Source of the DNA: Mustelus asterias
Lineage: Eukaryota
Direction of reading: 5' to 3'
Length of the DNA stretch: 64,000 nt
Assembly (NCBI RefSeq): GCF_964213995.1
Contig: NC_135821.1
Coordinates: forward strand, 29,884,001-29,948,000
Part shown: piece by piece, positions 1 through 64,000 of the stretch
How the letters are laid out: every line of letters starts with the position of its first letter
Numbering within the stretch: position 1 is the stretch's first letter
Notes under the pieces: model-generated
What the model was told of the DNA's origin: nothing
The model's input: the letters and a program-made list of their open reading frames with translations, nothing else
The model's database searches: none
Program-made: the position numbers and the translations under genes

Positions 1-297
1 TCTTAAAAGACCCTATCGAGTTTGCCTCCACCACCACGGACGGCAGCCGATTCCACTCGCCCACCACCCTCTGAGTGAAAAACTTACCCCTGACATCTCC
101 TCTGTACCTACTCCCCAGCACCTTAAACCTGTGTCCTCTCGTAGCAGCCATTTCAGCCCTGGGAAAAAGGCTCCGAGAATCCACCCGATCTATACCTCTC
201 AACATCTTGTACACCTCTATCAGGTCACCTCTCATCCTTCGTCTCTCCAAGGAGAAAATACCGAGCTCCCTCAGCCTAACCTTATAAGGCATGCCAA
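1..297 (-). mobile_element. CR1 RT C-terminal fragment
   Basis: Close match to the CR1 at 44430-44725. Confidence 0.85.
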
Positions 298-455
298 CCA
301 ATGGGGGTATATTTCTCTCCTATACAGGGGTGTATATTTCTGGGGGTATATTTCCGGGGATATATTTCTCACAGGGGGTATATTTCTGGGGGTATATTTC
401 TCCCAAAGGGGGTATATTTCTGGGGGTATATTTCTCACAGGGGTATATTTCTCCA

Positions 456-1422
456 GTAAGAAGTTTAACAACACCAGGTTAAAGTCCAACAGGTTTATTT
501 GGTAGCAAAAGCCACAAAAGCTTTCGGAGCTCCAAGCCCCTTCTTCAGGTGAGTGGGAATTCTGTTCACAAACAGGGCATATAAAGACACAAACTCAATT
601 TACATGAATAATGGTTGGAATGCGAATACTTACAACTAATCAAGTCTTTAAGAAACAAAACAACGTGAGTGGAGAGAGCATCAAGACAGGCTAAAAAGAT
701 GTGTATTGTCTCCAGACAAGACAGCCAGTGAAACTCTGCAGGTCCACGCAACTGTGGGGGTTACAAATAGTGTGACATGAACCCAATATCCCGGTTGAGG
801 CCGTCCTCGTGTGTGCGGAACTTGGCTATCAGTTTCTGCTCAGCGACTCTGCGCCGTCGTGTGTCGCGAAGGCCGCCTTGGAGAACGCTTACCCAAATAT
901 CAGAGGCCGAATGCCCATGACCGCTGAAGTGCTCCCCAACAGGAAGAGAACAGTCTTGCCTGGTGATTGTCGAGCGGTGTTCATTCATCCGTTGTCGCAG
1001 CGTCTGCATAGTTTCCCCAATGTACCATGCCTCGGGACATCCTTTCCTGCAGCGTATCAGGTAGACAACGTTGGCCGAGATGCAAGAGTATGTACCGTGT
1101 ACCTGGTGGATGGTGTTCTCACGTGAGATGATGGCATCTGTGTCGATGATCCGGCACGTCTTCCAGAGGTTGCTGTGGCAGGGTTGTGTGGTGTCGTGGT
1201 CACTGTTCTCCTGAAGGCTGGGTAGTTTGCTGCGGACATTCCAACCATTATTCATGTAAATTGTGTCTTTATATGCCCTGTTTGTGAACAGAATTCCCAC
1301 TCACCTGAAGAAGGGGCTTGGAGCTCCGAAAGCTTGTGTGGCTTTTGCTACCAAATAAACCTGTTGGACTTTAACCTGGTGTTGTTAATGTGTTTACCCC
1401 AGTCCAACGCCGGCATCTCCAC
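456..1422 (-). mobile_element. Penelope-like element (Neptune type): GIY-YIG endonuclease + pLTR, with an inverted pLTR copy (1237-1422, +)
   Basis: VVYLIRCRKGCPEAWYIGET...RQRMNEHR...E...GLN. 456-625 and 1237-1388 are inverted repeats. Confidence 0.93.
1302..1338 (+). ncRNA. Minimal type I hammerhead ribozyme (Penelope pLTR)
   Basis: cac CTGAAGA A GGGGC ttgga GCTCC GAA AGCT T gtg. Confidence 0.8.
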
Positions 1423-3556
1423 AACATATATTTCTCCCACAGGGATATATTTCTCATAGGGTATATTTCTGGAGGTATATTTCTCAGGGGGATATTTCTC
1501 CCACGGGGATATATTTCTGGGGGTATCATAGAAACCGTACAGTACAGAGAGAGGCCATTTGGCCCATCGAGTCTGCACCGACCACAATCCCACCCATATG
1601 CCTACATATTTACCCACTAATCCCTCGAACCTACACATCTCAGGACACTGAGGGCAATTTTAGCATGGCCAATCAACCTAACCCACACATCTTTGGACTG
1701 TATATTTCTCTCAGGGGTATATTTCTCGCACAGGGGTATATTCCTCACGGGGTATATTTCTGGGGGTATATTTCTCACAGGGGGTATAGTTCTGGGGTAT
1801 AGTTCTGGGGGTATATTTTCCCCACGGGGGTATATGTCTGGGGGTATATTTCTCACGGGGGTATATTTCTGGGGGTATATTTCCCCCACAGGGGGTATAT
1901 TTCCCCCACAGGGGTTATATTTCTGGGGTATATTTCCCCCATGGGGGTATATTTCTGAGGTATATTTCTGGGGGTATACTTCCCCCACACGGGGTATATT
2001 TCTGGGGGTATATTTCTCACAGGGGGTATATTTCTGGGGTATATTTCCCCCACAGGGGGTATATTTCTGGGAGTATATTTCCCCCACAGGGGGTATATTT
2101 CTGGGGGTATATTTCCCCCACAGGGGGTATATTTATCACAGGGGTATATTTCTCCCACAGGGGTATATTTCTGGCGGTATATTTCTCACAGGGGGTATCA
2201 CACAGGGGGTATATTTCTGGGGGTATATTTCCCCCACAGGGGGTATATTTCTGGGGGTATATTTCCCCCACAGGGGGTATATTTCTCACAGGGGTATATT
2301 TCTGGGGGTGTATTTCCCCCACAGGGGGTATATGTCTGGGGGTATATTCCCCCACAGGGGGTATATGTCTGGGGGTGTATTTTCCCCACAGGGCGTATAT
2401 GTCTGGGGTGTATTCCCCCACAGGGGGTATATGTCTGGGGGTACATTTCTCACAGGGGGTATATGTCTGGGGTATATGTCTGGGGGTACATTTCTCACAG
2501 GGGGTATATGTCTGGGGTATATTCCCCCACAGGGGGTATATGTCTGGGGGTACATTTCTCACAGGGGGTATATGTCTGGGGGTACATTTCTCACAGGGGG
2601 TATCACACAGGGGGTATATTTCCCCCACAGGGGGTATATTTCTGGGAGTATATTTCCCCCACAGGGGGTATATGTCTGGGGGTGTATTTTCCCCACAGGG
2701 GGTATATGTCTGGGGTGTATTCCCCCACAGGGGGTATATGTCTGGGGGTACATTTCTCACAGGGGGTATATGTCTGGGGTATATGTCTGGGGGTACATTT
2801 CTCACAGGGGGTATATGTCTGGGGTATATTCCCCCACAGGGGGTATATGTCTGGGGTATATTCCCCCACAGGGGGTATATGTCTGGGGGTACATTTCTCA
2901 CAGGGGGTATATGTCTGGGGGTACATTTCTCACAGGGGGTATATTCCCCCACAGGGGGTATATTTCTGGGGTATATTCCCCCACAGGGGGTATATGTCTG
3001 GGGTATATTCCCCACAGGGGGTATATGTCTGGGGTATATTCCCCCACAGGGGGTATATGTCTGGGGTATATTCCCCACAGGGGGTATATGTCTGGGGTGT
3101 ATTCCCCCACAGGGGGTATATGTCTGGGGGTACATTTCTCACAGGGGGTATATGTCTGGGGTATATGTCTGGGGGTACATTTCTCACAGGGGGTATATGT
3201 CTGGGGTATATGTCTGGGGGTACATTTCTCACAGGGGGTATATTCCCCCACAGGGGGTATATTTCTGGGGTATATTCCCCCACAGGGGGTATATGTCTGG
3301 GGTATATTCCCCCACAGGGGGTATATGTCTGGGGTATATTCCCCCACAGGGGGTATATGTCTGGGGGTACATTTCTCACAGGGGGTATATGTTGGGGTAT
3401 ATGTCTGGGGGTACATTTCTCACAGGGGGTATATGTTGGGGTATATGTCTGGGGGTACATTTCTCACAGGGGGTATATGTTGGGGTATATGTCTGGGGTA
3501 TATTCCCCCCACAGGGGGTATATGTTGGGGTGTATGTCTGGTGAAGCTGTACTCAC

Positions 3557-3796
3557 CCTGGCTGAGCGGCTCAGGTCATTGAACCTTTTCCGGCACTGGA
3601 TCCAGCTCCGGGGGGTGATGCTGAGCCTGCTGACCTCCTGTGCCACCTCCTGCCAGCCTCTCTTGGCCAGGCTGCTGTGAAGCTTCTTGCTGCTGGGGGG
3701 GAAGAGCAGGGCGGCCCGGGCCCGCACCGCCGCCACCAGCACCTCCAGGGAGGTGTCGGAGAAGCGGCGAGCCACCCGGCCCCGCCTGGCGGCCAT
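3557..3796 (-). CDS. Myb/SANT-like (trihelix, MSANTD/NAIF1-type) DNA-binding domain exon, typical of the PIF/Harbinger accessory protein
   Basis: gccATGG start, 80 codons (RFSDTSLEVLVAAV...LFP...WQEVAQEV...RSWIQCRKRFNDL), ending at donor AGG|GTGAGT. A TIR-like GGGTTTGGATTTTAA lies upstream at about 3947-3961. Confidence 0.8.
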
Positions 3797-3967
3797 GGCG
3801 CCCCGCTCAAAATCCGGCGGGCGGCGCGGCGGCGGCGGAAGATCCGCACCTCCCGGGGCGGGACTGCCGCCGGAAATTGCGCGCGGAAGGTGGGCGGGCG
3901 GCCGCTCCGCCAATCACTGGCCAGGACAGGGGGGAGAAATCCGGAGTTAAAATCCAAACCCGAGCGC

Positions 3968-4405
3968 AGCGCCGGCATTCCCGTCCCGCCGGCATTCCCG
4001 CCCTGTCCTGGTCCCGCCGGCATTCCCGTCCCGCCGCCATTCCCGTCCCGCCGCCATTCCCGCCCCGTCCTGGTCCCGCCGGCATTCCCGTCCCGCCGCC
4101 ATTCCCGTCCCGCCGCCATTCCCGTCCTGGTCCCGCCAGCATTCCCGTCCCGCCGGCATTCCCGCCCCGTCCTGGTCTCGCCGGCATTCCCGTTCCGTCC
4201 TGGTCCCGCCGGCATTCCCGCCCTGCCGGCATTCCCGTCCCTACCTGTTTAAAATCGCTCCCAGTCCCGCCAGCATTCCCGTCCCGGTCCCGCCGGCATT
4301 CCCGTCCTGGTTAAAATCGCTGCCAGCCACGCCGACATTCCCGCCCCGCCGACATTCCCGTCCCGCCGGCATTCCCGCCCCGCCCTGGTTAAAATCGCTG
4401 CCAGT
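3968..4405. repeat. GC-rich tandem array (CCGCCGGCATTCCCGTC) punctuated by TTAAAATCGCT motifs
   Basis: About 17-nt units, unusually CpG-rich. Confidence 0.9.
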
Positions 4406-4543
4406 CCCGGGGGAAGAGTCTGGATCCAATGGTTTGCACAAACACACAAGACATTTCCTGACACTGAACCATTCCCATCCAGAATCCATCCGGACAATCA
4501 GCACATTCTCCGCATCCTCCCGCTTTTCCAGTCCCGCACTCAC

Positions 4544-4693
4544 CTTTTCCCAGCTGCCAGACACACCCAGCCAGCGCCAGCAGCGAAACTCCGGCAAGGA
4601 GCAGCAGACAGGGCCAGCAGGAGGAGGTAGAGGGGCAGAGTGGACACTCGGAAATGCTGGTCGGAGATGGGGCAATGCTGGAATCTTCCAGAC
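4544..4693 (-). CDS. Stalk + transmembrane exon: (G)LEDSSIAPSPTSISECPLCPSTSSCWPCLLLLAGVSLLALAGCVWQLGK
   Basis: Acceptor tgtgtttgggtttcag|GT and donor AAAAG|GTGAGT, 150 nt, phase 1-1. Pro/Ser/Thr/Cys stalk followed by about 20 hydrophobic residues. This frame is not in the ORF track. Confidence 0.8.
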
Positions 4694-4721
4694 CTGAAAC
4701 CCAAACACAATCCCATCAGTT

Positions 4722-5215
4722 ACCCCCCAGAGGGAGGGGGGGGGATCAGGATAATAACACCCCCCGGGGGGTCAGGAGAATAACACCCCCACCCCCCAGA
4801 GGGAGGGGAGGGGGGGATCAGGACAATAACACCCCCCCCCCACCCCCCAGAGGGAGGGGAGGGGTGAATCAGGATAATAACACCCCCACCCCCCAGAGGG
4901 AGGGGAGGGGGGGATCAGGACAATAACACCCCCCCACCCCCCAGAGGGAGGGGGGGGGGATCAGGACAATAACACCCCCCCACCCCCCATAGGGAGGGGA
5001 GGGGTGAATCAGGATAATAACACCCCCCACCCCCCAGAGGGAGGGGAGGGGGGGATCAGGACAATAACACCCCCCCACCCCCCAGAGGGAGGGGGGGGAT
5101 CAGGACAATAACACCCCCCCCACCCCCCATAGGGAGGGGAGGGGTGAATCAGGATAATAACACCCCCACCCCCCAGAGGGAGGGGAGGGGGGGATCAGGA
5201 CAATAACACCCCCAC
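4722..5215. repeat. About 40-45-bp minisatellite CCCCCAGAGGGAGGGG...ATCAGGA(C/T)AATAACACCCCC
   Basis: About 11-12 copies visible. Confidence 0.92.
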
Positions 5216-5784
5216 AGGAATATCCAGATTGCTACAATTACAGATTTGACCAAACTTCAATACAGATGTTCCAGCTGTGTTTACACATCTTCCCAGGAGG
5301 ATATCACCTTCCATTGGGAACAGCACACTAACGGGCTATATTTACAGATGTATTCTCCATTTCCCAATTCTAACAGTTAGCCTCGGACGGGAATAATTGG
5401 ATTCCGCTCAGTGTTGAGGGTATTTTCAATCATTTCTGCTCTAACTAGCCGCCGCCGGCAGTGCAGTGAAACTGGGGCCAGCTGTCCCCGTGTTTCAAAT
5501 GTTTAACCAGCCGAATAACCATTCAAATCGATCAGACTCCAACTGATACATTAATGTCTCACTGCGAAAACACACCTTGTGGGTTCTGTAAACCCGAATC
5601 CTAACCCGAAGGGTTCACACGCAAACTGTTAAACTCCCCTGTACTACTCCCCCTCCCCAGGTCTGCCTTGGGCTTATTTGAATCTGGTTAGTGTCAGATC
5701 CTTTCTGGAAGCTTCCACTCCTTGAGGTTAAAGAGAGGAAATGCTTGGACTTTGTCTCTGTGTCGGTGACATTCACAACTGGAC

Positions 5785-8700
5785 CCTAACCTTAACTTAA
5801 CCTGAGCATAAATTTCCTTAACCTCACCATAACCTTAACCTGAGCATAACCAGACCTTAACCTGACCATAACCTTCCTTACCCTGAGCATAACCAGACCT
5901 TAACCTGACCATGAACTTCCTTACCCTGAGCATAACCAGATTTTAACCTGACCATAACCTGAACATAACCTGAGCATAATCAGACCTTAACCTGACCATA
6001 ACTTTCCTTAAAAAAAACAAAGAACAAAGAACAGTACAGCACAGGAAACAGGCCCTTCGGCCCTCCAAGCCTGTGCCGCTCATTGGTCCAACTGGACCAT
6101 TCGTTTGTATCCCTCCATTCCCAGACTGCTCATGTGACTATCCAGGTAAGTCTTAAGCGATGCCAGCGTGCCTGCCTCCACCACCCTACTTGGCAGCGCA
6201 TTCCAGGACCCCACCACCCTCTGTGTAAAAAACGTCCCTCTGATATCTGAGTTATACCTCACCCCTTGAGCCCGTGAGCCCTCGTGATCGTCACCTCCGA
6301 CCTGGGAAAAAGCTTCCCACTGTTCACCCGATTTATACCCTTCATAATTTTGTACACCTCTATTAGGTCTCCCCTCATTCTCCGTCTTTCCAGGGAGAAC
6401 AAGCCCAGTTTACCCAATCTCTCCTCATAGCTAAGACCCTCCATACCAGGCAACATCCTGGTAAACCTTCTCTGCACTCTCTCTAAAGCCTCCACGACCT
6501 TCTGGTAGTGCGGCGACCAGAACTGGACGCAATACTCCAAATGTGGCCTAACCAGCGTTCTATACAGCTGCAACATCAGACATCATACTCCTTACCCCGT
6601 CCTATAAAGGCAAGCATACCATATGCCTTCTTCACCACCTTCTCCACCTGTGCTGTCACCTTCAAGGATTTGTGGACTTGAACACCTAGGTCCCTCTGTG
6701 TTTCTATACTCTTGATGGCTCTGCCATTTATTGTATAACTCCCCCCTACATTAGTTCTTCCAAAATGCATCACTTCGCATTTATCTGGATTAAATTCCAT
6801 CTGCCATTTCTCCGCCCAATTTTCCAGCCTATCTATATCCTGCTGTATTGCCCGACAATGCTCTTCGCTATCCGCAAGTCCAGCTATCTTCGTATCATCC
6901 GCAAACTTGCTGATAACACCAGTTACACCTTCTTCCAAATCATTTATATATATCACAAATAGCAGAGGTCCCAGCACAGAGCCCTGCGAAACACCACTGG
7001 TCACAGACCTCCAGCTGGAAAAAGAACCTTCGACTGTTACCCTCTGTCTCCTGTAGCCAAGCCAGTTTTCTACCCATCTAGCCACCTCTCCTTGTATCCC
7101 ATGAGCCCGAACCTTCTTAACCAACCTGCCATGAGGGACTTTGTCAAATGCCTTACTGAAATCCATATAGACGACATCCACGGCCCTTCCTTCGTCAACC
7201 ATTTTTGTCACTTCCTCAAAAAACTCCACCAAATTTGTAAGGCACGACGTACCTCTATTTCAAAACCATGCTGTCTGTCACGAATGAGATTGTTCCGTTC
7301 TAAATGCGCATACATCCTGTCTCTAAGAATCCTCTCCAACAACTTCCCTACCACAGACGTCAAGCTCACTGACCTATAATTTCCCGGGTTATCCCTGCTA
7401 CCCTTCTTAAATAACGGTACCACATTTGCTATCCTCCAATCCTCAGGGACCTCACCTGTGTCCAATGAAGAGACAAAGATTTCCGTCAGAGGCCCAACAA
7501 TTACATCTCTTGTCTCCCTGAGCAGTCGAGATAGATGCCATCAGGCCCTGGGGATTTGTCAGTTTTAATATTACCTAAAAAACCTAACACTTCCTCCCTT
7601 GTAATGGAGATTCTCTCTGATGGGTCAACACATCCCTCTGAGACACTCCCAGTCAACAAGTCCCTCTCCTTTGCTAATACCGATGCAAATTATTCATTTA
7701 GGATCTCCCCTATTCCCTTGGGTTCTAAGCATAATTCCCCTCCTTTGTCCCTGAGAGGTCCGACTTTTTCCCTGACAACTCTTTTTGTTCCTAACATATG
7801 AATAAAAAGCCTTAGGATTCTCCTTAATCCTATCTGCCAAGAACATTTCGTGACCTCTTTTTGCCCTTCTAACTCCCCGTTTGAGTTCTTTCCTACTCTC
7901 TCTGTATTCCTCCAGAGCTCCATCTGTTTTCAGTTGCTTGGACCTAATGTATGCCTCTCTTTTCTTTTTGATCAGATCTTCAGTTTCCCTGGTTATCCAC
8001 GGCTCTCGAATCCTACCTTTCCTATCCTTCCTTTTTACAGGCACATGCCTGTCCTGCAGCCTTATCAACTGTTCCTTAAAAGACTCCCACATGCCAAACG
8101 TGGACTTACCCCCGAACAACCTCTCCCAATCAACGGCCACCAATTCCTGCCTAATCCGGCTATAGTTAGCCTTCCCCCAATTTAGCACCCTACCCTTAGG
8201 ACAACACTCGTCCTTGTCCATTACTATCCTAAAGTTAACAGAGTTGTGGTCACTATTTACCACATGTTCCCCTACCGAAACTTTGACGACCTGACCGGGC
8301 TCATTTGCCAGAACTAGATCCAGTATAGCCCCCTCTCTAGTTGGGCTATCTACATACTGCTCCAAAGAACCTTCCAGTATGCATTTTACAAATTCCTCCC
8401 CGTCCAGACCTCCAGCCCTAAGCACTTTCCAGTCTATACCAGGGAAATTGAAGTCTCCCACTACAACAACCCTATTTTTTCTGCACATATCCAGAATCTC
8501 CTGACATATCCGTTCCTCCACTTCCCGTGGGCTGTTGGGTGGCCTGTAGTACATCCCCAGCATAGTGATTGCAGCTTTCCTGTTTCTGAGCTCCACCCAC
8601 AGCGACTCATTACAAGACCCTTCTAAATTGTCCACCCTCTGCACCGCTGTAATATGCTCCCTAACTAATACCGCTACTCCCCCACCTTTTTTAACCCCTC

Positions 8701-9890
8701 CTCTGTCTCGCCTAAAACACTTGTACCCTGGAATATTCAGCTGCCAGTCCTGTCCTTCTTTTAACCATGTCTCTGTTACCGCAACCACATCCAAATTCTG
8801 CGTAAGCATTAAGGCCCTAAGTTCGTCTGCCTTACCCGTTACGCTCCTCGCATTGAAGCAGATGCACTCCAGACCTCCAGGCCCACTCAGGTCATCCTCC
8901 TCCAGAATGCTCTTCTTCTTAGCTAGCCTTGCCCTGGCCCCCAGCTCGACCCCAGCCTCAGTACTTACTGACCTACTGTTTTGATCCCCACCCTCCTGCC
9001 ACACTAGTTTAAACCCTGCTGAAACACTCTAGCAAAACTCCCAGCCAGGATATTTGTGCCCTTCCAGTTAAGGTGTAACCCATCCTTTCCGTACAGGTGC
9101 CATCCTCTCATGAAGACTTCCCAATGATCTATGAATTTGAAACCCTCCCTCTTGCACCAGTCCTTTAGCCACGTGTTCAATTGTAGAATCTCCCTGTTCC
9201 TGGCCTCACTAGCACTCGGCACTGGGAGCAGTCCAGGGATTGCTACCCGAGAGGCCTTATTTTTTAGCCTAGCACCCATCTCCCTGAATTGCTCTCGTAT
9301 GACCCCCCTGCTCTTTCTACCTACGTCATTTTCACCAATGTGTACAATTACATCTGTTTGATTACCTTCCCTTTTTAATATGCTTCCTACCCTCTTGGAG
9401 ACATCCAGTACCCCGGCACCAGGGAGGCAGACTACTACCCTGGAGTCTCGTTCGCGCCCGCAGAACCTGCGCATAACCAGACCTTAACCTGACCATAATC
9501 TTCCTTAACCTGAGCATAACTAAATTTTAACCTGACCATAACCTTCCTTAACCTGATCATAACCCTAACTTAACCTGAGCATAACCAGACCTTAACCTTC
9601 CTTAACCTGACCATAACCCTAATTTAACCTGAGCATAACCTGACCATAACCTTCCTTAACCTGAGCATAACCTCAACCTGAGCATAACCTTCTTTAACCT
9701 GATCGTAACCTTAACTTAACCTGAGCATAACCTTAACTTGACCTGAGCATAACCAGACCTTAACCTTCCTTAACCTGACCATAACCTTAACTTAACCTGA
9801 GCATAGCCAGGCCCTAATCTTTCTTAACCCGACCATAACCTGATCTTAATCATAACATGATCATAACCTTGGTTTAACCTGACTGTAACC
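5785..9890. repeat. Telomere-like (TAACCT)-based satellite (5785-6010 and 9471-9890), split by a CR1
   Basis: TAACCTGAGCATAACC and TAACCTGACCATAACC units on both sides of the LINE. Confidence 0.88.
6012..9470 (-). mobile_element. CR1 LINE, ORF1 (esterase) part + frameshifted ORF2
   Basis: ORFs 9004-9474, 7694-9004, 7208-7465, 6576-7232 and 6259-6576 are collinear with the intact ORF2. Confidence 0.95.
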
Positions 9891-10448
9891 GTATTTATTT
9901 AACACCTTTGGGGTGAGTCACAGCTGATTGAGGCTTTTTTTCGAAGGTGTGTTACAGAAAACAGGCCACAGCAAGAAATGAAATAGTTTATAAACCCCAC
10001 CAATAATGTGGAAATGATCGAGAGTTTAATGAACGAAACCTGATAACATTATGGTCCGTGGATGTTAATATAAAATCACTTTATTCTGTAAATTGCATTT
10101 TGCAACATATTGTAATTATTTGTATACTGAAATCTTCGTAATGTGCAATCCTTTATTATTGCTGACTTTATTTTTAATGATGATCCATAAGAATTTTATA
10201 ATTGATCATTTATTGATTTTATTTATATTGCTGAGGATGCTGTGGTATTGTCACTGGACTAGTTATCCAGAGAGCCAGGGTAATGCTCTGGGGACCCCGG
10301 TTCGAATCCCAACACGGCAGATAAAAATCTGGAATTAGATGTCTAATGGTGACCTGGTTCAGTAGGATATCTGCTGTTACCCAGTCCAGCCTAGATGTGA
10401 CTCTAAATGCACAGCAATGTGGTTAACTCTTAAATACCTTTTGATCAT

Positions 10449-10918
10449 GGCATGGTGGCACAGTGGTTAGTGCTGCTGCCTCACAATGCTAGGAACCCCA
10501 GTTTGATTCCAGCCTTGGGCGACTGCCTGTGTGGAGTTTGCACATTCTCCCCGTGTCTACGTGGGTTTCCTCCGGATGCTCTGGTTTCCTCCCACAGTCC
10601 AAGGATGTGCAGCTTAGGTGGATTGGCCATGCTAAAATGCCCCTTAGCGTTCCAAGATGTGTAGGTTAGGTGGATTGGCCATGCTAAAATGCCCCTTAGC
10701 GTCCCAAGATGTGTAGGTTAGGTGGATTGGCCATGGTAAATTGTCCATTAGTGTCCCAAGATGTGTAGGTTTATAGGTTAGATGGATTAGCCATGGTAAA
10801 TGCATGGGATTACGGGGATAGGGTAGAGGGGAAGGCCTGGGTAAGATGCACTTGCGAAGAGTCAGTGCAGGCTCAATGGGCTGAATGGCCTCCCTCTGCA
10901 ATGTAGGGATTCAATGGT
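10449..10918 (+). mobile_element. HE1-like tRNA-derived V-SINE with internal tandem amplification of an about 50-bp unit
   Basis: A/B-box head and V-SINE core; repeated GATGTGTAGGTTAGGTGGATTGGCCATG units. Confidence 0.85.
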
Positions 10919-10987
10919 TCAAGGAAAGTTGCAATGAGTGCTGCTCTGGCCAGCAACACTCAGGAATAATGAATAGCGCCTGCCTAC

Positions 10988-11990
10988 ATAGAACATAGAA
11001 TAGTACAGCACAGAACAGGCCCTTCGGCCCACGATGTTGTGCCGAGCTTTGTCTGAAACCCAGATCAAGCTATTTCCTCCCTATCATCCCGAAGTACTCC
11101 ATGTGCCTATCCAATAGCTTCTTAAATGTTCCTAAAGTGTCTGACTCCACTATCCCTGCAGGCAGTTCATTCCACACCCCAACCACTCTCTGAGTAAAAA
11201 ACCTACCTCGGACATCCTTCCTATATCTCCCACCATGAACCCTATAGTTATGCCCCCTAGTTACCGCTCCATTCACCCGAGGAAATAGTCTTTGAACGTT
11301 CACTCTATCTATCCCCCTCATCATCTTATAAACCTCTATCAAGTCTCCTCTCAACCTCCTCCGCTCCAAAGAGAAAAGCCCAAGTTCCCTCAACCTTTCC
11401 TCATAAGACCTACCCTCCAAACCAGGCAGCATCCTGGTAAATCTCCTTTGCACTCTTTCCAGTGTCTCCACATCCTTCTTGTAGTGAGGTGACCAGAATT
11501 GCACACAATATTCCAAATGTGGTCTCACCAAGGTCCTGTACAGTTGTAGCATAACCCCACGGCTCTTAAACTCAAACCCCCTGTTAATGAACGCCAACAC
11601 ACTATAGGCCTTCTTCACGGCTCTATCCACTTGAGTGGCAACCTTCAGAGATCTATGGATATGAACAACCAAGATCTCTCTGTTCCTCCACATTCTTCAG
11701 AACGCTACCTTTGACCCTGTAATCCACATTTAAATTAGTCCTACCAAAATGAATCACCTCGCATTTGTCAGGGTTAAACTCCATTTGCCATTTTTCAGCC
11801 CAGCTCTGCATCCTCTCTATATCTCTTTGCAGCCTACAACAGCCCTCCACCTCATCCACTACTCCACCAATCTTGGTGTCATCAGCAAATTTACTGATCC
11901 ACCCTTCAGGCCCCTCCTCCAAGTCATTTATAAAAATGACAAATAGCAGAGGACCAAGCACTGATCCCTGTGGCACTCCGCTGGTAACAT
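10988..11990 (-). mobile_element. 5'-truncated CR1 (RT C-terminal half + tail)
   Basis: GVPQGS, FADD and RPHLEYC motifs; (TTCTATG)n tail. Confidence 0.92.
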
Positions 11991-12553
11991 CATGATGTTT
12001 CAATATCACTTTCAGTAATTTATTATTTCCAGTGTTACTTGGGGGAGGGCGGCGGCGGGGGGGGGGGGGGCAACAAGCATTGGCCAAGGCCCCTGCTCTT
12101 CCTCAATAGGGAAAAGCAATATTTGATATCCTACTTTAAATGTGTCACTCTGAAACGTCAACCCGATTAAAAACTAAAATCTGTGAAGTGAAACTTTGAA
12201 TCTACCAGGTTCTGTCTCAGACAACAACAATAACTTGCATTTATGTAGCACCTTTCACATCATCAAATGCCCCAAGATGCTTCAAACAAAACTTAACATC
12301 CAGTCACATTAGGCCAGATGAACCACAGACATGATCAAAGAGTTGGGTTTTAAGGAGCGTCTTAAAGAGGGAGGGCACAGTAAGAACTGTCACAACACCA
12401 GGTTAAAGTCCAATAGGTTTATTTGGAATCATGAGCTTCTGGAGCGCTGCTCCTTCATCAGGTGAGTGGCTCGAGAAACCAAACAAGCCTGTTAAAGGAG
12501 GAGAAATAGAGAGGTGGAGAGATAGATTGCACTGTCTGCAGTCCACTGTCAAT

Positions 12554-12875
12554 GGCTGCACGGTGGCACAGTGGTTAGCACTGCTGCCTCACAGCGCCAG
12601 GGACCCGGGTTCAATTCCAGCCTCGGGTCACTGTCTGTGTAGAGTTTGCACATTCTCCCCGTGTCTGCGTGGGTTTCCTCCGGGTACTCCAGTTTCCTCC
12701 CACTGTGTGAAAGACGTGCTGGTTAGGGTGCATTGGCCGTGCTAAATTCTCCCTCAGTGTACCCGAACAGGTGCTGGAGTGTGACGACTAGGGGGGGTTT
12801 CACAGTAACTTCATTGCAGTGTTAATGTAAGCCTTACTTGTGACACTGATAAATAAACTTTACTTTACTTTTTTT
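12554..12875 (+). mobile_element. HE1-like SINE with the alternative (AATAAATAAACTTT) tail. Similar copies at about 20140-20430, 21685-21950 and 27495-27790(-)
   Basis: GGCACAGTGGTTAGCACTGCTGCCTCACAG head and V-SINE core. Confidence 0.85.
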
Positions 12876-13584
12876 TTTACTTTAAAGAGGTGGAGAGGCA
12901 GAGAGTGAGGAAGAGAGAGAATTTGAGAGGTGGGAACTGAGATCGCTGAAGGCCTGGCTGCCATTGGCTGAGGTGCTCTCTCATGTTGCTGAACGCTGTA
13001 TTTTCCCCTTTGACTTGAGATCAAAAATGAGCCGTGTTCACAGGGACAGGATGTACAAATCTCTAAACAAGAGTGAAGATAAACATGCCCAACATCGCCC
13101 CAATCCTGAGAGCCACCTTTGTTTGTGGCTACATCAAGCTCTGCATAGAACCTTGGTACGCAAATACCAAGTGTCACTATATGCTGAGCTTCTATTTGTC
13201 CCCGGTATTGCGAAGGATGTGTCAGGCAAAGTAGTTAGACCGTGCCGTAGCACCTGTCCCTTGTGGAAAGGTTTATGCAGAGAAACACTTTTGATTTCAA
13301 GACGATCAGGCAGTCGTCAGCACGTAACGTCCTCGAGGCCCCGAGGGAAAAGGAGACGGCAGATCCTGTCGGATGGTTCCCTGAGCGGACTGTCAATGTC
13401 ATTTGGCAGAATGCCTCATCACCAGAACTCACAAACAAGCACCAAGACCTGGCTTGGCTGGTGGTGAGACGGGCACTCCCCGTCAGATCCTTCCTACACC
13501 CCCGGAGTCTCACCCCCTCTGCACACTGCCCTCGAGGTGACTGTGTGGAGAAGAGAGCGCAGTCCACCTCCTTGTGGAATGTGC

Positions 13585-14943
13585 TGTCACAGACAGGAGG
13601 GGAATCAATTTAAACTGTCCCGATTTCCCCACCCACCACCCATCTGTAAACAGAAATGTTTTTAAAAATTGTGATTTCCCCCTTTATATTTTCCCCAACC
13701 CTTGAATTTGGAATGTTCCAAACCTCTATCAAAAACTTGCACAGAAAATCCGGGATAAGATCAAATAAAAAGGGGTCGGTTTATTACGCATGCGTGAAAG
13801 GGATTTCGCAACGTCCACCCCTTTTACACTCACACAATAAATGGTGGGAACCATCGTTGGTTCCCACTGGATAGTGCTGAGCCAGGGGCTGGCCAGAACT
13901 ACAAGGATGTACATATGTTACTGTTGGGTTGTGCTATTGTTGCTGTTGGGTTAGGGTGGGGTTGTTACACCTTTGTATGATAGTGTTGTGGCACATCCCA
14001 GTCGGGCTCCGCCTCCTGGGAGAGGTATAAGAGTCCCTGCTCTGGCCGGGACCCCTTCAGTCTGGGATAGTGTATATAAGTTCTGATAGCTTCATTAATA
14101 GTAAATAAAAGCCTTCATTTACTGAGCTTCGAGCCTTGTGTCTAAATTGATGTGCATCAGGTGGATAAGGAGAAAGGAAGAGGATTCAAAACATGAACAC
14201 ATTAATATACAAGCTGGGGCTTTACAAGTGTCCAGAGTCTAGAATCAGAAGTTAATTGGAATGTTCTGTCCAAGGGAAGGTTGACTGATTGTAGAATGCT
14301 CCGTCTTTCCAGAGTGAGATTGCCACAACGGGAGAAGGCACATAGAGTGAGTTAGTTTGGAGGCACAAGCTCTGAGTTCCAACAGTTGGCAGGTTTGATG
14401 AAGACAGTAAGAAGTTTAACAACACCAGGTTAAAGTCCAACAGGTTTATTTGGTAGCAAAAGCCACACAAGCTTTCGGAGCCTTAAGCCCCTGTTCACAA
14501 ACAGCTGTTTCTTGATGTGGGACAAAGGAAGTATACTCCCACGTCTGGAATCTTGAGCTTTTAAATTGGAGTCAGGATTGGTTGTTTTGGGAGACACTTG
14601 TTTCGGGTTGCTAGCCGAGGCTCATTTGTTGAAACCATCATTAGAATAGTTAATGCTTAGGCCATCAGCTCCGTGAGAGATTTGGATCTGTGAAGGTTGC
14701 CTTTGATCAAAGTTGACTGGCGCTGCTGGGCCACTGTGGTGACTCGGTTGGAATGTTTAAGCTTGGGCAGGATTGTTACATTCCAGATGTTTGTTAACTT
14801 TGAAACCGCTGGAAGGCAACATGTGACCAGCTGGAGTGATCTTGTCAGCTCAGCAAATGTCCATTTGAAAAGCACGAAGAAATGGCTTTATAAAGTAGTC
14901 CAGCTAATGAACATATAATTTTTTTACATGTCTCAACACAACA
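13585..14943. mobile_element. Solo-LTR-like insertion (TG...CA) with nested elements
   Basis: TGTCAC...CAACA flanked by GTGC/GTGT, cleanly interrupting the Tx1 sequence. Confidence 0.65.
13842..14159 (+). mobile_element. Solo LTR related to the Gypsy element at 58958
   Basis: Shares AACCATCGTTGGTT, GAGGTATAAGA, GACCCCTTCAGTCTG, AATAAAAGCCTTCA and the GCATCA end. Confidence 0.85.
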
Positions 14944-17900
14944 GTGTCTTTGCAAAGACGGTCTGGAGCGAGTTGAGGTGGTTTTTGTTGAGGTTCATCC
15001 TGAGCAGCTCCGTGACGCAGGACTTTAATAGAATCCCTACAGCGCAGAAGGAGGCCATTCAGCCCATCGAGTCTGCACCGACCACAATCTCAACACAGGC
15101 CCTATCCCCATAACCCTATTTATTTGCCCTACTAACCCCCTGACACTAAGGGACAATTTAGCATGGCCAATCAACCTAACCCGCACATCTTTGGATTGTG
15201 GGAGGAAACCGGAGCACCCGGAGGAAACCCATGCAAACATGGGAAGAATGTGCAAACTCCACACAGACAGTGATCCAAGCCGGTAATTGAACCCAGGTAC
15301 CCGACAGTGCTAACCACTGTGCCACCGCACCGCCCAACTCTGCTCTACGGGCTGTTTCCAGGGACGCACACTGAGACAAATATTAACTGCTGCTGGAGGG
15401 TCATCAACTCAGTGAAGGACGCACTTTGGTCCACCCAAAACTTGCTGATCTTCCAGTGCAAAGATTTGTCCTTGACGCTGGCACATTCCAAGGTCCAGGA
15501 CTACGTGCTCAGGGACGCGCTCAAGCTTGGGGCAGCCGCCGCAAAGGCACAATGGGGAAAGGCCACCGTGTAAAGCGTCTCAACCGAGGCAGACCGAGGG
15601 GCTGGTAATTATGTAAAACTACTCAGCCAGCATCTTTGTCAGAGAATGTATATTATAAATATCACATGTAATTACAATAGTATTGAACAGCACAAGCTGT
15701 CTGGAAAGAACTGGAACAAGATTGCAGTTTGGGTACCGTAACTATACAAATTTTTATAAATAAAGTATGTATTTTTTAAAAAATGGTTGAGTGATTAAAA
15801 TTATGGATGCATAAGAACCAGAACTGGAGGAGCACAGAGATCTCCGAGGGTTGGAGGAGGTTACAGAGATAGCGATGGAGAGAGCACGGAGAGGTTTGAA
15901 AACAGATGAGAGCCCGGGGGTGATGGATCAGTGTGAACCCATGCCAGATAGAATGTGGGCAACAGATTTGGTTCTGTTGAAGTTTATCCTAGAATTATAG
16001 AATAATTTTAAAAAGCCTTTTGACCCAGTGTGCCCATGCCAGTCCTTTGAGAGAGCTTAATCCTATTCTCCTACTCTCTTCCCAGAGCCTGGAATTACTT
16101 TTCCCCCTTCCAGTAATTGTCCAATTCAGTTTTGAACGTTATTATTGAATCTGCTTCCACCACAATTCCACAGGGTATGTTCCAGATCACAAGTCACTTT
16201 GCAAATAAGATTTCTTTCACACTGCTGTTTTGGAAAGAAAGTTACTGCAAGTAAACCAAATCTGATACTGAATCTCTGAAGGTCACACTGAATTAATCAC
16301 AAGAGATCTATATTTACCATAAATACTTGTGTAAATGTCAAATTTTTATGAGCATTCTTTAGAACGAATGCCATGCGGTCGACTTTTCCGCAGGTAATGT
16401 TCATAAGTGATTGCTCAACGTGCTTCATTTAGGAATAAAGTAAAAACTAAGAACACTAAAGAATTCAGTCTGATTATCAATCATAATTCAACCTTGGCTG
16501 AGAAATCCTTACTTTAATAATTTGAATAAACGAAAACAAAACTTAAAAATAGAAATACTTGAAGTATCAATCTTAGAATCCCTACAGTGCAGAAGGAGGC
16601 CATTCAACCCATCGAGTCGACACCAACTCTCTGGTAGGACATCTTACCCTGGCCCTATCCCCGTAACCCCACTAATTCCCCCCTAACCTTGGGGCACTAA
16701 GGGAGAATTTAGCATCAGCAATCCACCTAACCTGCACATCTTTGGACTGCGGGCGGAAACCAGAGCACCCGGAGGAAACCCACGCAGACATGGGGAGAAT
16801 GTGCAAACTCGACATAGGCAGTTACCCAAGGCTGGAATTGAACCCGGGTCTCTGGCACTGTGAGGCAGTGGTGCTAACCACTGTGCCACCGTGCCGTGGT
16901 GACCTACTTATTGATATTCAAATTGAATAATGAACACCTCCAGGCTTATACTTTGGTTCTGAAATTTTGGACTTTGACCCTTGAACAATTTGGCTGAACT
17001 TTTACAAAAGTACACATGAGCTCAATATCTCAGCTAAGGTTATATTTAAACATCATTTACTGAAAATGATCCACATTTTGGCTTCTCTTCCTACTTTGAA
17101 ACTTCTTTAATTCTTTTGCCTTCTAGGGGAAAGTGGGGTCACAAATTTAAAAGTTTATTTTCTTCAATAGAGTTAAATTAGATGCCGTGAAGAAATTCCC
17201 CATAAACCAATTAACATCTACGTCAATTCAAGACTGCATTAAGGATCACTATATCTGGATACTATCTCTCACAGTGGCACGTGATTGGCACTGCTGCCTC
17301 ACAGCTCCAGGGACCTGGGTTTGGTTCCCGGCTTGGGTCACTGTCTGTGTGGAGTTTGCACATTCTCCCTGTGTGCAAACGGGGAGAATGTGCAAACTCC
17401 GGGTTTCCTCCGGGTGCTCAGGTTTCCTCCCATAGTCCAAAGATGTGCTGGTTAGGTTGATTGGCCATGATAAATTGCTTCTTAGTGTCAGGGGATTAGC
17501 AGGGTGAATATGTGGGGTTATGGGAATAGGGCCTGGGTGGGATTGTGGTCGGTGCAGACTCGATGGGCCGAATGGCCTCCTTCTGCCCTGGGGGGATTCT
17601 ATGATTAACATTCAACATTAATTTACAAAGGAGCCTGAAATACAAATCACTATTATCTCTTTGTGACAAGAATAAACACAGGTGGAAACACAGAGGGAAC
17701 CAACCTGATTCTGTCGAGAGAGAATTTACAGACCTGTAGAAAGGTTTGGTCTGCTCCATATTCTCAGCTTTGGACTGATATGATCTCCACGTTAGAAAAA
17801 AGTCAGTTATTTTTGGTTGGGCAAATGGTGCAGGTTCTCCATCAGTTCCTGTAATCTGATGATGCGGTTTGGGTGGTATGTAAGTGTGTGGAGAAAAGTC

Positions 17901-18094
17901 AGAAGCATATTAAAGATCGAAACAAGAAGAAGCCATTTGGCCCTTCGAGCTCGCTGCACCATTTGATAAGATAATGGCTGATCTGATTGTGGTCTCAATG
18001 CCACATCTTACCCAGGCCTGGCTCCTTGGTGCTGCGAGGCAGCATTGCAGCAGCGCTGTGCCACCATGGGAATTTTATCCCTAGTTCGAGACTG

Positions 18095-18975
18095 GACAAA
18101 TTCCTCTTCAACTCCATTTTCAAGTTTGCTGATGACACCACTGTTGTGGGTCGGATCTCAAACAATGACGAGACAATTGTATTAAGACAGGAAAGAGATA
18201 GAGAATCTGGTGAACTGGTACAAAGACAATAATCTCCCCTTCAATGTCAGTAAAATGAAAGAGGTAGTCATCGGCTTCAGGAAGTGTAAAGGAGAACATG
18301 CCCCTGTCTACATCAATGGGGATGAAGTGGAAATGGTCGAGAGCTTCAAGTTTCTAGGTGTCCAGATCACCAACAAACTGTCCTGGTCCCTCCATGCTAA
18401 CGCTATAGTTAAGATGCCTCTACTTTCTCAGAAGACTAAGGAAATTTGGCATGTCCACGATGACGCTCACCAACTTTTACAGATGCACCATAGAAAACAT
18501 TCTTTCTGGTTGTATCACAGCTTGGTATGGTTCCTGCTCTGTCCAAGACCACAAAAAACCATAATGGATTGTGAATGTAGCCCAATCAATCACGCAAACC
18601 AGCCTCCCATCCATTGACTCCGTCTACACTTCCCGCTGCCTTGGAAAAGTAGCCAGCATAATTAAGGACCCCACGCACCCCGGTATACTCTGTTCACTCT
18701 TCCATCTTCTTGTCGGGAAAAAGATACAAAGGTCTGAGAACATGTACCAACTGACTCAAGAACAGCTTCTTCCCTGCTGCCATCAGACTTTTGAATGGAC
18801 CTACCATATATTAAGCTGACCTTTCTCTATGCCCCATCTGTAACTGCAATGCTATATTCTGCACTCTCCTTTCCTTCTCCCCTATGTGCTCTATGAATGG
18901 TATGTTTTGTCTGTATAGTGCGCAAGAAACAATACTTTTCACTGTATCCCAATACATGTGAGAATAATAAATCAA
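18095..18975 (+). mobile_element. Rex1/Babar-type LINE RT 3' fragment
   Basis: KFADDTTVVGRISNNDE, FKFLGVQIT and KDPTHPG; AATAAATCAA tail. Confidence 0.85.
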
Positions 18976-21900
18976 CCAACATCCTATTGAACGTGTTTCA
19001 ATTCGATCTCCTCTCATTCTCCTAAATTCTAGGGAATGTCGACACAATCTCATCTTAATGCGCAACGCACTGAGCTCAGGATTTAACCTAGTGAGCTGAA
19101 CACGGAATCCTTCAAAGGCGAGTATATCCTTCATTGAGAAAGGAGAGAAAAACTGTACAAAGTACCTGAGTCTGAACAGGGCTCTATATCATTATAGTAA
19201 GACCTCTTTACTCTTATACTCAATCTCAAAGGCTAACATACCATTGTCCTTCCTAATTGTTTGCAGTTCCTGCATATTAACATTCTGTGATTTGTGTACA
19301 GACACCCAGGTCTCTCTGAATACCAACAATTCCCAGTCTGTCACCACTCTGCTTTTTCATTTTTGCCACTAAAGTGGACACACTTTGCCACATTATATTC
19401 CATTCTTGGTCTCTCAGGTCACCCATCTCAATCCTTGTGTAGTCTCATCGAGCCTCTTCACTGCTTGCTAGCTTTGTATCATTAACAAATTTGGAAACAT
19501 TTTACTTGGTCCCTTCATCCAAGTCAATAACTTCAATTTTAAATAGCTGAGACTTAGGCATTGTTTCTTGTTATACACAGCCAACCCGAAAATGACTGTT
19601 CATTCTCTCTATTTTCTGTCCATTAACCAATGTTCAATCCATGCTAATCTATTATCCCTAATCCCTAGATCTCCAATGTTGTGAAATAACATAGAAACAT
19701 AGAAAAACTACAGCACAAACTGGCCCTTCGGCCCCACAAGTTGTGCCGAACATATCCCTACCTCCTAGGCCTACCTATAACCCTCCATCCTATTAAGTTC
19801 CATGTACTCATCCAGGAGTCTCTTAAAAGTCCCTATTGAGTTTGTCTCCACCACCACTGACGGCAGCCGATTCCACTCGCCCACCACCCTCTGTGTGGAA
19901 AACTTCCCCCTAACATTTCCCCTGTACCTAACCTCTAAATAACCTCTTGCGTGGCACCTTAATTAATGTTTGTTTTTGAAAATCCGAATGTACTACACCC
20001 ACTGTTTCTCCGTTATCTGCAAGCCCTGCTAGTTGTAACCTCAAAAATACTCAAAAAGACTTGTCAAACATGATTTCCCTTTCATCATTTCGAACTGACC
20101 CAGCCTAATCATGTTATGATTTTCCAAGTGCCCTATTGAGGGTGGCACGGTGGCACAGTGGTTAGCACTGCTGCCACACAGCGCCAGGGACCCGGGTTCG
20201 ATTCCCGGCTTGCGTCACTGCCTTTGCAGAGCTTGCGGGTTTCCTCCGGGTGCTCCAGTTTCCTCCCACAGTCCAAAAGACATGCTGGTTATGTGCATTG
20301 GCCATGCTAAATTCTCTCTCAGTGTACCTGAACAGGCATCAGAGTGTGGCGACTAGGGGATTTTCACAGTAACTTCATTGCAGTGTTAATGTAAGCATAC
20401 TTGTGACTAATAAATATAACTTTAACTTTTACCATATCCCAAATAACAGATTTAGCAATTTCCCAATGACTGATGTTATGCTAACTGGCCTGTAGCTCCC
20501 TATATTTTCTCTACCTCCTTTCTGGAATATGGGATTACCTTGCTAATTTCCAACTCATGGGAACCACTCTAGAAGTTAGGACATTTTGGACAATTTAAAC
20601 TAATGCATCCACTATCTATCTCCACAGCCACTTCTTATAAAACCAGAGGGCCATTAGTTCCAGGGGATTTGATAACTCTTTGAAACATTTATTTCTCCAG
20701 TACTATGCCAGGTGGCACGGTAGCACAGTGGTTAGCACTGCTGCTTCACAGCTCCAGGGACCTGGGTTCGATTCCTGGCTTGGGTCACTGTCTGTGTAGA
20801 GTTTGCACATTCTCCTCATGTCTGCGTGGGTTTCCTCCGGGTGCTCCGGTTTCCTCCCACAGTCCAAAGATGTGCGGGTCAGGTTGATTGGCTATGCTAA
20901 AATTGCCCTTAGTGTCCTGAGATGTGTGGATTAGCGGGTAAATATGTGGGGATATGGGCGGAGGGCCTGGGTGGAATTGTGGTCGGTGCAGACTCGATGG
21001 GCCGAAGGGCCTCTTTCTGTACTGTAGGGTTTCTATGATATCATACTATCTCTTTATTGATATCAACTTCTTTAAGTTCCTCATTCTTGCTGGGACTCTT
21101 ATTTGTGTTTTTCTGTCCTAAAGACAGATCAATAATGTTTGCTTAATGTCACTGCCATTGCCTGATACTGAATTATCAATTTCCTCTGTTTCTGTCTCCA
21201 ACAAACTCACATTTACTTCTACGCTCCCTTTCTTACATTTCAATAAGAAACTTTTGTAATCTCATTTCCTGTCTCTCGATAATTTCCTCTCACATCCCCT
21301 CTTTCCTTTCTTGATTCTTTTATCAGTCATCATTTGCTGATTTCCAAAATTCTCCCAGTTCTCAGTCTTGCTATTTTTCTTTGCAGCGTTAGAAATATCT
21401 TCCTTTAATCTAATGATATTTATAAATTATTTTGTTATCTATGGTTCGACCACTTTTCCTGTGGGGAATTTTATTCCTTCATGAATTACTTGTGTAAAAA
21501 TATGCAATTGTTTATCCAGCATCGTTTTAATTTATTTAATGTAATTTCCCAATCTACTTTAACTAACTCACCTCTCAGACCTGAGCATATTGTTTTGTTC
21601 AGATTGACCGATACTAGATCTAAAATAAGCTGTTGTTGGTCCCTCAATATTCTGACCTAGAAAACAGTCTTGTATACTATGTCAGCGGCACGGTAGCACA
21701 GTGGTTAGCACTGCTAATTCACAGTGCCAGGGACCTGGGTTTGATTCCTGGCTCGGGTCACTGTGTGGAGTTTGCATGTTCCCCCGTGACTGCGTGAGTT
21801 TCCTCCAGTTTCCTCCCACATTCTGAAAGGCGTGCTGGTTAGGGTGCATTGACCCGAACAGGCGCCGGACTGTGGCGACTAGGGGAATTTCACAATAACT

Positions 21901-23265
21901 TCATTGCAGTGTTAATGTAAGCCTTACTTGTGACTAATAAATCTAAACTTTAAAAAACCTTTTCCACAAACTTCTCCTCTACATTGTTACTGCAAATAAA
22001 GAACAAAGAACAAAGAACAGTACAGCACAGCACAGGAAACAGGCCCTTCGCCCCTCCAAGCCTGTGCCGCTCCTTGGTCCAACTAGACCAATCGTTTGTA
22101 TCCCTCCATTCCCAGGCTGCTCATGTGACTATCCAGGTAAGTCTTAAACGATGTCAGCGTGCCTGCCTCCACCACCCTACTTGGCAGCGCATTCCAGGCC
22201 CCCACCACCCTCTGTGCAAAAAACGTCCCTCTGATATCTGAGTTATACTTCGCCCCTCTCAGCTTGAGCCCGTGACCCCTCGTGATCGTCACCTCCGACC
22301 TGGGAAAAAGCTTCCCACTGTTCACCCTATCTATACCCTTCATAATCTTGTACACCTCTATTAGATCTCCCCTCATTCTCCGTCTTTCCAAGGAGAACAA
22401 CCCCAGTCTACCCAATCTCTCCTCATAGCTAAGACCCTCCATACCAGGCAACATCCTGGTAAACCTTCTCTGCACTCTCTCTAACGCCTCCACGTCCTTC
22501 TGGTAGTGCGGCGACCAGAACTGGACGCAGTACTCCAAATGTGGCCTAACCAGCGTTCTATACAGCTGCATCATCAGACTCCAACTTTTATACTCTATAC
22601 CCTGTCCTATAAAGGCAAGCATACCATATGCCTTCTTCACCACCTTCTCCACCTGTGTTGCCACCTTCAAGGATTTGTGGACTTGCACACCTAGGTCCCT
22701 CTGTGTTTCTATACTCCTGATGACTCTGCCATTTATTGTATAACTCCTCCCTACATTATTTCTTCCAAAATGCATCACTTCGCATTTATCCGGATTAAAC
22801 TCCATCTGCCACCTCTTTATATCCTGCTGTATTGCCCGACAATGCTCTTCGCTATCCGCAAGTCCAGCCATCTTCGTGTCATCCGCAAACTTGCTGATTA
22901 CACCAGTTACACCTTCTTCCAAATCATTTATATATATCACAAATAGCAGAGGTCCCAGTACAGAGCCCTGCGGAACACCACTGGTCACAGACCTCCAGCC
23001 GGAAAAAGACCCTTCGACCACTACCCTCTGTCTCCTATGGCCAAGCCAGTTTTCCACCCATCTAGCCACTTCTCCTTGTATCCCATGAGCCTTAACCTTC
23101 TTAACCAACCTGCCATGTGGGACTTTGTCAAATGCCTTACTGAAATCCATATAGACGACATCCACGGCCCTTCCTTCATCAACCGTTTTTGTCACTTCCT
23201 CAAAAAACTCCACCAAATTTGTAAGGCACGACGTCCCTCTTACAAAACCATGCTGTCTGTCACTT

Positions 23266-26200
23266 AGGACCAGATCGCCTCCACGGAGGCAGGCTCAGGG
23301 GTCCGGAAGGGAAAGAAGGGGTTTAGGAGAGCGATAGTTGTGGGGGACGCAATGGTTAGAGGTACGGACAGGCGCTTCTGTGGGACTGAACGAGAATCCA
23401 GGATGGTAGTCTGCCTCCCTGGTGCCGGGGTACTGGATGTCTCCGAGAGGGTAGGAAGCATATTTAAAAAGGAAGGTAGTCAAACGGATGTGATTGTACA
23501 CATTGGGGGAAATGATGTAGGTAGGAAGAGCAGGGGGGTCATACGAGAGAAATTCAGGGAGTTGGGTGCTAGGCTAAAAAGAAAGACCTCCAGGGTAGCA
23601 ATATCTGGACTGCTCCCGGTGCCTAGTGCAAGTGAGGCTCGGAACAGGGAAATTCTACAGTTGAACGCGTGGCTAAAGGACTGGTGCAAGAGGGAGGGTT
23701 TTTAAATTCAGAAGATAACTGGGAAATCTTCAAGTCAGGATGGCAACTGTACAGAAAGGATGGGTTACACCTTAACTGGAAGGGAGCAAATATCCTGGCT
23801 GTGAGTTTTGCTAGAGTGTTTCGGCAGGATTTAAACTAGTGTGGCAGGGGGGTGGGGAACAAAACAGGAGGTCAGTAAATACTGAGGCTGGGGTCGAGCT
23901 GGGGGCCAGGGCAAGGCTAGCTAAGAAGATGAGCACTCTGGAGGAGGAGGACCTGACTGGGCCTGGAGGTCTGGAGTGCATCTGCTTCAATGCGAGGAGT
24001 GTAACGGGTAAAACAGACGAACTTAGGGCCTTAATGCTTGTGCGGAATTTGGATGTGGTTGCGGTGACGGAAACTTGGTTAAAAGAAGGACAGGACTGGC
24101 AACTGAATATTCCGGGGTATAAGTGTTTTAGGCGAGACAGAGGAGGGGCTAAAAAAGGTGGGGGAGTAGCGATATTAGTTAAGGAGCATATTACCGCGGT
24201 ACAGAGGGTAGACAACTTAGAGGGGTCATGTACTGAGTCGCTGTGGGTGGAACTCAAAAACAGGAAGGGTGCAGTCACTATGCTGGGGGTGTACTACAGA
24301 CCACCCAACAGCCCACGGGAAGTGGAGGAAAGGATATGTCAGGAGATTCTGGATAGGTGCAGAAAAAATAGGGTTGTTGTAGTGGGGGACTTTAATTTCC
24401 CTGGCACAGACTGGAAAGTGCTTAGAGCTGGGGGACCGGACGGGGAGGAATTTGTAAAATGCGTACTGGAAGGTTCTTTGGAACAGTATGTAGATAGCCC
24501 GACTAGAGAGGGGGCTATACTGGACCTAGTTCTGGGAAATGAGCCCGGTCAGGTCGTCAAAGTTTCGGTAGGGGAACATGTGGCAAATAGTGACCACAAC
24601 TCTGTTAACTTTAGGATAGTAATGGACAAGGATGAGTGCTGTCCTACGGGCAGGGTGCTAAATTGGGGGAAGGCTGACTATAGCCGGATTAGGCAGGAAT
24701 TGGTGGATGTTGATTGGGAGAGGATGTTCGAGGGTAAGTCCGCGTCTGGCATGTGGGAGTCTTTTAAGGAACTATTGATAAGGCTGCAGGATAGGCATGT
24801 GCCTGTAAAAAGGAAAGATAGGAAAGGTAGGATTCGAGAGCTGTGGATAACCAGGGAAATTGAGGATCTGATTAAAATGAAAAGGGAGGCGTACGTTAAG
24901 TCCAGGCAACTGAAAACAGATGGAGCTCTGGAGGAATACAGAGAGAGTAGGAAAGATCTCAAACGGGGAGTTAGAAGGGCAAAAAGAGGTCACGAGATGT
25001 TCTTGGCAGGCAGGATTAAGGAGAATCCTAAGGCATTCTATTCATACGTTAGGAACAAAAGAGTTGTCAGGGAGAAAATCGGACCTCTCAGGGACAAAGG
25101 AGGGGAATTATGCTTAGAACCCAAGGGAATAGGGGAGATCCTAAATGAATACTTTGCATCGGTATTCACGAAGGAGAGGGGTGTGTTAACCGGGAGTGTC
25201 TCGGAGGGAGGTGTTGACCCGTTAGAGAAAATCTCCATTACAAGAGAGGAAGTGTTAGGTTTTTTAGGGAACATTAAAACTGACAAAGCCCCAGGGCCTG
25301 ATGGCATCTATCCTCGACTGCTCAGGGAGACGAGAGGTGAAATTGCTGGGCTTCTGACGGAAATCTTTGTCGCTTCTTTGGACACGGGTGAGGTCCCTGA
25401 GGATTGGAGGATAGCGAATGTGGTCCCGTTGTTTAAGAAGGGTAGCAGGGATAACCCAGGAAATTATAGGCCGGTGAGCTTGACGTCCGTGGTAGGGAAG
25501 TTGTTGGAGAGGATTCTTAGAGACAGGATGTATGTGCATTTAGAACGGAACAATCTCATTAGTGACAGACAGCATGGTTTTGTAAGAGGGAGGTCGTGCC
25601 TTACAAATTTGGTGGAGTTTTTTGAGGAAGTGACAAAAAAGGTTGACGAAGGAAGGGCCGTGGATGTCGTCTATATGGATTTCAGTAAGGCATTTGACAA
25701 AGTCCCACATGGCAGGTTGGTTAAGAAGATTAAGGCTCATGGGATACAAGGAGAAGTGGCGAGATGGGTGGAGAACTGGCTTGGCCATAGGAGACAGAGG
25801 GTAGTGGTCGAAGGGTCTTTTTCCGGCTGGAGGTCTGTGACCAGTGGTGTTCCGCAGGGCTCTGTACTGGGACCTCTGCTATTTGTGATATATATAAATG
25901 ATTTGGAAGAAGGTGTAACTGGTGTAATCAGCAAGTTTGCGGATGACACGAAGATGGCTGGAATTGCGGATAGCGAAGAGCATTGTCGGGCAATACAGCA
26001 GGATATAGATAGGCTGGAAAATTGGGCGGAGAGGTGGCAGATGGAATTTAATCCGGATAAATGCGAAGTGATGCATTTTGGAAGAAATAATGTAGGGAGG
26101 AGTTATACAATAAATGGCAGAGTCATCAGGAGTATAGAAACACAGAGGGACCTAGGTGTGCAAGTCCACAAATCCTTGAAGGTGGCAACACAGGTGGAGA

Positions 26201-26848
26201 AGGTGGTGAAGAAGGCATATGGTATGCTTGCCTTTATAGGATGGGGTATAGAGTATAAAAGCTGGAGTCTGATGATGCAGCTGTATAGAACGCTGGTTAG
26301 GCCACATTTGGAGTACTGCGTCCAGTTCTGGTCGCCGCACTACCAGAAGGACGTGGAGGCATTGGAGAGAGTGCAGAGAAGGTTTACCAGGATGTTGCCT
26401 GGTATGGAGGGTCTTAGCTATGAGGAGAGATTGGGTAGACTGGGGTTGTTCTCCTTGGAAAGACGGAGAATGAGGGGAGATCTAATAGAGGTGTACAAGA
26501 TTATGAAGGGTATAGATAGGGTGAACAGTGGGAAGCTTTTTCCCAGGTCGGAGGTGACGATCACGAGGGGTCACGGGCTCAAGCTGAGAGGGGCGAAGTA
26601 TAACTCAGACATCAGAGGGACGTTTTTTACACAGAGGGTGGTGGGGGCCTGGAATGCGCTGCCAAGTAGGGTGGTGGAGGCAGGCACGCTGACATCGTTT
26701 AAGACTTACCTGGATAGTCACATGAGCAGCCTGGGAATGGAGGGATACAAACGATTGGTCTAGTTGGACCAAGGAGCGGCACAGGCTTGGAGGGCCGAAG
26801 GGCCTGTTTCCTGTGCTGTACTGTTCTTTGTTCTTTGTTCTTTGTTCT
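23266..26848 (+). mobile_element. Young 5'-truncated CR1 LINE (partial SGNH-esterase-type ORF1, ORF2, (TTCTTTG)n tail)
   Basis: ORF1 remnant GDAMVRG...HIGGNDV...DGLHLN with a frameshift near 23700. Tandem 3' tail present. Confidence 0.93.
23839..26763 (+). CDS. CR1 LINE ORF2 (APE endonuclease + reverse transcriptase), uninterrupted 974 aa
   Basis: NARS, TETW, YRPP, GDFN and SDH endonuclease motifs; QHGF, DFSKAFD, GVPQGS and FADD RT motifs. Confidence 0.96.
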   Translation: MWQGGGEQNRRSVNTEAGVELGARARLAKKMSTLEEEDLTGPGGLECICFNARSVTGKTDELRALMLVRNLDVVAVTETWLKEGQDWQLNIPGYKCFRRDRGGAKKGGGVAILVKEHITAVQRVDNLEGSCTESLWVELKNRKGAVTMLGVYYRPPNSPREVEERICQEILDRCRKNRVVVVGDFNFPGTDWKVLRAGGPDGEEFVKCVLEGSLEQYVDSPTREGAILDLVLGNEPGQVVKVSVGEHVANSDHNSVNFRIVMDKDECCPTGRVLNWGKADYSRIRQELVDVDWERMFEGKSASGMWESFKELLIRLQDRHVPVKRKDRKGRIRELWITREIEDLIKMKREAYVKSRQLKTDGALEEYRESRKDLKRGVRRAKRGHEMFLAGRIKENPKAFYSYVRNKRVVREKIGPLRDKGGELCLEPKGIGEILNEYFASVFTKERGVLTGSVSEGGVDPLEKISITREEVLGFLGNIKTDKAPGPDGIYPRLLRETRGEIAGLLTEIFVASLDTGEVPEDWRIANVVPLFKKGSRDNPGNYRPVSLTSVVGKLLERILRDRMYVHLERNNLISDRQHGFVRGRSCLTNLVEFFEEVTKKVDEGRAVDVVYMDFSKAFDKVPHGRLVKKIKAHGIQGEVARWVENWLGHRRQRVVVEGSFSGWRSVTSGVPQGSVLGPLLFVIYINDLEEGVTGVISKFADDTKMAGIADSEEHCRAIQQDIDRLENWAERWQMEFNPDKCEVMHFGRNNVGRSYTINGRVIRSIETQRDLGVQVHKSLKVATQVEKVVKKAYGMLAFIGWGIEYKSWSLMMQLYRTLVRPHLEYCVQFWSPHYQKDVEALERVQRRFTRMLPGMEGLSYEERLGRLGLFSLERRRMRGDLIEVYKIMKGIDRVNSGKLFPRSEVTITRGHGLKLRGAKYNSDIRGTFFTQRVVGAWNALPSRVVEAGTLTSFKTYLDSHMSSLGMEGYKRLV

Positions 26849-27792
26849 TAATTAGATTGTTCCGTTCTAAATACACATACATCCTGTCTCTAAGAATCCT
26901 CTCCAACAACTTCCCTACCACGGACGTCAAGCTCACCGGTCTATAATTTCCTGGGTTATCCTTGCTACCCTTCTTAAACAACGGGACCACATTCGCTATC
27001 CTCCAATCCTGGGCAAATGTAGTTTGCCCAATCTATGTGATGATTTAAGTCCAGTTAGAAGTCTCACAACACCAGGTTAAAGTCCAATACTGTGTTTACC
27101 CCAGTCCAACGCCGGCATCTCCACATCATGATTTAAGTCCCCATTGCTTACGATGTTAACCTTGTTACATACAGCATAATTTCCTGCTTTATACTCTGCC
27201 TGACGCTACAACAACAGTTAGGAGCAATGCTTCCTCTAAGATGCAGATGTTCAGAACAACTCATGCATTGAAATAAAGAGGCTGTTTGGAACTTTGTCAA
27301 ATTATAGCCACCTTTAAAATGAACGTTAAGCCATGCATAGATTTTTTAAAAAGTCATGGATAAAGGCATTTCTAACCCACCCAGTTCAAAGAAAAGTTTG
27401 AGGAAACATTGCTTAGGGAGTCATTAAGGCTCTCCCACCAATATCTTGTTGTTTCTTAATTTCTTCTAAATTAATTCTACATGTCGATTTTCTAAGTTTA
27501 AGTTTATTTATTAGTGTCACAAGGAGGCTTACATTAACACTGCAATGAAGTTACTGTGAAAACCCCCCAGTCATCACACTTCGCCACCTGTTCAGGTACA
27601 TGGAGGGAGAATTTAGCATGGCCAATGCACCTAACCAGCACGTCTTTTAGACTGTGGGAGGAAACCGGAGCACCCGGAGAAAACCCACGCAGACCCGGGG
27701 AGAACGTGCAGATTCCGCACAGATAGTGACCCAAGCTGGGAATCAAACCCGGGTCCCTGGCGCTGTGAGCAGTGCTAACAACTGTGCCAAAA

Positions 27793-29405
27793 GACATCCG
27801 GGAAATTATAGGCCAGTAAGTTTGACGTCGGTGGTGGGCAAGTTATTGGAAGGTGTGATAAGGGATAGGATCTACAAATATTTGGATAGACAGGGACTTA
27901 TTAGGGAGAGTCAACATGGCTTTGTGTGTGGTAGGTCATGTTTGACCAATCTATTAGAGTTTTTCGAGGAGGTTACCAGGAAGGTGGATGAAGGGAAGGC
28001 GGTGGATGTTGTCTACCTGGATTTTAGCAAGGCCTTTGACAAGGTCCCTCATGGGAGGTTAGTTAGGAAGGTTCAATCGCTAGGTATACATGGGGAGGTA
28101 GTAAATTGGATTAGACACTGGCTCACCTGAAGAAGGGGCTTAAGGCTCCGAAAGCTTGTGTGGCTTTTGCTACCAAATAAACCTGTTGGACTTTAACCTG
28201 GTGTTGTTAAACTTCTTTCAATGGAAGAAGCCAGAGAGTGGTTGTGGAGGATTGCTTCTCTGAGTGGAGACCTGTGACTAGTGGTGTGCCGCAGGGATCG
28301 GTGTTGGGTCCATTGTTGTTTGTCATCTATATCAATGATCTGGATGATAATGTGGTAAATTGGATCAGCAAATTTGCTGATGATACAAAGATTGGAGGTG
28401 TAGTGGACAGTGAGGAAGATTTTCAAAGCTTGCAGAGGGATTTGGACCAGCTAGAAAAATGGGCTGAAAAATGGCAAATGGAATTTAACGCAGACAAGTG
28501 TGAGATATTGCACGTTGGAAGGACAAACCAAAGAAGAACGTACAGGGTAAATGGTAGGACTCTGAAGAGTGCAGTTGAACAGAAGGATCTGGGAATACAG
28601 GTACAGAATTCCCTAAAAGCGACGTCACAGGTGGATAGGGTTGTAAAGAGTGCCTTTGGTACATTGGCCTTTATAAATCGGAGTATCGAGTATAAAAGTT
28701 GGAGTGTTATGGTAAGGTTATATAATGCATTGGTGAGGCCGAATTTAGAGTATTGTGTACAGTTTTGGTCACCTAGTTACAGGAAGGATGTAAATAAGGT
28801 TGAAAGAGTGCAGAGAAGGTTCACAAGGATGTTGTCGGGACTTGAGAAGCTGAGTTACAGAGAGAGATTGAATAGGTTGGGACTTTATTCCCTGGAGCGT
28901 AGAAAAATGAGGGGAGATTTGATGGAAACATAGAAAAAACTACAGCACAAAACAGGCCCTTCGGCCCCACAAGTTGTGCCGGGCATATCCCTACCTTTTA
29001 GGCCTACCTATAACCCTCCATCCTAATAGAAACATAATAGAGGTGTACAAGATTTTGATGGGTATAGATAGAGTGAATGTAAGCAGGCTTTTTCCACTGA
29101 GGCTAGGGGAGAAAAAACCCAGAGGCCATGGGTTAAGGGCGAAAGGAGAAAAATTTAAAGGGAATATTGGGGGGCTTCTTCATGCAGAGAGTGGTGGGAG
29201 TGTGGAATGAGCTACCGGATAAAGTGGTAAATGCAGGGTCACTTTTAACATTTAAGAAAAACTTAGACGGGTTCATGGATGAGAGGGGTGTGGAGGGATA
29301 TGGTCCAAGTGCAGGTCAGTGGGACGAGGCAAAAAATGGTTCGGCACAGACAAGAAGGGCCAAAAGGCCTGTTTCTGAGCTGTAATTTTCTATGGTTCTA
29401 TGGTT
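27793..29405 (+). mobile_element. 5'-truncated CR1 RT with a nested Penelope end (28124-28217) and an inverted CR1 tail (about 28925-29030)
   Basis: PGNYRPVSLTS, QHGF and FADD motifs; tail present. Confidence 0.9.
28124..28160 (+). ncRNA. Minimal hammerhead ribozyme (Penelope pLTR)
   Basis: cac CTGAAGA A GGGGC ttaag GCTCC GAA AGCT T gtg. Confidence 0.8.
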
Positions 29406-31077
29406 CATGCTGCCCAGAGCTAAGGTACTTTCTCTTTATTCCATTCCTTCATTGTTAGACCTGACCCTCCCCTTTTCCATTTTCCTAATTTCTTCTAAAA
29501 GTCAAAGAATCTGGAAGATTTAGTTTCCAACCTTGGTTCTGCGTTCTGCAATCACTCCTCTGTCAGGGCTAGTCGACTAAACTCACTAATCCTTTGTCTT
29601 TGCTATTAATTTATCTATTTTGTTGTAAATGCTTTGCGCCTTCAGATATGGTGCCTCTTGCTTTAGCTTTTTCTATTTTTCTCTAATGTTACCTTAGTCA
29701 CTAATACTTTCAATCAATTGGCAAATGCAGCAAGTCAATGGATGGATCAAAGTGACCATTCCACCAACAGGACTAACCGAGGAATTGGTGGATGAAAGAA
29801 ATGCGCCCAGTTCACTGCTATCATCCGAATGGTCTCAGTATTCACCGATACATAACGATGATGCTGTCCAATCATGGTCATCATATCTCTATGAATTTGT
29901 TGATCTACAACAGACCCAGAAATTGACCTAGCTGTGTGGTTGTGGGGTTTGGGAAGCAGAGGTAGTTACAATTTCCTCCTAAGCAAGTTATATTCACTAC
30001 ATGTTATGTTTCCGTGCACTTATATTCCAAAATGCTATTTTCTGAAACAAGACCGTCAAATTTGTATTGGGAACAAGATACAAATGTCTGAGGTCATGTA
30101 CCAACCGACTCAAGAACAGCTTCTTCCCTGCTGCTGTCAGACTTTTGAATGGACCTACCTTGCACTAAGTTGATCTTTCTCTACACCCGAGCTATGACTG
30201 TAATACTACATTCTGCACCCTCTCATTTCCTTCTCTATGACCGGTCTGTATAGCGCGCAAGAAACAATACTTTTCACTATATGTTAATACATATGACAGT
30301 AGTAAATCAAATCAAATCAAATCAAAAGAGAGATAAGCAGTGAGCGGCAGAAAGGAAGCCGGTGAAAGCATTCTATCCCAACCCGTTAACAAGGAGTGTT
30401 TAAAAATATCACATCCTTTTTGGAGTTGGAAGCTGCCCACTCTCTTTTGCTGTTTGTTCTCTCAAACCCTGGGATGTCCATGTTGAATTTAAACCAGTTG
30501 AACCCAAGTAAAGTTTGTTAGTGAAGTGTCCAGTGGAACCACCCCGAAGGACTAAGTGAGCAGCTCCAATTCCTGTCTTTCTAATGGTTTGACTGATACA
30601 TATTATCACCTTTACTGAACTTAACATTTACCAAGAAAGCTCCCATTACTTCTCCAATCCAATTTATATTATTTTCCTATTTTATCTCTTTTCCAATCCC
30701 GATGTTTCTTCTTGATCATTTCACGGGTGACTCAGAGGCACGGTGGCACAGTGCTTAGCACTGCTGCCTCACAGCTCCAGGGTCCTGGGTTAGATTCCCA
30801 GCTTGGGTCACTGTTTGTGTAGAGTCTGCACATTCTCCCCGTGCCTGCGTGGGTTTCCTCCGGGTGCTCCGGTTTCCTCCCACAGTCCGAAGATATGTGG
30901 GTTAGGGGCATTGGCCATGCTAAATTGCCCCTTAGTCTCCCGGGATGTATAGGTTAGAGGTATTAGCGAGGTAAATATGTGGGGTCACGGGGATGGGGCC
31001 TGGGTGGGATTGTTGTTGGTGCAGACTCGATGGGCCGAATGGCCACCTTCTGCACTGTAGGCTTTCTATGATTGCCT

Positions 31078-31493
31078 ACAGCTGCCTATTCTCACTGGAA
31101 TGACAGAGGTTGAGGGGCGTCCTGACAGAAGTCGACAAGATTATGAGGGGCATGGACAGAGTGGATGGTCTGAAGCTTTTTCCCAGGGTGGAAGAGTCAA
31201 TTACTAGGGGGCAGAGGTTTAAGGTGCGAGGGGCAAGGTTTAAAGAAGATGTACGAGGCAAGTTTTTTACACAGAGGGTGGTGGGTGCCTGGAACTTGCT
31301 GCCGGGGGAGGTAGTGGAAGCAGATACGATAGTGAGTTTTAAGGGTCATCTTGACAAATACATGAATAGGGTGGGAATAGAGGGATATGGTCCCCAGCAG
31401 GGTAGGGGTTTTTAGTTCAGTCAGGTAGCATGGTCGGTGCAGGCTTGGGGGGCTGAAGGGCCTGTTCCTGTGCTGTAATTTTCTTTGTTCTTT
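31078..31493 (+). mobile_element. CR1 3' fragment
   Basis: FFTQRVVGAWN motif and tail. Confidence 0.85.
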
Positions 31494-32345
31494 GATTGAA
31501 ATGAGTAGTGGTGCCCCATTATTCTTTAAAAGAGGAACCGTTGGATTGTCACTGGCCAAGGCTAACCATGACATCTGGGCTTGGGTGCAGACTTGTGGGA
31601 AGTTTGAGGTTTGCGAATGGACACGAGGCAATCCCTGTCCTGGGACACCCGAGTGCGGCAGTAGCCGCAGCAGTGAGCAGGGCAGTTGGAAGAGAAGGTC
31701 CTCTTGTCTGTGTGTTGTCTGGAACTGTGGGTGACCTACCTCGAGCGGGCACAGGGGCAGACCCACGATGAAATCCTCCGCATCAGCGGCCAAATGTAGA
31801 GCAGTCTGCACCTGAAGTGCAGCCAAAGGTTGAGACGCAGTCTCTTCAAGGAGTGACCAGGGGTCCTCCTTTTCTAACAAAGGGTCATCCAGACTCTCCA
31901 ATGTTGGCTCTATTCTCTCTCCACAGAATTTATCAGACCAGCTGAGTCTTTCCAGCATTTTCTGTTTTTGTTTTGGATTCAGCATTTTGCCTTTATCTCC
32001 TCTTCTCACTTCTGAAATGTATCATTTTGCAGCTCCTTATATCAAACTGCATCTACCGCCTAATCTGCATCCCCCCAGCCACTTTCTCATTATTTACCCT
32101 AATGTTAAGATTGAAGTAGGCAGTAAATTTCCATATTGTTCTAATCATGTCTTTATATCTCATGCCCTTTAAACTTATATTCTTTGTTTTCTCCCCTCCA
32201 ACCGCCTCTATCGATGTGACCCCGGGTTCAAAGTGCTATTATCTTTGCTTCCAAATCTCTGAATGTGTTTTCTCATCACATTTGCCCAAATATACTTGAT
32301 GTACTTTTTATCGTGTTCCTTCTGCTGACAAGTTCAGATATTTAC

Positions 32346-32708
32346 CTGCAAGCTTCAGTGTGGTTCCATTTCCAAAGGCTAAGATCCCATGTCGCCAGCC
32401 AGCACAGTAATAATGCCCAGCATCAGAAACATCCACTCTCTCTATCGTTAAGTTTAAACTCTGGTGATCCAGGCTCATTTTAATGGATGAGGATCTGGAA
32501 ATCTCCTCAGAAATGAAGACTTGCTTGGAGTTGATGAATGAATAGGCCAGAATGGAGGGAGGTTGCTCACCCTGCTGCTTCAGCCAGTACACATTGGTAT
32601 AATCATAAATGGCCCTGCTCTTCACAAAACATGACAGTGTCACAGTGTCTCCCAGTCTAACTGGCTGGGATCGAGCCGGCTGCAAGATCAGGTGACTACA
32701 GTCCGCAT
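32346..32708 (-). CDS. Ig superfamily V-set domain exon with germline-encoded J-like segment (VJ-type)
   Basis: Acceptor ttgctttcctgttctatccag|AT and donor GCAG|GTAAAT, 363 nt, phase 1-1. Motifs GDTVTLSC, VYWLKQ, LNLTI, DAGHYYC and FGNGTTLKL. No stops. Confidence 0.93.
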
Positions 32709-32834
32709 CTGGATAGAACAGGAAAGCAACAAGACACAGAATCAAAGGCATTTTCATTATAGAATCCCACATAATTCCCACATTATACTGTCGCAGCCTA
32801 AAGCACTCGGAAATAAGCCTAGAGTCATGCATTG

Positions 32835-33492
32835 ATCTACATCCTAGCTATGACTGTAACACTACATTCTGCACCCTCTCGTTTCCTTCTCTATGAACGG
32901 TATGCTTTATCTGTATGGCACGTAAGAAACAATACTTTTCACTGTATACTAATGTGACAATAATAAATCAAATCGTCAGCTACGACTCTCACCAACATTT
33001 ACTGATGCACCGTAGAAAGCATTCTTTCTGGTTGGATCACAGCTTGGTATGGCTCCTGCTCTGCCCAAGACTGCAAGAAACTACAAAAGGTCGCAAATGT
33101 AGCCCAATCCATCATGCAAACCAGCCTCCCATCCATTGACTCTGTCTACATTTCCCGCTGCCTCGGCAAAGCAGACAGCATAATTAAGGACCCCACGCAC
33201 CCCGGACATTCTCTCTTCCACCTTCTTCCTTCGGGAAAAAGATACAAAAGTCTGAGGTCAGGTACCAAGCAACTCAAGAACAGCTTCTTCCCTGCTGCTG
33301 TCAGACTTTTGAATGGACTTACCTTGCACTAAGTTGATCTTTCTCTACACCCTAGCTTTGACTGTAACACTACATTCTGCACTCTCTCCTTTCCTTCTCT
33401 ATGAACGGTATGCTTTGTCTGTATAGCGCAAGAAACAATACTTTTCGCTGTATGTTAATACATGTGACAATAATAAATCAAATCAAATCAAA
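32835..33492 (+). mobile_element. Two Rex1/Babar-type 3' fragments in the leader-V intron (a third lies at about 30070-30325)
   Basis: KDPTHPGH...LPSGKRY...KNSFFP; (AATCA)n tail. Confidence 0.85.
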
Positions 33493-33652
33493 GTAGAATT
33501 TTCCTCATTCGAGTTGACTAAAACTTTAGGATCTATCATTAGGATTTCCTCTGCTGTTTCCCCCACTGATCAGTAATGATGACTCTAGTTTACATCAGTG
33601 TGGAAGCAATGGAATCATCTCTGCTGCTCAAGTAAGCAGTTTCAAAACTCAC

Positions 33653-33689
33653 AGCTCTGCAGGAGAACCAGGAACAGGGGTGGCCGCAT
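33653..33689 (-). CDS. Leader (signal peptide) exon of a putative single-Ig-V-domain receptor: MRPPLFLVLLQS + phase-1 donor
   Basis: The minus strand reads gcaacATG CGG CCA CCC CTG TTC CTG GTT CTC CTG CAG AGC T|GTGAGT. Good Kozak context, hydrophobic core and consensus donor. Joins the V exon in frame to give MRPPLFLVLLQSYADC/SHLILQ. Confidence 0.75.
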
Positions 33690-35164
33690 GTTGCTCTGAC
33701 CCTGACTCCACCCTGAGCACGCCAGGCCAGGACTTGTCTTAGCTCAGGCTGGGCGAGGCACCAGTAAAATAGGTCGCGGAGACTCTCTTCTGCCCTCTCC
33801 TTCCTGTAGACGTCACGGGTTCGGAAAGTTTTAATCTCGATGCGTTCCCTCAAGTGGAAATTGCAGAACAAAAGAACGTGTTGATGACTTCAACGAGAAG
33901 CCTCTTTGATTTTTGCACAGATATCGAACAATACATCAAAGACGTGACAGCGACGAGACAGCGAGACTGGGTTCACTAGAAATGTAAAACCATCTCTCCA
34001 CACCTGAAATGAGAAGAGTAAAGGCAGTGACCCTCGGCCAGACCGCTGTGTCCATTGGCCAAATACACTTTGGAGCTGTCCTTAGTCCTGGTCTCTCTGT
34101 AACAAAAAGCGAACCCTGGAGAAGGAGGGACAAGGGTTGAAGGTCAGGGAAGATTGAAGAGCTGGGACTCAGAGAGAGGGAAGGAGAAGGCTGAAATGTG
34201 ACCTAACAATGGAGGTATTTAAACATTATGAAGGAATTCTACAGGGTGCACATAAAGATGCTTCCACTTGTGGGGAAAGCAAAACTAGAGGCTTATACAT
34301 TAGTGTCAGGGGACTAGCTAGAGTAAATGCATGGGGTTATGGGGATAGGGCCTGGGTGGGATTGTGGTTGGTGCAGACTCGATGGGCCGAATGTCTTCCT
34401 TCTGCACTGTAAGATTCTATGATTCTCTGATAGCCACTGGCAATCCAACAGGGAATTGTGAAAAACTGTCTTTACCCAGAAGAGAATGTGAGACTCGCCA
34501 CCCAGGAGGAGTGGGCATGGTGAAGAGTGTGGATTTATTTTAAAAGGATCTAGATAAATGCACAGGGGAGGAAGGATTAGGAAAAATATGTTGATGGAGT
34601 TAAGATGAAGAAGGATAGCGGGATTCTGCACAAATATCCACACAAATACACGTTCTGTAGCTGGGACAGCCGCAATGGGGGAAGGTCGCTGTCCCAAACC
34701 TTTCAGCTACCGAGAGGAGGGGAAATGGTGTAAAAGCCCCGACTATCTGCCAAACAGTGAAAATACTTTGAGAATATCAACAGTATTGGAAATGTATTGA
34801 GACCCCTCAGTGAGGAATACACTGTATGAAGGAAATTAGAATTTTATTTTACATTTTGAAATGTTTTATCTGGGACTGTGTCTCTGATCTAGATTGTATA
34901 TTCTAAATATCAAAGTGAATTACAATTGTGTAGAGGTACCTACCTACATTTGTTGTACTTCCGATAATTTTAATTTGAAATGTCTTGTCATGTACTTGGA
35001 TAAATTTGATAAATCAAGGATAATTTGAAGATATTAATGTGCCTGAGCTGTATCTATAAGAGCTGGTGGGGTGCCCTGTACATTCTCTGTCTAGCAGAGT
35101 AACAGTTACCAACTCTTAATCAGCACAGATATTGATAATGAATGTCCAATGCCTCAGATTAACT

Positions 35165-35370
35165 AGTCTCACAACACTGAGTTAAAGTCCAACAAGTGTA
35201 TTTGGTATCATGAGGTTTTGGAGCGCAGCTCCTTCCTCAGATGAGCCTCACCTGAGGAAGGAGCAGTGCTCCGAAAGCTCGTGATCCAAATAAACATGTT
35301 GGACTTTAACCCGGTGTTGTGAAGCTTCTTACTGTGCCCACCCTAGTCCAACGCTGGCATCTCCACATCA
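35165..35370. mobile_element. Palindromic Penelope pLTR remnant (inverted pair + tail)
   Basis: About 80-bp arms inverted around 35246, followed by the CCAACGCTGGCATCTCCACATCA tail. Confidence 0.85.
35248..35284 (+). ncRNA. Minimal hammerhead ribozyme (Penelope pLTR)
   Basis: tcac CTGAGGA A GGAGC agt GCTCC GAA AGCT C gtga. Confidence 0.82.
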
Positions 35371-36289
35371 GATTAACCAGACTTTGAGAGCGATGGCAAA
35401 CAGAAAGCCAACACCCCAGTGGTGACTTGCACCAATAATTCATTTATTCAGGGAAATCTTGTCTTGCCGCATTTGGAGAAAACAAATGCTCTGGGGGCTG
35501 GGGTTCATTAGGGGTCAAACGCTCTGGGGGGTCAAATCGGTTAACTAGCACCTCCCAGGAATGACCAGGTCAACATACACTCCACACAGGGTCTGGAATT
35601 TCCACATATTCCACAAGAAGTGACTGCTTAAGACAATTTCCATCACCTGATTAGCAGTAAGATATTGCAGCCATCGGGTCCAGGGTCAAGTTCTCTGTGA
35701 AAAGTTACAGTTCCGACCACCTGATCCTAGAAATAACTCGGCTGGAATGTTCCCCTGAGTCAGATCATTGTTAACATTTGGGGATCATTTAATCCACAAG
35801 TCCAAAGATGTGCGGGTTGGGTTGATTGGCCATGCTAAATTGACCCTAGTGTCAAGGGGGTTAGCGGGGTAAATATTTGGGGTTACGGGGATAGGGCCTG
35901 GGTGGGATTGTGTTCGGTGCAGGCTCGATGGGCCGAAAGAACTCCTTCTGCACTGTAGGGATTCTATGGTTCTAAGATTCTAAGTTCCAAACCAACATGG
36001 AGTCTGAGGAAAAATGGGAAGGAGCAAACGGTTCCTCCAGGAAATTCCCAGTTGCTCTGTGCATTCAGCTGAAACTCCAGTTGGTGGAGGGCATTGGGAA
36101 TGGTTGAGTTGTGGTTCTGAACCTGAAACATTAACTGTGCTTCTCTCGGCACAGATTCTGCCTAAATTGCTGAGTATTTCCAGAATGTTGTTTTTAATCT
36201 GGATTTATGTTGCATCGGCAGCAAGGATAGGTCAAAGGGAAGGGGTGCCGGTGATATTTAATATTTATTTCACACACATTAACAGAGAA

Positions 36290-36810
36290 TGCACAGAAAG
36301 CAGGATATCATTAAATTAGAAAGAGTGCAGAAGAGATTTACTAGGATGCTACCCGGACTTGATGGTTTGAGTTATAAGGTGGGGCTGGATGGACTGGGAC
36401 ATTTTTCCCTGGAGCGTAGGAGACTTAGGGGTGAACTTATAGAGGTCTATAAAATAATGAGGGACATAGATAAAGTAGCTATCAACATCTTTTCCCCGTG
36501 GTAGGGGAGTCTAAAACTAAACGGCACAGGTTTAAGGTGAGAGGGGAGAGATACAAAAGGGTCCAGAGGGGCAATTTTTTCACACAGAGCGTGGTGAGTG
36601 TCTGGAACAAGCTGCCAGAGGTAGTAGTAGAGGTGGGTACAATTTTGTCTTTTAAAAAGCGTTTAGTACAGTTACATGGGTAAGATGGGTATAGAGGGAT
36701 ATGGGCCGTACGCGGGCAAATGGGACTAACTTATTGGTAAAAACTGGGCGGCATGCACAGGTTGGGCCGAAGGGCCTGTTTCCGTGCTGTAAACCTCTGT
36801 GACTCTATGA
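36290..36810 (+). mobile_element. CR1 3' fragment
   Basis: LERVQKRFTRMLPG and FFTQ motifs. Confidence 0.85.
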
Positions 36811-37345
36811 GAGCCGGTTAGGATAAAGAATTGAAATTTATGTTCGCATGGTTGAATCTCAAGTGAATCAATTTTTACACAGATTTTCACAGTAACTTCA
36901 TTGCAGTGTTAATACTTGTGACAATAATAAATAAACTTTTTTCCTTTACCATTAAATGAGGGAGGACCTGTGATAGGGAGGGGCTGGAGGAATAGGGATT
37001 TGAGTTTAATAACCTTTGATTTAGTGACAAGACTCCTTATCTAATACCCCTCACACACGGAGCAGAAGTGGAACAAACTGAATGTGTGGCAGCTTAATTC
37101 TTAAATTACTAACCCTGCCACAATGCCGGGAATTATTTACCAATCCCCTTTGCTTTACCGGGTTAATATAACTTCTATATATTTCTCAGACATGATCCAA
37201 AGAAATGCTGATTGCCAAATACATCGTTTGTGAATGAGTCACCTCCCCCCACCCTCCCCTCTCTCCAGCGGCTGCATTATTAATTAAACCAGGGGCTGTG
37301 TTATATTCACACATTGACAGTTACAACTCCTCTGCTCATTCAGAC

Positions 37346-37552
37346 CAGTAAGAAGTTTAACAACACCAGGTTAAAGTCCAACAGGTTTATTTGGTAGCAA
37401 AAGCCACACAAGCTTTTGGACCTGAAGAAGGGGCTTGGGGCTCCGAAAGCTTGTGTAGCTTTTGCTACCAAATAAACCTGTTGGACTTTAACCTGGTGTT
37501 GTTAAACTTCTTACTGTGTTTACCCCAGTCCAACACCGGCATCTCCACATCA
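37346..37552. mobile_element. Palindromic Penelope pLTR remnant
   Basis: About 70-bp inverted arms plus tail. Confidence 0.85.
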
Positions 37553-38651
37553 TTTAGACCAGGGCAGACCATGAGCCTTACAGACACGGGAGTGCCCTGT
37601 AAATGTCCCACATTATTCTAGATTGTTGACTTGATTGTTTACCCATGTAACTGTACTAAACGCTTTTTAAAAGACAAAATTGTACCCACCTCTACTACTA
37701 CCAGAATCAGACTGATAATTGGACGCTTGTTCCTTTTACAGAGAAGCAGGGTCAGAAAAGCGAGGGTTAAAGTTAAGAGGGAATCGAATCCGTTCGAAAC
37801 GCAGGTTGAAATCTTCTTTTTAACCTCCCGCGGTTCACAATCTTGTCAGCAAAAAATAAAACAAAAATGACAGAACGAATACCCACTCCTCTCCGGGGAT
37901 TTGAATGAACTTTCACAAGTTTATACAAGAAAAGATGGAGAGAATTCAATAATTTTCTAATGTTCTGGGAATCCCACTTAAATCTAAATGTAAGCAGAAC
38001 ATTCTGGAAATACTCAGCACTATCTGTGGAGAGAGAGAGAGGGAGAAACAAGATTGTTTCAGCTCCTTGCTAATTTCAGGTGAAGTGAACTAACTCTCCT
38101 GAGGTGTAAGTTACTTCACTCATTCACTCTGGGTCACAATCGAGTTTCTTCCACAGCTGCTGCTATCCTGTTTCCTATAGAAATAGAGAGGGAAGCCAGG
38201 TTTATGGGGTATTTTCATGTTTCTGTATCTTCCTCTGAGTTGAAGTCTAGTTAGTTTCGCCTGGGTGTTGTGTCTTATTTGACATTGGAGCTGAAATCGG
38301 AGTGGACTGAACCACTTTGTAATTGTTGGCACGCAGGAGGAGGCCATTCGGCCCCGGCTCTCCCAAAGTGCCATTCCCCTGCCCCCTGCACAATCTCAGA
38401 CACAATCGAGAAGCCACTCTGAACCAGGCTGCCACGCAGCAGGAAAAAGGCAGAATGCGATACCGCTGAAAGAAAGAGTAAGATCGTTCTGCTCTCTGTC
38501 TCAAACCTCTCCTGTCACATTCCATTCAGAATCCACTCCATCCTTCTGTGTGATTAATTAGGGCAGAGTTTCTGAGTCATTTTTAAACAGCATTGCCTAG
38601 CTGACGTGTGAGTATTTCACCCATCTCTTATCCCGTATATGTTAACGCTAT

Positions 38652-38723
38652 GGCCCCATGGTGTAATGGTTAGCACTCTGGACTTTGAATCCAGCGATCC
38701 GAGTTCAAATCTCAGTGGGACCT
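38652..38723 (+). tRNA. trnQ-TTG: tRNA-Gln (anticodon TTG)
   Basis: GGCCCCATGGTGTAATGGTTAGCACTCTGGACTTTGAATCCAGCGATCCGAGTTCAAATCTCAGTGGGACCT. A and B boxes intact, TTTT terminator at 38731-38734, one T-stem mismatch at 38714. Confidence 0.92.
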
Positions 38724-38744
38724 TAACATGTTTTGGGGAAGCAG

Positions 38745-39290
38745 GGGTGTGGGAGGTGGATCAGAGATCCAGGGTACTCTGGGTTCGGATCCCACTTATG
38801 GCAGATGGTGGAATTTGAATTCAATAAAACATCTGGAATTGGAAAGTCATGACCACAAAACCATTGTTGTAAAAACCCATCTGGTTCACTGATATCTTTT
38901 AGAGAAGGAAATCTACTGTCCTTACCTGGTCTAGCCTACATGTCATAGAAATCTTAGAAACCCTACAGCACAGAAAGAAGCCATTCGGCCCATCGGGTCT
39001 GCACCGACCACAATCCCACCCAGGTCCTACCGCCATATCCCTACATATTTTACCCTCTAATCTACGCATCCCAGGACACTAAGGGGCAATTTTAACATGG
39101 CCAATCAACCTAACCCGCACATCTTTGGACTGTGGGAGGAAACCGGAGCACCCGGAGGAAACCCACGCAGACACGAGGAGAATGTGCAAATGTCACTCCA
39201 CCAATGTGGTTGACTCTTAATTACCCCTCAGGAATGGGCAATAAATGCTGGCCCAGCCAGCGACGCCCACATCCCATGAACGAATAAAAA
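38745..39290 (+). mobile_element. Second tRNA-derived SINE family (also at about 10230-10445 and 55940-56200(-)), split by an HE1 copy
   Basis: GGGTTCGGATCCC B box and ...GGGCAATAAATGCTGGCC...GAATAAAAA tail. Confidence 0.65.
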
Positions 39291-41029
39291 GACATGGTCT
39301 TAAGAATCATAGAATCATAGAAACCCTACAGTGCAGAAGGAGGCCATTCGGCCCATCGAGTCTGCACCGACCACAATCCCACCCAGGCCCTACCCCCACA
39401 TATTTACCCACTAATCCCTCTAACCTACGCATCCCAGGACTCTAAGGGGCAATTTTTAACCTGGCCAATCAACCTAACCCGCACATCTTTGGACTGTGGG
39501 AGGAAACCGGAGCACCCGGAGTAAACCCACACAGACACAAGGAGAATGTGCAAACTCCACACAGACAGTGACCCGAGCCGGGAATCGAACCCGGGACCCT
39601 GGAGCTGTGAAGCAGCAGTGCTAACCACTGTGCTACCGTGCCGCCCAAATAATAATAAAGGGAATTCATGTTTGACAAGTCTGTGCGAGTATTTTGAAGG
39701 TTATAACAAGAATGAAAAAGTAACTAGCATGGTATGATGTAAATTAGATTTTCAGAATATGTTTAATAAGATTGCATACAAGAGGTTTTAGATAATGACC
39801 CATGGGATTGGGTATACGCTTCACCAACTGACCCAACTCTTCGACAGCACCTTCCAAACCCACGACCACGACCATCTAGAAGGACAAGGGCAGCACCACC
39901 ACCTGGAGGTTCCTCTCCAAGTCACTCATCACCCTGACTTGGAAATATATCGATATTCCTTCACTGTCGCTGGGTCAAAATCCTAAAGCTCCCCCTGCTA
40001 ACAGCACCGTGGGTGTACCTACATCACATGGACTGCAGCGGTTCAAGAAGAGAGGTTAGTGATGGGTGAAAAATGTTGGGCTTGTTGGTGATGCCCGCAT
40101 CCCAAGAACAAGTTTTTAAAATTGAATTTAGGAATAATGAATGGACAGGAAGAGGAGGAATATCTGGGCCATTTTCAGGGCTGCAGGTGGAGGATTGGTG
40201 CTTTGACCATGGCTATATCCAGGGGTTGGGTGTAACATATCCAAGTTTCTCTGATGACATGAAGTCAGGTGAGAAAGCACGCTGTAAGAAAGAGCCAGAG
40301 GTTTCAAAATGATGCAGAGTAATGAAGTGATTGGGCAGGAAGGGAGCATTTTGTGGGGAAATGTGAAACTATCCACTCTGGTAGGAAGAACAGAAAAGCT
40401 GAACATTGTTTGACTTGGTAAGTGCTGGTGGAATCCCTACAGTACAGAAGGAGACCTTTCGGCCCATCGAGCCTGCCCTGAACACAATCCCACCTAGGCC
40501 CTAGCCCTGTAATTCCACATATTTACCCCTTTAATCCCTCTCGCCTTCACATCCCAGGACAGTAAGGGGCAATTTAGCATGGCCAATCCACCACACTCAC
40601 ACATCTTTGGACTGTGGGAGGAAACCCATGGGGAGAACACGCAAACTCCACACAGACAGTGACCTGAGCCGGAGAATTGAACCCAGGTCCCTGGAGCTGT
40701 GAGGCAGTAGTGCTAACCACAGTGCTATCGTGCCACCCACTAATTCTGTGCAGGGTATTCATCATCCTTCAACATCAATCACACAAAGTTAACATTTAAG
40801 CCCAGTAAGCAAATGGAATGTAGAACAGGAACAGGCTCTTCCGCCCACAATGTCGTGCCGAACATGACACCAAATTAAACTAATCCCTTCTGCCTGCCTT
40901 TGCTCCATATCTCCTTGCATATTCATCTGCTTATCTAAAAGCCCCTTAAATGCCCTTATTGTATCTGCCTCTACCACCACCCCCGGCAGCGCGTTCCAGA
41001 CACTTAACACTGTCTGTGTAAAAAAACTT

Positions 41030-41626
41030 GTAAGAGTTTTGACAACACCAGGTTAAAGTCCAACAGGTTTATTTGGTATCAAATACCATTAGCTTTCTGA
41101 GCGCTGCTCCTTCGTCAGATGGAGTGGAAATGTGCTCTCAAACAGGGCACAGAGACACAAAATCATGTTACAGATACAGTACAGAAGGAGACCTTTCGGC
41201 CCATTGAGCCTGCCCTGAACACAATCCCACCTAGGCCCTAGCCCTGTAATTCCACATATTTACCCCATTAATCCCTCTAACCTACACATCCCAGGACAGT
41301 AAGGGGCAATTTAGCATGGCCAATCCACCACACTCACACATCTTTGCTCTGTGGGAGGAAAGCGGAGCAAACCCATGGGGAGAACATGCAAACTCCACAC
41401 AGACAGTGACCTGAGCCAGGAATTGAACCGAGGTCCCTGGAGCTGTGAGGCAGTCGTGCTAGCCACAGTGCCCTGTTTGAGAGCACATTTCCACTCCATC
41501 TGACGAAGGAGCAGCGCTCCGAAAGCTAATGGTATTTGCTACCAAATAAACCTGTTGGACTTTAATGTGGTGTTGTTAAAACTCTTACTGTGTTTACCCC
41601 AGTCCAACGCCGGCATCTCCACATCA
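41030..41626. mobile_element. Inverted Penelope pLTR pair enclosing a SINE copy
   Basis: Arms at 41030-41150 and 41468-41590, plus tail. Confidence 0.85.
41496..41532 (+). ncRNA. Minimal hammerhead ribozyme (Penelope pLTR)
   Basis: ccat CTGACGA A GGAGC agc GCTCC GAA AGCT A atgg. Confidence 0.82.
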
Positions 41627-42209
41627 TAAAAAAACTTGCCCTTCACATCTCCTTTGAACTTTCCCCCTCGCACCTTAAGTGCGTGTCCCCTAGTATTAGA
41701 CATTCAACTCTGGGAACAAGATTCTGACTGTCAACCTTATCTACACCTCTCATGATTTTATAGACTTCTATCAGGTTTCCCCTCAGCCTCTGTCACTCCA
41801 GAGAAAACAACCCTTGTTTGTCCAACCTCTCCTTATAGCCTCTAATCCAAGCAACATCCTGGTAAACCTCTCCTGCATCCTCTCCAAAGCCTCCACATCC
41901 TTCCTGTAATGTGGTGACCAGAATTGAACAAAATACTCTTAAGTGTGGCCGAACCAAAGTTTTATAAAGTCGCAACATGACATCCTGACTGTTGTACTCA
42001 ATGCCCTGACCAATAAGTAGGAAGGCAAATGATGTTAACTTTTATTGCAAGTGGGTAAGTGGATAAGAGTGTCTTGCTGCAATGATATAGAGCTTTGGAG
42101 AGATTGAATATGGAGCACTGTATCCAGCTTTACTTGCCTTATCAAGGGAAGAACCTATTTTCCTTAAAGACAGTAAAGGTTCACTGGACTGATTATTGTC
42201 TAAAGAACC

Positions 42210-43970
42210 CAGAGAGAGAGAAGCAGAACTTCAATAAAGATCGCGCTGAGAGAGAGGTGGACCCGGCGAGTTAAGACAATAAGGGGAGGGAGCTGTGAGG
42301 AGGAGATCACCTCAGCAAGGGTTAAAAGACAGTGACAGTGCAGGAAAACTGCAAGTTCATTGTTTGGTAAGTAACCACTAATTTGAATTATCCATTCTAA
42401 GTTGCTTTCAGAATAAAGGTAAATGGGAGGAATATTTTAGATCAAAAACTTAAGACCACACAAAAATAAAAAAAACGAATTAAATAAATAGAAATGCAGG
42501 GCCAGGCAACGTGTTTTTTTTTGTATTTTTATTCCAATTCAATCCAATCAAGTCCAATTCAGAGTCTCAACAAGTTGAGACATTTCCGATCCAAGCTGAC
42601 AAGACAGGGCCTTCACACCTGTCTTGGGCCTGATCTACATGAGCCAAGCTGATTGGAGTAGGCAGAGGTTTCCTCCTCCAAGGCTTGATCTCATTTGCAT
42701 CTTAGCCAAAAGGCCGAGATGCCGCTTTTAAAAATTGCTTCATATGAAACATATGAAGCTTCAGTGTAACCCAATGACCTCAATCAAGTGCAGCATCCTA
42801 TCCATACTACACTTGATCTTAACCAAAAGGCCTTCATGCATGATGTGGGAGCTGGTGGACCCCGTTGTGGTTCATAGTGACCACATCTGTTGCAAGTGTT
42901 GGTTGCTCAAGGGACTGCAGCTCAGAGCTGATGAGTTGGAGTCTGGGCTTCGGACACTGCGGCACATCAGGGAGGGTTGTGGTTCAGGATACAGTCACAC
43001 CCCTTAGATCAGCTACCTTGAATTCGGTCAGGGACAGAGGCTGTGACTGTGAGTGAAGCAGGTAGAGGGATCTAAGGATAGCACTGCAGGAACCTCAGCC
43101 CCTGCCCGTGTCCTCTTTGCTTAACCCTCTCTCCACTCGCATTGTCTGTACCTGTAAAGATTTGATTACCTGTTAAGACTCGCATTCCAACCATTATCTT
43201 GTAATTGTGTCTATATATGCCCTGTTTGTGAACCGAGCTCTTCACTCACCTGATGAAGGGGCAACGCCAGAAAGCACGTGCTACCAAATAAACCTGCTGG
43301 ACTTTAACCTGGTGTTGTGAGACTTCTTACTGTGCCTTGTCCAACAGGTTTGAGATTCTTACCCCCTGCGTGGATGAGACTGTCGGGGAGATGAACAAAG
43401 TGATCATAGCACCATGGCACAGGGAGTCATTCACGTGGGGGGAAGAAAAGAGAAATGTCGTCATAATAGGGGATGATATAATTAGGAACATAAACACTGT
43501 TCTCTATATCCAGGATCGAGAGTCTCGAAGGATGTATTGCCTACCTGGTGCCAGGGTCCAGGATATCTCAGCTGGGTTGCAAAGGACCTTGTGGTGGGGC
43601 GGAGATCCAATTGTTGTTGTCCATGCAGGTACCAACGATATAGGTAGAATGGGGGGAAGAGATTCTGCAGAGGGAATATGAGGAGCTACGGGGAAAATTA
43701 AAAAGCAGAATTAAAAAGGTAATAATGATCTCCGGATTACTACCTGAACCATGAGCTAATTGGCACAGGGTCGATAAGATTAAAGAGGTAAACGTGTGGC
43801 TCAAAAGTTGGTCTTGGAGAAATGGGTTCAAATTCATGGGACATTGGCACCAGTACTGGGGAAGGAGGGAGCTGTTCCGCTGGGACAGTCTTCGCCTAAA
43901 TCGTACTGGGACCAGAGTCCTGGCGAATCGCACAACTAGGGCTGTAGATAGGGCTTTAAACTAAATAGTG
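42210..43970 (+). mobile_element. CR1 5' region (ORF1 zinc finger + esterase remnant) with nested U2-headed element and Penelope end
   Basis: CMMWEL...HICCKC, SNRFEIL, GDDIIR...CLPGA...HAGTNDIG. Confidence 0.75.
42514..42832 (-). mobile_element. Poly(A)-tailed retroposon with U2 snRNA-derived 5' head (SINEU-like, or a derivative of a U2-targeting LINE)
   Basis: The minus strand starts GGCCTTTTGGtTAAGATCAAGTGTAGTAT (U2 nt 11-39). A second U2 match TCTCGGCCTTTTGGCTAAGAT lies at 42699-42719. It ends in AATAAA...A-tail and interrupts a CR1 ORF1. Confidence 0.8.
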
Positions 43971-44299
43971 GGATGAGGGGGTTGGGGGGGGGGGGGGGGG
44001 GCTGTTGGAGGGGGTTTTGAGGTGGCCGAATACCGTCAGAAATTTCAGACAATACAAGACTCACGAAGCCAGTGTCGCAGTTAAAGATGTAACCTTTATT
44101 TTGACCAGCAGCTGCTGGGAGAAATCATCAAAGGGTCAGGAAAGCTCCCGTGATGGAACAGCTGGACCTCTCCAATGAATTCAAACATATACAATTCAAA
44201 ACAGACCAATTATAGATTTTCTTATCAATTACTCCCACCTTTCATTAGCTTTAAATCAATCATCTTCAATATACATAAATCAACAATAATAACTCTCAT

Positions 44300-45351
44300 A
44301 TAGAAACATAGAAAACTACAGCACAAAACAGGCCCTTCGGCCCCACAAGTTGTGCCGAACATATCCCTACCTTTTAGGCCGACCTATAACCCTCCATCCT
44401 ATTAAGTCCCATGTACTCATCCAGGAGTCTCTTAAAAGACCCTATTGAGTTTGCCTCCACCACCACTGACGGCAGTCGATTCCACTCACCCACCACCCTC
44501 TGTGTGAAAAACTTCCCCCTATCATTTCCCCTGTACCTACCCCCTAGCACCTTAAACCTGTGTCCTCTCATAGCAGCCATTTCCACCCTAGGAAAAAGCC
44601 TCTGAGAGTCCACCTGATCTATGCCTCTCAACATCTTATATACCTCTATTAGGTCTCCCCTCATCCTACGTCTCTCCAAGGAGAAAAGACCGAGCTCCCT
44701 CAGCCTATCCTCATAAGGCATGCCACTCAATCCAGGCAACATCCTTGTAAATCGCCTCTGCACCCTTTCAATCTTTTCCACATCCTTCCTGTAATGAGGC
44801 GACCAGAACTGAGCACAGTACTCCAAGTGGGGTCTGACGAGGGTCTTATATAGCTGCATCATTATCCCCGGACTCCTAAACTCAATCCCTCGATTGATAA
44901 AGGCCAGCACGCCATACGCCTTCTTAACCACCTCCTCCACCTGCGGGGCCGATTTTAGAGTCCTATGGAACCGGACCCCAAGGTCCTTCTGATCCTCTAC
45001 CGTACTAAGAGTCTTTCCCTTTATATTGTACTCCTTCATCCCATTTGACCTGCCAAAATGGACCACTACGCATTTATCTGGGTTGAAGTCCATCTGCCAC
45101 TTGTCCGCCCAGTCTTGCATCCTATCTATGTCCCTCTGTAACTCCTGACATCCCTCCAGACTATCCACAACCCCACCAACCTTGGTGTCATCGGCAAACT
45201 TACCAACCCATCCCTCCACTTCCTCATCCAGGTCATTTATGAAAATGACAAACAGCACGGGTCCCAGAACAGATCCCTGGGGCACACCACCGGTGACCGA
45301 CCTCCATTTAGAAAAAGACCCATTTATACCCACTCTCTGCCTCCTTTGGGC
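44300..45351 (-). mobile_element. 5'-truncated CR1 RT
   Basis: 319-aa ORF with GVPQGS and FADD motifs. Confidence 0.93.
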
Positions 45352-45744
45352 TATACTTTAGCCAATCGTACCTTACTTTCTGGTATCATGGTATTTTATC
45401 TGAACAGGCGCCGGAATGTGGCGACTAGGGGAATTTCACAGTAACTTCATTGCAGTGTTGATGTAAGCCTTACTTGTGACACTAATAAATAAACTTTACT
45501 TTATTAGTCCGTAGAATCTGGAAGCTAACTCCTGTCTTGGCGAACCCCACTTCCTCTGTGCCGGGCAATCTCAGACGCTAGCCACAAAGTTCAAAGTGAA
45601 CCATAGATTCACCTACAGTGCAGAAAGAGGCCATTCTGCCCATCAAAACTGCACCAACAACAATCTCACCCCAGGCCCTATCCCCACAAGCCCACACACT
45701 TACCCTGCTAACCCCTCACAAAAAACATGATATGAATACATTTC

Positions 45745-46478
45745 TTAAAGGAACATGGAATTTTGGCATTTATTGCCAAAGGAATAGAATATAAAAGTAG
45801 GGAAGTGTTGCTGCAAATGTACAAGGCATTCGTGAAACTGAGCCTGAAGTATTTTGTACAGTTTTGGTCCCCTTACTTAAGGAGGAATGTAGTTGCATTG
45901 GAGGTGGTTCCAGAGGAGCTTCACTGGATTATTCCAGAGACGGGGGGGAGGGGTCGTGTTATGTAGAGAAATTGAGCAGGTTAGGCCGATACTTTCTAGC
46001 GTTTAGAAGAATGATTGGAGATCTAGTTGAGGTGTACAAGATGATAAAGGGGATTGACCGGGGTGTAGCGAAAGATCAGTTTAATACATGGTAGAGCCAT
46101 TCAAGAGACTGATGGGAAGAAGCTGTTCTTGAGTCGGACATAGAGAGGATGTTTATTCTGGTGGGGCAATCTAGAACAAGAGGTCATAGTTTTAGGATGA
46201 GGGGTGGCAGATTTAAAACAGAGATGAGGAGAAATTACTTCTCTCAAAGAGTGGTGAATCTGTGGAATTCACTGCCGCAGAGTGTGGTGGACGCCGGGAC
46301 ATTGAGTAAATTTGAGGAGAAGATGGACAGATTTTTAATCAGTAATGGGTTGAAGGGTTATGGAGAATGGGCAGGAAATCAAGTGAAATTGAGGCTGAGA
46401 TGGGATCAGCCATGAATGGCGGAGCAGGCTCGAGGGGCTGAATGACCTACTCCTGCTCCTAGTTCTTATGTTCTTATG
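45745..46478 (+). mobile_element. Decayed CR1 3' fragment
   Basis: GIEYKS, VQFWSPY and FSQRVVNLWN motifs; (TTCTTATG) tail. Confidence 0.8.
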
Positions 46479-48102
46479 CCCTCTGAGAAAGGTTCAGTCA
46501 AACGGGATGGGATCTTTCAGGATTTCGAAGAATGAAAGATGTTCTCATTGAAATAAAATTCTTAGATGGAGTAAATACTGGGAAGTTATCTCCACTGGCT
46601 GGGGAGTCTAGAACCAAGAGTTATAATGGTCTCGGGAAAAGGGACTTTTTGAGACTGAGATGAGGAGAAATTTTTTGTTGTGAACCTTTGGGTTTTTCAG
46701 TGGGTTCAGTCATTGGGCAATATTCAAGCACATTCTGAGATCCATATATTCTTGGTCAATGAGGAATTGATTTCATAGCATCATGAAATCCCTACAGGCC
46801 CATCGAGCCTGCACCGACAATATTCCCATTCGGGCCCTATCCCCATAACCTCACGTATTAATCCTGCTAATCCCCCTGATACTAAGGGTCAATTTAGCAT
46901 GGCCAATCCACCGAACCGGCACATCTTTCGATTATGGGAGGAAACTGGAGCATCCGGGGAAAAACCACGCAGACACGGGGAGAGCATACAAACTCCACAC
47001 AGACAGTCAACCTAGAACAGAATCGACCCGGGGTCCCTGGCACTGTGAGGCAGCATTGCTAACCACTGTGCCACTCTAGAAGGTTCAAACACGATCTTAT
47101 TGAATGCCAGCAGGGACTTGAGGGGCCAAATGGCCACCTCCTGCTGCTATTTCTTATGTTATTCAACAAACTTATTGTCAGACCTTAACTTGTGTTTAAT
47201 TCAAAATGATTTTAAACTGATGATTTATCCCCCCTCTGAGTTTAGTCTGAAATTATGTGCACCCAGCTTTCCTCAAAGTTTGAACAATGAGAAAAAACTG
47301 AGATTATAGGGTTTACATTGAAATAATATTCTATTTGTACTCACTTGTCGGTTACAACTTTTACCTTTATTTAACTATGGCAACTTCATTTAATCAGCAT
47401 CTTTCCCGTCTATTCTAGGATTAAGTTTTAGGTTGGATTTAGTCAGTGTGAAACAACCAGCTGAAGTGTGGTTTCCCCTTTTTATAGCAACATATTTGTT
47501 TTAAGGCTAATTAGTAATTAATTAATACTTATATATAGTCATTTGGTAGTACAAAACGTGAGTGTTGCTGAAACAAATGACATGCTATTGAAACTTTGCA
47601 TCTTGAACTCATCAGGGCAGTTTGCAAGAATACCAATAGTAGCGGAGCAACAATTTATACCGCACGAGACGAGAGTGCTGATTTGTTGGCAATCTGATTG
47701 GCAGAGGCATTGCCATGGAGAATGCAGTAGGGAGCAGTTAACTGCCAAGCTTTTGTTCAAATTCAAACCTGGCATGTGGACTCAGGTTTGTCAAAGCATT
47801 GCCCTGGGGACTGAACCAGGGAATGACTGTCCTCAAAACTTTTATTTATTTGGGTGGCAGGTGGCACAGTGGTTAGCAGTGCTGCTTCACAGGGCCAGGG
47901 ACACAGGTTCAAATTCGGCCTTGGGTCACTGTGAGGAGTTTGCACGTTCTGTTTGAGTCTGTGTGAGTTTCCTCCGGGTGCTCAGGTTTCCTCCCACAGT
48001 CCAAAGATGTGCCGGTTAGGTTGATTGGCCATGCTAAATTGTCCTTTAGTATCAGGGGAATTAGCAGGGTAAATATGTTGGGTAAATACATAGGGATATG
48101 GG

Positions 48103-48412
48103 TGTTTCTTCGGAAGGAACTCTTCAAATGCAAACAATAAAAATATAACAAAACTTACTCCAACTTATAAATCAAAGAAAGGGTTTAATAAAGAAACTTC
48201 ATTACTCCAAACTTGGGCCCTCGCCCTGGGCCATTCCAAGTTCCCCCACAATTCCCAACAGGTACTTATTGATACTGAGTTTAGCTGGTCAGCTGACCAT
48301 CACATCATTCTGTAATTGGTTCCATGGTTAACTGGGTCAGCTGACCCTTACAGCTTGTTGCCATTGGTCACATTACATCCAATACAAAGTTGTCACCGGT
48401 TACATTCTAACA
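48103..48412. mobile_element. Solo LTR inserted in a SINE
   Basis: TGTT...AACA termini, 5-bp TSD ATGGG, two internal GGTCAGCTGACC palindromes. Confidence 0.75.
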
Positions 48413-49004
48413 ATGGGGATAGGACCTGGATGGGTTTGTTGTTGGTGCAGGCTCGATGGGCCAAATGGCCTCCTTCTGCACTGTAGGGGTTCTATGATTC
48501 TACGAAAGGACGCAATATGTTTGACATATTCCTGTCCTTTATTGAATCATCTACATAACTGAGAAGTCAAGTGCGATTGCTTCAGTGAACAATTTATTGC
48601 CGATCAGACTCTAACAAATATCTAATGTGGCTGATTTTGTTGTGAGTGTTATGAAGAGTGCTGGTGCAGCACCTTGGTGTATCTTACTGCCTCTCTGTCA
48701 TTCAACGAGTAAATAAATTCAGCTAAATAGTTTAGCCTGTACTCATAGTTTGAGTGGTGTAGATTTTTTTTCTTTTACAGAGAAGGGAAACAGAAGAATG
48801 AAGTGGGCATTTTATGCACTACAGATGTTCATTACAGTATAATTGCAGTTTATTTGTGATAACCCATTAACAGCAAGTTCCTCTTCACAGGAGGCCCACT
48901 TTGTTAGAAAGGTCACACTTGAACCCTGGGAAATCTCAACTTACATTTTTGTTCTTTCGAACTTGATTAAATATTTTGCTATGTGCAAGAGTTCTAGAAC
49001 TCTA

Positions 49005-49448
49005 GAAAGGAGAGGCTGGTTAGATTGGGACTTTTTTACCTGGAGCGTAGGAAACTTAGGGGTGATCTTATAGAGGTCTATAAAATTATGAGGGGCATAG
49101 ATCCTAGATTGCTAGGATCTAGATAGTCAATATCTTTTCCCAAAGGTAGGTAAAATGAGAGGACATAGGTTTAAGGTGAGAGGGGAGAGATACAAAAGGG
49201 TCCAGAGGGGCAATGTTTTCACACAGAGGGTGGTGAGTGTCTGGAACAAGCTGTCAGAGGTAGTAGTAGAGGCGGGTACAATTTTGTCTTTTAAAAAGCG
49301 TTTAGACAATTACATGGGTAAGATGGGTATAGAGGGATATGGGCCAAATGCAGGCAATTGGGACTAGCTTAGTGGTTAAAAGAAAAGGGCGGCATGGACA
49401 AATTGGGCCGAAGGGCCTATTTCCAAGTTGTAAACCTCTATGACTCTA
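49005..49448 (+). mobile_element. CR1 3' fragment
   Basis: RGHRFKVRG and FTQRVV motifs. Confidence 0.85.
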
Positions 49449-52400
49449 TAAGAACATAAGAACTAGGAGCAGGAGTAGGCCATCTGGCCCCTCGAGCCTG
49501 CTCCGTCATTCAATAAGATCATGGCTGATCTTTTCGTGGACTCAGCTCCCGCTCACCATAACCCTAATTCCTTTACTGTTCTAAAATCTATCTATCTTTA
49601 CCTTAAAACATTCAATGAGGTAGTCTCAACTTCTTCACTGGGCAGGGAATTCCACAAATTCACAACCCTTTGTGTGAAGAAGTTCCTCCTCAACTCAGTC
49701 CTAAATCTGCTCCCACTTATTTTGAGGCCATGCCCCCTAGTTCTAGTTTTACCCGCCAGTGGAAACAACTTCCCTGCTTCTATCTTATCTGTCTCCTTCA
49801 TAATCTTACATGTTTCTGTCAGATCTTCCCTCATTCTTCTGAATTCCAATGAGTATAGCCCCAGTCTACTCAGTCTCTCCTCATAAGCCAATCCTCTCAA
49901 CTCCGGAATCAATCCAATGAATCTCCTCTGTATCCCCTCCAGTGCCAGTATATCCTTTCTCAAGTAAGGAGACCAAAACTGTACACAGTACTCCAGGTGT
50001 GGCCTCACCAGCACCTTATACAGCTGCAACATAACCTCGCTGTTTTTGAACTCCATCCCTCTCGCAATGAACGACAAAATTCCATTTGCCTTCTTAATTA
50101 CCTGCTGCACCTGCAAACCAAATCCCTGAGATTAATGCACAAGGACACCCAGGTCTTTCTGCACAGCAGCATGTTGCAATTTTTTACCATTTAAATAATA
50201 GTCCATTTTGCTGTTATTCCTACCAAAATGGATGACCTCACATTTACCAACATTGTACTCCATCTGCCAGACCCTTGTCCGTTCACTTAGACTATCCCTT
50301 TGCAGACTTTCAGCATCCTCTGCACACTTTGCTCTGCCACTCATCTTAGTGTCACCTGTGAATTTTGACACACTACATTTGGTCCCCAACTCCAAATCAT
50401 GTATGTAAATCGTAACAATTGCGGTCCCAACACTGATCCCTGAGGCACACCACTAGTCACTGATCGCCAACCAGAAAAACACCCATTTACCCCCACTCTT
50501 TGCTTTCTATTAGTTAACCAATCCTCTAATGCTAATACATTACTTGTAACACCATGCACCTTTATCTGATGCAGTAGACTTTGGTGTGGCACTTTGTCAA
50601 ATGCCTTCTGGAAATCCAGATACACCACATCCACAGGTTCCCCATTGTCCACAGTGCACCTAATGTTCTCAAAGAATTCCACCAAAGTAGTCAAACATGA
50701 CCTGCCCTTCATGAACCCATGCTGCGTCTTCCCAATGGGACAATTTATATCCAGATGTCCCGCTATTTCTTCCTTGATGATAGATTCAAGCATTTTCCCT
50801 ACTACAGAAGTTAAGCTAACCGGCCTATAATTACCCGCCTTTTGTCTACCTCCTTTTTTAAACAGTGGCATCACATTTGCTGTTTTTCAATCTGCGGGAA
50901 CCACCCCAGAGTCCAGAGAGTTTTGGTAAATTACCACTAGTGCATTTGCTATTTCCCCCGCCATCTCTTTTATACCCTGGGATGCATTCCATCAGGACCA
51001 GGAGACTTGTCTACCGTTAGCCCCATTAACTTGCCCAACACTACCTCTTTAGTGATAATGATAGTTTCTAGGTCCTCACCTGCCATAGCCTTCCTGTCAT
51101 CAATTTTTGGCATGTTATTTGTGTTTTCCACTGTGAAGACCAACACAAAATGTCTCAGCCATTTTCTCATTTCCACTTATTACATCCCCCTTTCATCCTC
51201 TAAAGGACCAATGTTTACTTTAGCCATTCTTTTTCATTTTATATATTTGTAGAAACTTTTGCTATCTGTTTTTATATTCTGAGCTAGTTTACTCTCATAA
51301 TCCATCTTACTTTTCTTTATAGCTTTTTTCATGGCCTTCTGTTGACCTTTAAAGATTTCCCAATCCTCTAGGTTCCCACTAATCTTTGCCACTTTGTATG
51401 CATTTTCTTTCAATTTGATACCCTCCTTTATTTCCTTAGATATCCATGGCTGATTATCTCTTTTTCTACAGTCCTTCCTTATCACTGATATATACTTTTG
51501 CTGAGCGCTGTGAAATATCGCTTTGAAAGTCCTCCACTGTTCCTCAATTGTCCCACCATAAAGTTTTTGCTCCCAGTCTACCTTAGCCAACTCCTCCCTC
51601 ATCCCTTTGTAGTCTCCTTTGTTTAAGCACAAGACACTGGTATTGGATTTTACCTTCTCACACTCCATCTGTATTTTAAATTCAACCATACTGTGATCAC
51701 TACTTCTGAGCGGATCCCGAACTGTAAGATCATTAATTATTCCTGTCTCATTACACAAGTTTATTTGGCAGCACAAGCTTTCGGAGCACTGCTCCTTCAT
51801 CAGGTGAGTGAGGACTTGTGTTCACAAACACAAACACAAGTGAGACTTCTTACTGTGCTTACCCCAGTCCAACGCCGGCATCTCCACATCATCATGACAC
51901 AGGGCCAGTTCTAGGATAGCTTGCTCCCTCGTAGGTTCCATTTCATACTGTTCAAGGAAGCTATCGTGGATACATTCTATGAACTCCTCCTCAAGGCTGC
52001 CTTGACCGACCTGGTTTGACCAATTAATATGTAGATTAAAATCCCCCATGATAATTGCTGTACCATTTTTACATGCATCAGTTATTTCCTTGTTTATTTC
52101 TCGTCCCACCATGATGTCATTATTTGGTGGCCTATAGACTATGCCTATCAGTGACTTTTTCTCCTTACTATTTCTAATTTCCACCCAAATGGATTCAACC
52201 TTTTTTCCATAGAACCTGTATCATCTCTCACTGCCGTCCTGATATCATCCTTAAATATCAGAGCTACACCACCTCCCTTACCTTCCTGTTGGTCCCTCCG
52301 AACCCCTGGACATTTAACTCACAATTGTGACCATCCTGCAACCATGTCTCTGTAATGGCCACCAAACCATACTTGTTTGCAATGATTTGTGCCGTCAACT

Positions 52401-52470
52401 TATTGACCTTGTTGCGAATGCCACGAGCATTCAGATAAAGTGCTCTTATGCTAGTTTTTGTACCTTCTTT
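49449..52470 (-). mobile_element. CR1 ORF2 (APE+RT), frameshifted, with a Penelope piece at 51757-51892
   Basis: LYLNAR, TETW, YRPP, GDFN, SDH, QHGF and GVPQGS in order. Confidence 0.92.
51772..51806 (-). ncRNA. Minimal hammerhead ribozyme (Penelope pLTR)
   Basis: Minus strand: cac CTGATGA A GGAGC agt GCTCC GAA AGCT T gtg. Confidence 0.82.
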
Positions 52471-53740
52471 TTGAATTCTATGATTAAGGGTAGCTGTACA
52501 TTGGGTAGAGTCTGTGACCTTGAGTTCCATGTCAATGAAGCTAATGTGTGAGTTTGGTCATATTGATATCGTTCATGTGGCAACATTGAGTACTTTAACA
52601 AAGGTTGGTTTTACCCTTCCTGGGCTGATTTACCAAGCTGAGTCTCTAAGTATAGTTTGACTTCAGTATTAAAAATTGCTTCATATAAATCAGAACAGAA
52701 ACTGCTGGAAACTAAATAAAAATATTCCACCAGCATAGAATCATAGAATCCCTACAGTGCAGAAAGAGGCCATTCGGCCCATCGAGCCTGCACCGAGCAC
52801 AATCCCACCCAGGCCCTATCCCCGTAATCTCACATATTTACCCCGCTAATCCCTCTAACCTACGCATCCCGGGACACTAAGGGGCAATTTAGCATGGCCA
52901 ACGCACCTAACCCGCACATCTTTGGAGTGTGGGAGGAAACCGGAGCACCCGGAGGAAACCCACGCAGACATGGGAGAAAGTGCATACTCCATACAGACAG
53001 TGACCCGAGGCCAGAATTGAACCCAGGCCCCTGGAGCTGTGAGGCCGCAATGTTAACCACTGTGCTACCGTGCTGCCCCGTGCCGAGTCTGCACTGACTC
53101 TCCAACAGAGCATTGTACCCAGTCCCACCCCCGCTCTATCCCCATAACTCCACGTATTTACCCCATTAATTACCCCTAACCCACATGTCTTGAGACACTA
53201 AGGGATGATTTAGCATGGCCAACCCGCCTAATCTGCAAATCTTTGGACTGTGGGAGGAAACCGGGGTATCCGGAGGAAACGTACGCAGGCATGGGAAGAA
53301 TGTGCAGACTCCACACAGACAGTGACCCGAGACAGAAATTGAACCTGGGTCCCTGGCGCTGTGAGGCAGCGGTGTGGACCACTGTGTCACCGTGCTGCCC
53401 CATAGAACATAGAACAACCTAATGAACTAAGTGTTATTGTTAGACCCTGAGAAATTACACACAGTCTAAATGTTTAGACATTGCAATTCTGGGCAGAAAT
53501 ATTAAACCCAAGCTCAGAAGGTTTGGAAGGTGCCTAAACCAATGGACTTTAACGATTTGCAGATCACAGTCAGCAATAAACAAGACAATTCTGTTCATAA
53601 ACATCAAAATAAGCATTGGTTATTTATCGTTTTATTTAAACCCTTTGTCTGGACATTGGAAAAATTAGTTAAAAAGAACAAGAAAAATGACAAGAAAAAT
53701 TCCAAAATCTTTTTCAATCATTTGTTGGGAAAAGACAATA

Positions 53741-53759
53741 TGCTGCCACCTGGTGGCCC
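53741..53759 (-). promoter_or_regulatory. Candidate CTCF site
   Basis: Minus strand GGGCCACCAGGTGGCAGCA closely matches the CTCF core motif, in non-repeat AT-rich DNA. Confidence 0.55.
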
Positions 53760-54344
53760 TGATCTATAATTAAATGGGTACAGGAGCCAATCCAGGCTGG
53801 GCTTTCTGTTGTAAATTGGAACCCAGGGAACTTCTATTGGAAAAAAATTAATATAAAGGAGTGGCAAAAGTGTAAGGAGAAGCATTGTGGATGTTGTAGA
53901 GTTGTTTAGCGTCTCACTAAGAGGCCTGGAGGCATGTGTATTTGAACTTAGTGTGTTCATTAACAGCCCATACATCTTCAAGATACAGACAGTCCTGTCT
54001 AGGTGTTGTCCTCTTGCTGCCTTCTCCGAGACTCTCTCTGCACACAGTCCACTGTCTCATGACTCTCTACATTGGATCCCCAGTCCCACATTAACCCTTG
54101 CTAACCTGAAGATTTATACAACAGCAGACAATCTGTATGTACAATCCCGAGAATGTCAATGGAGATTTATCCCCATGGAGAGGGTGAGGGAGGCACTGCT
54201 TATTTCCCAGAAGCCATTGGAATACTCTTCACTAAGGACATCTTGTATGAATTCCTTTCTAAATCGCTTGAGAAAGAAGTGCAGTCGCCAACCCCACTTC
54301 AACCCCTCAGCAGCTAATCACCCTTTCCCCATTAACTTAGAGTC

Positions 54345-55362
54345 ATAGAAAGTCATAGAGGTTTACAGCATGGAAACAGGCCCTTCGGCCCAACTTTCTC
54401 ATGCCGTCCTTTTTTTTTAAAACCCCCAAGCTAATTGCCCGCATTTGGCCCATATCCCTCGATACCCATCGTACCCATGTGACTATCCAAATGCTTTTTA
54501 AAAGACAAAATTGTACCCGCCTCTACTACTACCTCTGGCAGCTTGTTCCAGACACTCACCACCCTCTGTGTGAAAAAATTGCTCCTCTGGACACTTTTGT
54601 ATCTCTCCCCTCTCACCTTAAACCTGTGCCCTCTAGTTTTAGACTTCCATACCTTTGGGAAAAGTTATTGACTATCTACCTTATCTATTTCCCTCATTAT
54701 TTTATAGACCTCTATAAGGTCACCCCTCAGCCTCCTACGCTCCAGAGAAAAAAGTCCCAGTCTATTCAGCCTCTCCTTATAACTCAATCCATCAAGTCCC
54801 GGTAGCATCCTGGTAAATCTTTTCTGCACTCTTTCTAGTTTAATAATATCCTTTCTATAATAGGGTGACCCGAGCTGTACACAGTATTCCAAGTGTGGCC
54901 TTACCAATGTTTTGTACAACTTCAACAAGACGTCCCAACTCCTGTATTCAATGTTCTGACCAATGAAACAAAGCATGCTGAATGCCTTCTTCACCACTCT
55001 GTCCACCTGTGACTCCACTTTCAAGGAGCTATGAACATGGACCCCTAGATCTCTTTGTTCTGTAACTCTCCCCAATGCCCTACCATTAACTGAGTAAGTC
55101 CTGCCCTGGTTCAATCTACCAAAATGCATCACCTCGCATTTGTCTAAATTAAACTCCATCTGCCATTCATCAGCCCACTGGCCCAATTGATCAAGATCCC
55201 GTTGCAATTGGAGATACCTTTCTTCACTGTCCACTATGCCACCAATCTTGGTGTCATCTGCAAACTTACTAACCATGCCCCCTATATTCTCATCCAAATC
55301 ATTAATATAAATGACAAATAACAGTGGGCCCAGCACTGATCCCTGGGGCACACCGCTGGTCA
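54345..55362 (-). mobile_element. 5'-truncated CR1 RT
   Basis: TSGVPQGS and FADD motifs; tail present. Confidence 0.92.
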
Positions 55363-55494
55363 TTTCTACACTTCTTGTAACACTTTTCTATCATGCTCTG
55401 TCTGTCATTTCATTTTGGTCAACTCTGTCTGCCAATACTGTTTGTCTTGTCTGTTTAATATATTATGTAAAAACTTCCTATTTATAATAGTGAG

Positions 55495-55818
55495 GCAGCA
55501 GGGTGGCACAGTGGGTTAGCACTGCTGCCTCACAACGCCAGGGACCCGGGTTCGATTCCCAGCTTGGGTCACTGTCTGTGTGGAGTCTGCACATTCTCCC
55601 CGTGTCTGCGTGGGTTTCCTCCGGGTGCTCCGGTTTCCTCCCACACTCCAAAGATGTGTGGGTTCGGTGGATTGGCCATGCTAAATTGCCCCTTAGTGTC
55701 AGGGGGACTAGCTGGGGTAAATGCATAGGGTTGTGGGGTTAGGGCCTGGGTGGGATTGCGGTCAGCTCAAACTCGATGGGCCGAATGGCCTCCTTCTGCA
55801 CTGTAGGGATTCTATGAT
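55495..55818 (+). mobile_element. HE1-like SINE with CR1-type tail. Further copies at about 1526-1700(-), 15030-15330(-), 16575-16897(-), 17271-17605, 20710-21040, 30737-31072, 38945-39190(-), 39302-39646(-), 40430-40736(-), 46780-47075(-), 47852-48505, 52735-53400(-, two) and 56287-56633(-)
   Basis: Shared head, core and GGGCCGAATGGCC...TTCTATGA tail. Confidence 0.88.
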
Positions 55819-56970
55819 AATATATCTGGCAGATGGAGTTCAATGTGGAGAAATACGAGGTCACTACAAATCACCGAATGGTCAGGTACAAAATAAATCA
55901 GAACGAACGTTAGCCTTTATCTCAGATTAATCCAATCATGTTTTTTATTCTTCGATGAGATGTTGGGGTACCACTGGCCAGGCCAGCATTTGTTACCAAA
56001 ACCAAATTACCCTTGAACTGAGGGGCTTGTTCACTGCTGTGGGCCTGGAGTCACATGATGGAATTTCACAACATGGCAACAGCACATTCCAAACTCACTC
56101 ATGCATTGAGTTTAAGTTCCACAATTGAACTCCTGTCCAGGGGGCATTAGTCCAGGCCACTGAATTACTGCTCCAGTAATATCACCCGTATACCACCATC
56201 ACCCCACTGCTGTGTATATGCACTCTGTGACAACATTGGCTCCTCTGTTTCCAACATTACAATGACATTTAATAGTATGTAACTGAAATCATAGAAATCA
56301 TAGAAACCCTACAGTACAGAAAGAGGCCATTCGGCCCATCGAGGCTGCACCGGCCGCAATCCCACCCAGGCCCTACCCCCATCCCTACATATTTTACCCA
56401 CTAATCCCTCTAACCTACGCATCTCAGAACACTAAGGGGCAATTTTAGCATGGCCAATCCACCTAACCCACACATCTTTGGAGTGTGGGAGGAAACCGGA
56501 GCACCCGGAGGAAACCCACGCAGACACGGGGAGAATGTGCAAACTCCACACAGATAGTGACCCAAGCCAGGAATCGAACCCAGGTCCCTGGAGCTGTGAA
56601 GCAGCAGTGCTAACCACTGTGCTACCGTGCCGTCCGGTACTGGTTTTAATTAATCACCATCCTGGGGTTGCGAAAAACACTAAATAAAATTGAAAAGAAT
56701 GTTCCATCAATATGAATTTATGAGCATTTAGAGAGGTTTAGTATGCTCAAGAATACTCAGCATGGCTTTGTCAAGGGCAGATCGTGCCTTACGAGCCTGG
56801 TGGAGTTCTTCGAAAATGTGACTAAACACATTGACGAAGGGAAAGTGGTAGATGTGGTTTATATAGATTTTAGCAAGGCGTTCGATAAGGTCCCCCATGC
56901 AAGGCTTCTAGAAAAAGTGAGAGGGCACGGGATCCAAGGGGCTGCTGCCCTGTGGATCCAGAACTGGCTT

Positions 56971-57658
56971 GATGCCATCATCTCACGTGAGAACACCATC
57001 TACCAGGTACACGGTACATACTCTTGCAACTCGGCCAACGTTGTCTGCCTGATACGCTGCAGGAAAGGATGTCCCGAGGCATGGTACATTGGGGAAACCA
57101 TGCAGACACTACGACAACGGATGAATGAACACTGCTCGACAATCACCAGGCAAGACTGTTCTCTTCCTGTGGGGGAGCACTTCAGCAGTCACGGGCATTC
57201 AGCCTTGGATCTTCAGGTAAACGTTCTCCAAGGCGGCCTTCACGACACACGACAGCGCAGAGTCGCTGAGCAGAAACTGATAGCCAAGTTCCGCACACAT
57301 GAGGACGGCCTAAACCGGGATGTTGGATTTATGTCACATTATCAATAACCCCCACAGCTTTCCCCCTGATCTTGCAGAATCTTACTAGCTGTTCTGTCTG
57401 GAGACAATACACATCTCTTTAACCTGTGTTTAATGTTCCCTCCACCCACATTGTCTGTACCTTTAAGACCTGGCTGGTTGTAGAGATTTGCATTCTAATT
57501 AGTATTCTGTAACTTGATTTCTGTGTCTCTGTGCACTGTTGGAGAACAGATATCCACTCCATCTGACGAAGGGGCAGCGCTCCGAAAGCTTATGGTATTT
57601 GCTACCAAATAAACCTGTTGGACTTTAACCTGGTGTTGTGAGACTTCTTACTGTGCTT
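56971..57658 (+). mobile_element. Penelope-like 3' fragment (GIY-YIG + pLTR)
   Basis: Same GIY-YIG peptide as 761-1236, with the pLTR ending in CTTACTGTGCTT. Confidence 0.93.
57559..57595 (+). ncRNA. Minimal hammerhead ribozyme (Penelope pLTR)
   Basis: ccat CTGACGA A GGGGC agc GCTCC GAA AGCT T atgg. Confidence 0.82.
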
Positions 57659-58957
57659 GCCCAAAGGAGGCAGAGAGTGGGTATAGATGGGTCTTTTTCT
57701 AAATGGAGGTCGGTCACTAGTGGTGTGCTCCAGGGAACTGTTCTGGGACCCTTGCTGTTTGTCATTTTCATAAATGACCTGGATGAGGAAGTGGAGGGAT
57801 GGGTTGGTAAGTTTGCCGACGACACGAAGGTTGGTGGGGTTGTGGATAGTCTGGAGGGATGTCAGAAGTTACAGAGGGACTTAGATAGGATGCAAGACTG
57901 GGCGGAGAAGTGGCAGATGAACTTCAACCCAAATGAATGCATAGTGGTCCATTTTGGCAGGTCAAATGGGATGAAGGGGTACAATATAAAGGGAAAGACA
58001 TTTAGTACTGTAGAGGATCAGAAGGACCTTGGGGTCCGGGTCCATAGGACTCTAAAATCGGCCCCGCAGGTGGAGGAGGTGGTTAAGAAGGCGTATGGTG
58101 TGCTGGCCTTTATCAATCGAGGGATTGAGTTTAGGAGTCCAGGGATAATGATGCAGCTATATAAGACCCTCGTCAGACCCCACTTGGAGTACTGTACTCA
58201 GTTCTGGTCGCCTCATTACAGGAAGGATGTGGAAAAGATTGAAAGGGTGCAGAGGAGATTTACAAGGATGTTGCCTGGATTGAGTGGCATGCCTTATGAG
58301 GATAGGCTGAGGGAGCTCGGTCTTTTCTCCTTGGAGAGACGTAGGATGAGAGGAGACCTAATAGAGGTATATAAGATGTTGAGAGGCATAGATCGGGTGG
58401 ACTCTCAGAGGCTTTTTCCCAGGGTGGAAATGGCTGCTACGAGAGGACACAGGTTTAAGGTGCTGGGGGGTAGGTACAGGGGAAATGTTAGGGGGAAGTT
58501 TTTCACACAGAAGGTGGTGGGTGAGTGGAATCGGCTGCCGTCAGTGGTGGTGGAGACAAACTCAATAGGGTCTTTTAAGAGACTCCTGGATGAGTACATG
58601 AGACTTAATAGGATGGAGGGTTATAGGTAGGCCTAAAAGGTAGGGATATGTTCGGCACAACTTGTGGGGCCGAAGGGCCTGTTTTGTGCTGTAGTTCTTC
58701 TATGTTTCTATGTTTCTATGAATGTATGCGTCGGGAAACAGGTAGTTTAGGTGATCTATATTTGTATTGTTAAATATTAGAAATAAAGTATCGACTTAAG
58801 TGGATTGAATTTAATGGCTTTGTGTAAGAAGAGTGAAATTCTAGTTAGATTGATGGGTTTTAGTTCGTTCAAACTGTGTTTCTATTGTGCTTAGAGAGGG
58901 TTTTGGTATGAAAAGTAAATAAAAGCTTGCAGAAGGAAAGATTGGTTGCTAAGTAAC

Positions 58958-61900
58958 TGTGGTGAACCATCGTTGGTTCACCATTGGGGGTTGTTATTAT
59001 GTTACTGTTGGGCTAGGGTGTTGTTACTGTGGGGGTTGTACTATGTTGTTGGGTTAGGGTGTTTACCTGTTATAAGTGTTACCATGGCACATTCCAGTGG
59101 GGTCCCGCCTCCGGTGGCGAGGTATAAGACCCTCTGCTCCGGCAGGACCCCTTCAGTCTGAACTGGTGTATTCGTGTTAGTAGTTCCATTGTTACACAAT
59201 AAAAGCCTTCAATATCGAAGCCTTGGTTCCACGTGCTTAATTGTCGCGCATCAATTTTATTGTGTAACAGAAAACTCGCAGCTGTACAAAAAAAAAGAGT
59301 ATGGAACAGATCTTAAAACCGGATCGTCTGGCACTGGACCCACGTACGGTCGGTGCCGCTAACACATTCGACCATTGGTGGAAGTGTTTCGAGGACTACC
59401 TGGCAGCCTCTGTAGCTATCACTACAGATAGTGATAAACTCCAGGTCCTCCACGCAAGGGTAAGCGACATGATTTATCTCGCCATTCGTGCAGCTCCCAC
59501 TTACCCGAGGGCCGTTGAGCTCCTAAAAAAACGATACACGAAGCCACCCAACGAGATACACGCTCGTTACCTCCTCGCTACACGACGTCGGCAGTCGGGC
59601 GAAACCATGGAGGACTACGCCAATGAGCTCCTGCAGCTTGCCAGGGGTTGCGATTGTAGAGACGTATCAGCCGAACAATATATGTACGACCTCGCCCGAG
59701 ACGCGTTCGTAGCAGGGGTAGGGTCCTCGTACATCAGGCTTCAATTGCTGGAAAAGGGGAACCTCGACTTGACCCAAGCAATGGAGATGGCTGGGATGCT
59801 GGAAGCGGCGTCGAAGAGCTTGGCGCTGTACCCCGAGGACCACGTGCAGTCAACGTGGCAGGAGCAAGCTCAGCTCCCTCCTCGCCCCGCTAACCCGCGC
59901 TCCCAGATCGATCCGACGACGGCGGCAGCTCCAGGTGGCCAGCGATGCTATTTTTGTGGTGGGGCCAAGCATCCACGGCAACAGTGTCCGGCAAGAACGG
60001 CAATCTGCAGCCAGTGCGGTAAAAAAGGCCACTACGGCAAAGTCTGCAGGTCAAAGTCTAAAAACGGCAGTGCAGCTTGTAACCCTCCAGAACGGAGACA
60101 ATCTCCTTCGGCGTTGCAGTACCCACGAGGTCCGACCACGTGCGAACCCAGGACGGCGCCATCGTGGCTGACGGAGGAGGAGGAAGACCACCAGGAGTCG
60201 CTGCGTTTGGCGCCCTCGCCCACGTGCGATTCATGGGGGCAGCCATCATGGTCCACGACGACTAGGAGCGACCAGCAGGGGTCCTCAGCATCAACATCGG
60301 CGGCATGCAGTGACGCCCAGGGGCCAACGGTGGCGTCGATCTCCCTAGACCAGACCAAGCACTACAGGCTTGAGAATTCCATGATGGATATAAAGGTAAG
60401 TGGTCGAACTGTGAATTGTCTGTTTGACAGTGGGAGCACCGAAAGTTTCATACACCCTGAAACTGCTAAAAGGTGTGGACTCCGGGTTCTCCCTGCCAAG
60501 CAGACAATTTCCATGGCATCACGGTCCCGGTCTGTACCGATCCAAGGACGATGTATGGTAACTCTTGAGGTACAGGGCACAATTTACGAGCAATACAGGC
60601 TCCTTGTGTTACCTCACCTTTGTGCGCCAATTCTCCTCGGACTAAATTTTATGGTCCACATGAAGAGTGTGATCCTACAGTACGGTGGGCCACTCCCTTC
60701 ACTGGCAGTAGGGAATCAGCTGCAGCCTCCAAATTGCCCAAAGCGCCCCGCATGCAATCTATCCACCTTGAAAATCACTACACCGTCCCTCTTTAAGAAT
60801 CTGGTACCTGGCTGCAAGCCCATCGCTACTAAAAGTAGGCGTTACAGCGCTGAGGACCGGATCTTTATTAGATCTGAGGTTCAGCGGCTCCTCAAGGAAG
60901 GGATCATACAGGCCAGTGCTAGTCCGTGGAGAGCGCAGGTCGTGGTAGTCAAAAGCGGGAACAAACCTCGGATGGTCATCGACTATAGTCAGACCATTAA
61001 TCGTTATACGCAGCTGGATGCGTATCCTCTCCCGCGCATTTCTGATATGGTCAATCAGATTGCGCAGTACCGAGTGTTCTCTACCATAGACCTTAAGTCC
61101 GCCTACCATCAACTCCCCATCCGCCCAGAGGACCGACAATATACGGCTTTTGAGGCGGATGGTCGTCTGTACCAATTCCTCAGGGTTCCATTTGGTGTCA
61201 CCAATGGGGTCTCGGTCTTCCAGCGTGCTATGGACCGAATGGTGGACCAGAACGGGTTGCGGGCTACCTTCCCGTACCTGGATAACGTCACCATCTGCGG
61301 CCATGACCAGCAGGACCACGACACGAATCTCCAACACTTTCTGCGCACTGCATCTCGCCTGAATCTGACCTATAACAGGGAGAAGTGCGTATTCCGTACG
61401 CGCAGGTTAGCCATCCTCGGATACGTGGTGGAAAACGGGGTCATTGGCCCTGATCCAGACCGTATGCGCCCACTTACTGAACTTCCCTTGCCCGCTAGCA
61501 CGAAAGCACTGAGGAGATGCCTCGGGTTCTTTTCGTACTATGCACAGTGGGTCCCCAACTACGCGGACAAAGCTCGTCCGCTCATTAAGTCCACGACCTT
61601 CCCACTTACGCCGGAGGCCCAATTGGCCTTCAAGGTTTTGAAAAGCGACATCTCGAAAGCCACGATGCACGCGGTGGATGAATCCATCCCTTTCCAGGTG
61701 GAGAGTGATGCATCTGATTTCGCCCTAGCCGCCACACTAAACCAGGCAGGCAGGTCCGTCGCGTTCTTTTCCCGCACCCTTCAAGGCCCCGAAATTCGGC
61801 ACTCAGCGGTGGAGAAGGAGGCTCAGGCCATTGTGGAGGCAGTCAGACACTGGCGCCATTACCTGGCTGGGAAGCGGTTCACCCTGATCACGGATCAACG

Positions 61901-63656
61901 ATCCGTGGCGTTTATGTTCAGCAACACGCAGAGGAGCAAGATCAAGAACGATAAGATCTTGCGGTGGAGAATTGAGCTCTCCACCTATAATTACGATATT
62001 ATGTATCGTCCAGGGAAGCTCAATGAGCCCTCGGATGCCCTCTCGCGCGGAACATGCGCCATCATGCAGGAGGACCGCTTGAAGGCTCTCCACAATGATC
62101 TGTGTCATCCTGGAGTCACCAGACTCTACCATTTCGTCAAAGCCCGCAACCTGCCCTACTCGGTGGAGGATGTCAGGTCAGTGACGAGAAGCTGTCGGAT
62201 TTGCGCAGAATGCAAACCACACTTTTATCGACCAGACCGGGCACAATTGGTCAAGGCCACTCGCCCTTTTGAGAGGCTGAGTGTGGATTTTAAGGGCCCC
62301 CTTCCCTCAACGGACCGGAATGTCTATTTCCTCAACATAATAGACGAGTACTCCCGGTTCCCGTTTGTTGTCCCCTGTGCGGACACGTCGACTGCCACCG
62401 TCATCAAGGCATTCAGTGAGCTTTTTACCCTGTTCGGGTACCCCTGCTACATTCATAGCGACAGGGGCTCGTCGTTCATGAGCAACGACTTGAGGCAATT
62501 CCTGCTCTCATTCGGGATTGCCTCTAGTAGAACCACGAGCTACAACCCTAGGGGTAACGGACAGGTGGAAAGGGAGAATGCTACAGTCTGGAAGGCTGTC
62601 CTACTGGCACTGAAATCCAGGGGCCTTCCAGTCTCCCGTTGGCAGGAGGTCCTTCGAAATGCGCTCCATTCTATCCGCTCCCTCCTGTGTACGGCAACCA
62701 ATGCTACTCCCCACTAGAGGATGTTCTCATTCCCTCGGAAGTCGTCCTCGGGGATCTCATTGCCAGCCTGGTTGACGTACCCAGGACCCGTCCTTCTGCG
62801 GCGACATGTGAGGGCTCGCAGGTCCGACCCCTTGGTCGAACCGGTCCAACTCCTCCACGCCAACCCTCAGTATGCCTATGTGGCATATCCTGACGGGCGA
62901 GAGGACACTGTCTCCATTAGAGACCTGGCGCCCGCAGGGGACGTAACAACTCCTGTCGCTCCTATTCCCCCAGTCACGAATCCACTACTCCTCATTGCTT
63001 CCCCAGACGTGGCGCGGTCAGCACCGGGACCAGTGCATAACACTTTTACTCCCATGTACAGCTTGCCTGAGACTCGGAGATCGGCGCCACCATCACCACC
63101 ACCACCACCACCACCAAAGGTTCCAGGATCCCCTGCACCATCGCCTCACCAGGGCCAACCGGCCCGGGAGTCCTTGAGGGGACAGCCGGACGTTGTTTTG
63201 GAGAGAACGCCACCGCAAGCACCTGCTCCGGTTTCGCAACCGGTGTTGAGGAGATCACAGCGTCGGTGCGGTCCTCCAGACCGTCTGGACTTGTGAATTC
63301 TGTTTATATGACCTGTTTTTCTTGCACCCCGCCACCTTTTGTTTTTAAAGGAGGGGTGAATGTGGTGAACCATCGTTGGTTCACCATTGGGGGTTGTTAT
63401 TATGTTACTGTTGGGCTAGGGTGTTGTTACTGTGGGGGTTGTACTATGTTGTTGGGTTAGGGTGTTTACCTGTTATAGGTGTTATCATGGCACATTCCAG
63501 TGGGGTCCCGCCTCCGGTGGCGAGGTATAAGACCCTCTGCTCCGGCAGGACCCCTTCAGTCTGAACTGGTGTATTCGTGTTAGTAGTTCCATTGTTACAC
63601 AATAAAAGCCTTCAATATCGAAGCCTTGGTTCCACGTGCTTAATTGTCGCGCATCA
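58958..63656 (+). mobile_element. Full-length Ty3/Gypsy LTR retrotransposon
   Basis: 296-bp LTRs (58958-59253 and 63361-63656), TG...CA, 2 differences seen. 5-bp TSD GTAAC. PPT AAAGGAGGGGTGAA at 63347-63360. Confidence 0.97.
59301..63296 (+). pseudogene. Gypsy gag-pol polyprotein (Gag with two CCHC knuckles, protease, RT, RNase H, integrase) with one in-frame TAG at 62715-62717
   Basis: CYFCGGAKHPRQQC, CSQCGKKGHYGKVC, LFDSGS, DLKSAYHQ, YLDN, ESDASD, HHCC zinc finger and D-D-E (VDFKG/HSDRG/VERE). The frame continues after the stop (TPH*RMFSF). Confidence 0.93.
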
Positions 63657-63719
63657 GTAACCAGGGGCACCTTTAGGCTGGGAAGGCTTCTGTGATTGTG
63701 TTTTAACTGAACTTATAGC

Positions 63720-63922
63720 AAGGAGAGAGAAAAGAGACAGAGCAAGAAAGGAGGCAGGGAGAGAAAGTAGACGGAGAATGAACGGATTCAGGGAGAAAGG
63801 AAAGAGTGAGAAAGGAGATGAAGAGAAAATGGAGATACAGAGAGAAAGGAGACAGAGAAAGAGAACTGAGGTTGAATGCAAAAGGAGAGCAGGGAGAGGA
63901 AGGAGACAGAGAGAGAGAAAGG
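63720..63922. repeat. Polypurine (GA-rich) low-complexity tract
   Basis: Almost exclusively A/G on the + strand. Confidence 0.8.
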
Positions 63923-64000
63923 TGTGTGGCCGAATGGCCTGCAGAGATTAAACTTTTAATATTCTGAAAAATCTTCAAGCAAGCAAAACTGATTTTTGGC

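What the first reader, a model, noticed from the sequence alone, without database searches (positions are those of the whole stretch)
42514..42832. U2 snRNA-headed, poly(A)-tailed retroposon in a shark (SINEU-like)
Seen: an about 320-nt minus-strand insertion splitting a CR1 ORF1. It starts with U2 nt 11-39, contains a second U2 piece (nt 7-27, then 24-31) split by an ATGCAAAT octamer, then unique sequence, AATAAA and an A tail. Known: snRNA-headed SINEs are described from crocodilians; Keno/Utopia LINEs insert in U2 near this position; the octamer is the snRNA distal enhancer motif. Inference: a possible independent U2-derived SINE family, or a non-autonomous partner of a U2-targeting LINE.
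Basis: partly seen in the sequence, partly recalled or inferred. Interest (0 to 1): 0.78.

Follow-up and report, generated by a model that had tools for sequence, protein, structure and literature searches.

The report
Abundant shark U2-headed retroposon family
This short insert is one copy of a very abundant jumping-DNA family, likely of sharks, that starts with a piece of the U2 splicing RNA predicted to be folded shut by a matching antisense stretch; my searches found such elements in print only for crocodilians, so it is likely a second, independent origin.

Summary
Observation confirmed. 42514-42832 (minus) is a 319-nt non-coding insert in ORF1 of a dead CR1: U2 nt 11-39, a second U2 piece (nt 7-27, 24-31), AATAAA, A tail; no target duplication, 1-3 target bases lost. 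It is not a one-off. In raw genomic reads of one coded organism its 3' 220 nt reach depth 5,100-8,600 from 1,922.5 Mb, about 2,700-4,500 copies per Gb of genome, with mixed 3' flanks. Contigs of three more coded organisms carry it. It would mask U2's splicing-active 5' bases. The octamer is probably incidental. Best reading: a SINEU-like family, likely Tx1/Keno-mobilised (head ends at the Keno/Utopia site), independent of crocodilian SINEU. Open: partner LINE, promoter, share of copies with the outer head, and whether Repbase/Dfam already holds it.

The parts
42514..42832 (-). whole U2-headed, A-tailed non-coding retroposon copy (319 nt; the last two A may be target-derived, then 42516)
   Evidence: depth step from about 1 to over 2,000 at 42511 in X23; longest stop-free frame 45 codons
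42804..42832 (-). outer head = U2 snRNA nt 11-39, ending at the Keno/Utopia insertion point (nt 38/39)
   Evidence: alignment; PMC4640811; 189 of 197 X23 reads have the U2 letter at 42822
42797..42803 (-). 7-nt loop between head and antisense arm
42768..42796 (-). antisense arm: in-register inverted copy of the U2 head, predicted 25 pairs, 9 of them G-U
   Evidence: arm also seen in reads or contigs of X23, X14, X15 (tables 5c, 7, 8)
42737..42759 (-). AT-rich 10-pair hairpin; length varies among copies and it is absent from one X14 contig
   Evidence: tables 4, 5c, 7
42730..42734 (-). T5 run (T4 runs also in both U2 pieces), unfavourable for Pol III read-through
   Evidence: argument as in PMC4494074
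42699..42719 (-). inner U2 piece, nt 7-27, exact; its stem is predicted to be extended to 42722-42697
   Evidence: pair probabilities 0.94-1.0
42693..42700 (-). ATGCAAAT octamer, overlapping U2 nt 26-27 and the 3' strand of the stem; probably incidental
42684..42691 (-). U2 nt 24-31 repeated
42534..42683 (-). non-U2 body: three predicted hairpins and a short 5/10-nt tandem repeat before the tail
   Evidence: depth 5,100-8,500 in X23
42528..42533 (-). AATAAA
42514..42527 (-). A-rich tail
   Evidence: mixed flanks beyond it in other copies (table 7)
42494..42515 (+). host CR1 ORF1, first 7 codons (MQGQATC)
42833..43964 (+). host CR1 ORF1, remainder (zinc-finger-like start, GDSL esterase), dead: stop, frame changes and a second repeat insert

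Best explanation
The insert is one copy of a high-copy, dispersed, non-coding, A-tailed repeat family that carries two U2 snRNA 5' pieces, likely a SINEU-like retroposon of sharks copied in trans by a Tx1/Keno-type LINE, with its U2 head predicted to fold back on an antisense arm. Shown: anatomy, insertion into a CR1 ORF1 without target duplication, thousands of similar sequences with mixed 3' flanks, presence in four coded organisms. Inferred mechanism: (1) a source copy sits where U2 nt 1-38 is joined to the body, either a U2 gene interrupted at the Keno/Utopia site or a template switch onto U2, and is transcribed from an outside Pol II promoter (T runs argue against Pol III; AATAAA and A tail fit Pol II); (2) the arm pairs with U2 nt 11-39, which would hide the branch-site- and U6-pairing bases so that the RNA is not handled as, and does not compete with, U2; (3) a LINE reverse transcriptase primes at the A tail on a T-rich nick (TT microhomology here), stops or is truncated at U2 nt 11, and joins with loss of 1-3 target bases; (4) the inner U2 piece is likely an older head, the outer one a later 5' addition as described for SINEU-1.
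For: Family: run X23 raw WGS, 15,596 of 13,065,944 reads laid; summed depth 5,133-8,640 over 42531-42750, against 0-4 on the left flank and 100-190 on the CR1 right flank; 2,670-4,494 copies per Gb of genome, about 11,000-19,000 if the genome were 4.2 Gb like spiny dogfish (PMC10468316; the real size is unknown). The body bins are not U2, so U2 genes cannot explain the depth. Dispersed: loose ends at 42514 (673 reads, agreement 0.35) and 42526 (693 reads, 0.40), same in X14 (35 and 135 contigs, 0.38-0.40). Discrete unit: depth does not rise toward the 3' end as for 5'-truncated LINE tails. Other loci with head plus arm: X1 record 4 (42696-42832, 17 differences), two X14 joints into 42799 and 42806 whose intervening letters resemble the arm (by eye), X15 record 23 (42694-42797). 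Hairpin: -28.5 kcal/mol vs -8.6 for the other strand, 0 of 2,000 arm shuffles as stable; transitions at 8 of 18 pair-tolerant sites and 0 of 10 pair-breaking sites, one-sided Fisher p 0.014; all 4 listed X23 majority variants at paired hairpin positions keep the pair. Junction: empty-site relatives read ...QVMCCSCMMW; no shared word of 6 or more letters across the junctions. Tx1 link: PMC4494074 reports Tx1-Mar clustering with Keno, U2-headed Tx1-11_Crp, and both duplications and truncations at SINEU-2 sites.
Against: No partner LINE was found; the only Tx1/L1-like fragment in the window (13251-13610, weak zf-RVT) shares nothing with the element. Only about a tenth of the peak depth aligns on the 5' module in X23 (795-892 over 42751-42790, 312 at 42811-42830) and under 1% in X14; loose ends at 42733 (1,722 reads) and 42749 (3,010 reads) continue in related sequence and the tool drops human-like reads, so the share of copies with the outer head is unresolved. 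4 of the 10 listed variants at paired positions elsewhere in the element break the predicted pair. The wobble bias could also come from strand-biased deamination or editing rather than selection. Transcription and polymerase were not shown. Only 40 of 124 variant rows and 24 of 831 loose-end rows were printed.
Confidence: 0.72

Rival explanations
1. It is a non-autonomous, internally deleted Keno/Tx1 LINE: U2 nt 1-38 leader plus the LINE's 5' UTR (the antisense arm) fused to its 3' UTR, rather than a SINE with a body of its own.
For: Head ends at nt 38/39, where Keno and Utopia insert. An element-side sequence pairing with the co-transcribed target flank would suit a U2-gene-resident LINE (inference). 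An earlier unchecked note reports a U2-headed Keno-type LINE in a cartilaginous fish (e1-7789567).
Against: No rise of depth toward the 3' end and mixed, non-U2 3' flanks (reads with U2 nt 39 onward may be filtered as human-like). No coding remnant. Heads ending near this point could also come from template switching.
Confidence: 0.3
2. The real family is the 3' module alone (about 42514-42735, inner U2 piece plus body); the outer head and arm mark only a subfamily, to which this copy belongs.
For: Depth falls from 5,213 (42731-42750) to 795 (42751-42770) in X23 and from 83,017 to 327 summed word depth in X14. Recurrent 5' addition of U2 pieces is described for SINEU-1.
Against: 4,732 X23 reads and 75 X14 contigs clipped at 42733-42749 continue in letters resembling the window's hairpin and arm (agreement 0.67-0.98), so the drop is at least partly an alignment break at a length-variable hairpin, and human-like reads are dropped.
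Confidence: 0.3
3. The octamer is a working distal sequence element that lets a copy drive transcription of the next copy in head-to-tail pairs.
For: It lies 187 nt from the 3' end, near the 220-bp spacing of snRNA promoters; expected 0.016 times in 319 nt; one X14 contig joins a head to another copy's tail.
Against: It overlaps U2 nt 26-27 and a predicted stem (pair probability 0.97-1.0); 3 copies of the octamer occur in the window; no proximal element was tested; one tandem contig only.
Confidence: 0.06
4. One-off chimeric U2 retrocopy.
For: Single copy in the window; no look-alike among earlier findings; 0 matches in three microbial or viral collections, which are not expected to hold it.
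Against: Thousands-fold depth on the non-U2 body and copies in other coded organisms.
Confidence: 0.01

Closest known systems
SINEU-1 (notably SINEU-1C/E/H/J) of crocodilians; Kojima 2015, PMC4494074 (parts 1-4 of 5 read; figures and supplements not seen)
   Same: Under 500 nt, U2-derived 5' head, more than one snRNA piece, non-snRNA body, poly(A) tail, internal T runs, sites with little or no duplication, thousands of copies (about 7,700 for SINEU-1).
   Different: Reported only from crocodilians; prefer Mariner-N4_AMi; the text read mentions no antisense arm pairing with the head. Here the host is likely a shark, this copy sits in a CR1, and estimated density is higher. Body homology could not be tested.
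Keno (Tx1 clade, U2-gene-specific) and U2-headed Tx1-11_Crp / Tx1-Mar; via PMC4494074, PMC4640811 and passages of PMC6136364; Kojima and Fujiwara 2004 itself not read
   Same: U2 sequence stops at the nt 37-39 insertion point; U2-headed Tx1 families exist outside U2 genes.
   Different: Keno encodes proteins and is followed by U2 nt 39 onward; this element is non-coding and dispersed.
Utopia (NeSL clade, RLE); Kojima and Jurka 2015, PMC4640811 (parts 1-3 of 5, supplement 1 part 1 of 8, motif search of 10 supplements)
   Same: Same U2 site; reptile families insert outside U2 genes, rarely with duplications.
   Different: Sharks are not in its Table 1; the 3' ends seen end without a long A tail; three 10-letter motifs of this element occur in 0 of 10 supplement files (a weak test).
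Chimeric or tailless snRNA retrocopies (discussed in PMC4494074; PMC5322556 passages)
   Same: Short U2 5' piece joined to other sequence.
   Different: Those are independent one-off events; here one body is shared by thousands of copies.

Membership tests
SINEU | 5' head derived from U1 or U2 snRNA | tested here: met
   U2 nt 11-39 at the 5' end, second U2 piece inside
SINEU | short (under 500 nt), non-coding, 3' poly(A) | tested here: met
   319 nt, longest stop-free frame 45 codons, AATAAA and A tail
SINEU | many copies sharing one structure, not independent chimeras | tested here: met
   depth 5,133-8,640 on the 3' module; head, arm and inner piece contiguous in other loci; share with the outer head unresolved
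SINEU | no internal Pol III promoter; oligo-T inside | tested here: inconclusive
   T4, T5, T4 present; a crude pattern scan finds box-like words only inside the U2 pieces; no transcription data
SINEU | target preference shared with a Tx1 partner (Mariner-N4_AMi, Tx1-Mar) | tested here: inconclusive
   this copy is in a CR1; 3' flank agreement 0.35-0.40 shows no dominant target in the rows printed; partner unknown
SINEU | body homologous to SINEU-1/2/3 (same family by descent) | not testable with these tools
   no Repbase or Dfam; supplements of PMC4494074 unavailable
Keno (Tx1 clade) | 5' junction at U2 nt 37-39 | tested here: met
   head ends at nt 38/39
Keno (Tx1 clade) | 3' flank is U2 from nt 39 | tested here: not met
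   3' flank is CR1 here; mixed in 1,366 X23 loose-end reads (human-like reads are dropped, so a minority in U2 genes is not excluded)
Keno (Tx1 clade) | encodes endonuclease and reverse transcriptase | tested here: not met
   no frame over 45 codons
Utopia (NeSL clade) | RT-RLE protein and U2 nt 39 onward at the 3' junction | tested here: not met
snRNA gene promoter (distal element) | octamer about 220 bp upstream of the start with a proximal element at about 60 bp | tested here: not met
   octamer lies 133-140 nt downstream of the 5' end (spacing); proximal element not tested

The most novel reading that the evidence does not exclude
Sharks evolved, independently of crocodilians, a U2-headed SINE family of over ten thousand copies that is transcribed from a U2 gene promoter and carries its own antisense lock: an arm kept under RNA-level selection to pair with U2 nt 11-39, disarming the branch-site and U6-pairing bases so that the RNA escapes snRNP handling and can be polyadenylated and retrotransposed. 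It would be among the most abundant snRNA-headed SINEs known and a tractable system for the open question of how such SINEs are transcribed.
Probability: 0.3. Interest if true: 0.85.

Novelty: new variant of a known kind. Interest (0 to 1): 0.72.

Why it matters
snRNA-headed SINEs are described in print from crocodilians only (PMC4494074; repeated in passages of PMC5381603, PMC5786205, PMC4758252), and that paper leaves their transcription open because U2 has no internal promoter. A second, abundant and fairly homogeneous family (13,524 of 15,596 laid X23 reads at 90% or more identity to this copy) in another vertebrate lineage would show that the design arose more than once, give young copies in which to find the source locus, promoter and partner LINE, and add a feature not mentioned in the SINEU text read: a fold-back arm that would mask the functional part of the snRNA head. 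The family would also offer presence/absence markers for shark phylogeny.

Tried and rejected
Window genome not held, so no genome-wide BLAST, no TSD census and no search for a source copy. Self-BLAST of the window: no second copy. Exact 20-mer scans of metagenome, viral and prokaryote collections: 0 matches each, uninformative for a vertebrate repeat. Whole-window Rfam scan missed U2 (19 weak or unrelated rows). Run search: no RNA holder listed; X15 is only guessed to be RNA, so it is not counted as transcription. X1 matches both flanks with 0 differences and may be the window's source, so it confirms the 3' junction (42371-42541) but is not independent support. Summed contig word depths are not copy numbers and were used only as ratios. 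Table 6 listed no sharp molecule ends. Window Tx1-like fragment as partner: rejected for lack of similarity. Earlier findings by sequence and by place: nothing; by words nothing. Literature: 9 searches listed no paper on a U2-headed SINE in cartilaginous fish; one search had 204 papers, 30 listed; subscription journals, Repbase Reports and Dfam are not covered. PMC5322556 passages gave no U2 end position. Solved-structure search of the Ig exon gave only generic antibody hits.

Full report
Observation. The minus strand of 42514-42832 reads as described. With the numbering of the Rfam U2 consensus printed, 42832-42804 is U2 nt 11-39 (one difference, private to this copy: 189 of 197 X23 reads carry the U2 letter at 42822), 42719-42699 is U2 nt 7-27 without difference, 42691-42684 repeats nt 24-31, and AATAAA (42533-42528) precedes an A-rich tail. 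Chance expectations for the two U2 matches in the window are 4e-11 and 3e-8. The covariance model itself scores only 19.5 bits (E 0.074), since most of U2 is absent. No frame exceeds 45 codons.

Insertion site. The flanks belong to ORF1 of a CR1-type LINE on the plus strand: the right flank has 5 relatives among 21 candidates at 65-73% identity, two full-length ones with a GDSL esterase domain, and they align along 42834-43961. They begin M.GQVMCCSCMM or M.VEVMCCSCMM; 14 contigs of X1 give the same codons before 42833 (table 7). The window has MQGQATC, the insert, then SCMMW. So 1 base of the second Cys codon is lost if the last two tail letters are target, up to 3 if not, and there is no duplication (no shared word of 6 or more letters). 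A contig of X1 crosses the 3' junction with 0 differences over 42371-42541, so the junction is in sequence data; X1 may be the window's source. Two of the 5 relatives are named whale-shark proteins, the basis for 'likely shark'; the coded organisms are unnamed.

Copy number. The window's genome is not held and the window has one copy. The run search listed 24 runs, 20 holding part of the stretch, 11 of them half or more of the 26 words. I laid 4 (82% threshold). In X23, raw genomic reads of organism C, 15,596 of 13,065,944 reads lie on the 600 bases; identity bands are 128, 3,626, 9,770 and 2,072 (99+, 95-99, 90-95, under 90). Depth, both mates summed, is 0-4 left of the insert, 2,131 at 42511-42530, 5,133-8,640 over 42531-42750, 795-892 over 42751-42790, 523 and 312 in the last two bins, and 100-190 on the CR1 flank. 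From 1,922.5 Mb read this is 2,670-4,494 copies per Gb of genome for the 3' module and about 460 per Gb for the arm bin; for a 4.2 Gb genome such as spiny dogfish (PMC10468316, passages) 11,000-19,000 and about 1,900. The genome size of organism C is unknown. X14 (organism E) gave 6,106 contig records, X1 (A) 3,280, X15 (F) 119. Beyond the tail the loose ends disagree (673 reads at 0.35, 693 at 0.40), so copies are dispersed, in AT-rich flanks, and mostly not followed by U2; reads like human DNA are dropped by the tool, so a minority in U2 genes would be invisible. Depth does not climb toward the 3' end, which fits a discrete short element better than a set of truncated LINE tails.

The 5' drop. 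Against a simple picture, only a tenth of the peak depth aligns 5' of 42750 in X23 and under 1% in X14. But 1,722 reads clipped at 42733 and 3,010 at 42749 in X23, and 75 contigs at 42748 in X14, continue in letters resembling the window's AT-rich hairpin and arm; the hairpin varies in length (table 4). Two X14 joints reach 42799 and 42806 through diverged arm-like letters (by eye), X1 record 4 covers 42696-42832 with 17 differences, X15 record 23 covers 42694-42797. Head plus arm is therefore a family trait in at least a subfamily; its share is unresolved. The two X23 clipped groups differ after their first 28 letters, which may mark subfamilies. Only 40 of 124 variant rows and 24 of 831 loose-end rows were printed, and no row shows what lies 5' of 42832 in X23, so extension to U2 nt 1 is untested; one X14 contig suggests a head reaching about nt 8, joined to another copy's tail.

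Structure, the new point. The element strand folds at -118.5 kcal/mol (z -8.37, 0 of 100 shuffles), the other at -90.7 (z -4.79). The first 65 nt form a predicted 25-pair hairpin in which 42796-42768 is an in-register inverted copy of the head: -28.5 kcal/mol against -8.6 for the reverse strand, 0 of 2,000 arm shuffles as stable, 9 G-U pairs; the 15 pairs over U2 nt 25-39 have probability 0.98-1.0. Against a perfect complement, the arm has transitions at 8 of 18 sites where they give G-U and at 0 of 10 where they would break a pair (p 0.014; one site set aside because of the private head change; 4 transversions form two symmetric loops). The 4 listed X23 majority variants at paired hairpin sites all keep the pair; elsewhere in the element 2 keep and 4 break, and 12 of the 22 listed variants fall on unpaired sites (32% of positions, p 0.02; the list is the tool's selection). 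This suggests pairing maintained at the RNA level while the head stays exact U2; strand-biased editing or deamination is an alternative. PMC4640811 states that all U2 bases needed for splicing lie in the first 50 nt, so the arm would cover most of them. That the arm serves as a lock is inference.

Octamer. It lies at 42700-42693, 133-140 nt inside the element. Its first two letters are U2 nt 26-27 and its first four pair with 42722-42719 region letters, extending the inner U2 stem. A distal element acts about 220 bp upstream of a start. I treat it as incidental, with a small chance that it serves a downstream tandem copy.

Mechanism and partner. T runs (T4, T5, T4) argue against Pol III, as argued for SINEU; AATAAA and the tail fit Pol II. 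The head stops where Keno and Utopia insert (downstream U2 starts at nt 39; 37 nt in PMC6136364 passages). SINEU is thought to be moved by Tx1-Mar, which clusters with Keno and includes a U2-headed family, and its sites show duplications, truncations or no change. A Tx1/Keno-type partner is thus the best guess, not shown: the window's one Tx1/L1-like fragment has no similarity to the element. An earlier, unchecked note of a U2-headed Keno-type LINE in a cartilaginous fish (e1-7789567) is a lead only.

Comparison and novelty. It works like SINEU-1 and meets three of its structural features; descent from crocodilian SINEU could not be tested (no Repbase or Dfam; supplements unavailable; figures not held) and the target preference is not matched. 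It is not a Keno or Utopia member. Papers seen: PMC4494074 parts 1-4 of 5; PMC4640811 parts 1-3 of 5, supplement 1 part 1 of 8 and a motif search of 10 files; passages of PMC5381603, PMC10468316, PMC5786205, PMC4758252, PMC6136364, PMC5322556. Nine searches listed no report of a U2-headed SINE in cartilaginous fish; the dogfish genome paper names only HE1 and SacSINE1 as known elasmobranch SINEs in the passages seen. So abundant a repeat may still sit, named or unclassified, in Repbase or Dfam; I put that at about 0.3.

Verdict. Real, a large dispersed family, most likely an independent SINEU-like retroposon of sharks with an unreported antisense arm. New variant of a known kind; interest 0.72.

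Noticed in passing
window 32311-32760 minus: One open frame holds a leader-like stretch and a whole V-set Ig domain ending in a J-like FGxGT motif, followed by a GT donor: looks like a germline-joined VJ-type exon (Pfam V-set 5.6e-15).
   Followed up: partly
window 13251-13610 plus: Dead Tx1/L1-type ORF2 end (zf-RVT E 9e-4, below cut-off; atlas clusters with zf-RVT), no similarity to the U2-headed element.
   Followed up: partly
window 38652-38723 plus: tRNA-Gln(TTG) gene, 59 bits.
   Followed up: no
window 58958-63656: Gypsy-like LTR element with terminal repeats 99.3% alike over 296 bases and a 1,149-codon open frame; apparently young.
   Followed up: no
window 3467-3913 minus: Myb/SANT-like frame (Pfam 1.2e-9) between tandem-repeat arrays.
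   Followed up: no
window 37379-37483: Near-perfect 105-base palindrome made of the ends of a common repeat; gives a sub-threshold mir-548 hit on both strands.
   Followed up: no
window 43115-43344: A second, common repeat (copies at 454-678, 57424-57664; GIY-YIG frames nearby suggest Penelope-like) interrupts the same CR1 ORF1.
   Followed up: no
window 23376-26843 and 6012-9465: Two near full-length CR1 copies 92.6% alike, one with a 982-codon open frame.
   Followed up: no
run X14, joint 42831 to 42528: One contig joins the head of one copy to the tail of another through 26 letters: a possible head-to-tail pair.
   Followed up: no
   Followed up: no

Follow-up and report, generated by a model that had tools for sequence, protein, structure and literature searches.

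How does an LTR retrotransposon begin reverse transcription when its 5' LTR is not followed by the TGG of a tRNA-type primer-binding site (PBS)? The question is raised by a Ty3/gypsy element, complete at 58958-63656 (~4.7 kb), in the 64,000-nt stretch of Mustelus asterias contig NC_135821.1 (positions 29,884,001 to 29,948,000, forward strand) that was analysed in its entirety and is called the window below. The best reading, to which we assign a probability of roughly 0.7, is Tf1-like self-priming, in which the element's own RNA would be cut just after its poly(A)-signal hexamer and would then act as primer. The features on which the argument draws are listed here in window coordinates.

58953..58957, + strand: left target-site duplication (TSD), GTAAC; the 5-mer is repeated at 63657-63661
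58958..59253, + strand: 5' LTR, TG..CA, 296 bp, with 2 differences from the 3' LTR
58960..58983, no strand: 10-bp palindrome opening the LTR, seen in the sequence
59123..59128, + strand: TATA-like TATAAG, a promoter element inferred from sequence
59153..59158, + strand: initiator-like TCAGTC with its A at 59155, candidate start site, from sequence and the Inr consensus
59190..59204, + strand: 5' arm of the helix, putative 3' end of the self-primer, with AATAAA at 59198-59203
59205..59207, + strand: GCC directly 3' of the 5' arm; predicted cut at 59204/59205
59207..59220, + strand: small predicted hairpin in the loop, 4 bp, inconsistently predicted among relatives
59255..59269, + strand: 3' arm of the helix at the PBS position, +2 nt from the LTR's CA, without TGG
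59301..62717, + strand: single gag-PR-RT-RH-IN frame, ATG at 59301, with two CCHC knuckles and RT motif YLDN
62718..63296, + strand: polyprotein frame reopened behind the stop, with neither a Pfam family nor a chromodomain
63347..63360, + strand: polypurine tract, its GAA end abutting the TG of the 3' LTR
63361..63656, + strand: 3' LTR, with a second copy of arm and hexamer at 63593-63607 and no PBS arm downstream
63657..63661, + strand: right TSD, GTAAC, equal to the left 5-mer

The order PR-RT-RNase H-IN (Pfam domains of P0001: PR 360-448, RT 548-706, RH 767-893, IN 920-1080), two TG..CA LTRs, a TSD and a polypurine tract together identify the element as Ty3/gypsy. Since the LTRs are nearly identical (2/296 positions differ) and GTAAC stands at both flanks, the insertion is young; its polyprotein frame is broken by a stop (62715-62717) inside the integrase region. 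Among the matches listed, the nearest named proteins belong to rays and a catshark (75-83% over RT-IN), and the next ones, at 59-68%, include a sea anemone, a tunicate, Trichuris and Trichinella. The perfect 10-bp palindrome also opens the 3' LTR (63363-63386).

Behind the 5' LTR, 59255-59269 is the perfect 15-nt reverse complement of 59190-59204, with a loop of 50 nt between the arms. The 3' arm sets in 2 nt past the LTR's terminal CA, and the inner end of the 5' arm lies at AATAAAA, followed by GCC (AATAAAA/GCC). Inspection of the sequence between the end of the 5' LTR and the start codon at 59301 revealed no TGG. A preliminary description of this DNA had reported the missing TGG, the 15-nt complement and a TATAA near 59123; all three proved accurate, the complement to the exact nucleotide and the last as a TATAAG that begins at 59123. 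Its statement that the pairing can form only at the 5' LTR is correct for the PBS-side arm and fails for the partner arm, which recurs at 63593-63607 in the 3' LTR, so that the full-length RNA has two possible partners for the PBS arm.

We compared the post-LTR sequence with dinucleotide shuffles of the LTR (n = 10,000), none of which reached a complement of at least 13 bp (maximum 12). Fold z-scores were -3.6 and -4.1 for 85- and 101-nt pieces and only -1.95 for a 146-nt piece, and the predicted pair probability was 0.94-1.0 for 13 of the 15 helix pairs. The window contains 10 perfect inverted repeats of at least 11 bp (loop up to 100 nt), among which the helix is the third longest; it is therefore the position of the helix, not its length, that carries weight. 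An Rfam search over 58900-59400 returned 0 matches up to E 10.

Relatives were found by searching genome_contigs with an alignment of 40 proteins, which yielded 8 loci, apparently eukaryotic host DNA inside MAG assemblies. All six relatives with a recognisable 5' LTR-leader junction carry a helix of 10-17 bp at that junction (14 bp in L010, 13 in L012, 10 in L013, 14 in L014, 17 in L016 and 14 in L017). L013 and L014 form one family, giving six families with the window element (five further ones); over the best segment, their polyproteins share 45-65% identity with the query. L011 and L015, with their 5' ends missing, and the truncated in-clade L027 have no 5' junction to score; L030, a degenerate in-clade copy, shows no recognisable junction or helix, and the in-clade fragments L068-L072 are without gag.

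MAFFT placed the 3' arm of the window element wrongly, and we therefore counted pairs with the hexamer as anchor, numbering the columns outward (-1, -2 and so on). Over the six families, Watson-Crick pairs occupy 72/72 cells in columns -1 to -12 and 82/84 to column -14, with no G-U pair among these helix cells; two or three pair types occur in 10 of the 14 columns, and pairing drops to 1/6 at columns -15 and -16. As these families are related to one another, the cells do not count as independent events. Arms taken from different families pair over 4-6 bp only (11 for L014/L017), versus 12-17 within an element. The register is equally constant: the 3' arm stands at +2 after CA in 7/7 elements, the 5' arm ends inward in ..TAAA(A) in all of them, and the trinucleotide after it is GCC in five of the seven 5' LTRs (GTC and TGG in the other two). 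The preliminary description had named covariation in related families as a check and loss of the complementarity in relatives as a refutation; the complementarity is kept by double-sided changes in six families, and this check did not refute the proposal. These results establish the complementarity, its PBS register and its compensatory conservation; the helix is real, clade-wide and covarying. Its prediction is uneven in L014, where the pair probability is 0.03 in a wide folding window and the helix is predicted in a narrow one.

Several observations concern the contigs themselves. The bacterium-labelled MAGs G001-G004 are rich in eukaryotic LTR retrotransposons (RT matches: 83 in G001 and 62 in G002), which indicates contamination with host DNA. 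L010 and L012 are ~4 kb self-closing contigs with one LTR, either collapsed repeats or one-LTR circles. Only 23 nt separate the end of the helix from the end of the LTR in L017 (L017:5934-5957), for which reason its strong-stop DNA and U5 would be very short. Contigs of organism A depart from the window sequence at 63597, within the arm, which points to a sister family with another arm, and contigs from 4 runs (one study) span the element as many short variant pieces, with 452 differing places. Scanning metagenome_contigs with a single protein yielded 7 loci, every one of them distant (28-32% identity), and scans of viral_contigs gave no in-clade locus.

As controls we used 16 Gypsy elements of other clades (L005, L073-L087; RT 28-35% identical). 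TGG was found 0-4 nt past the LTR in 13/16 of these, whereas a TGG tRNA-type site was found in 0/7 fold-back elements. L077, L079 and L085 have no resolved LTR pair, and L076 and L082 enter the TGG count alone; the self-complements of the 11 controls scored on the correct LTR are at most 8 bp. Against 49 surrogate tRNAs, mostly bacterial and a weak stand-in for the host set, the best match of the fold-back sites was 4-7 nt and internal; with the same mostly bacterial tRNAs, five of seven controls matched 7-8 nt at a tRNA 3' end. A two-motif search of five contaminated MAGs found no new family: among 20 matches to the two anchoring motifs, the 17 non-elements pair over 4-6 bp, and the remaining 3, which are known elements, over 10-14 bp.

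The boundary between the two priming types coincides with a boundary in the RT tree (37 rows, midpoint-rooted, without named or chromovirus references, L016 and L017 not included). A long branch (100/99) separates all 11 rows labelled TGG from the five fold-back rows, on whose side the proteins of shark, ray, anemone, tunicate and nematodes also fall. The RT motif is YxDN in 92 of 121 clade proteins, including intact young elements, YxDD in 27 and not found in 2; every other-clade control in the tree has DD. Two CCHC knuckles are present in 81 of the 121 proteins, and a Pfam chromodomain was found neither in the window's two pieces, nor in the 6/6 relatives rescanned, nor in the domains of the 120 homologues listed. 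Both the absence of TGG and the clade boundary are thereby established. The clade is perhaps Cigr, which is a guess.

In the mechanism that we favour, the 15 nt after the 5' LTR would likely serve as PBS for the element's own RNA, which would fold back so that the PBS arm pairs with the poly(A)-signal segment of the LTR. A cut directly behind AAUAAAA, where the helix has its foot (59204/59205), likely made by the element's RNase H if Tf1 is a guide, would free a 3' end able to prime the minus strand into U5 and to yield a strong-stop DNA of ~50 nt. Poly(A) cleavage sites generally lie 10-30 nt from the hexamer, and the stretch between the two would provide the overlap for the first strand transfer; the helix would stop as soon as the hexamer is covered, leaving this overlap intact. 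Strict Watson-Crick pairing in G/U-rich arms would suit a primer duplex, possibly rewritten by primer copying, better than a structural stem. Folding in vivo, cleavage and priming are what we infer. The self-priming proposed in the preliminary description has gained good, if indirect, support (double-sided changes in six families, the PBS register, TGG in other clades), and the link it drew to Tf1/sushi stands as a mechanism and falls as a statement of membership.

The Tf1 model supplies both the precedent and the difficulties. In Tf1, as described in the accessible part of PMC7175516, the PBS is paired to the first 11 bases, the RNase H cut falls between base 11 and base 12, and two additional 'pretzel' duplexes are needed according to the available text of PMC10085805. 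A simple helix search against shuffles found the downstream duplex in 0/6 families and the U5 stem in 1/6 (L012). These missing pretzel duplexes, the lack of a predicted helix for L014 in the wide folding window and the degenerate L030 without a recognisable helix all count against self-priming. So does the position of the primer: a start at 59155 would imply a primer of ~50 nt with 35 nt unpaired, a geometry absent from the Tf1 descriptions that could be consulted.

Where transcription starts decides which form of self-priming is at issue. TATAAG at 59123 and the initiator-like A at 59155 suggest that the arm may be internal to the RNA, perhaps ~35 nt in as the preliminary description supposed; we take TCAGTC at 59153-59158 to be initiator-like by the Inr consensus. 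A second candidate start lies at ~59188-59191, and the abrupt outer end of the helix would agree with transcription beginning at ~59190. The latter corresponds to plain Tf1 geometry, in which the primer would be the first 14-17 nt of an RNA starting at the outer edge of the helix and the hexamer would be incidental. Such a geometry is a sub-case of self-priming, and it removes the novelty of an internal primer. The fall of pairing to 1/6 at columns -15 and -16 is what would be expected if the primer ended there, the helix lengths resemble the 11 of Tf1, and upstream TATA-like matches occur in only 2/6 families, at -67 and -73. The window element itself argues the other way, as the 32 nt from TATAAG to the A of TCAGTC are textbook spacing and no TATA-like match stands ~30 nt ahead of the arm; on balance, we regard a start at the helix edge as unlikely, though worth keeping in view.

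The remaining alternatives depart further from self-priming in cis. The primer might come from another copy of the arm, supplied either by the genomic RNA at its 3' end (63593-63607) or by a short RNA that terminates within the 5' LTR, trimmed to the duplex while the leader stays uncut. The partner arm does occur twice, once right by the expected 3' end of the RNA, and the duplex would presumably halt a 3'-5' exonuclease exactly after the hexamer. This route is nevertheless improbable: the local partner is 50 nt away and predicted to pair at 0.94-1.0 over 13/15 positions, against a distance of 4.3 kb to the 3' copy, trimming would first have to take off the tail and 10-30 nt, and no precedent was found in the portion of the literature consulted. 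Quite improbable too is a helix that only hides the 5' poly(A) signal, with priming left to a tRNA half or another host RNA. Full pairing of a canonical hexamer in 5/6 families, an opening energy that rises by 3.5-7 kcal/mol with the leader in most settings, and the need of retroviruses with a signal in R for occlusion or repression (PMC12789967, in the text available) would all agree with it. It leaves unexplained the fixed +2 register, why no other PBS is present, the complete absence of G-U pairs and the family with GGTAAA; furthermore, the arm tracks the LTR of the element that carries it, as no host RNA would, and the best matches to the 49 surrogate, mostly bacterial tRNAs are internal ones of 4-7 nt. 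Finally, the abundance of perfect inverted repeats in the window might suggest chance or a one-off inverted duplication without function, and this explanation was rejected as extremely improbable, given that the helix covaries in register, with different letters, across six families with 45-65% polyprotein identity to the query over the best segment.

Self-priming leaves room for a second function, and we place the proposal that the helix conceals the 5' poly(A) signal as well just short of an even bet. The hexamer, AATAAA or ATTAAA, is predicted to be fully paired in 5/6 families, and in the window element adding the leader raises its opening energy from 1.4-1.9 to 7.0 kcal/mol; for L014, one of three settings shows no gain (3.6 to 3.7). 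L016 has a 17-bp, fully compensated helix around GGTAAA instead of the canonical hexamer, and L013/L014 carry a second AATAAA in the loop, outside the helix, which makes occlusion weaker than self-priming. The dual role envisaged in the preliminary description, primer and poly(A) suppression in one helix, is plausible in view of the paired hexamers and the energy rise, with these two families speaking against it. Other routes to suppression of the 5' signal are available to retroviruses, as the accessible text of PMC12789967 describes.

Self-priming as a mechanism is already known, and what is described here would be a variant of it. Tf1/Tf2 of S. pombe, Tj1 and Tf1/sushi elements are likewise without a tRNA PBS and have a PBS complementary to their own 5' LTR, with a similar duplex length (PMC7175516, PMC4600332 and PMC10085805, as far as their available text goes). 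In contrast to Tf1/sushi, the present clade has no chromodomain, has two CCHC knuckles and mostly YxDN in its RT, and pretzel duplexes were not found; the primer of Tf1 is, in the descriptions available, the very 5' end of the RNA, whereas the arm described here has the poly(A) hexamer at its end and could be internal. Membership in Tf1/sushi was considered and not accepted, on the grounds of the missing chromodomain and pretzel duplexes. Chromoviruses are absent from cnidarians, protostomes as well as basal deuterostomes, as stated in the accessible part of PMC2774666; the fold-back element, in contrast, has relatives from cnidarians, a tunicate and nematodes.

Other systems share single traits. 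Self-priming has likewise been predicted from PBS-LTR complementarity in the plant Ty1/copia TAR lineage (Houba, Osr-1) and the Tcn1 clade, which belong to another superfamily or clade and to other hosts, and a tie to the poly(A) signal is not mentioned in the available text (PMC6317226). Retroviral suppression at the 5' end (the HIV-1 poly(A) stem-loop; U1 snRNP in HIV-1 and foamy virus) resembles the present case in that the hexamer of the 5' LTR is buried in a helix (PMC12789967, accessible text); here, however, the partner strand is the PBS, outside the LTR and at the 5' end only, and retroviruses prime with tRNA. The dictyostelid Skipper and the fungal GalEa are also without a TGG PBS, and differ in having, respectively, a polypyrimidine stretch without an LTR complement and a hairpin within the internal domain (PMC5006619 and PMC6934838, in the parts available). 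No PBS complementary to a poly(A) signal in an animal non-chromovirus clade is described in the literature covered, as far as its text was accessible, with Repbase and subscription journals outside the search.

In the accessible literature, self-priming has been tested only in fission-yeast elements and is taken to characterise the chromoviruses of the Tf1/sushi group and a few lineages from plants. Self-priming in an animal clade without a chromodomain, if true, would show that it originated repeatedly, and would account for the failure of PBS finders on elements of this kind; silencing by tRNA 3' fragments is also something that the clade would likely evade. If the helix also occludes, one signal would be used at the 3' and not at the 5' end by means of a partner strand unique to the 5' end. 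More tentatively, one may picture a widespread animal Gypsy clade (sharks/rays, cnidarians, tunicates, nematodes) in which tRNA-free priming evolved independently of Tf1/sushi with the element's own poly(A) signal as the 3' end of the primer, so that a single helix would keep the 5' site silent, define where RNase H cuts internally and fix the transfer overlap at the distance from hexamer to cleavage site; the odds of this complete picture are, in our estimate, clearly below even.

The surroundings of the element are rich in other repeats. LINE RT fragments are numerous in the window, one of them adjoining the left side of the element (57629-58630), and a LINE endonuclease-RT frame of 982 aa is open at 23815-26763. 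Degenerate minisatellite arrays with 32-34-bp, 17-62-bp and 46-bp units occupy 1794-5213, and account for the long overlapping ORFs without a Pfam match there. A 59-bp perfect inverted repeat with a short loop at 37346-37516 probably represents two opposed repeat copies, and ARAGORN calls a tRNA-Gln(TTG)-like gene at 38652-38723.
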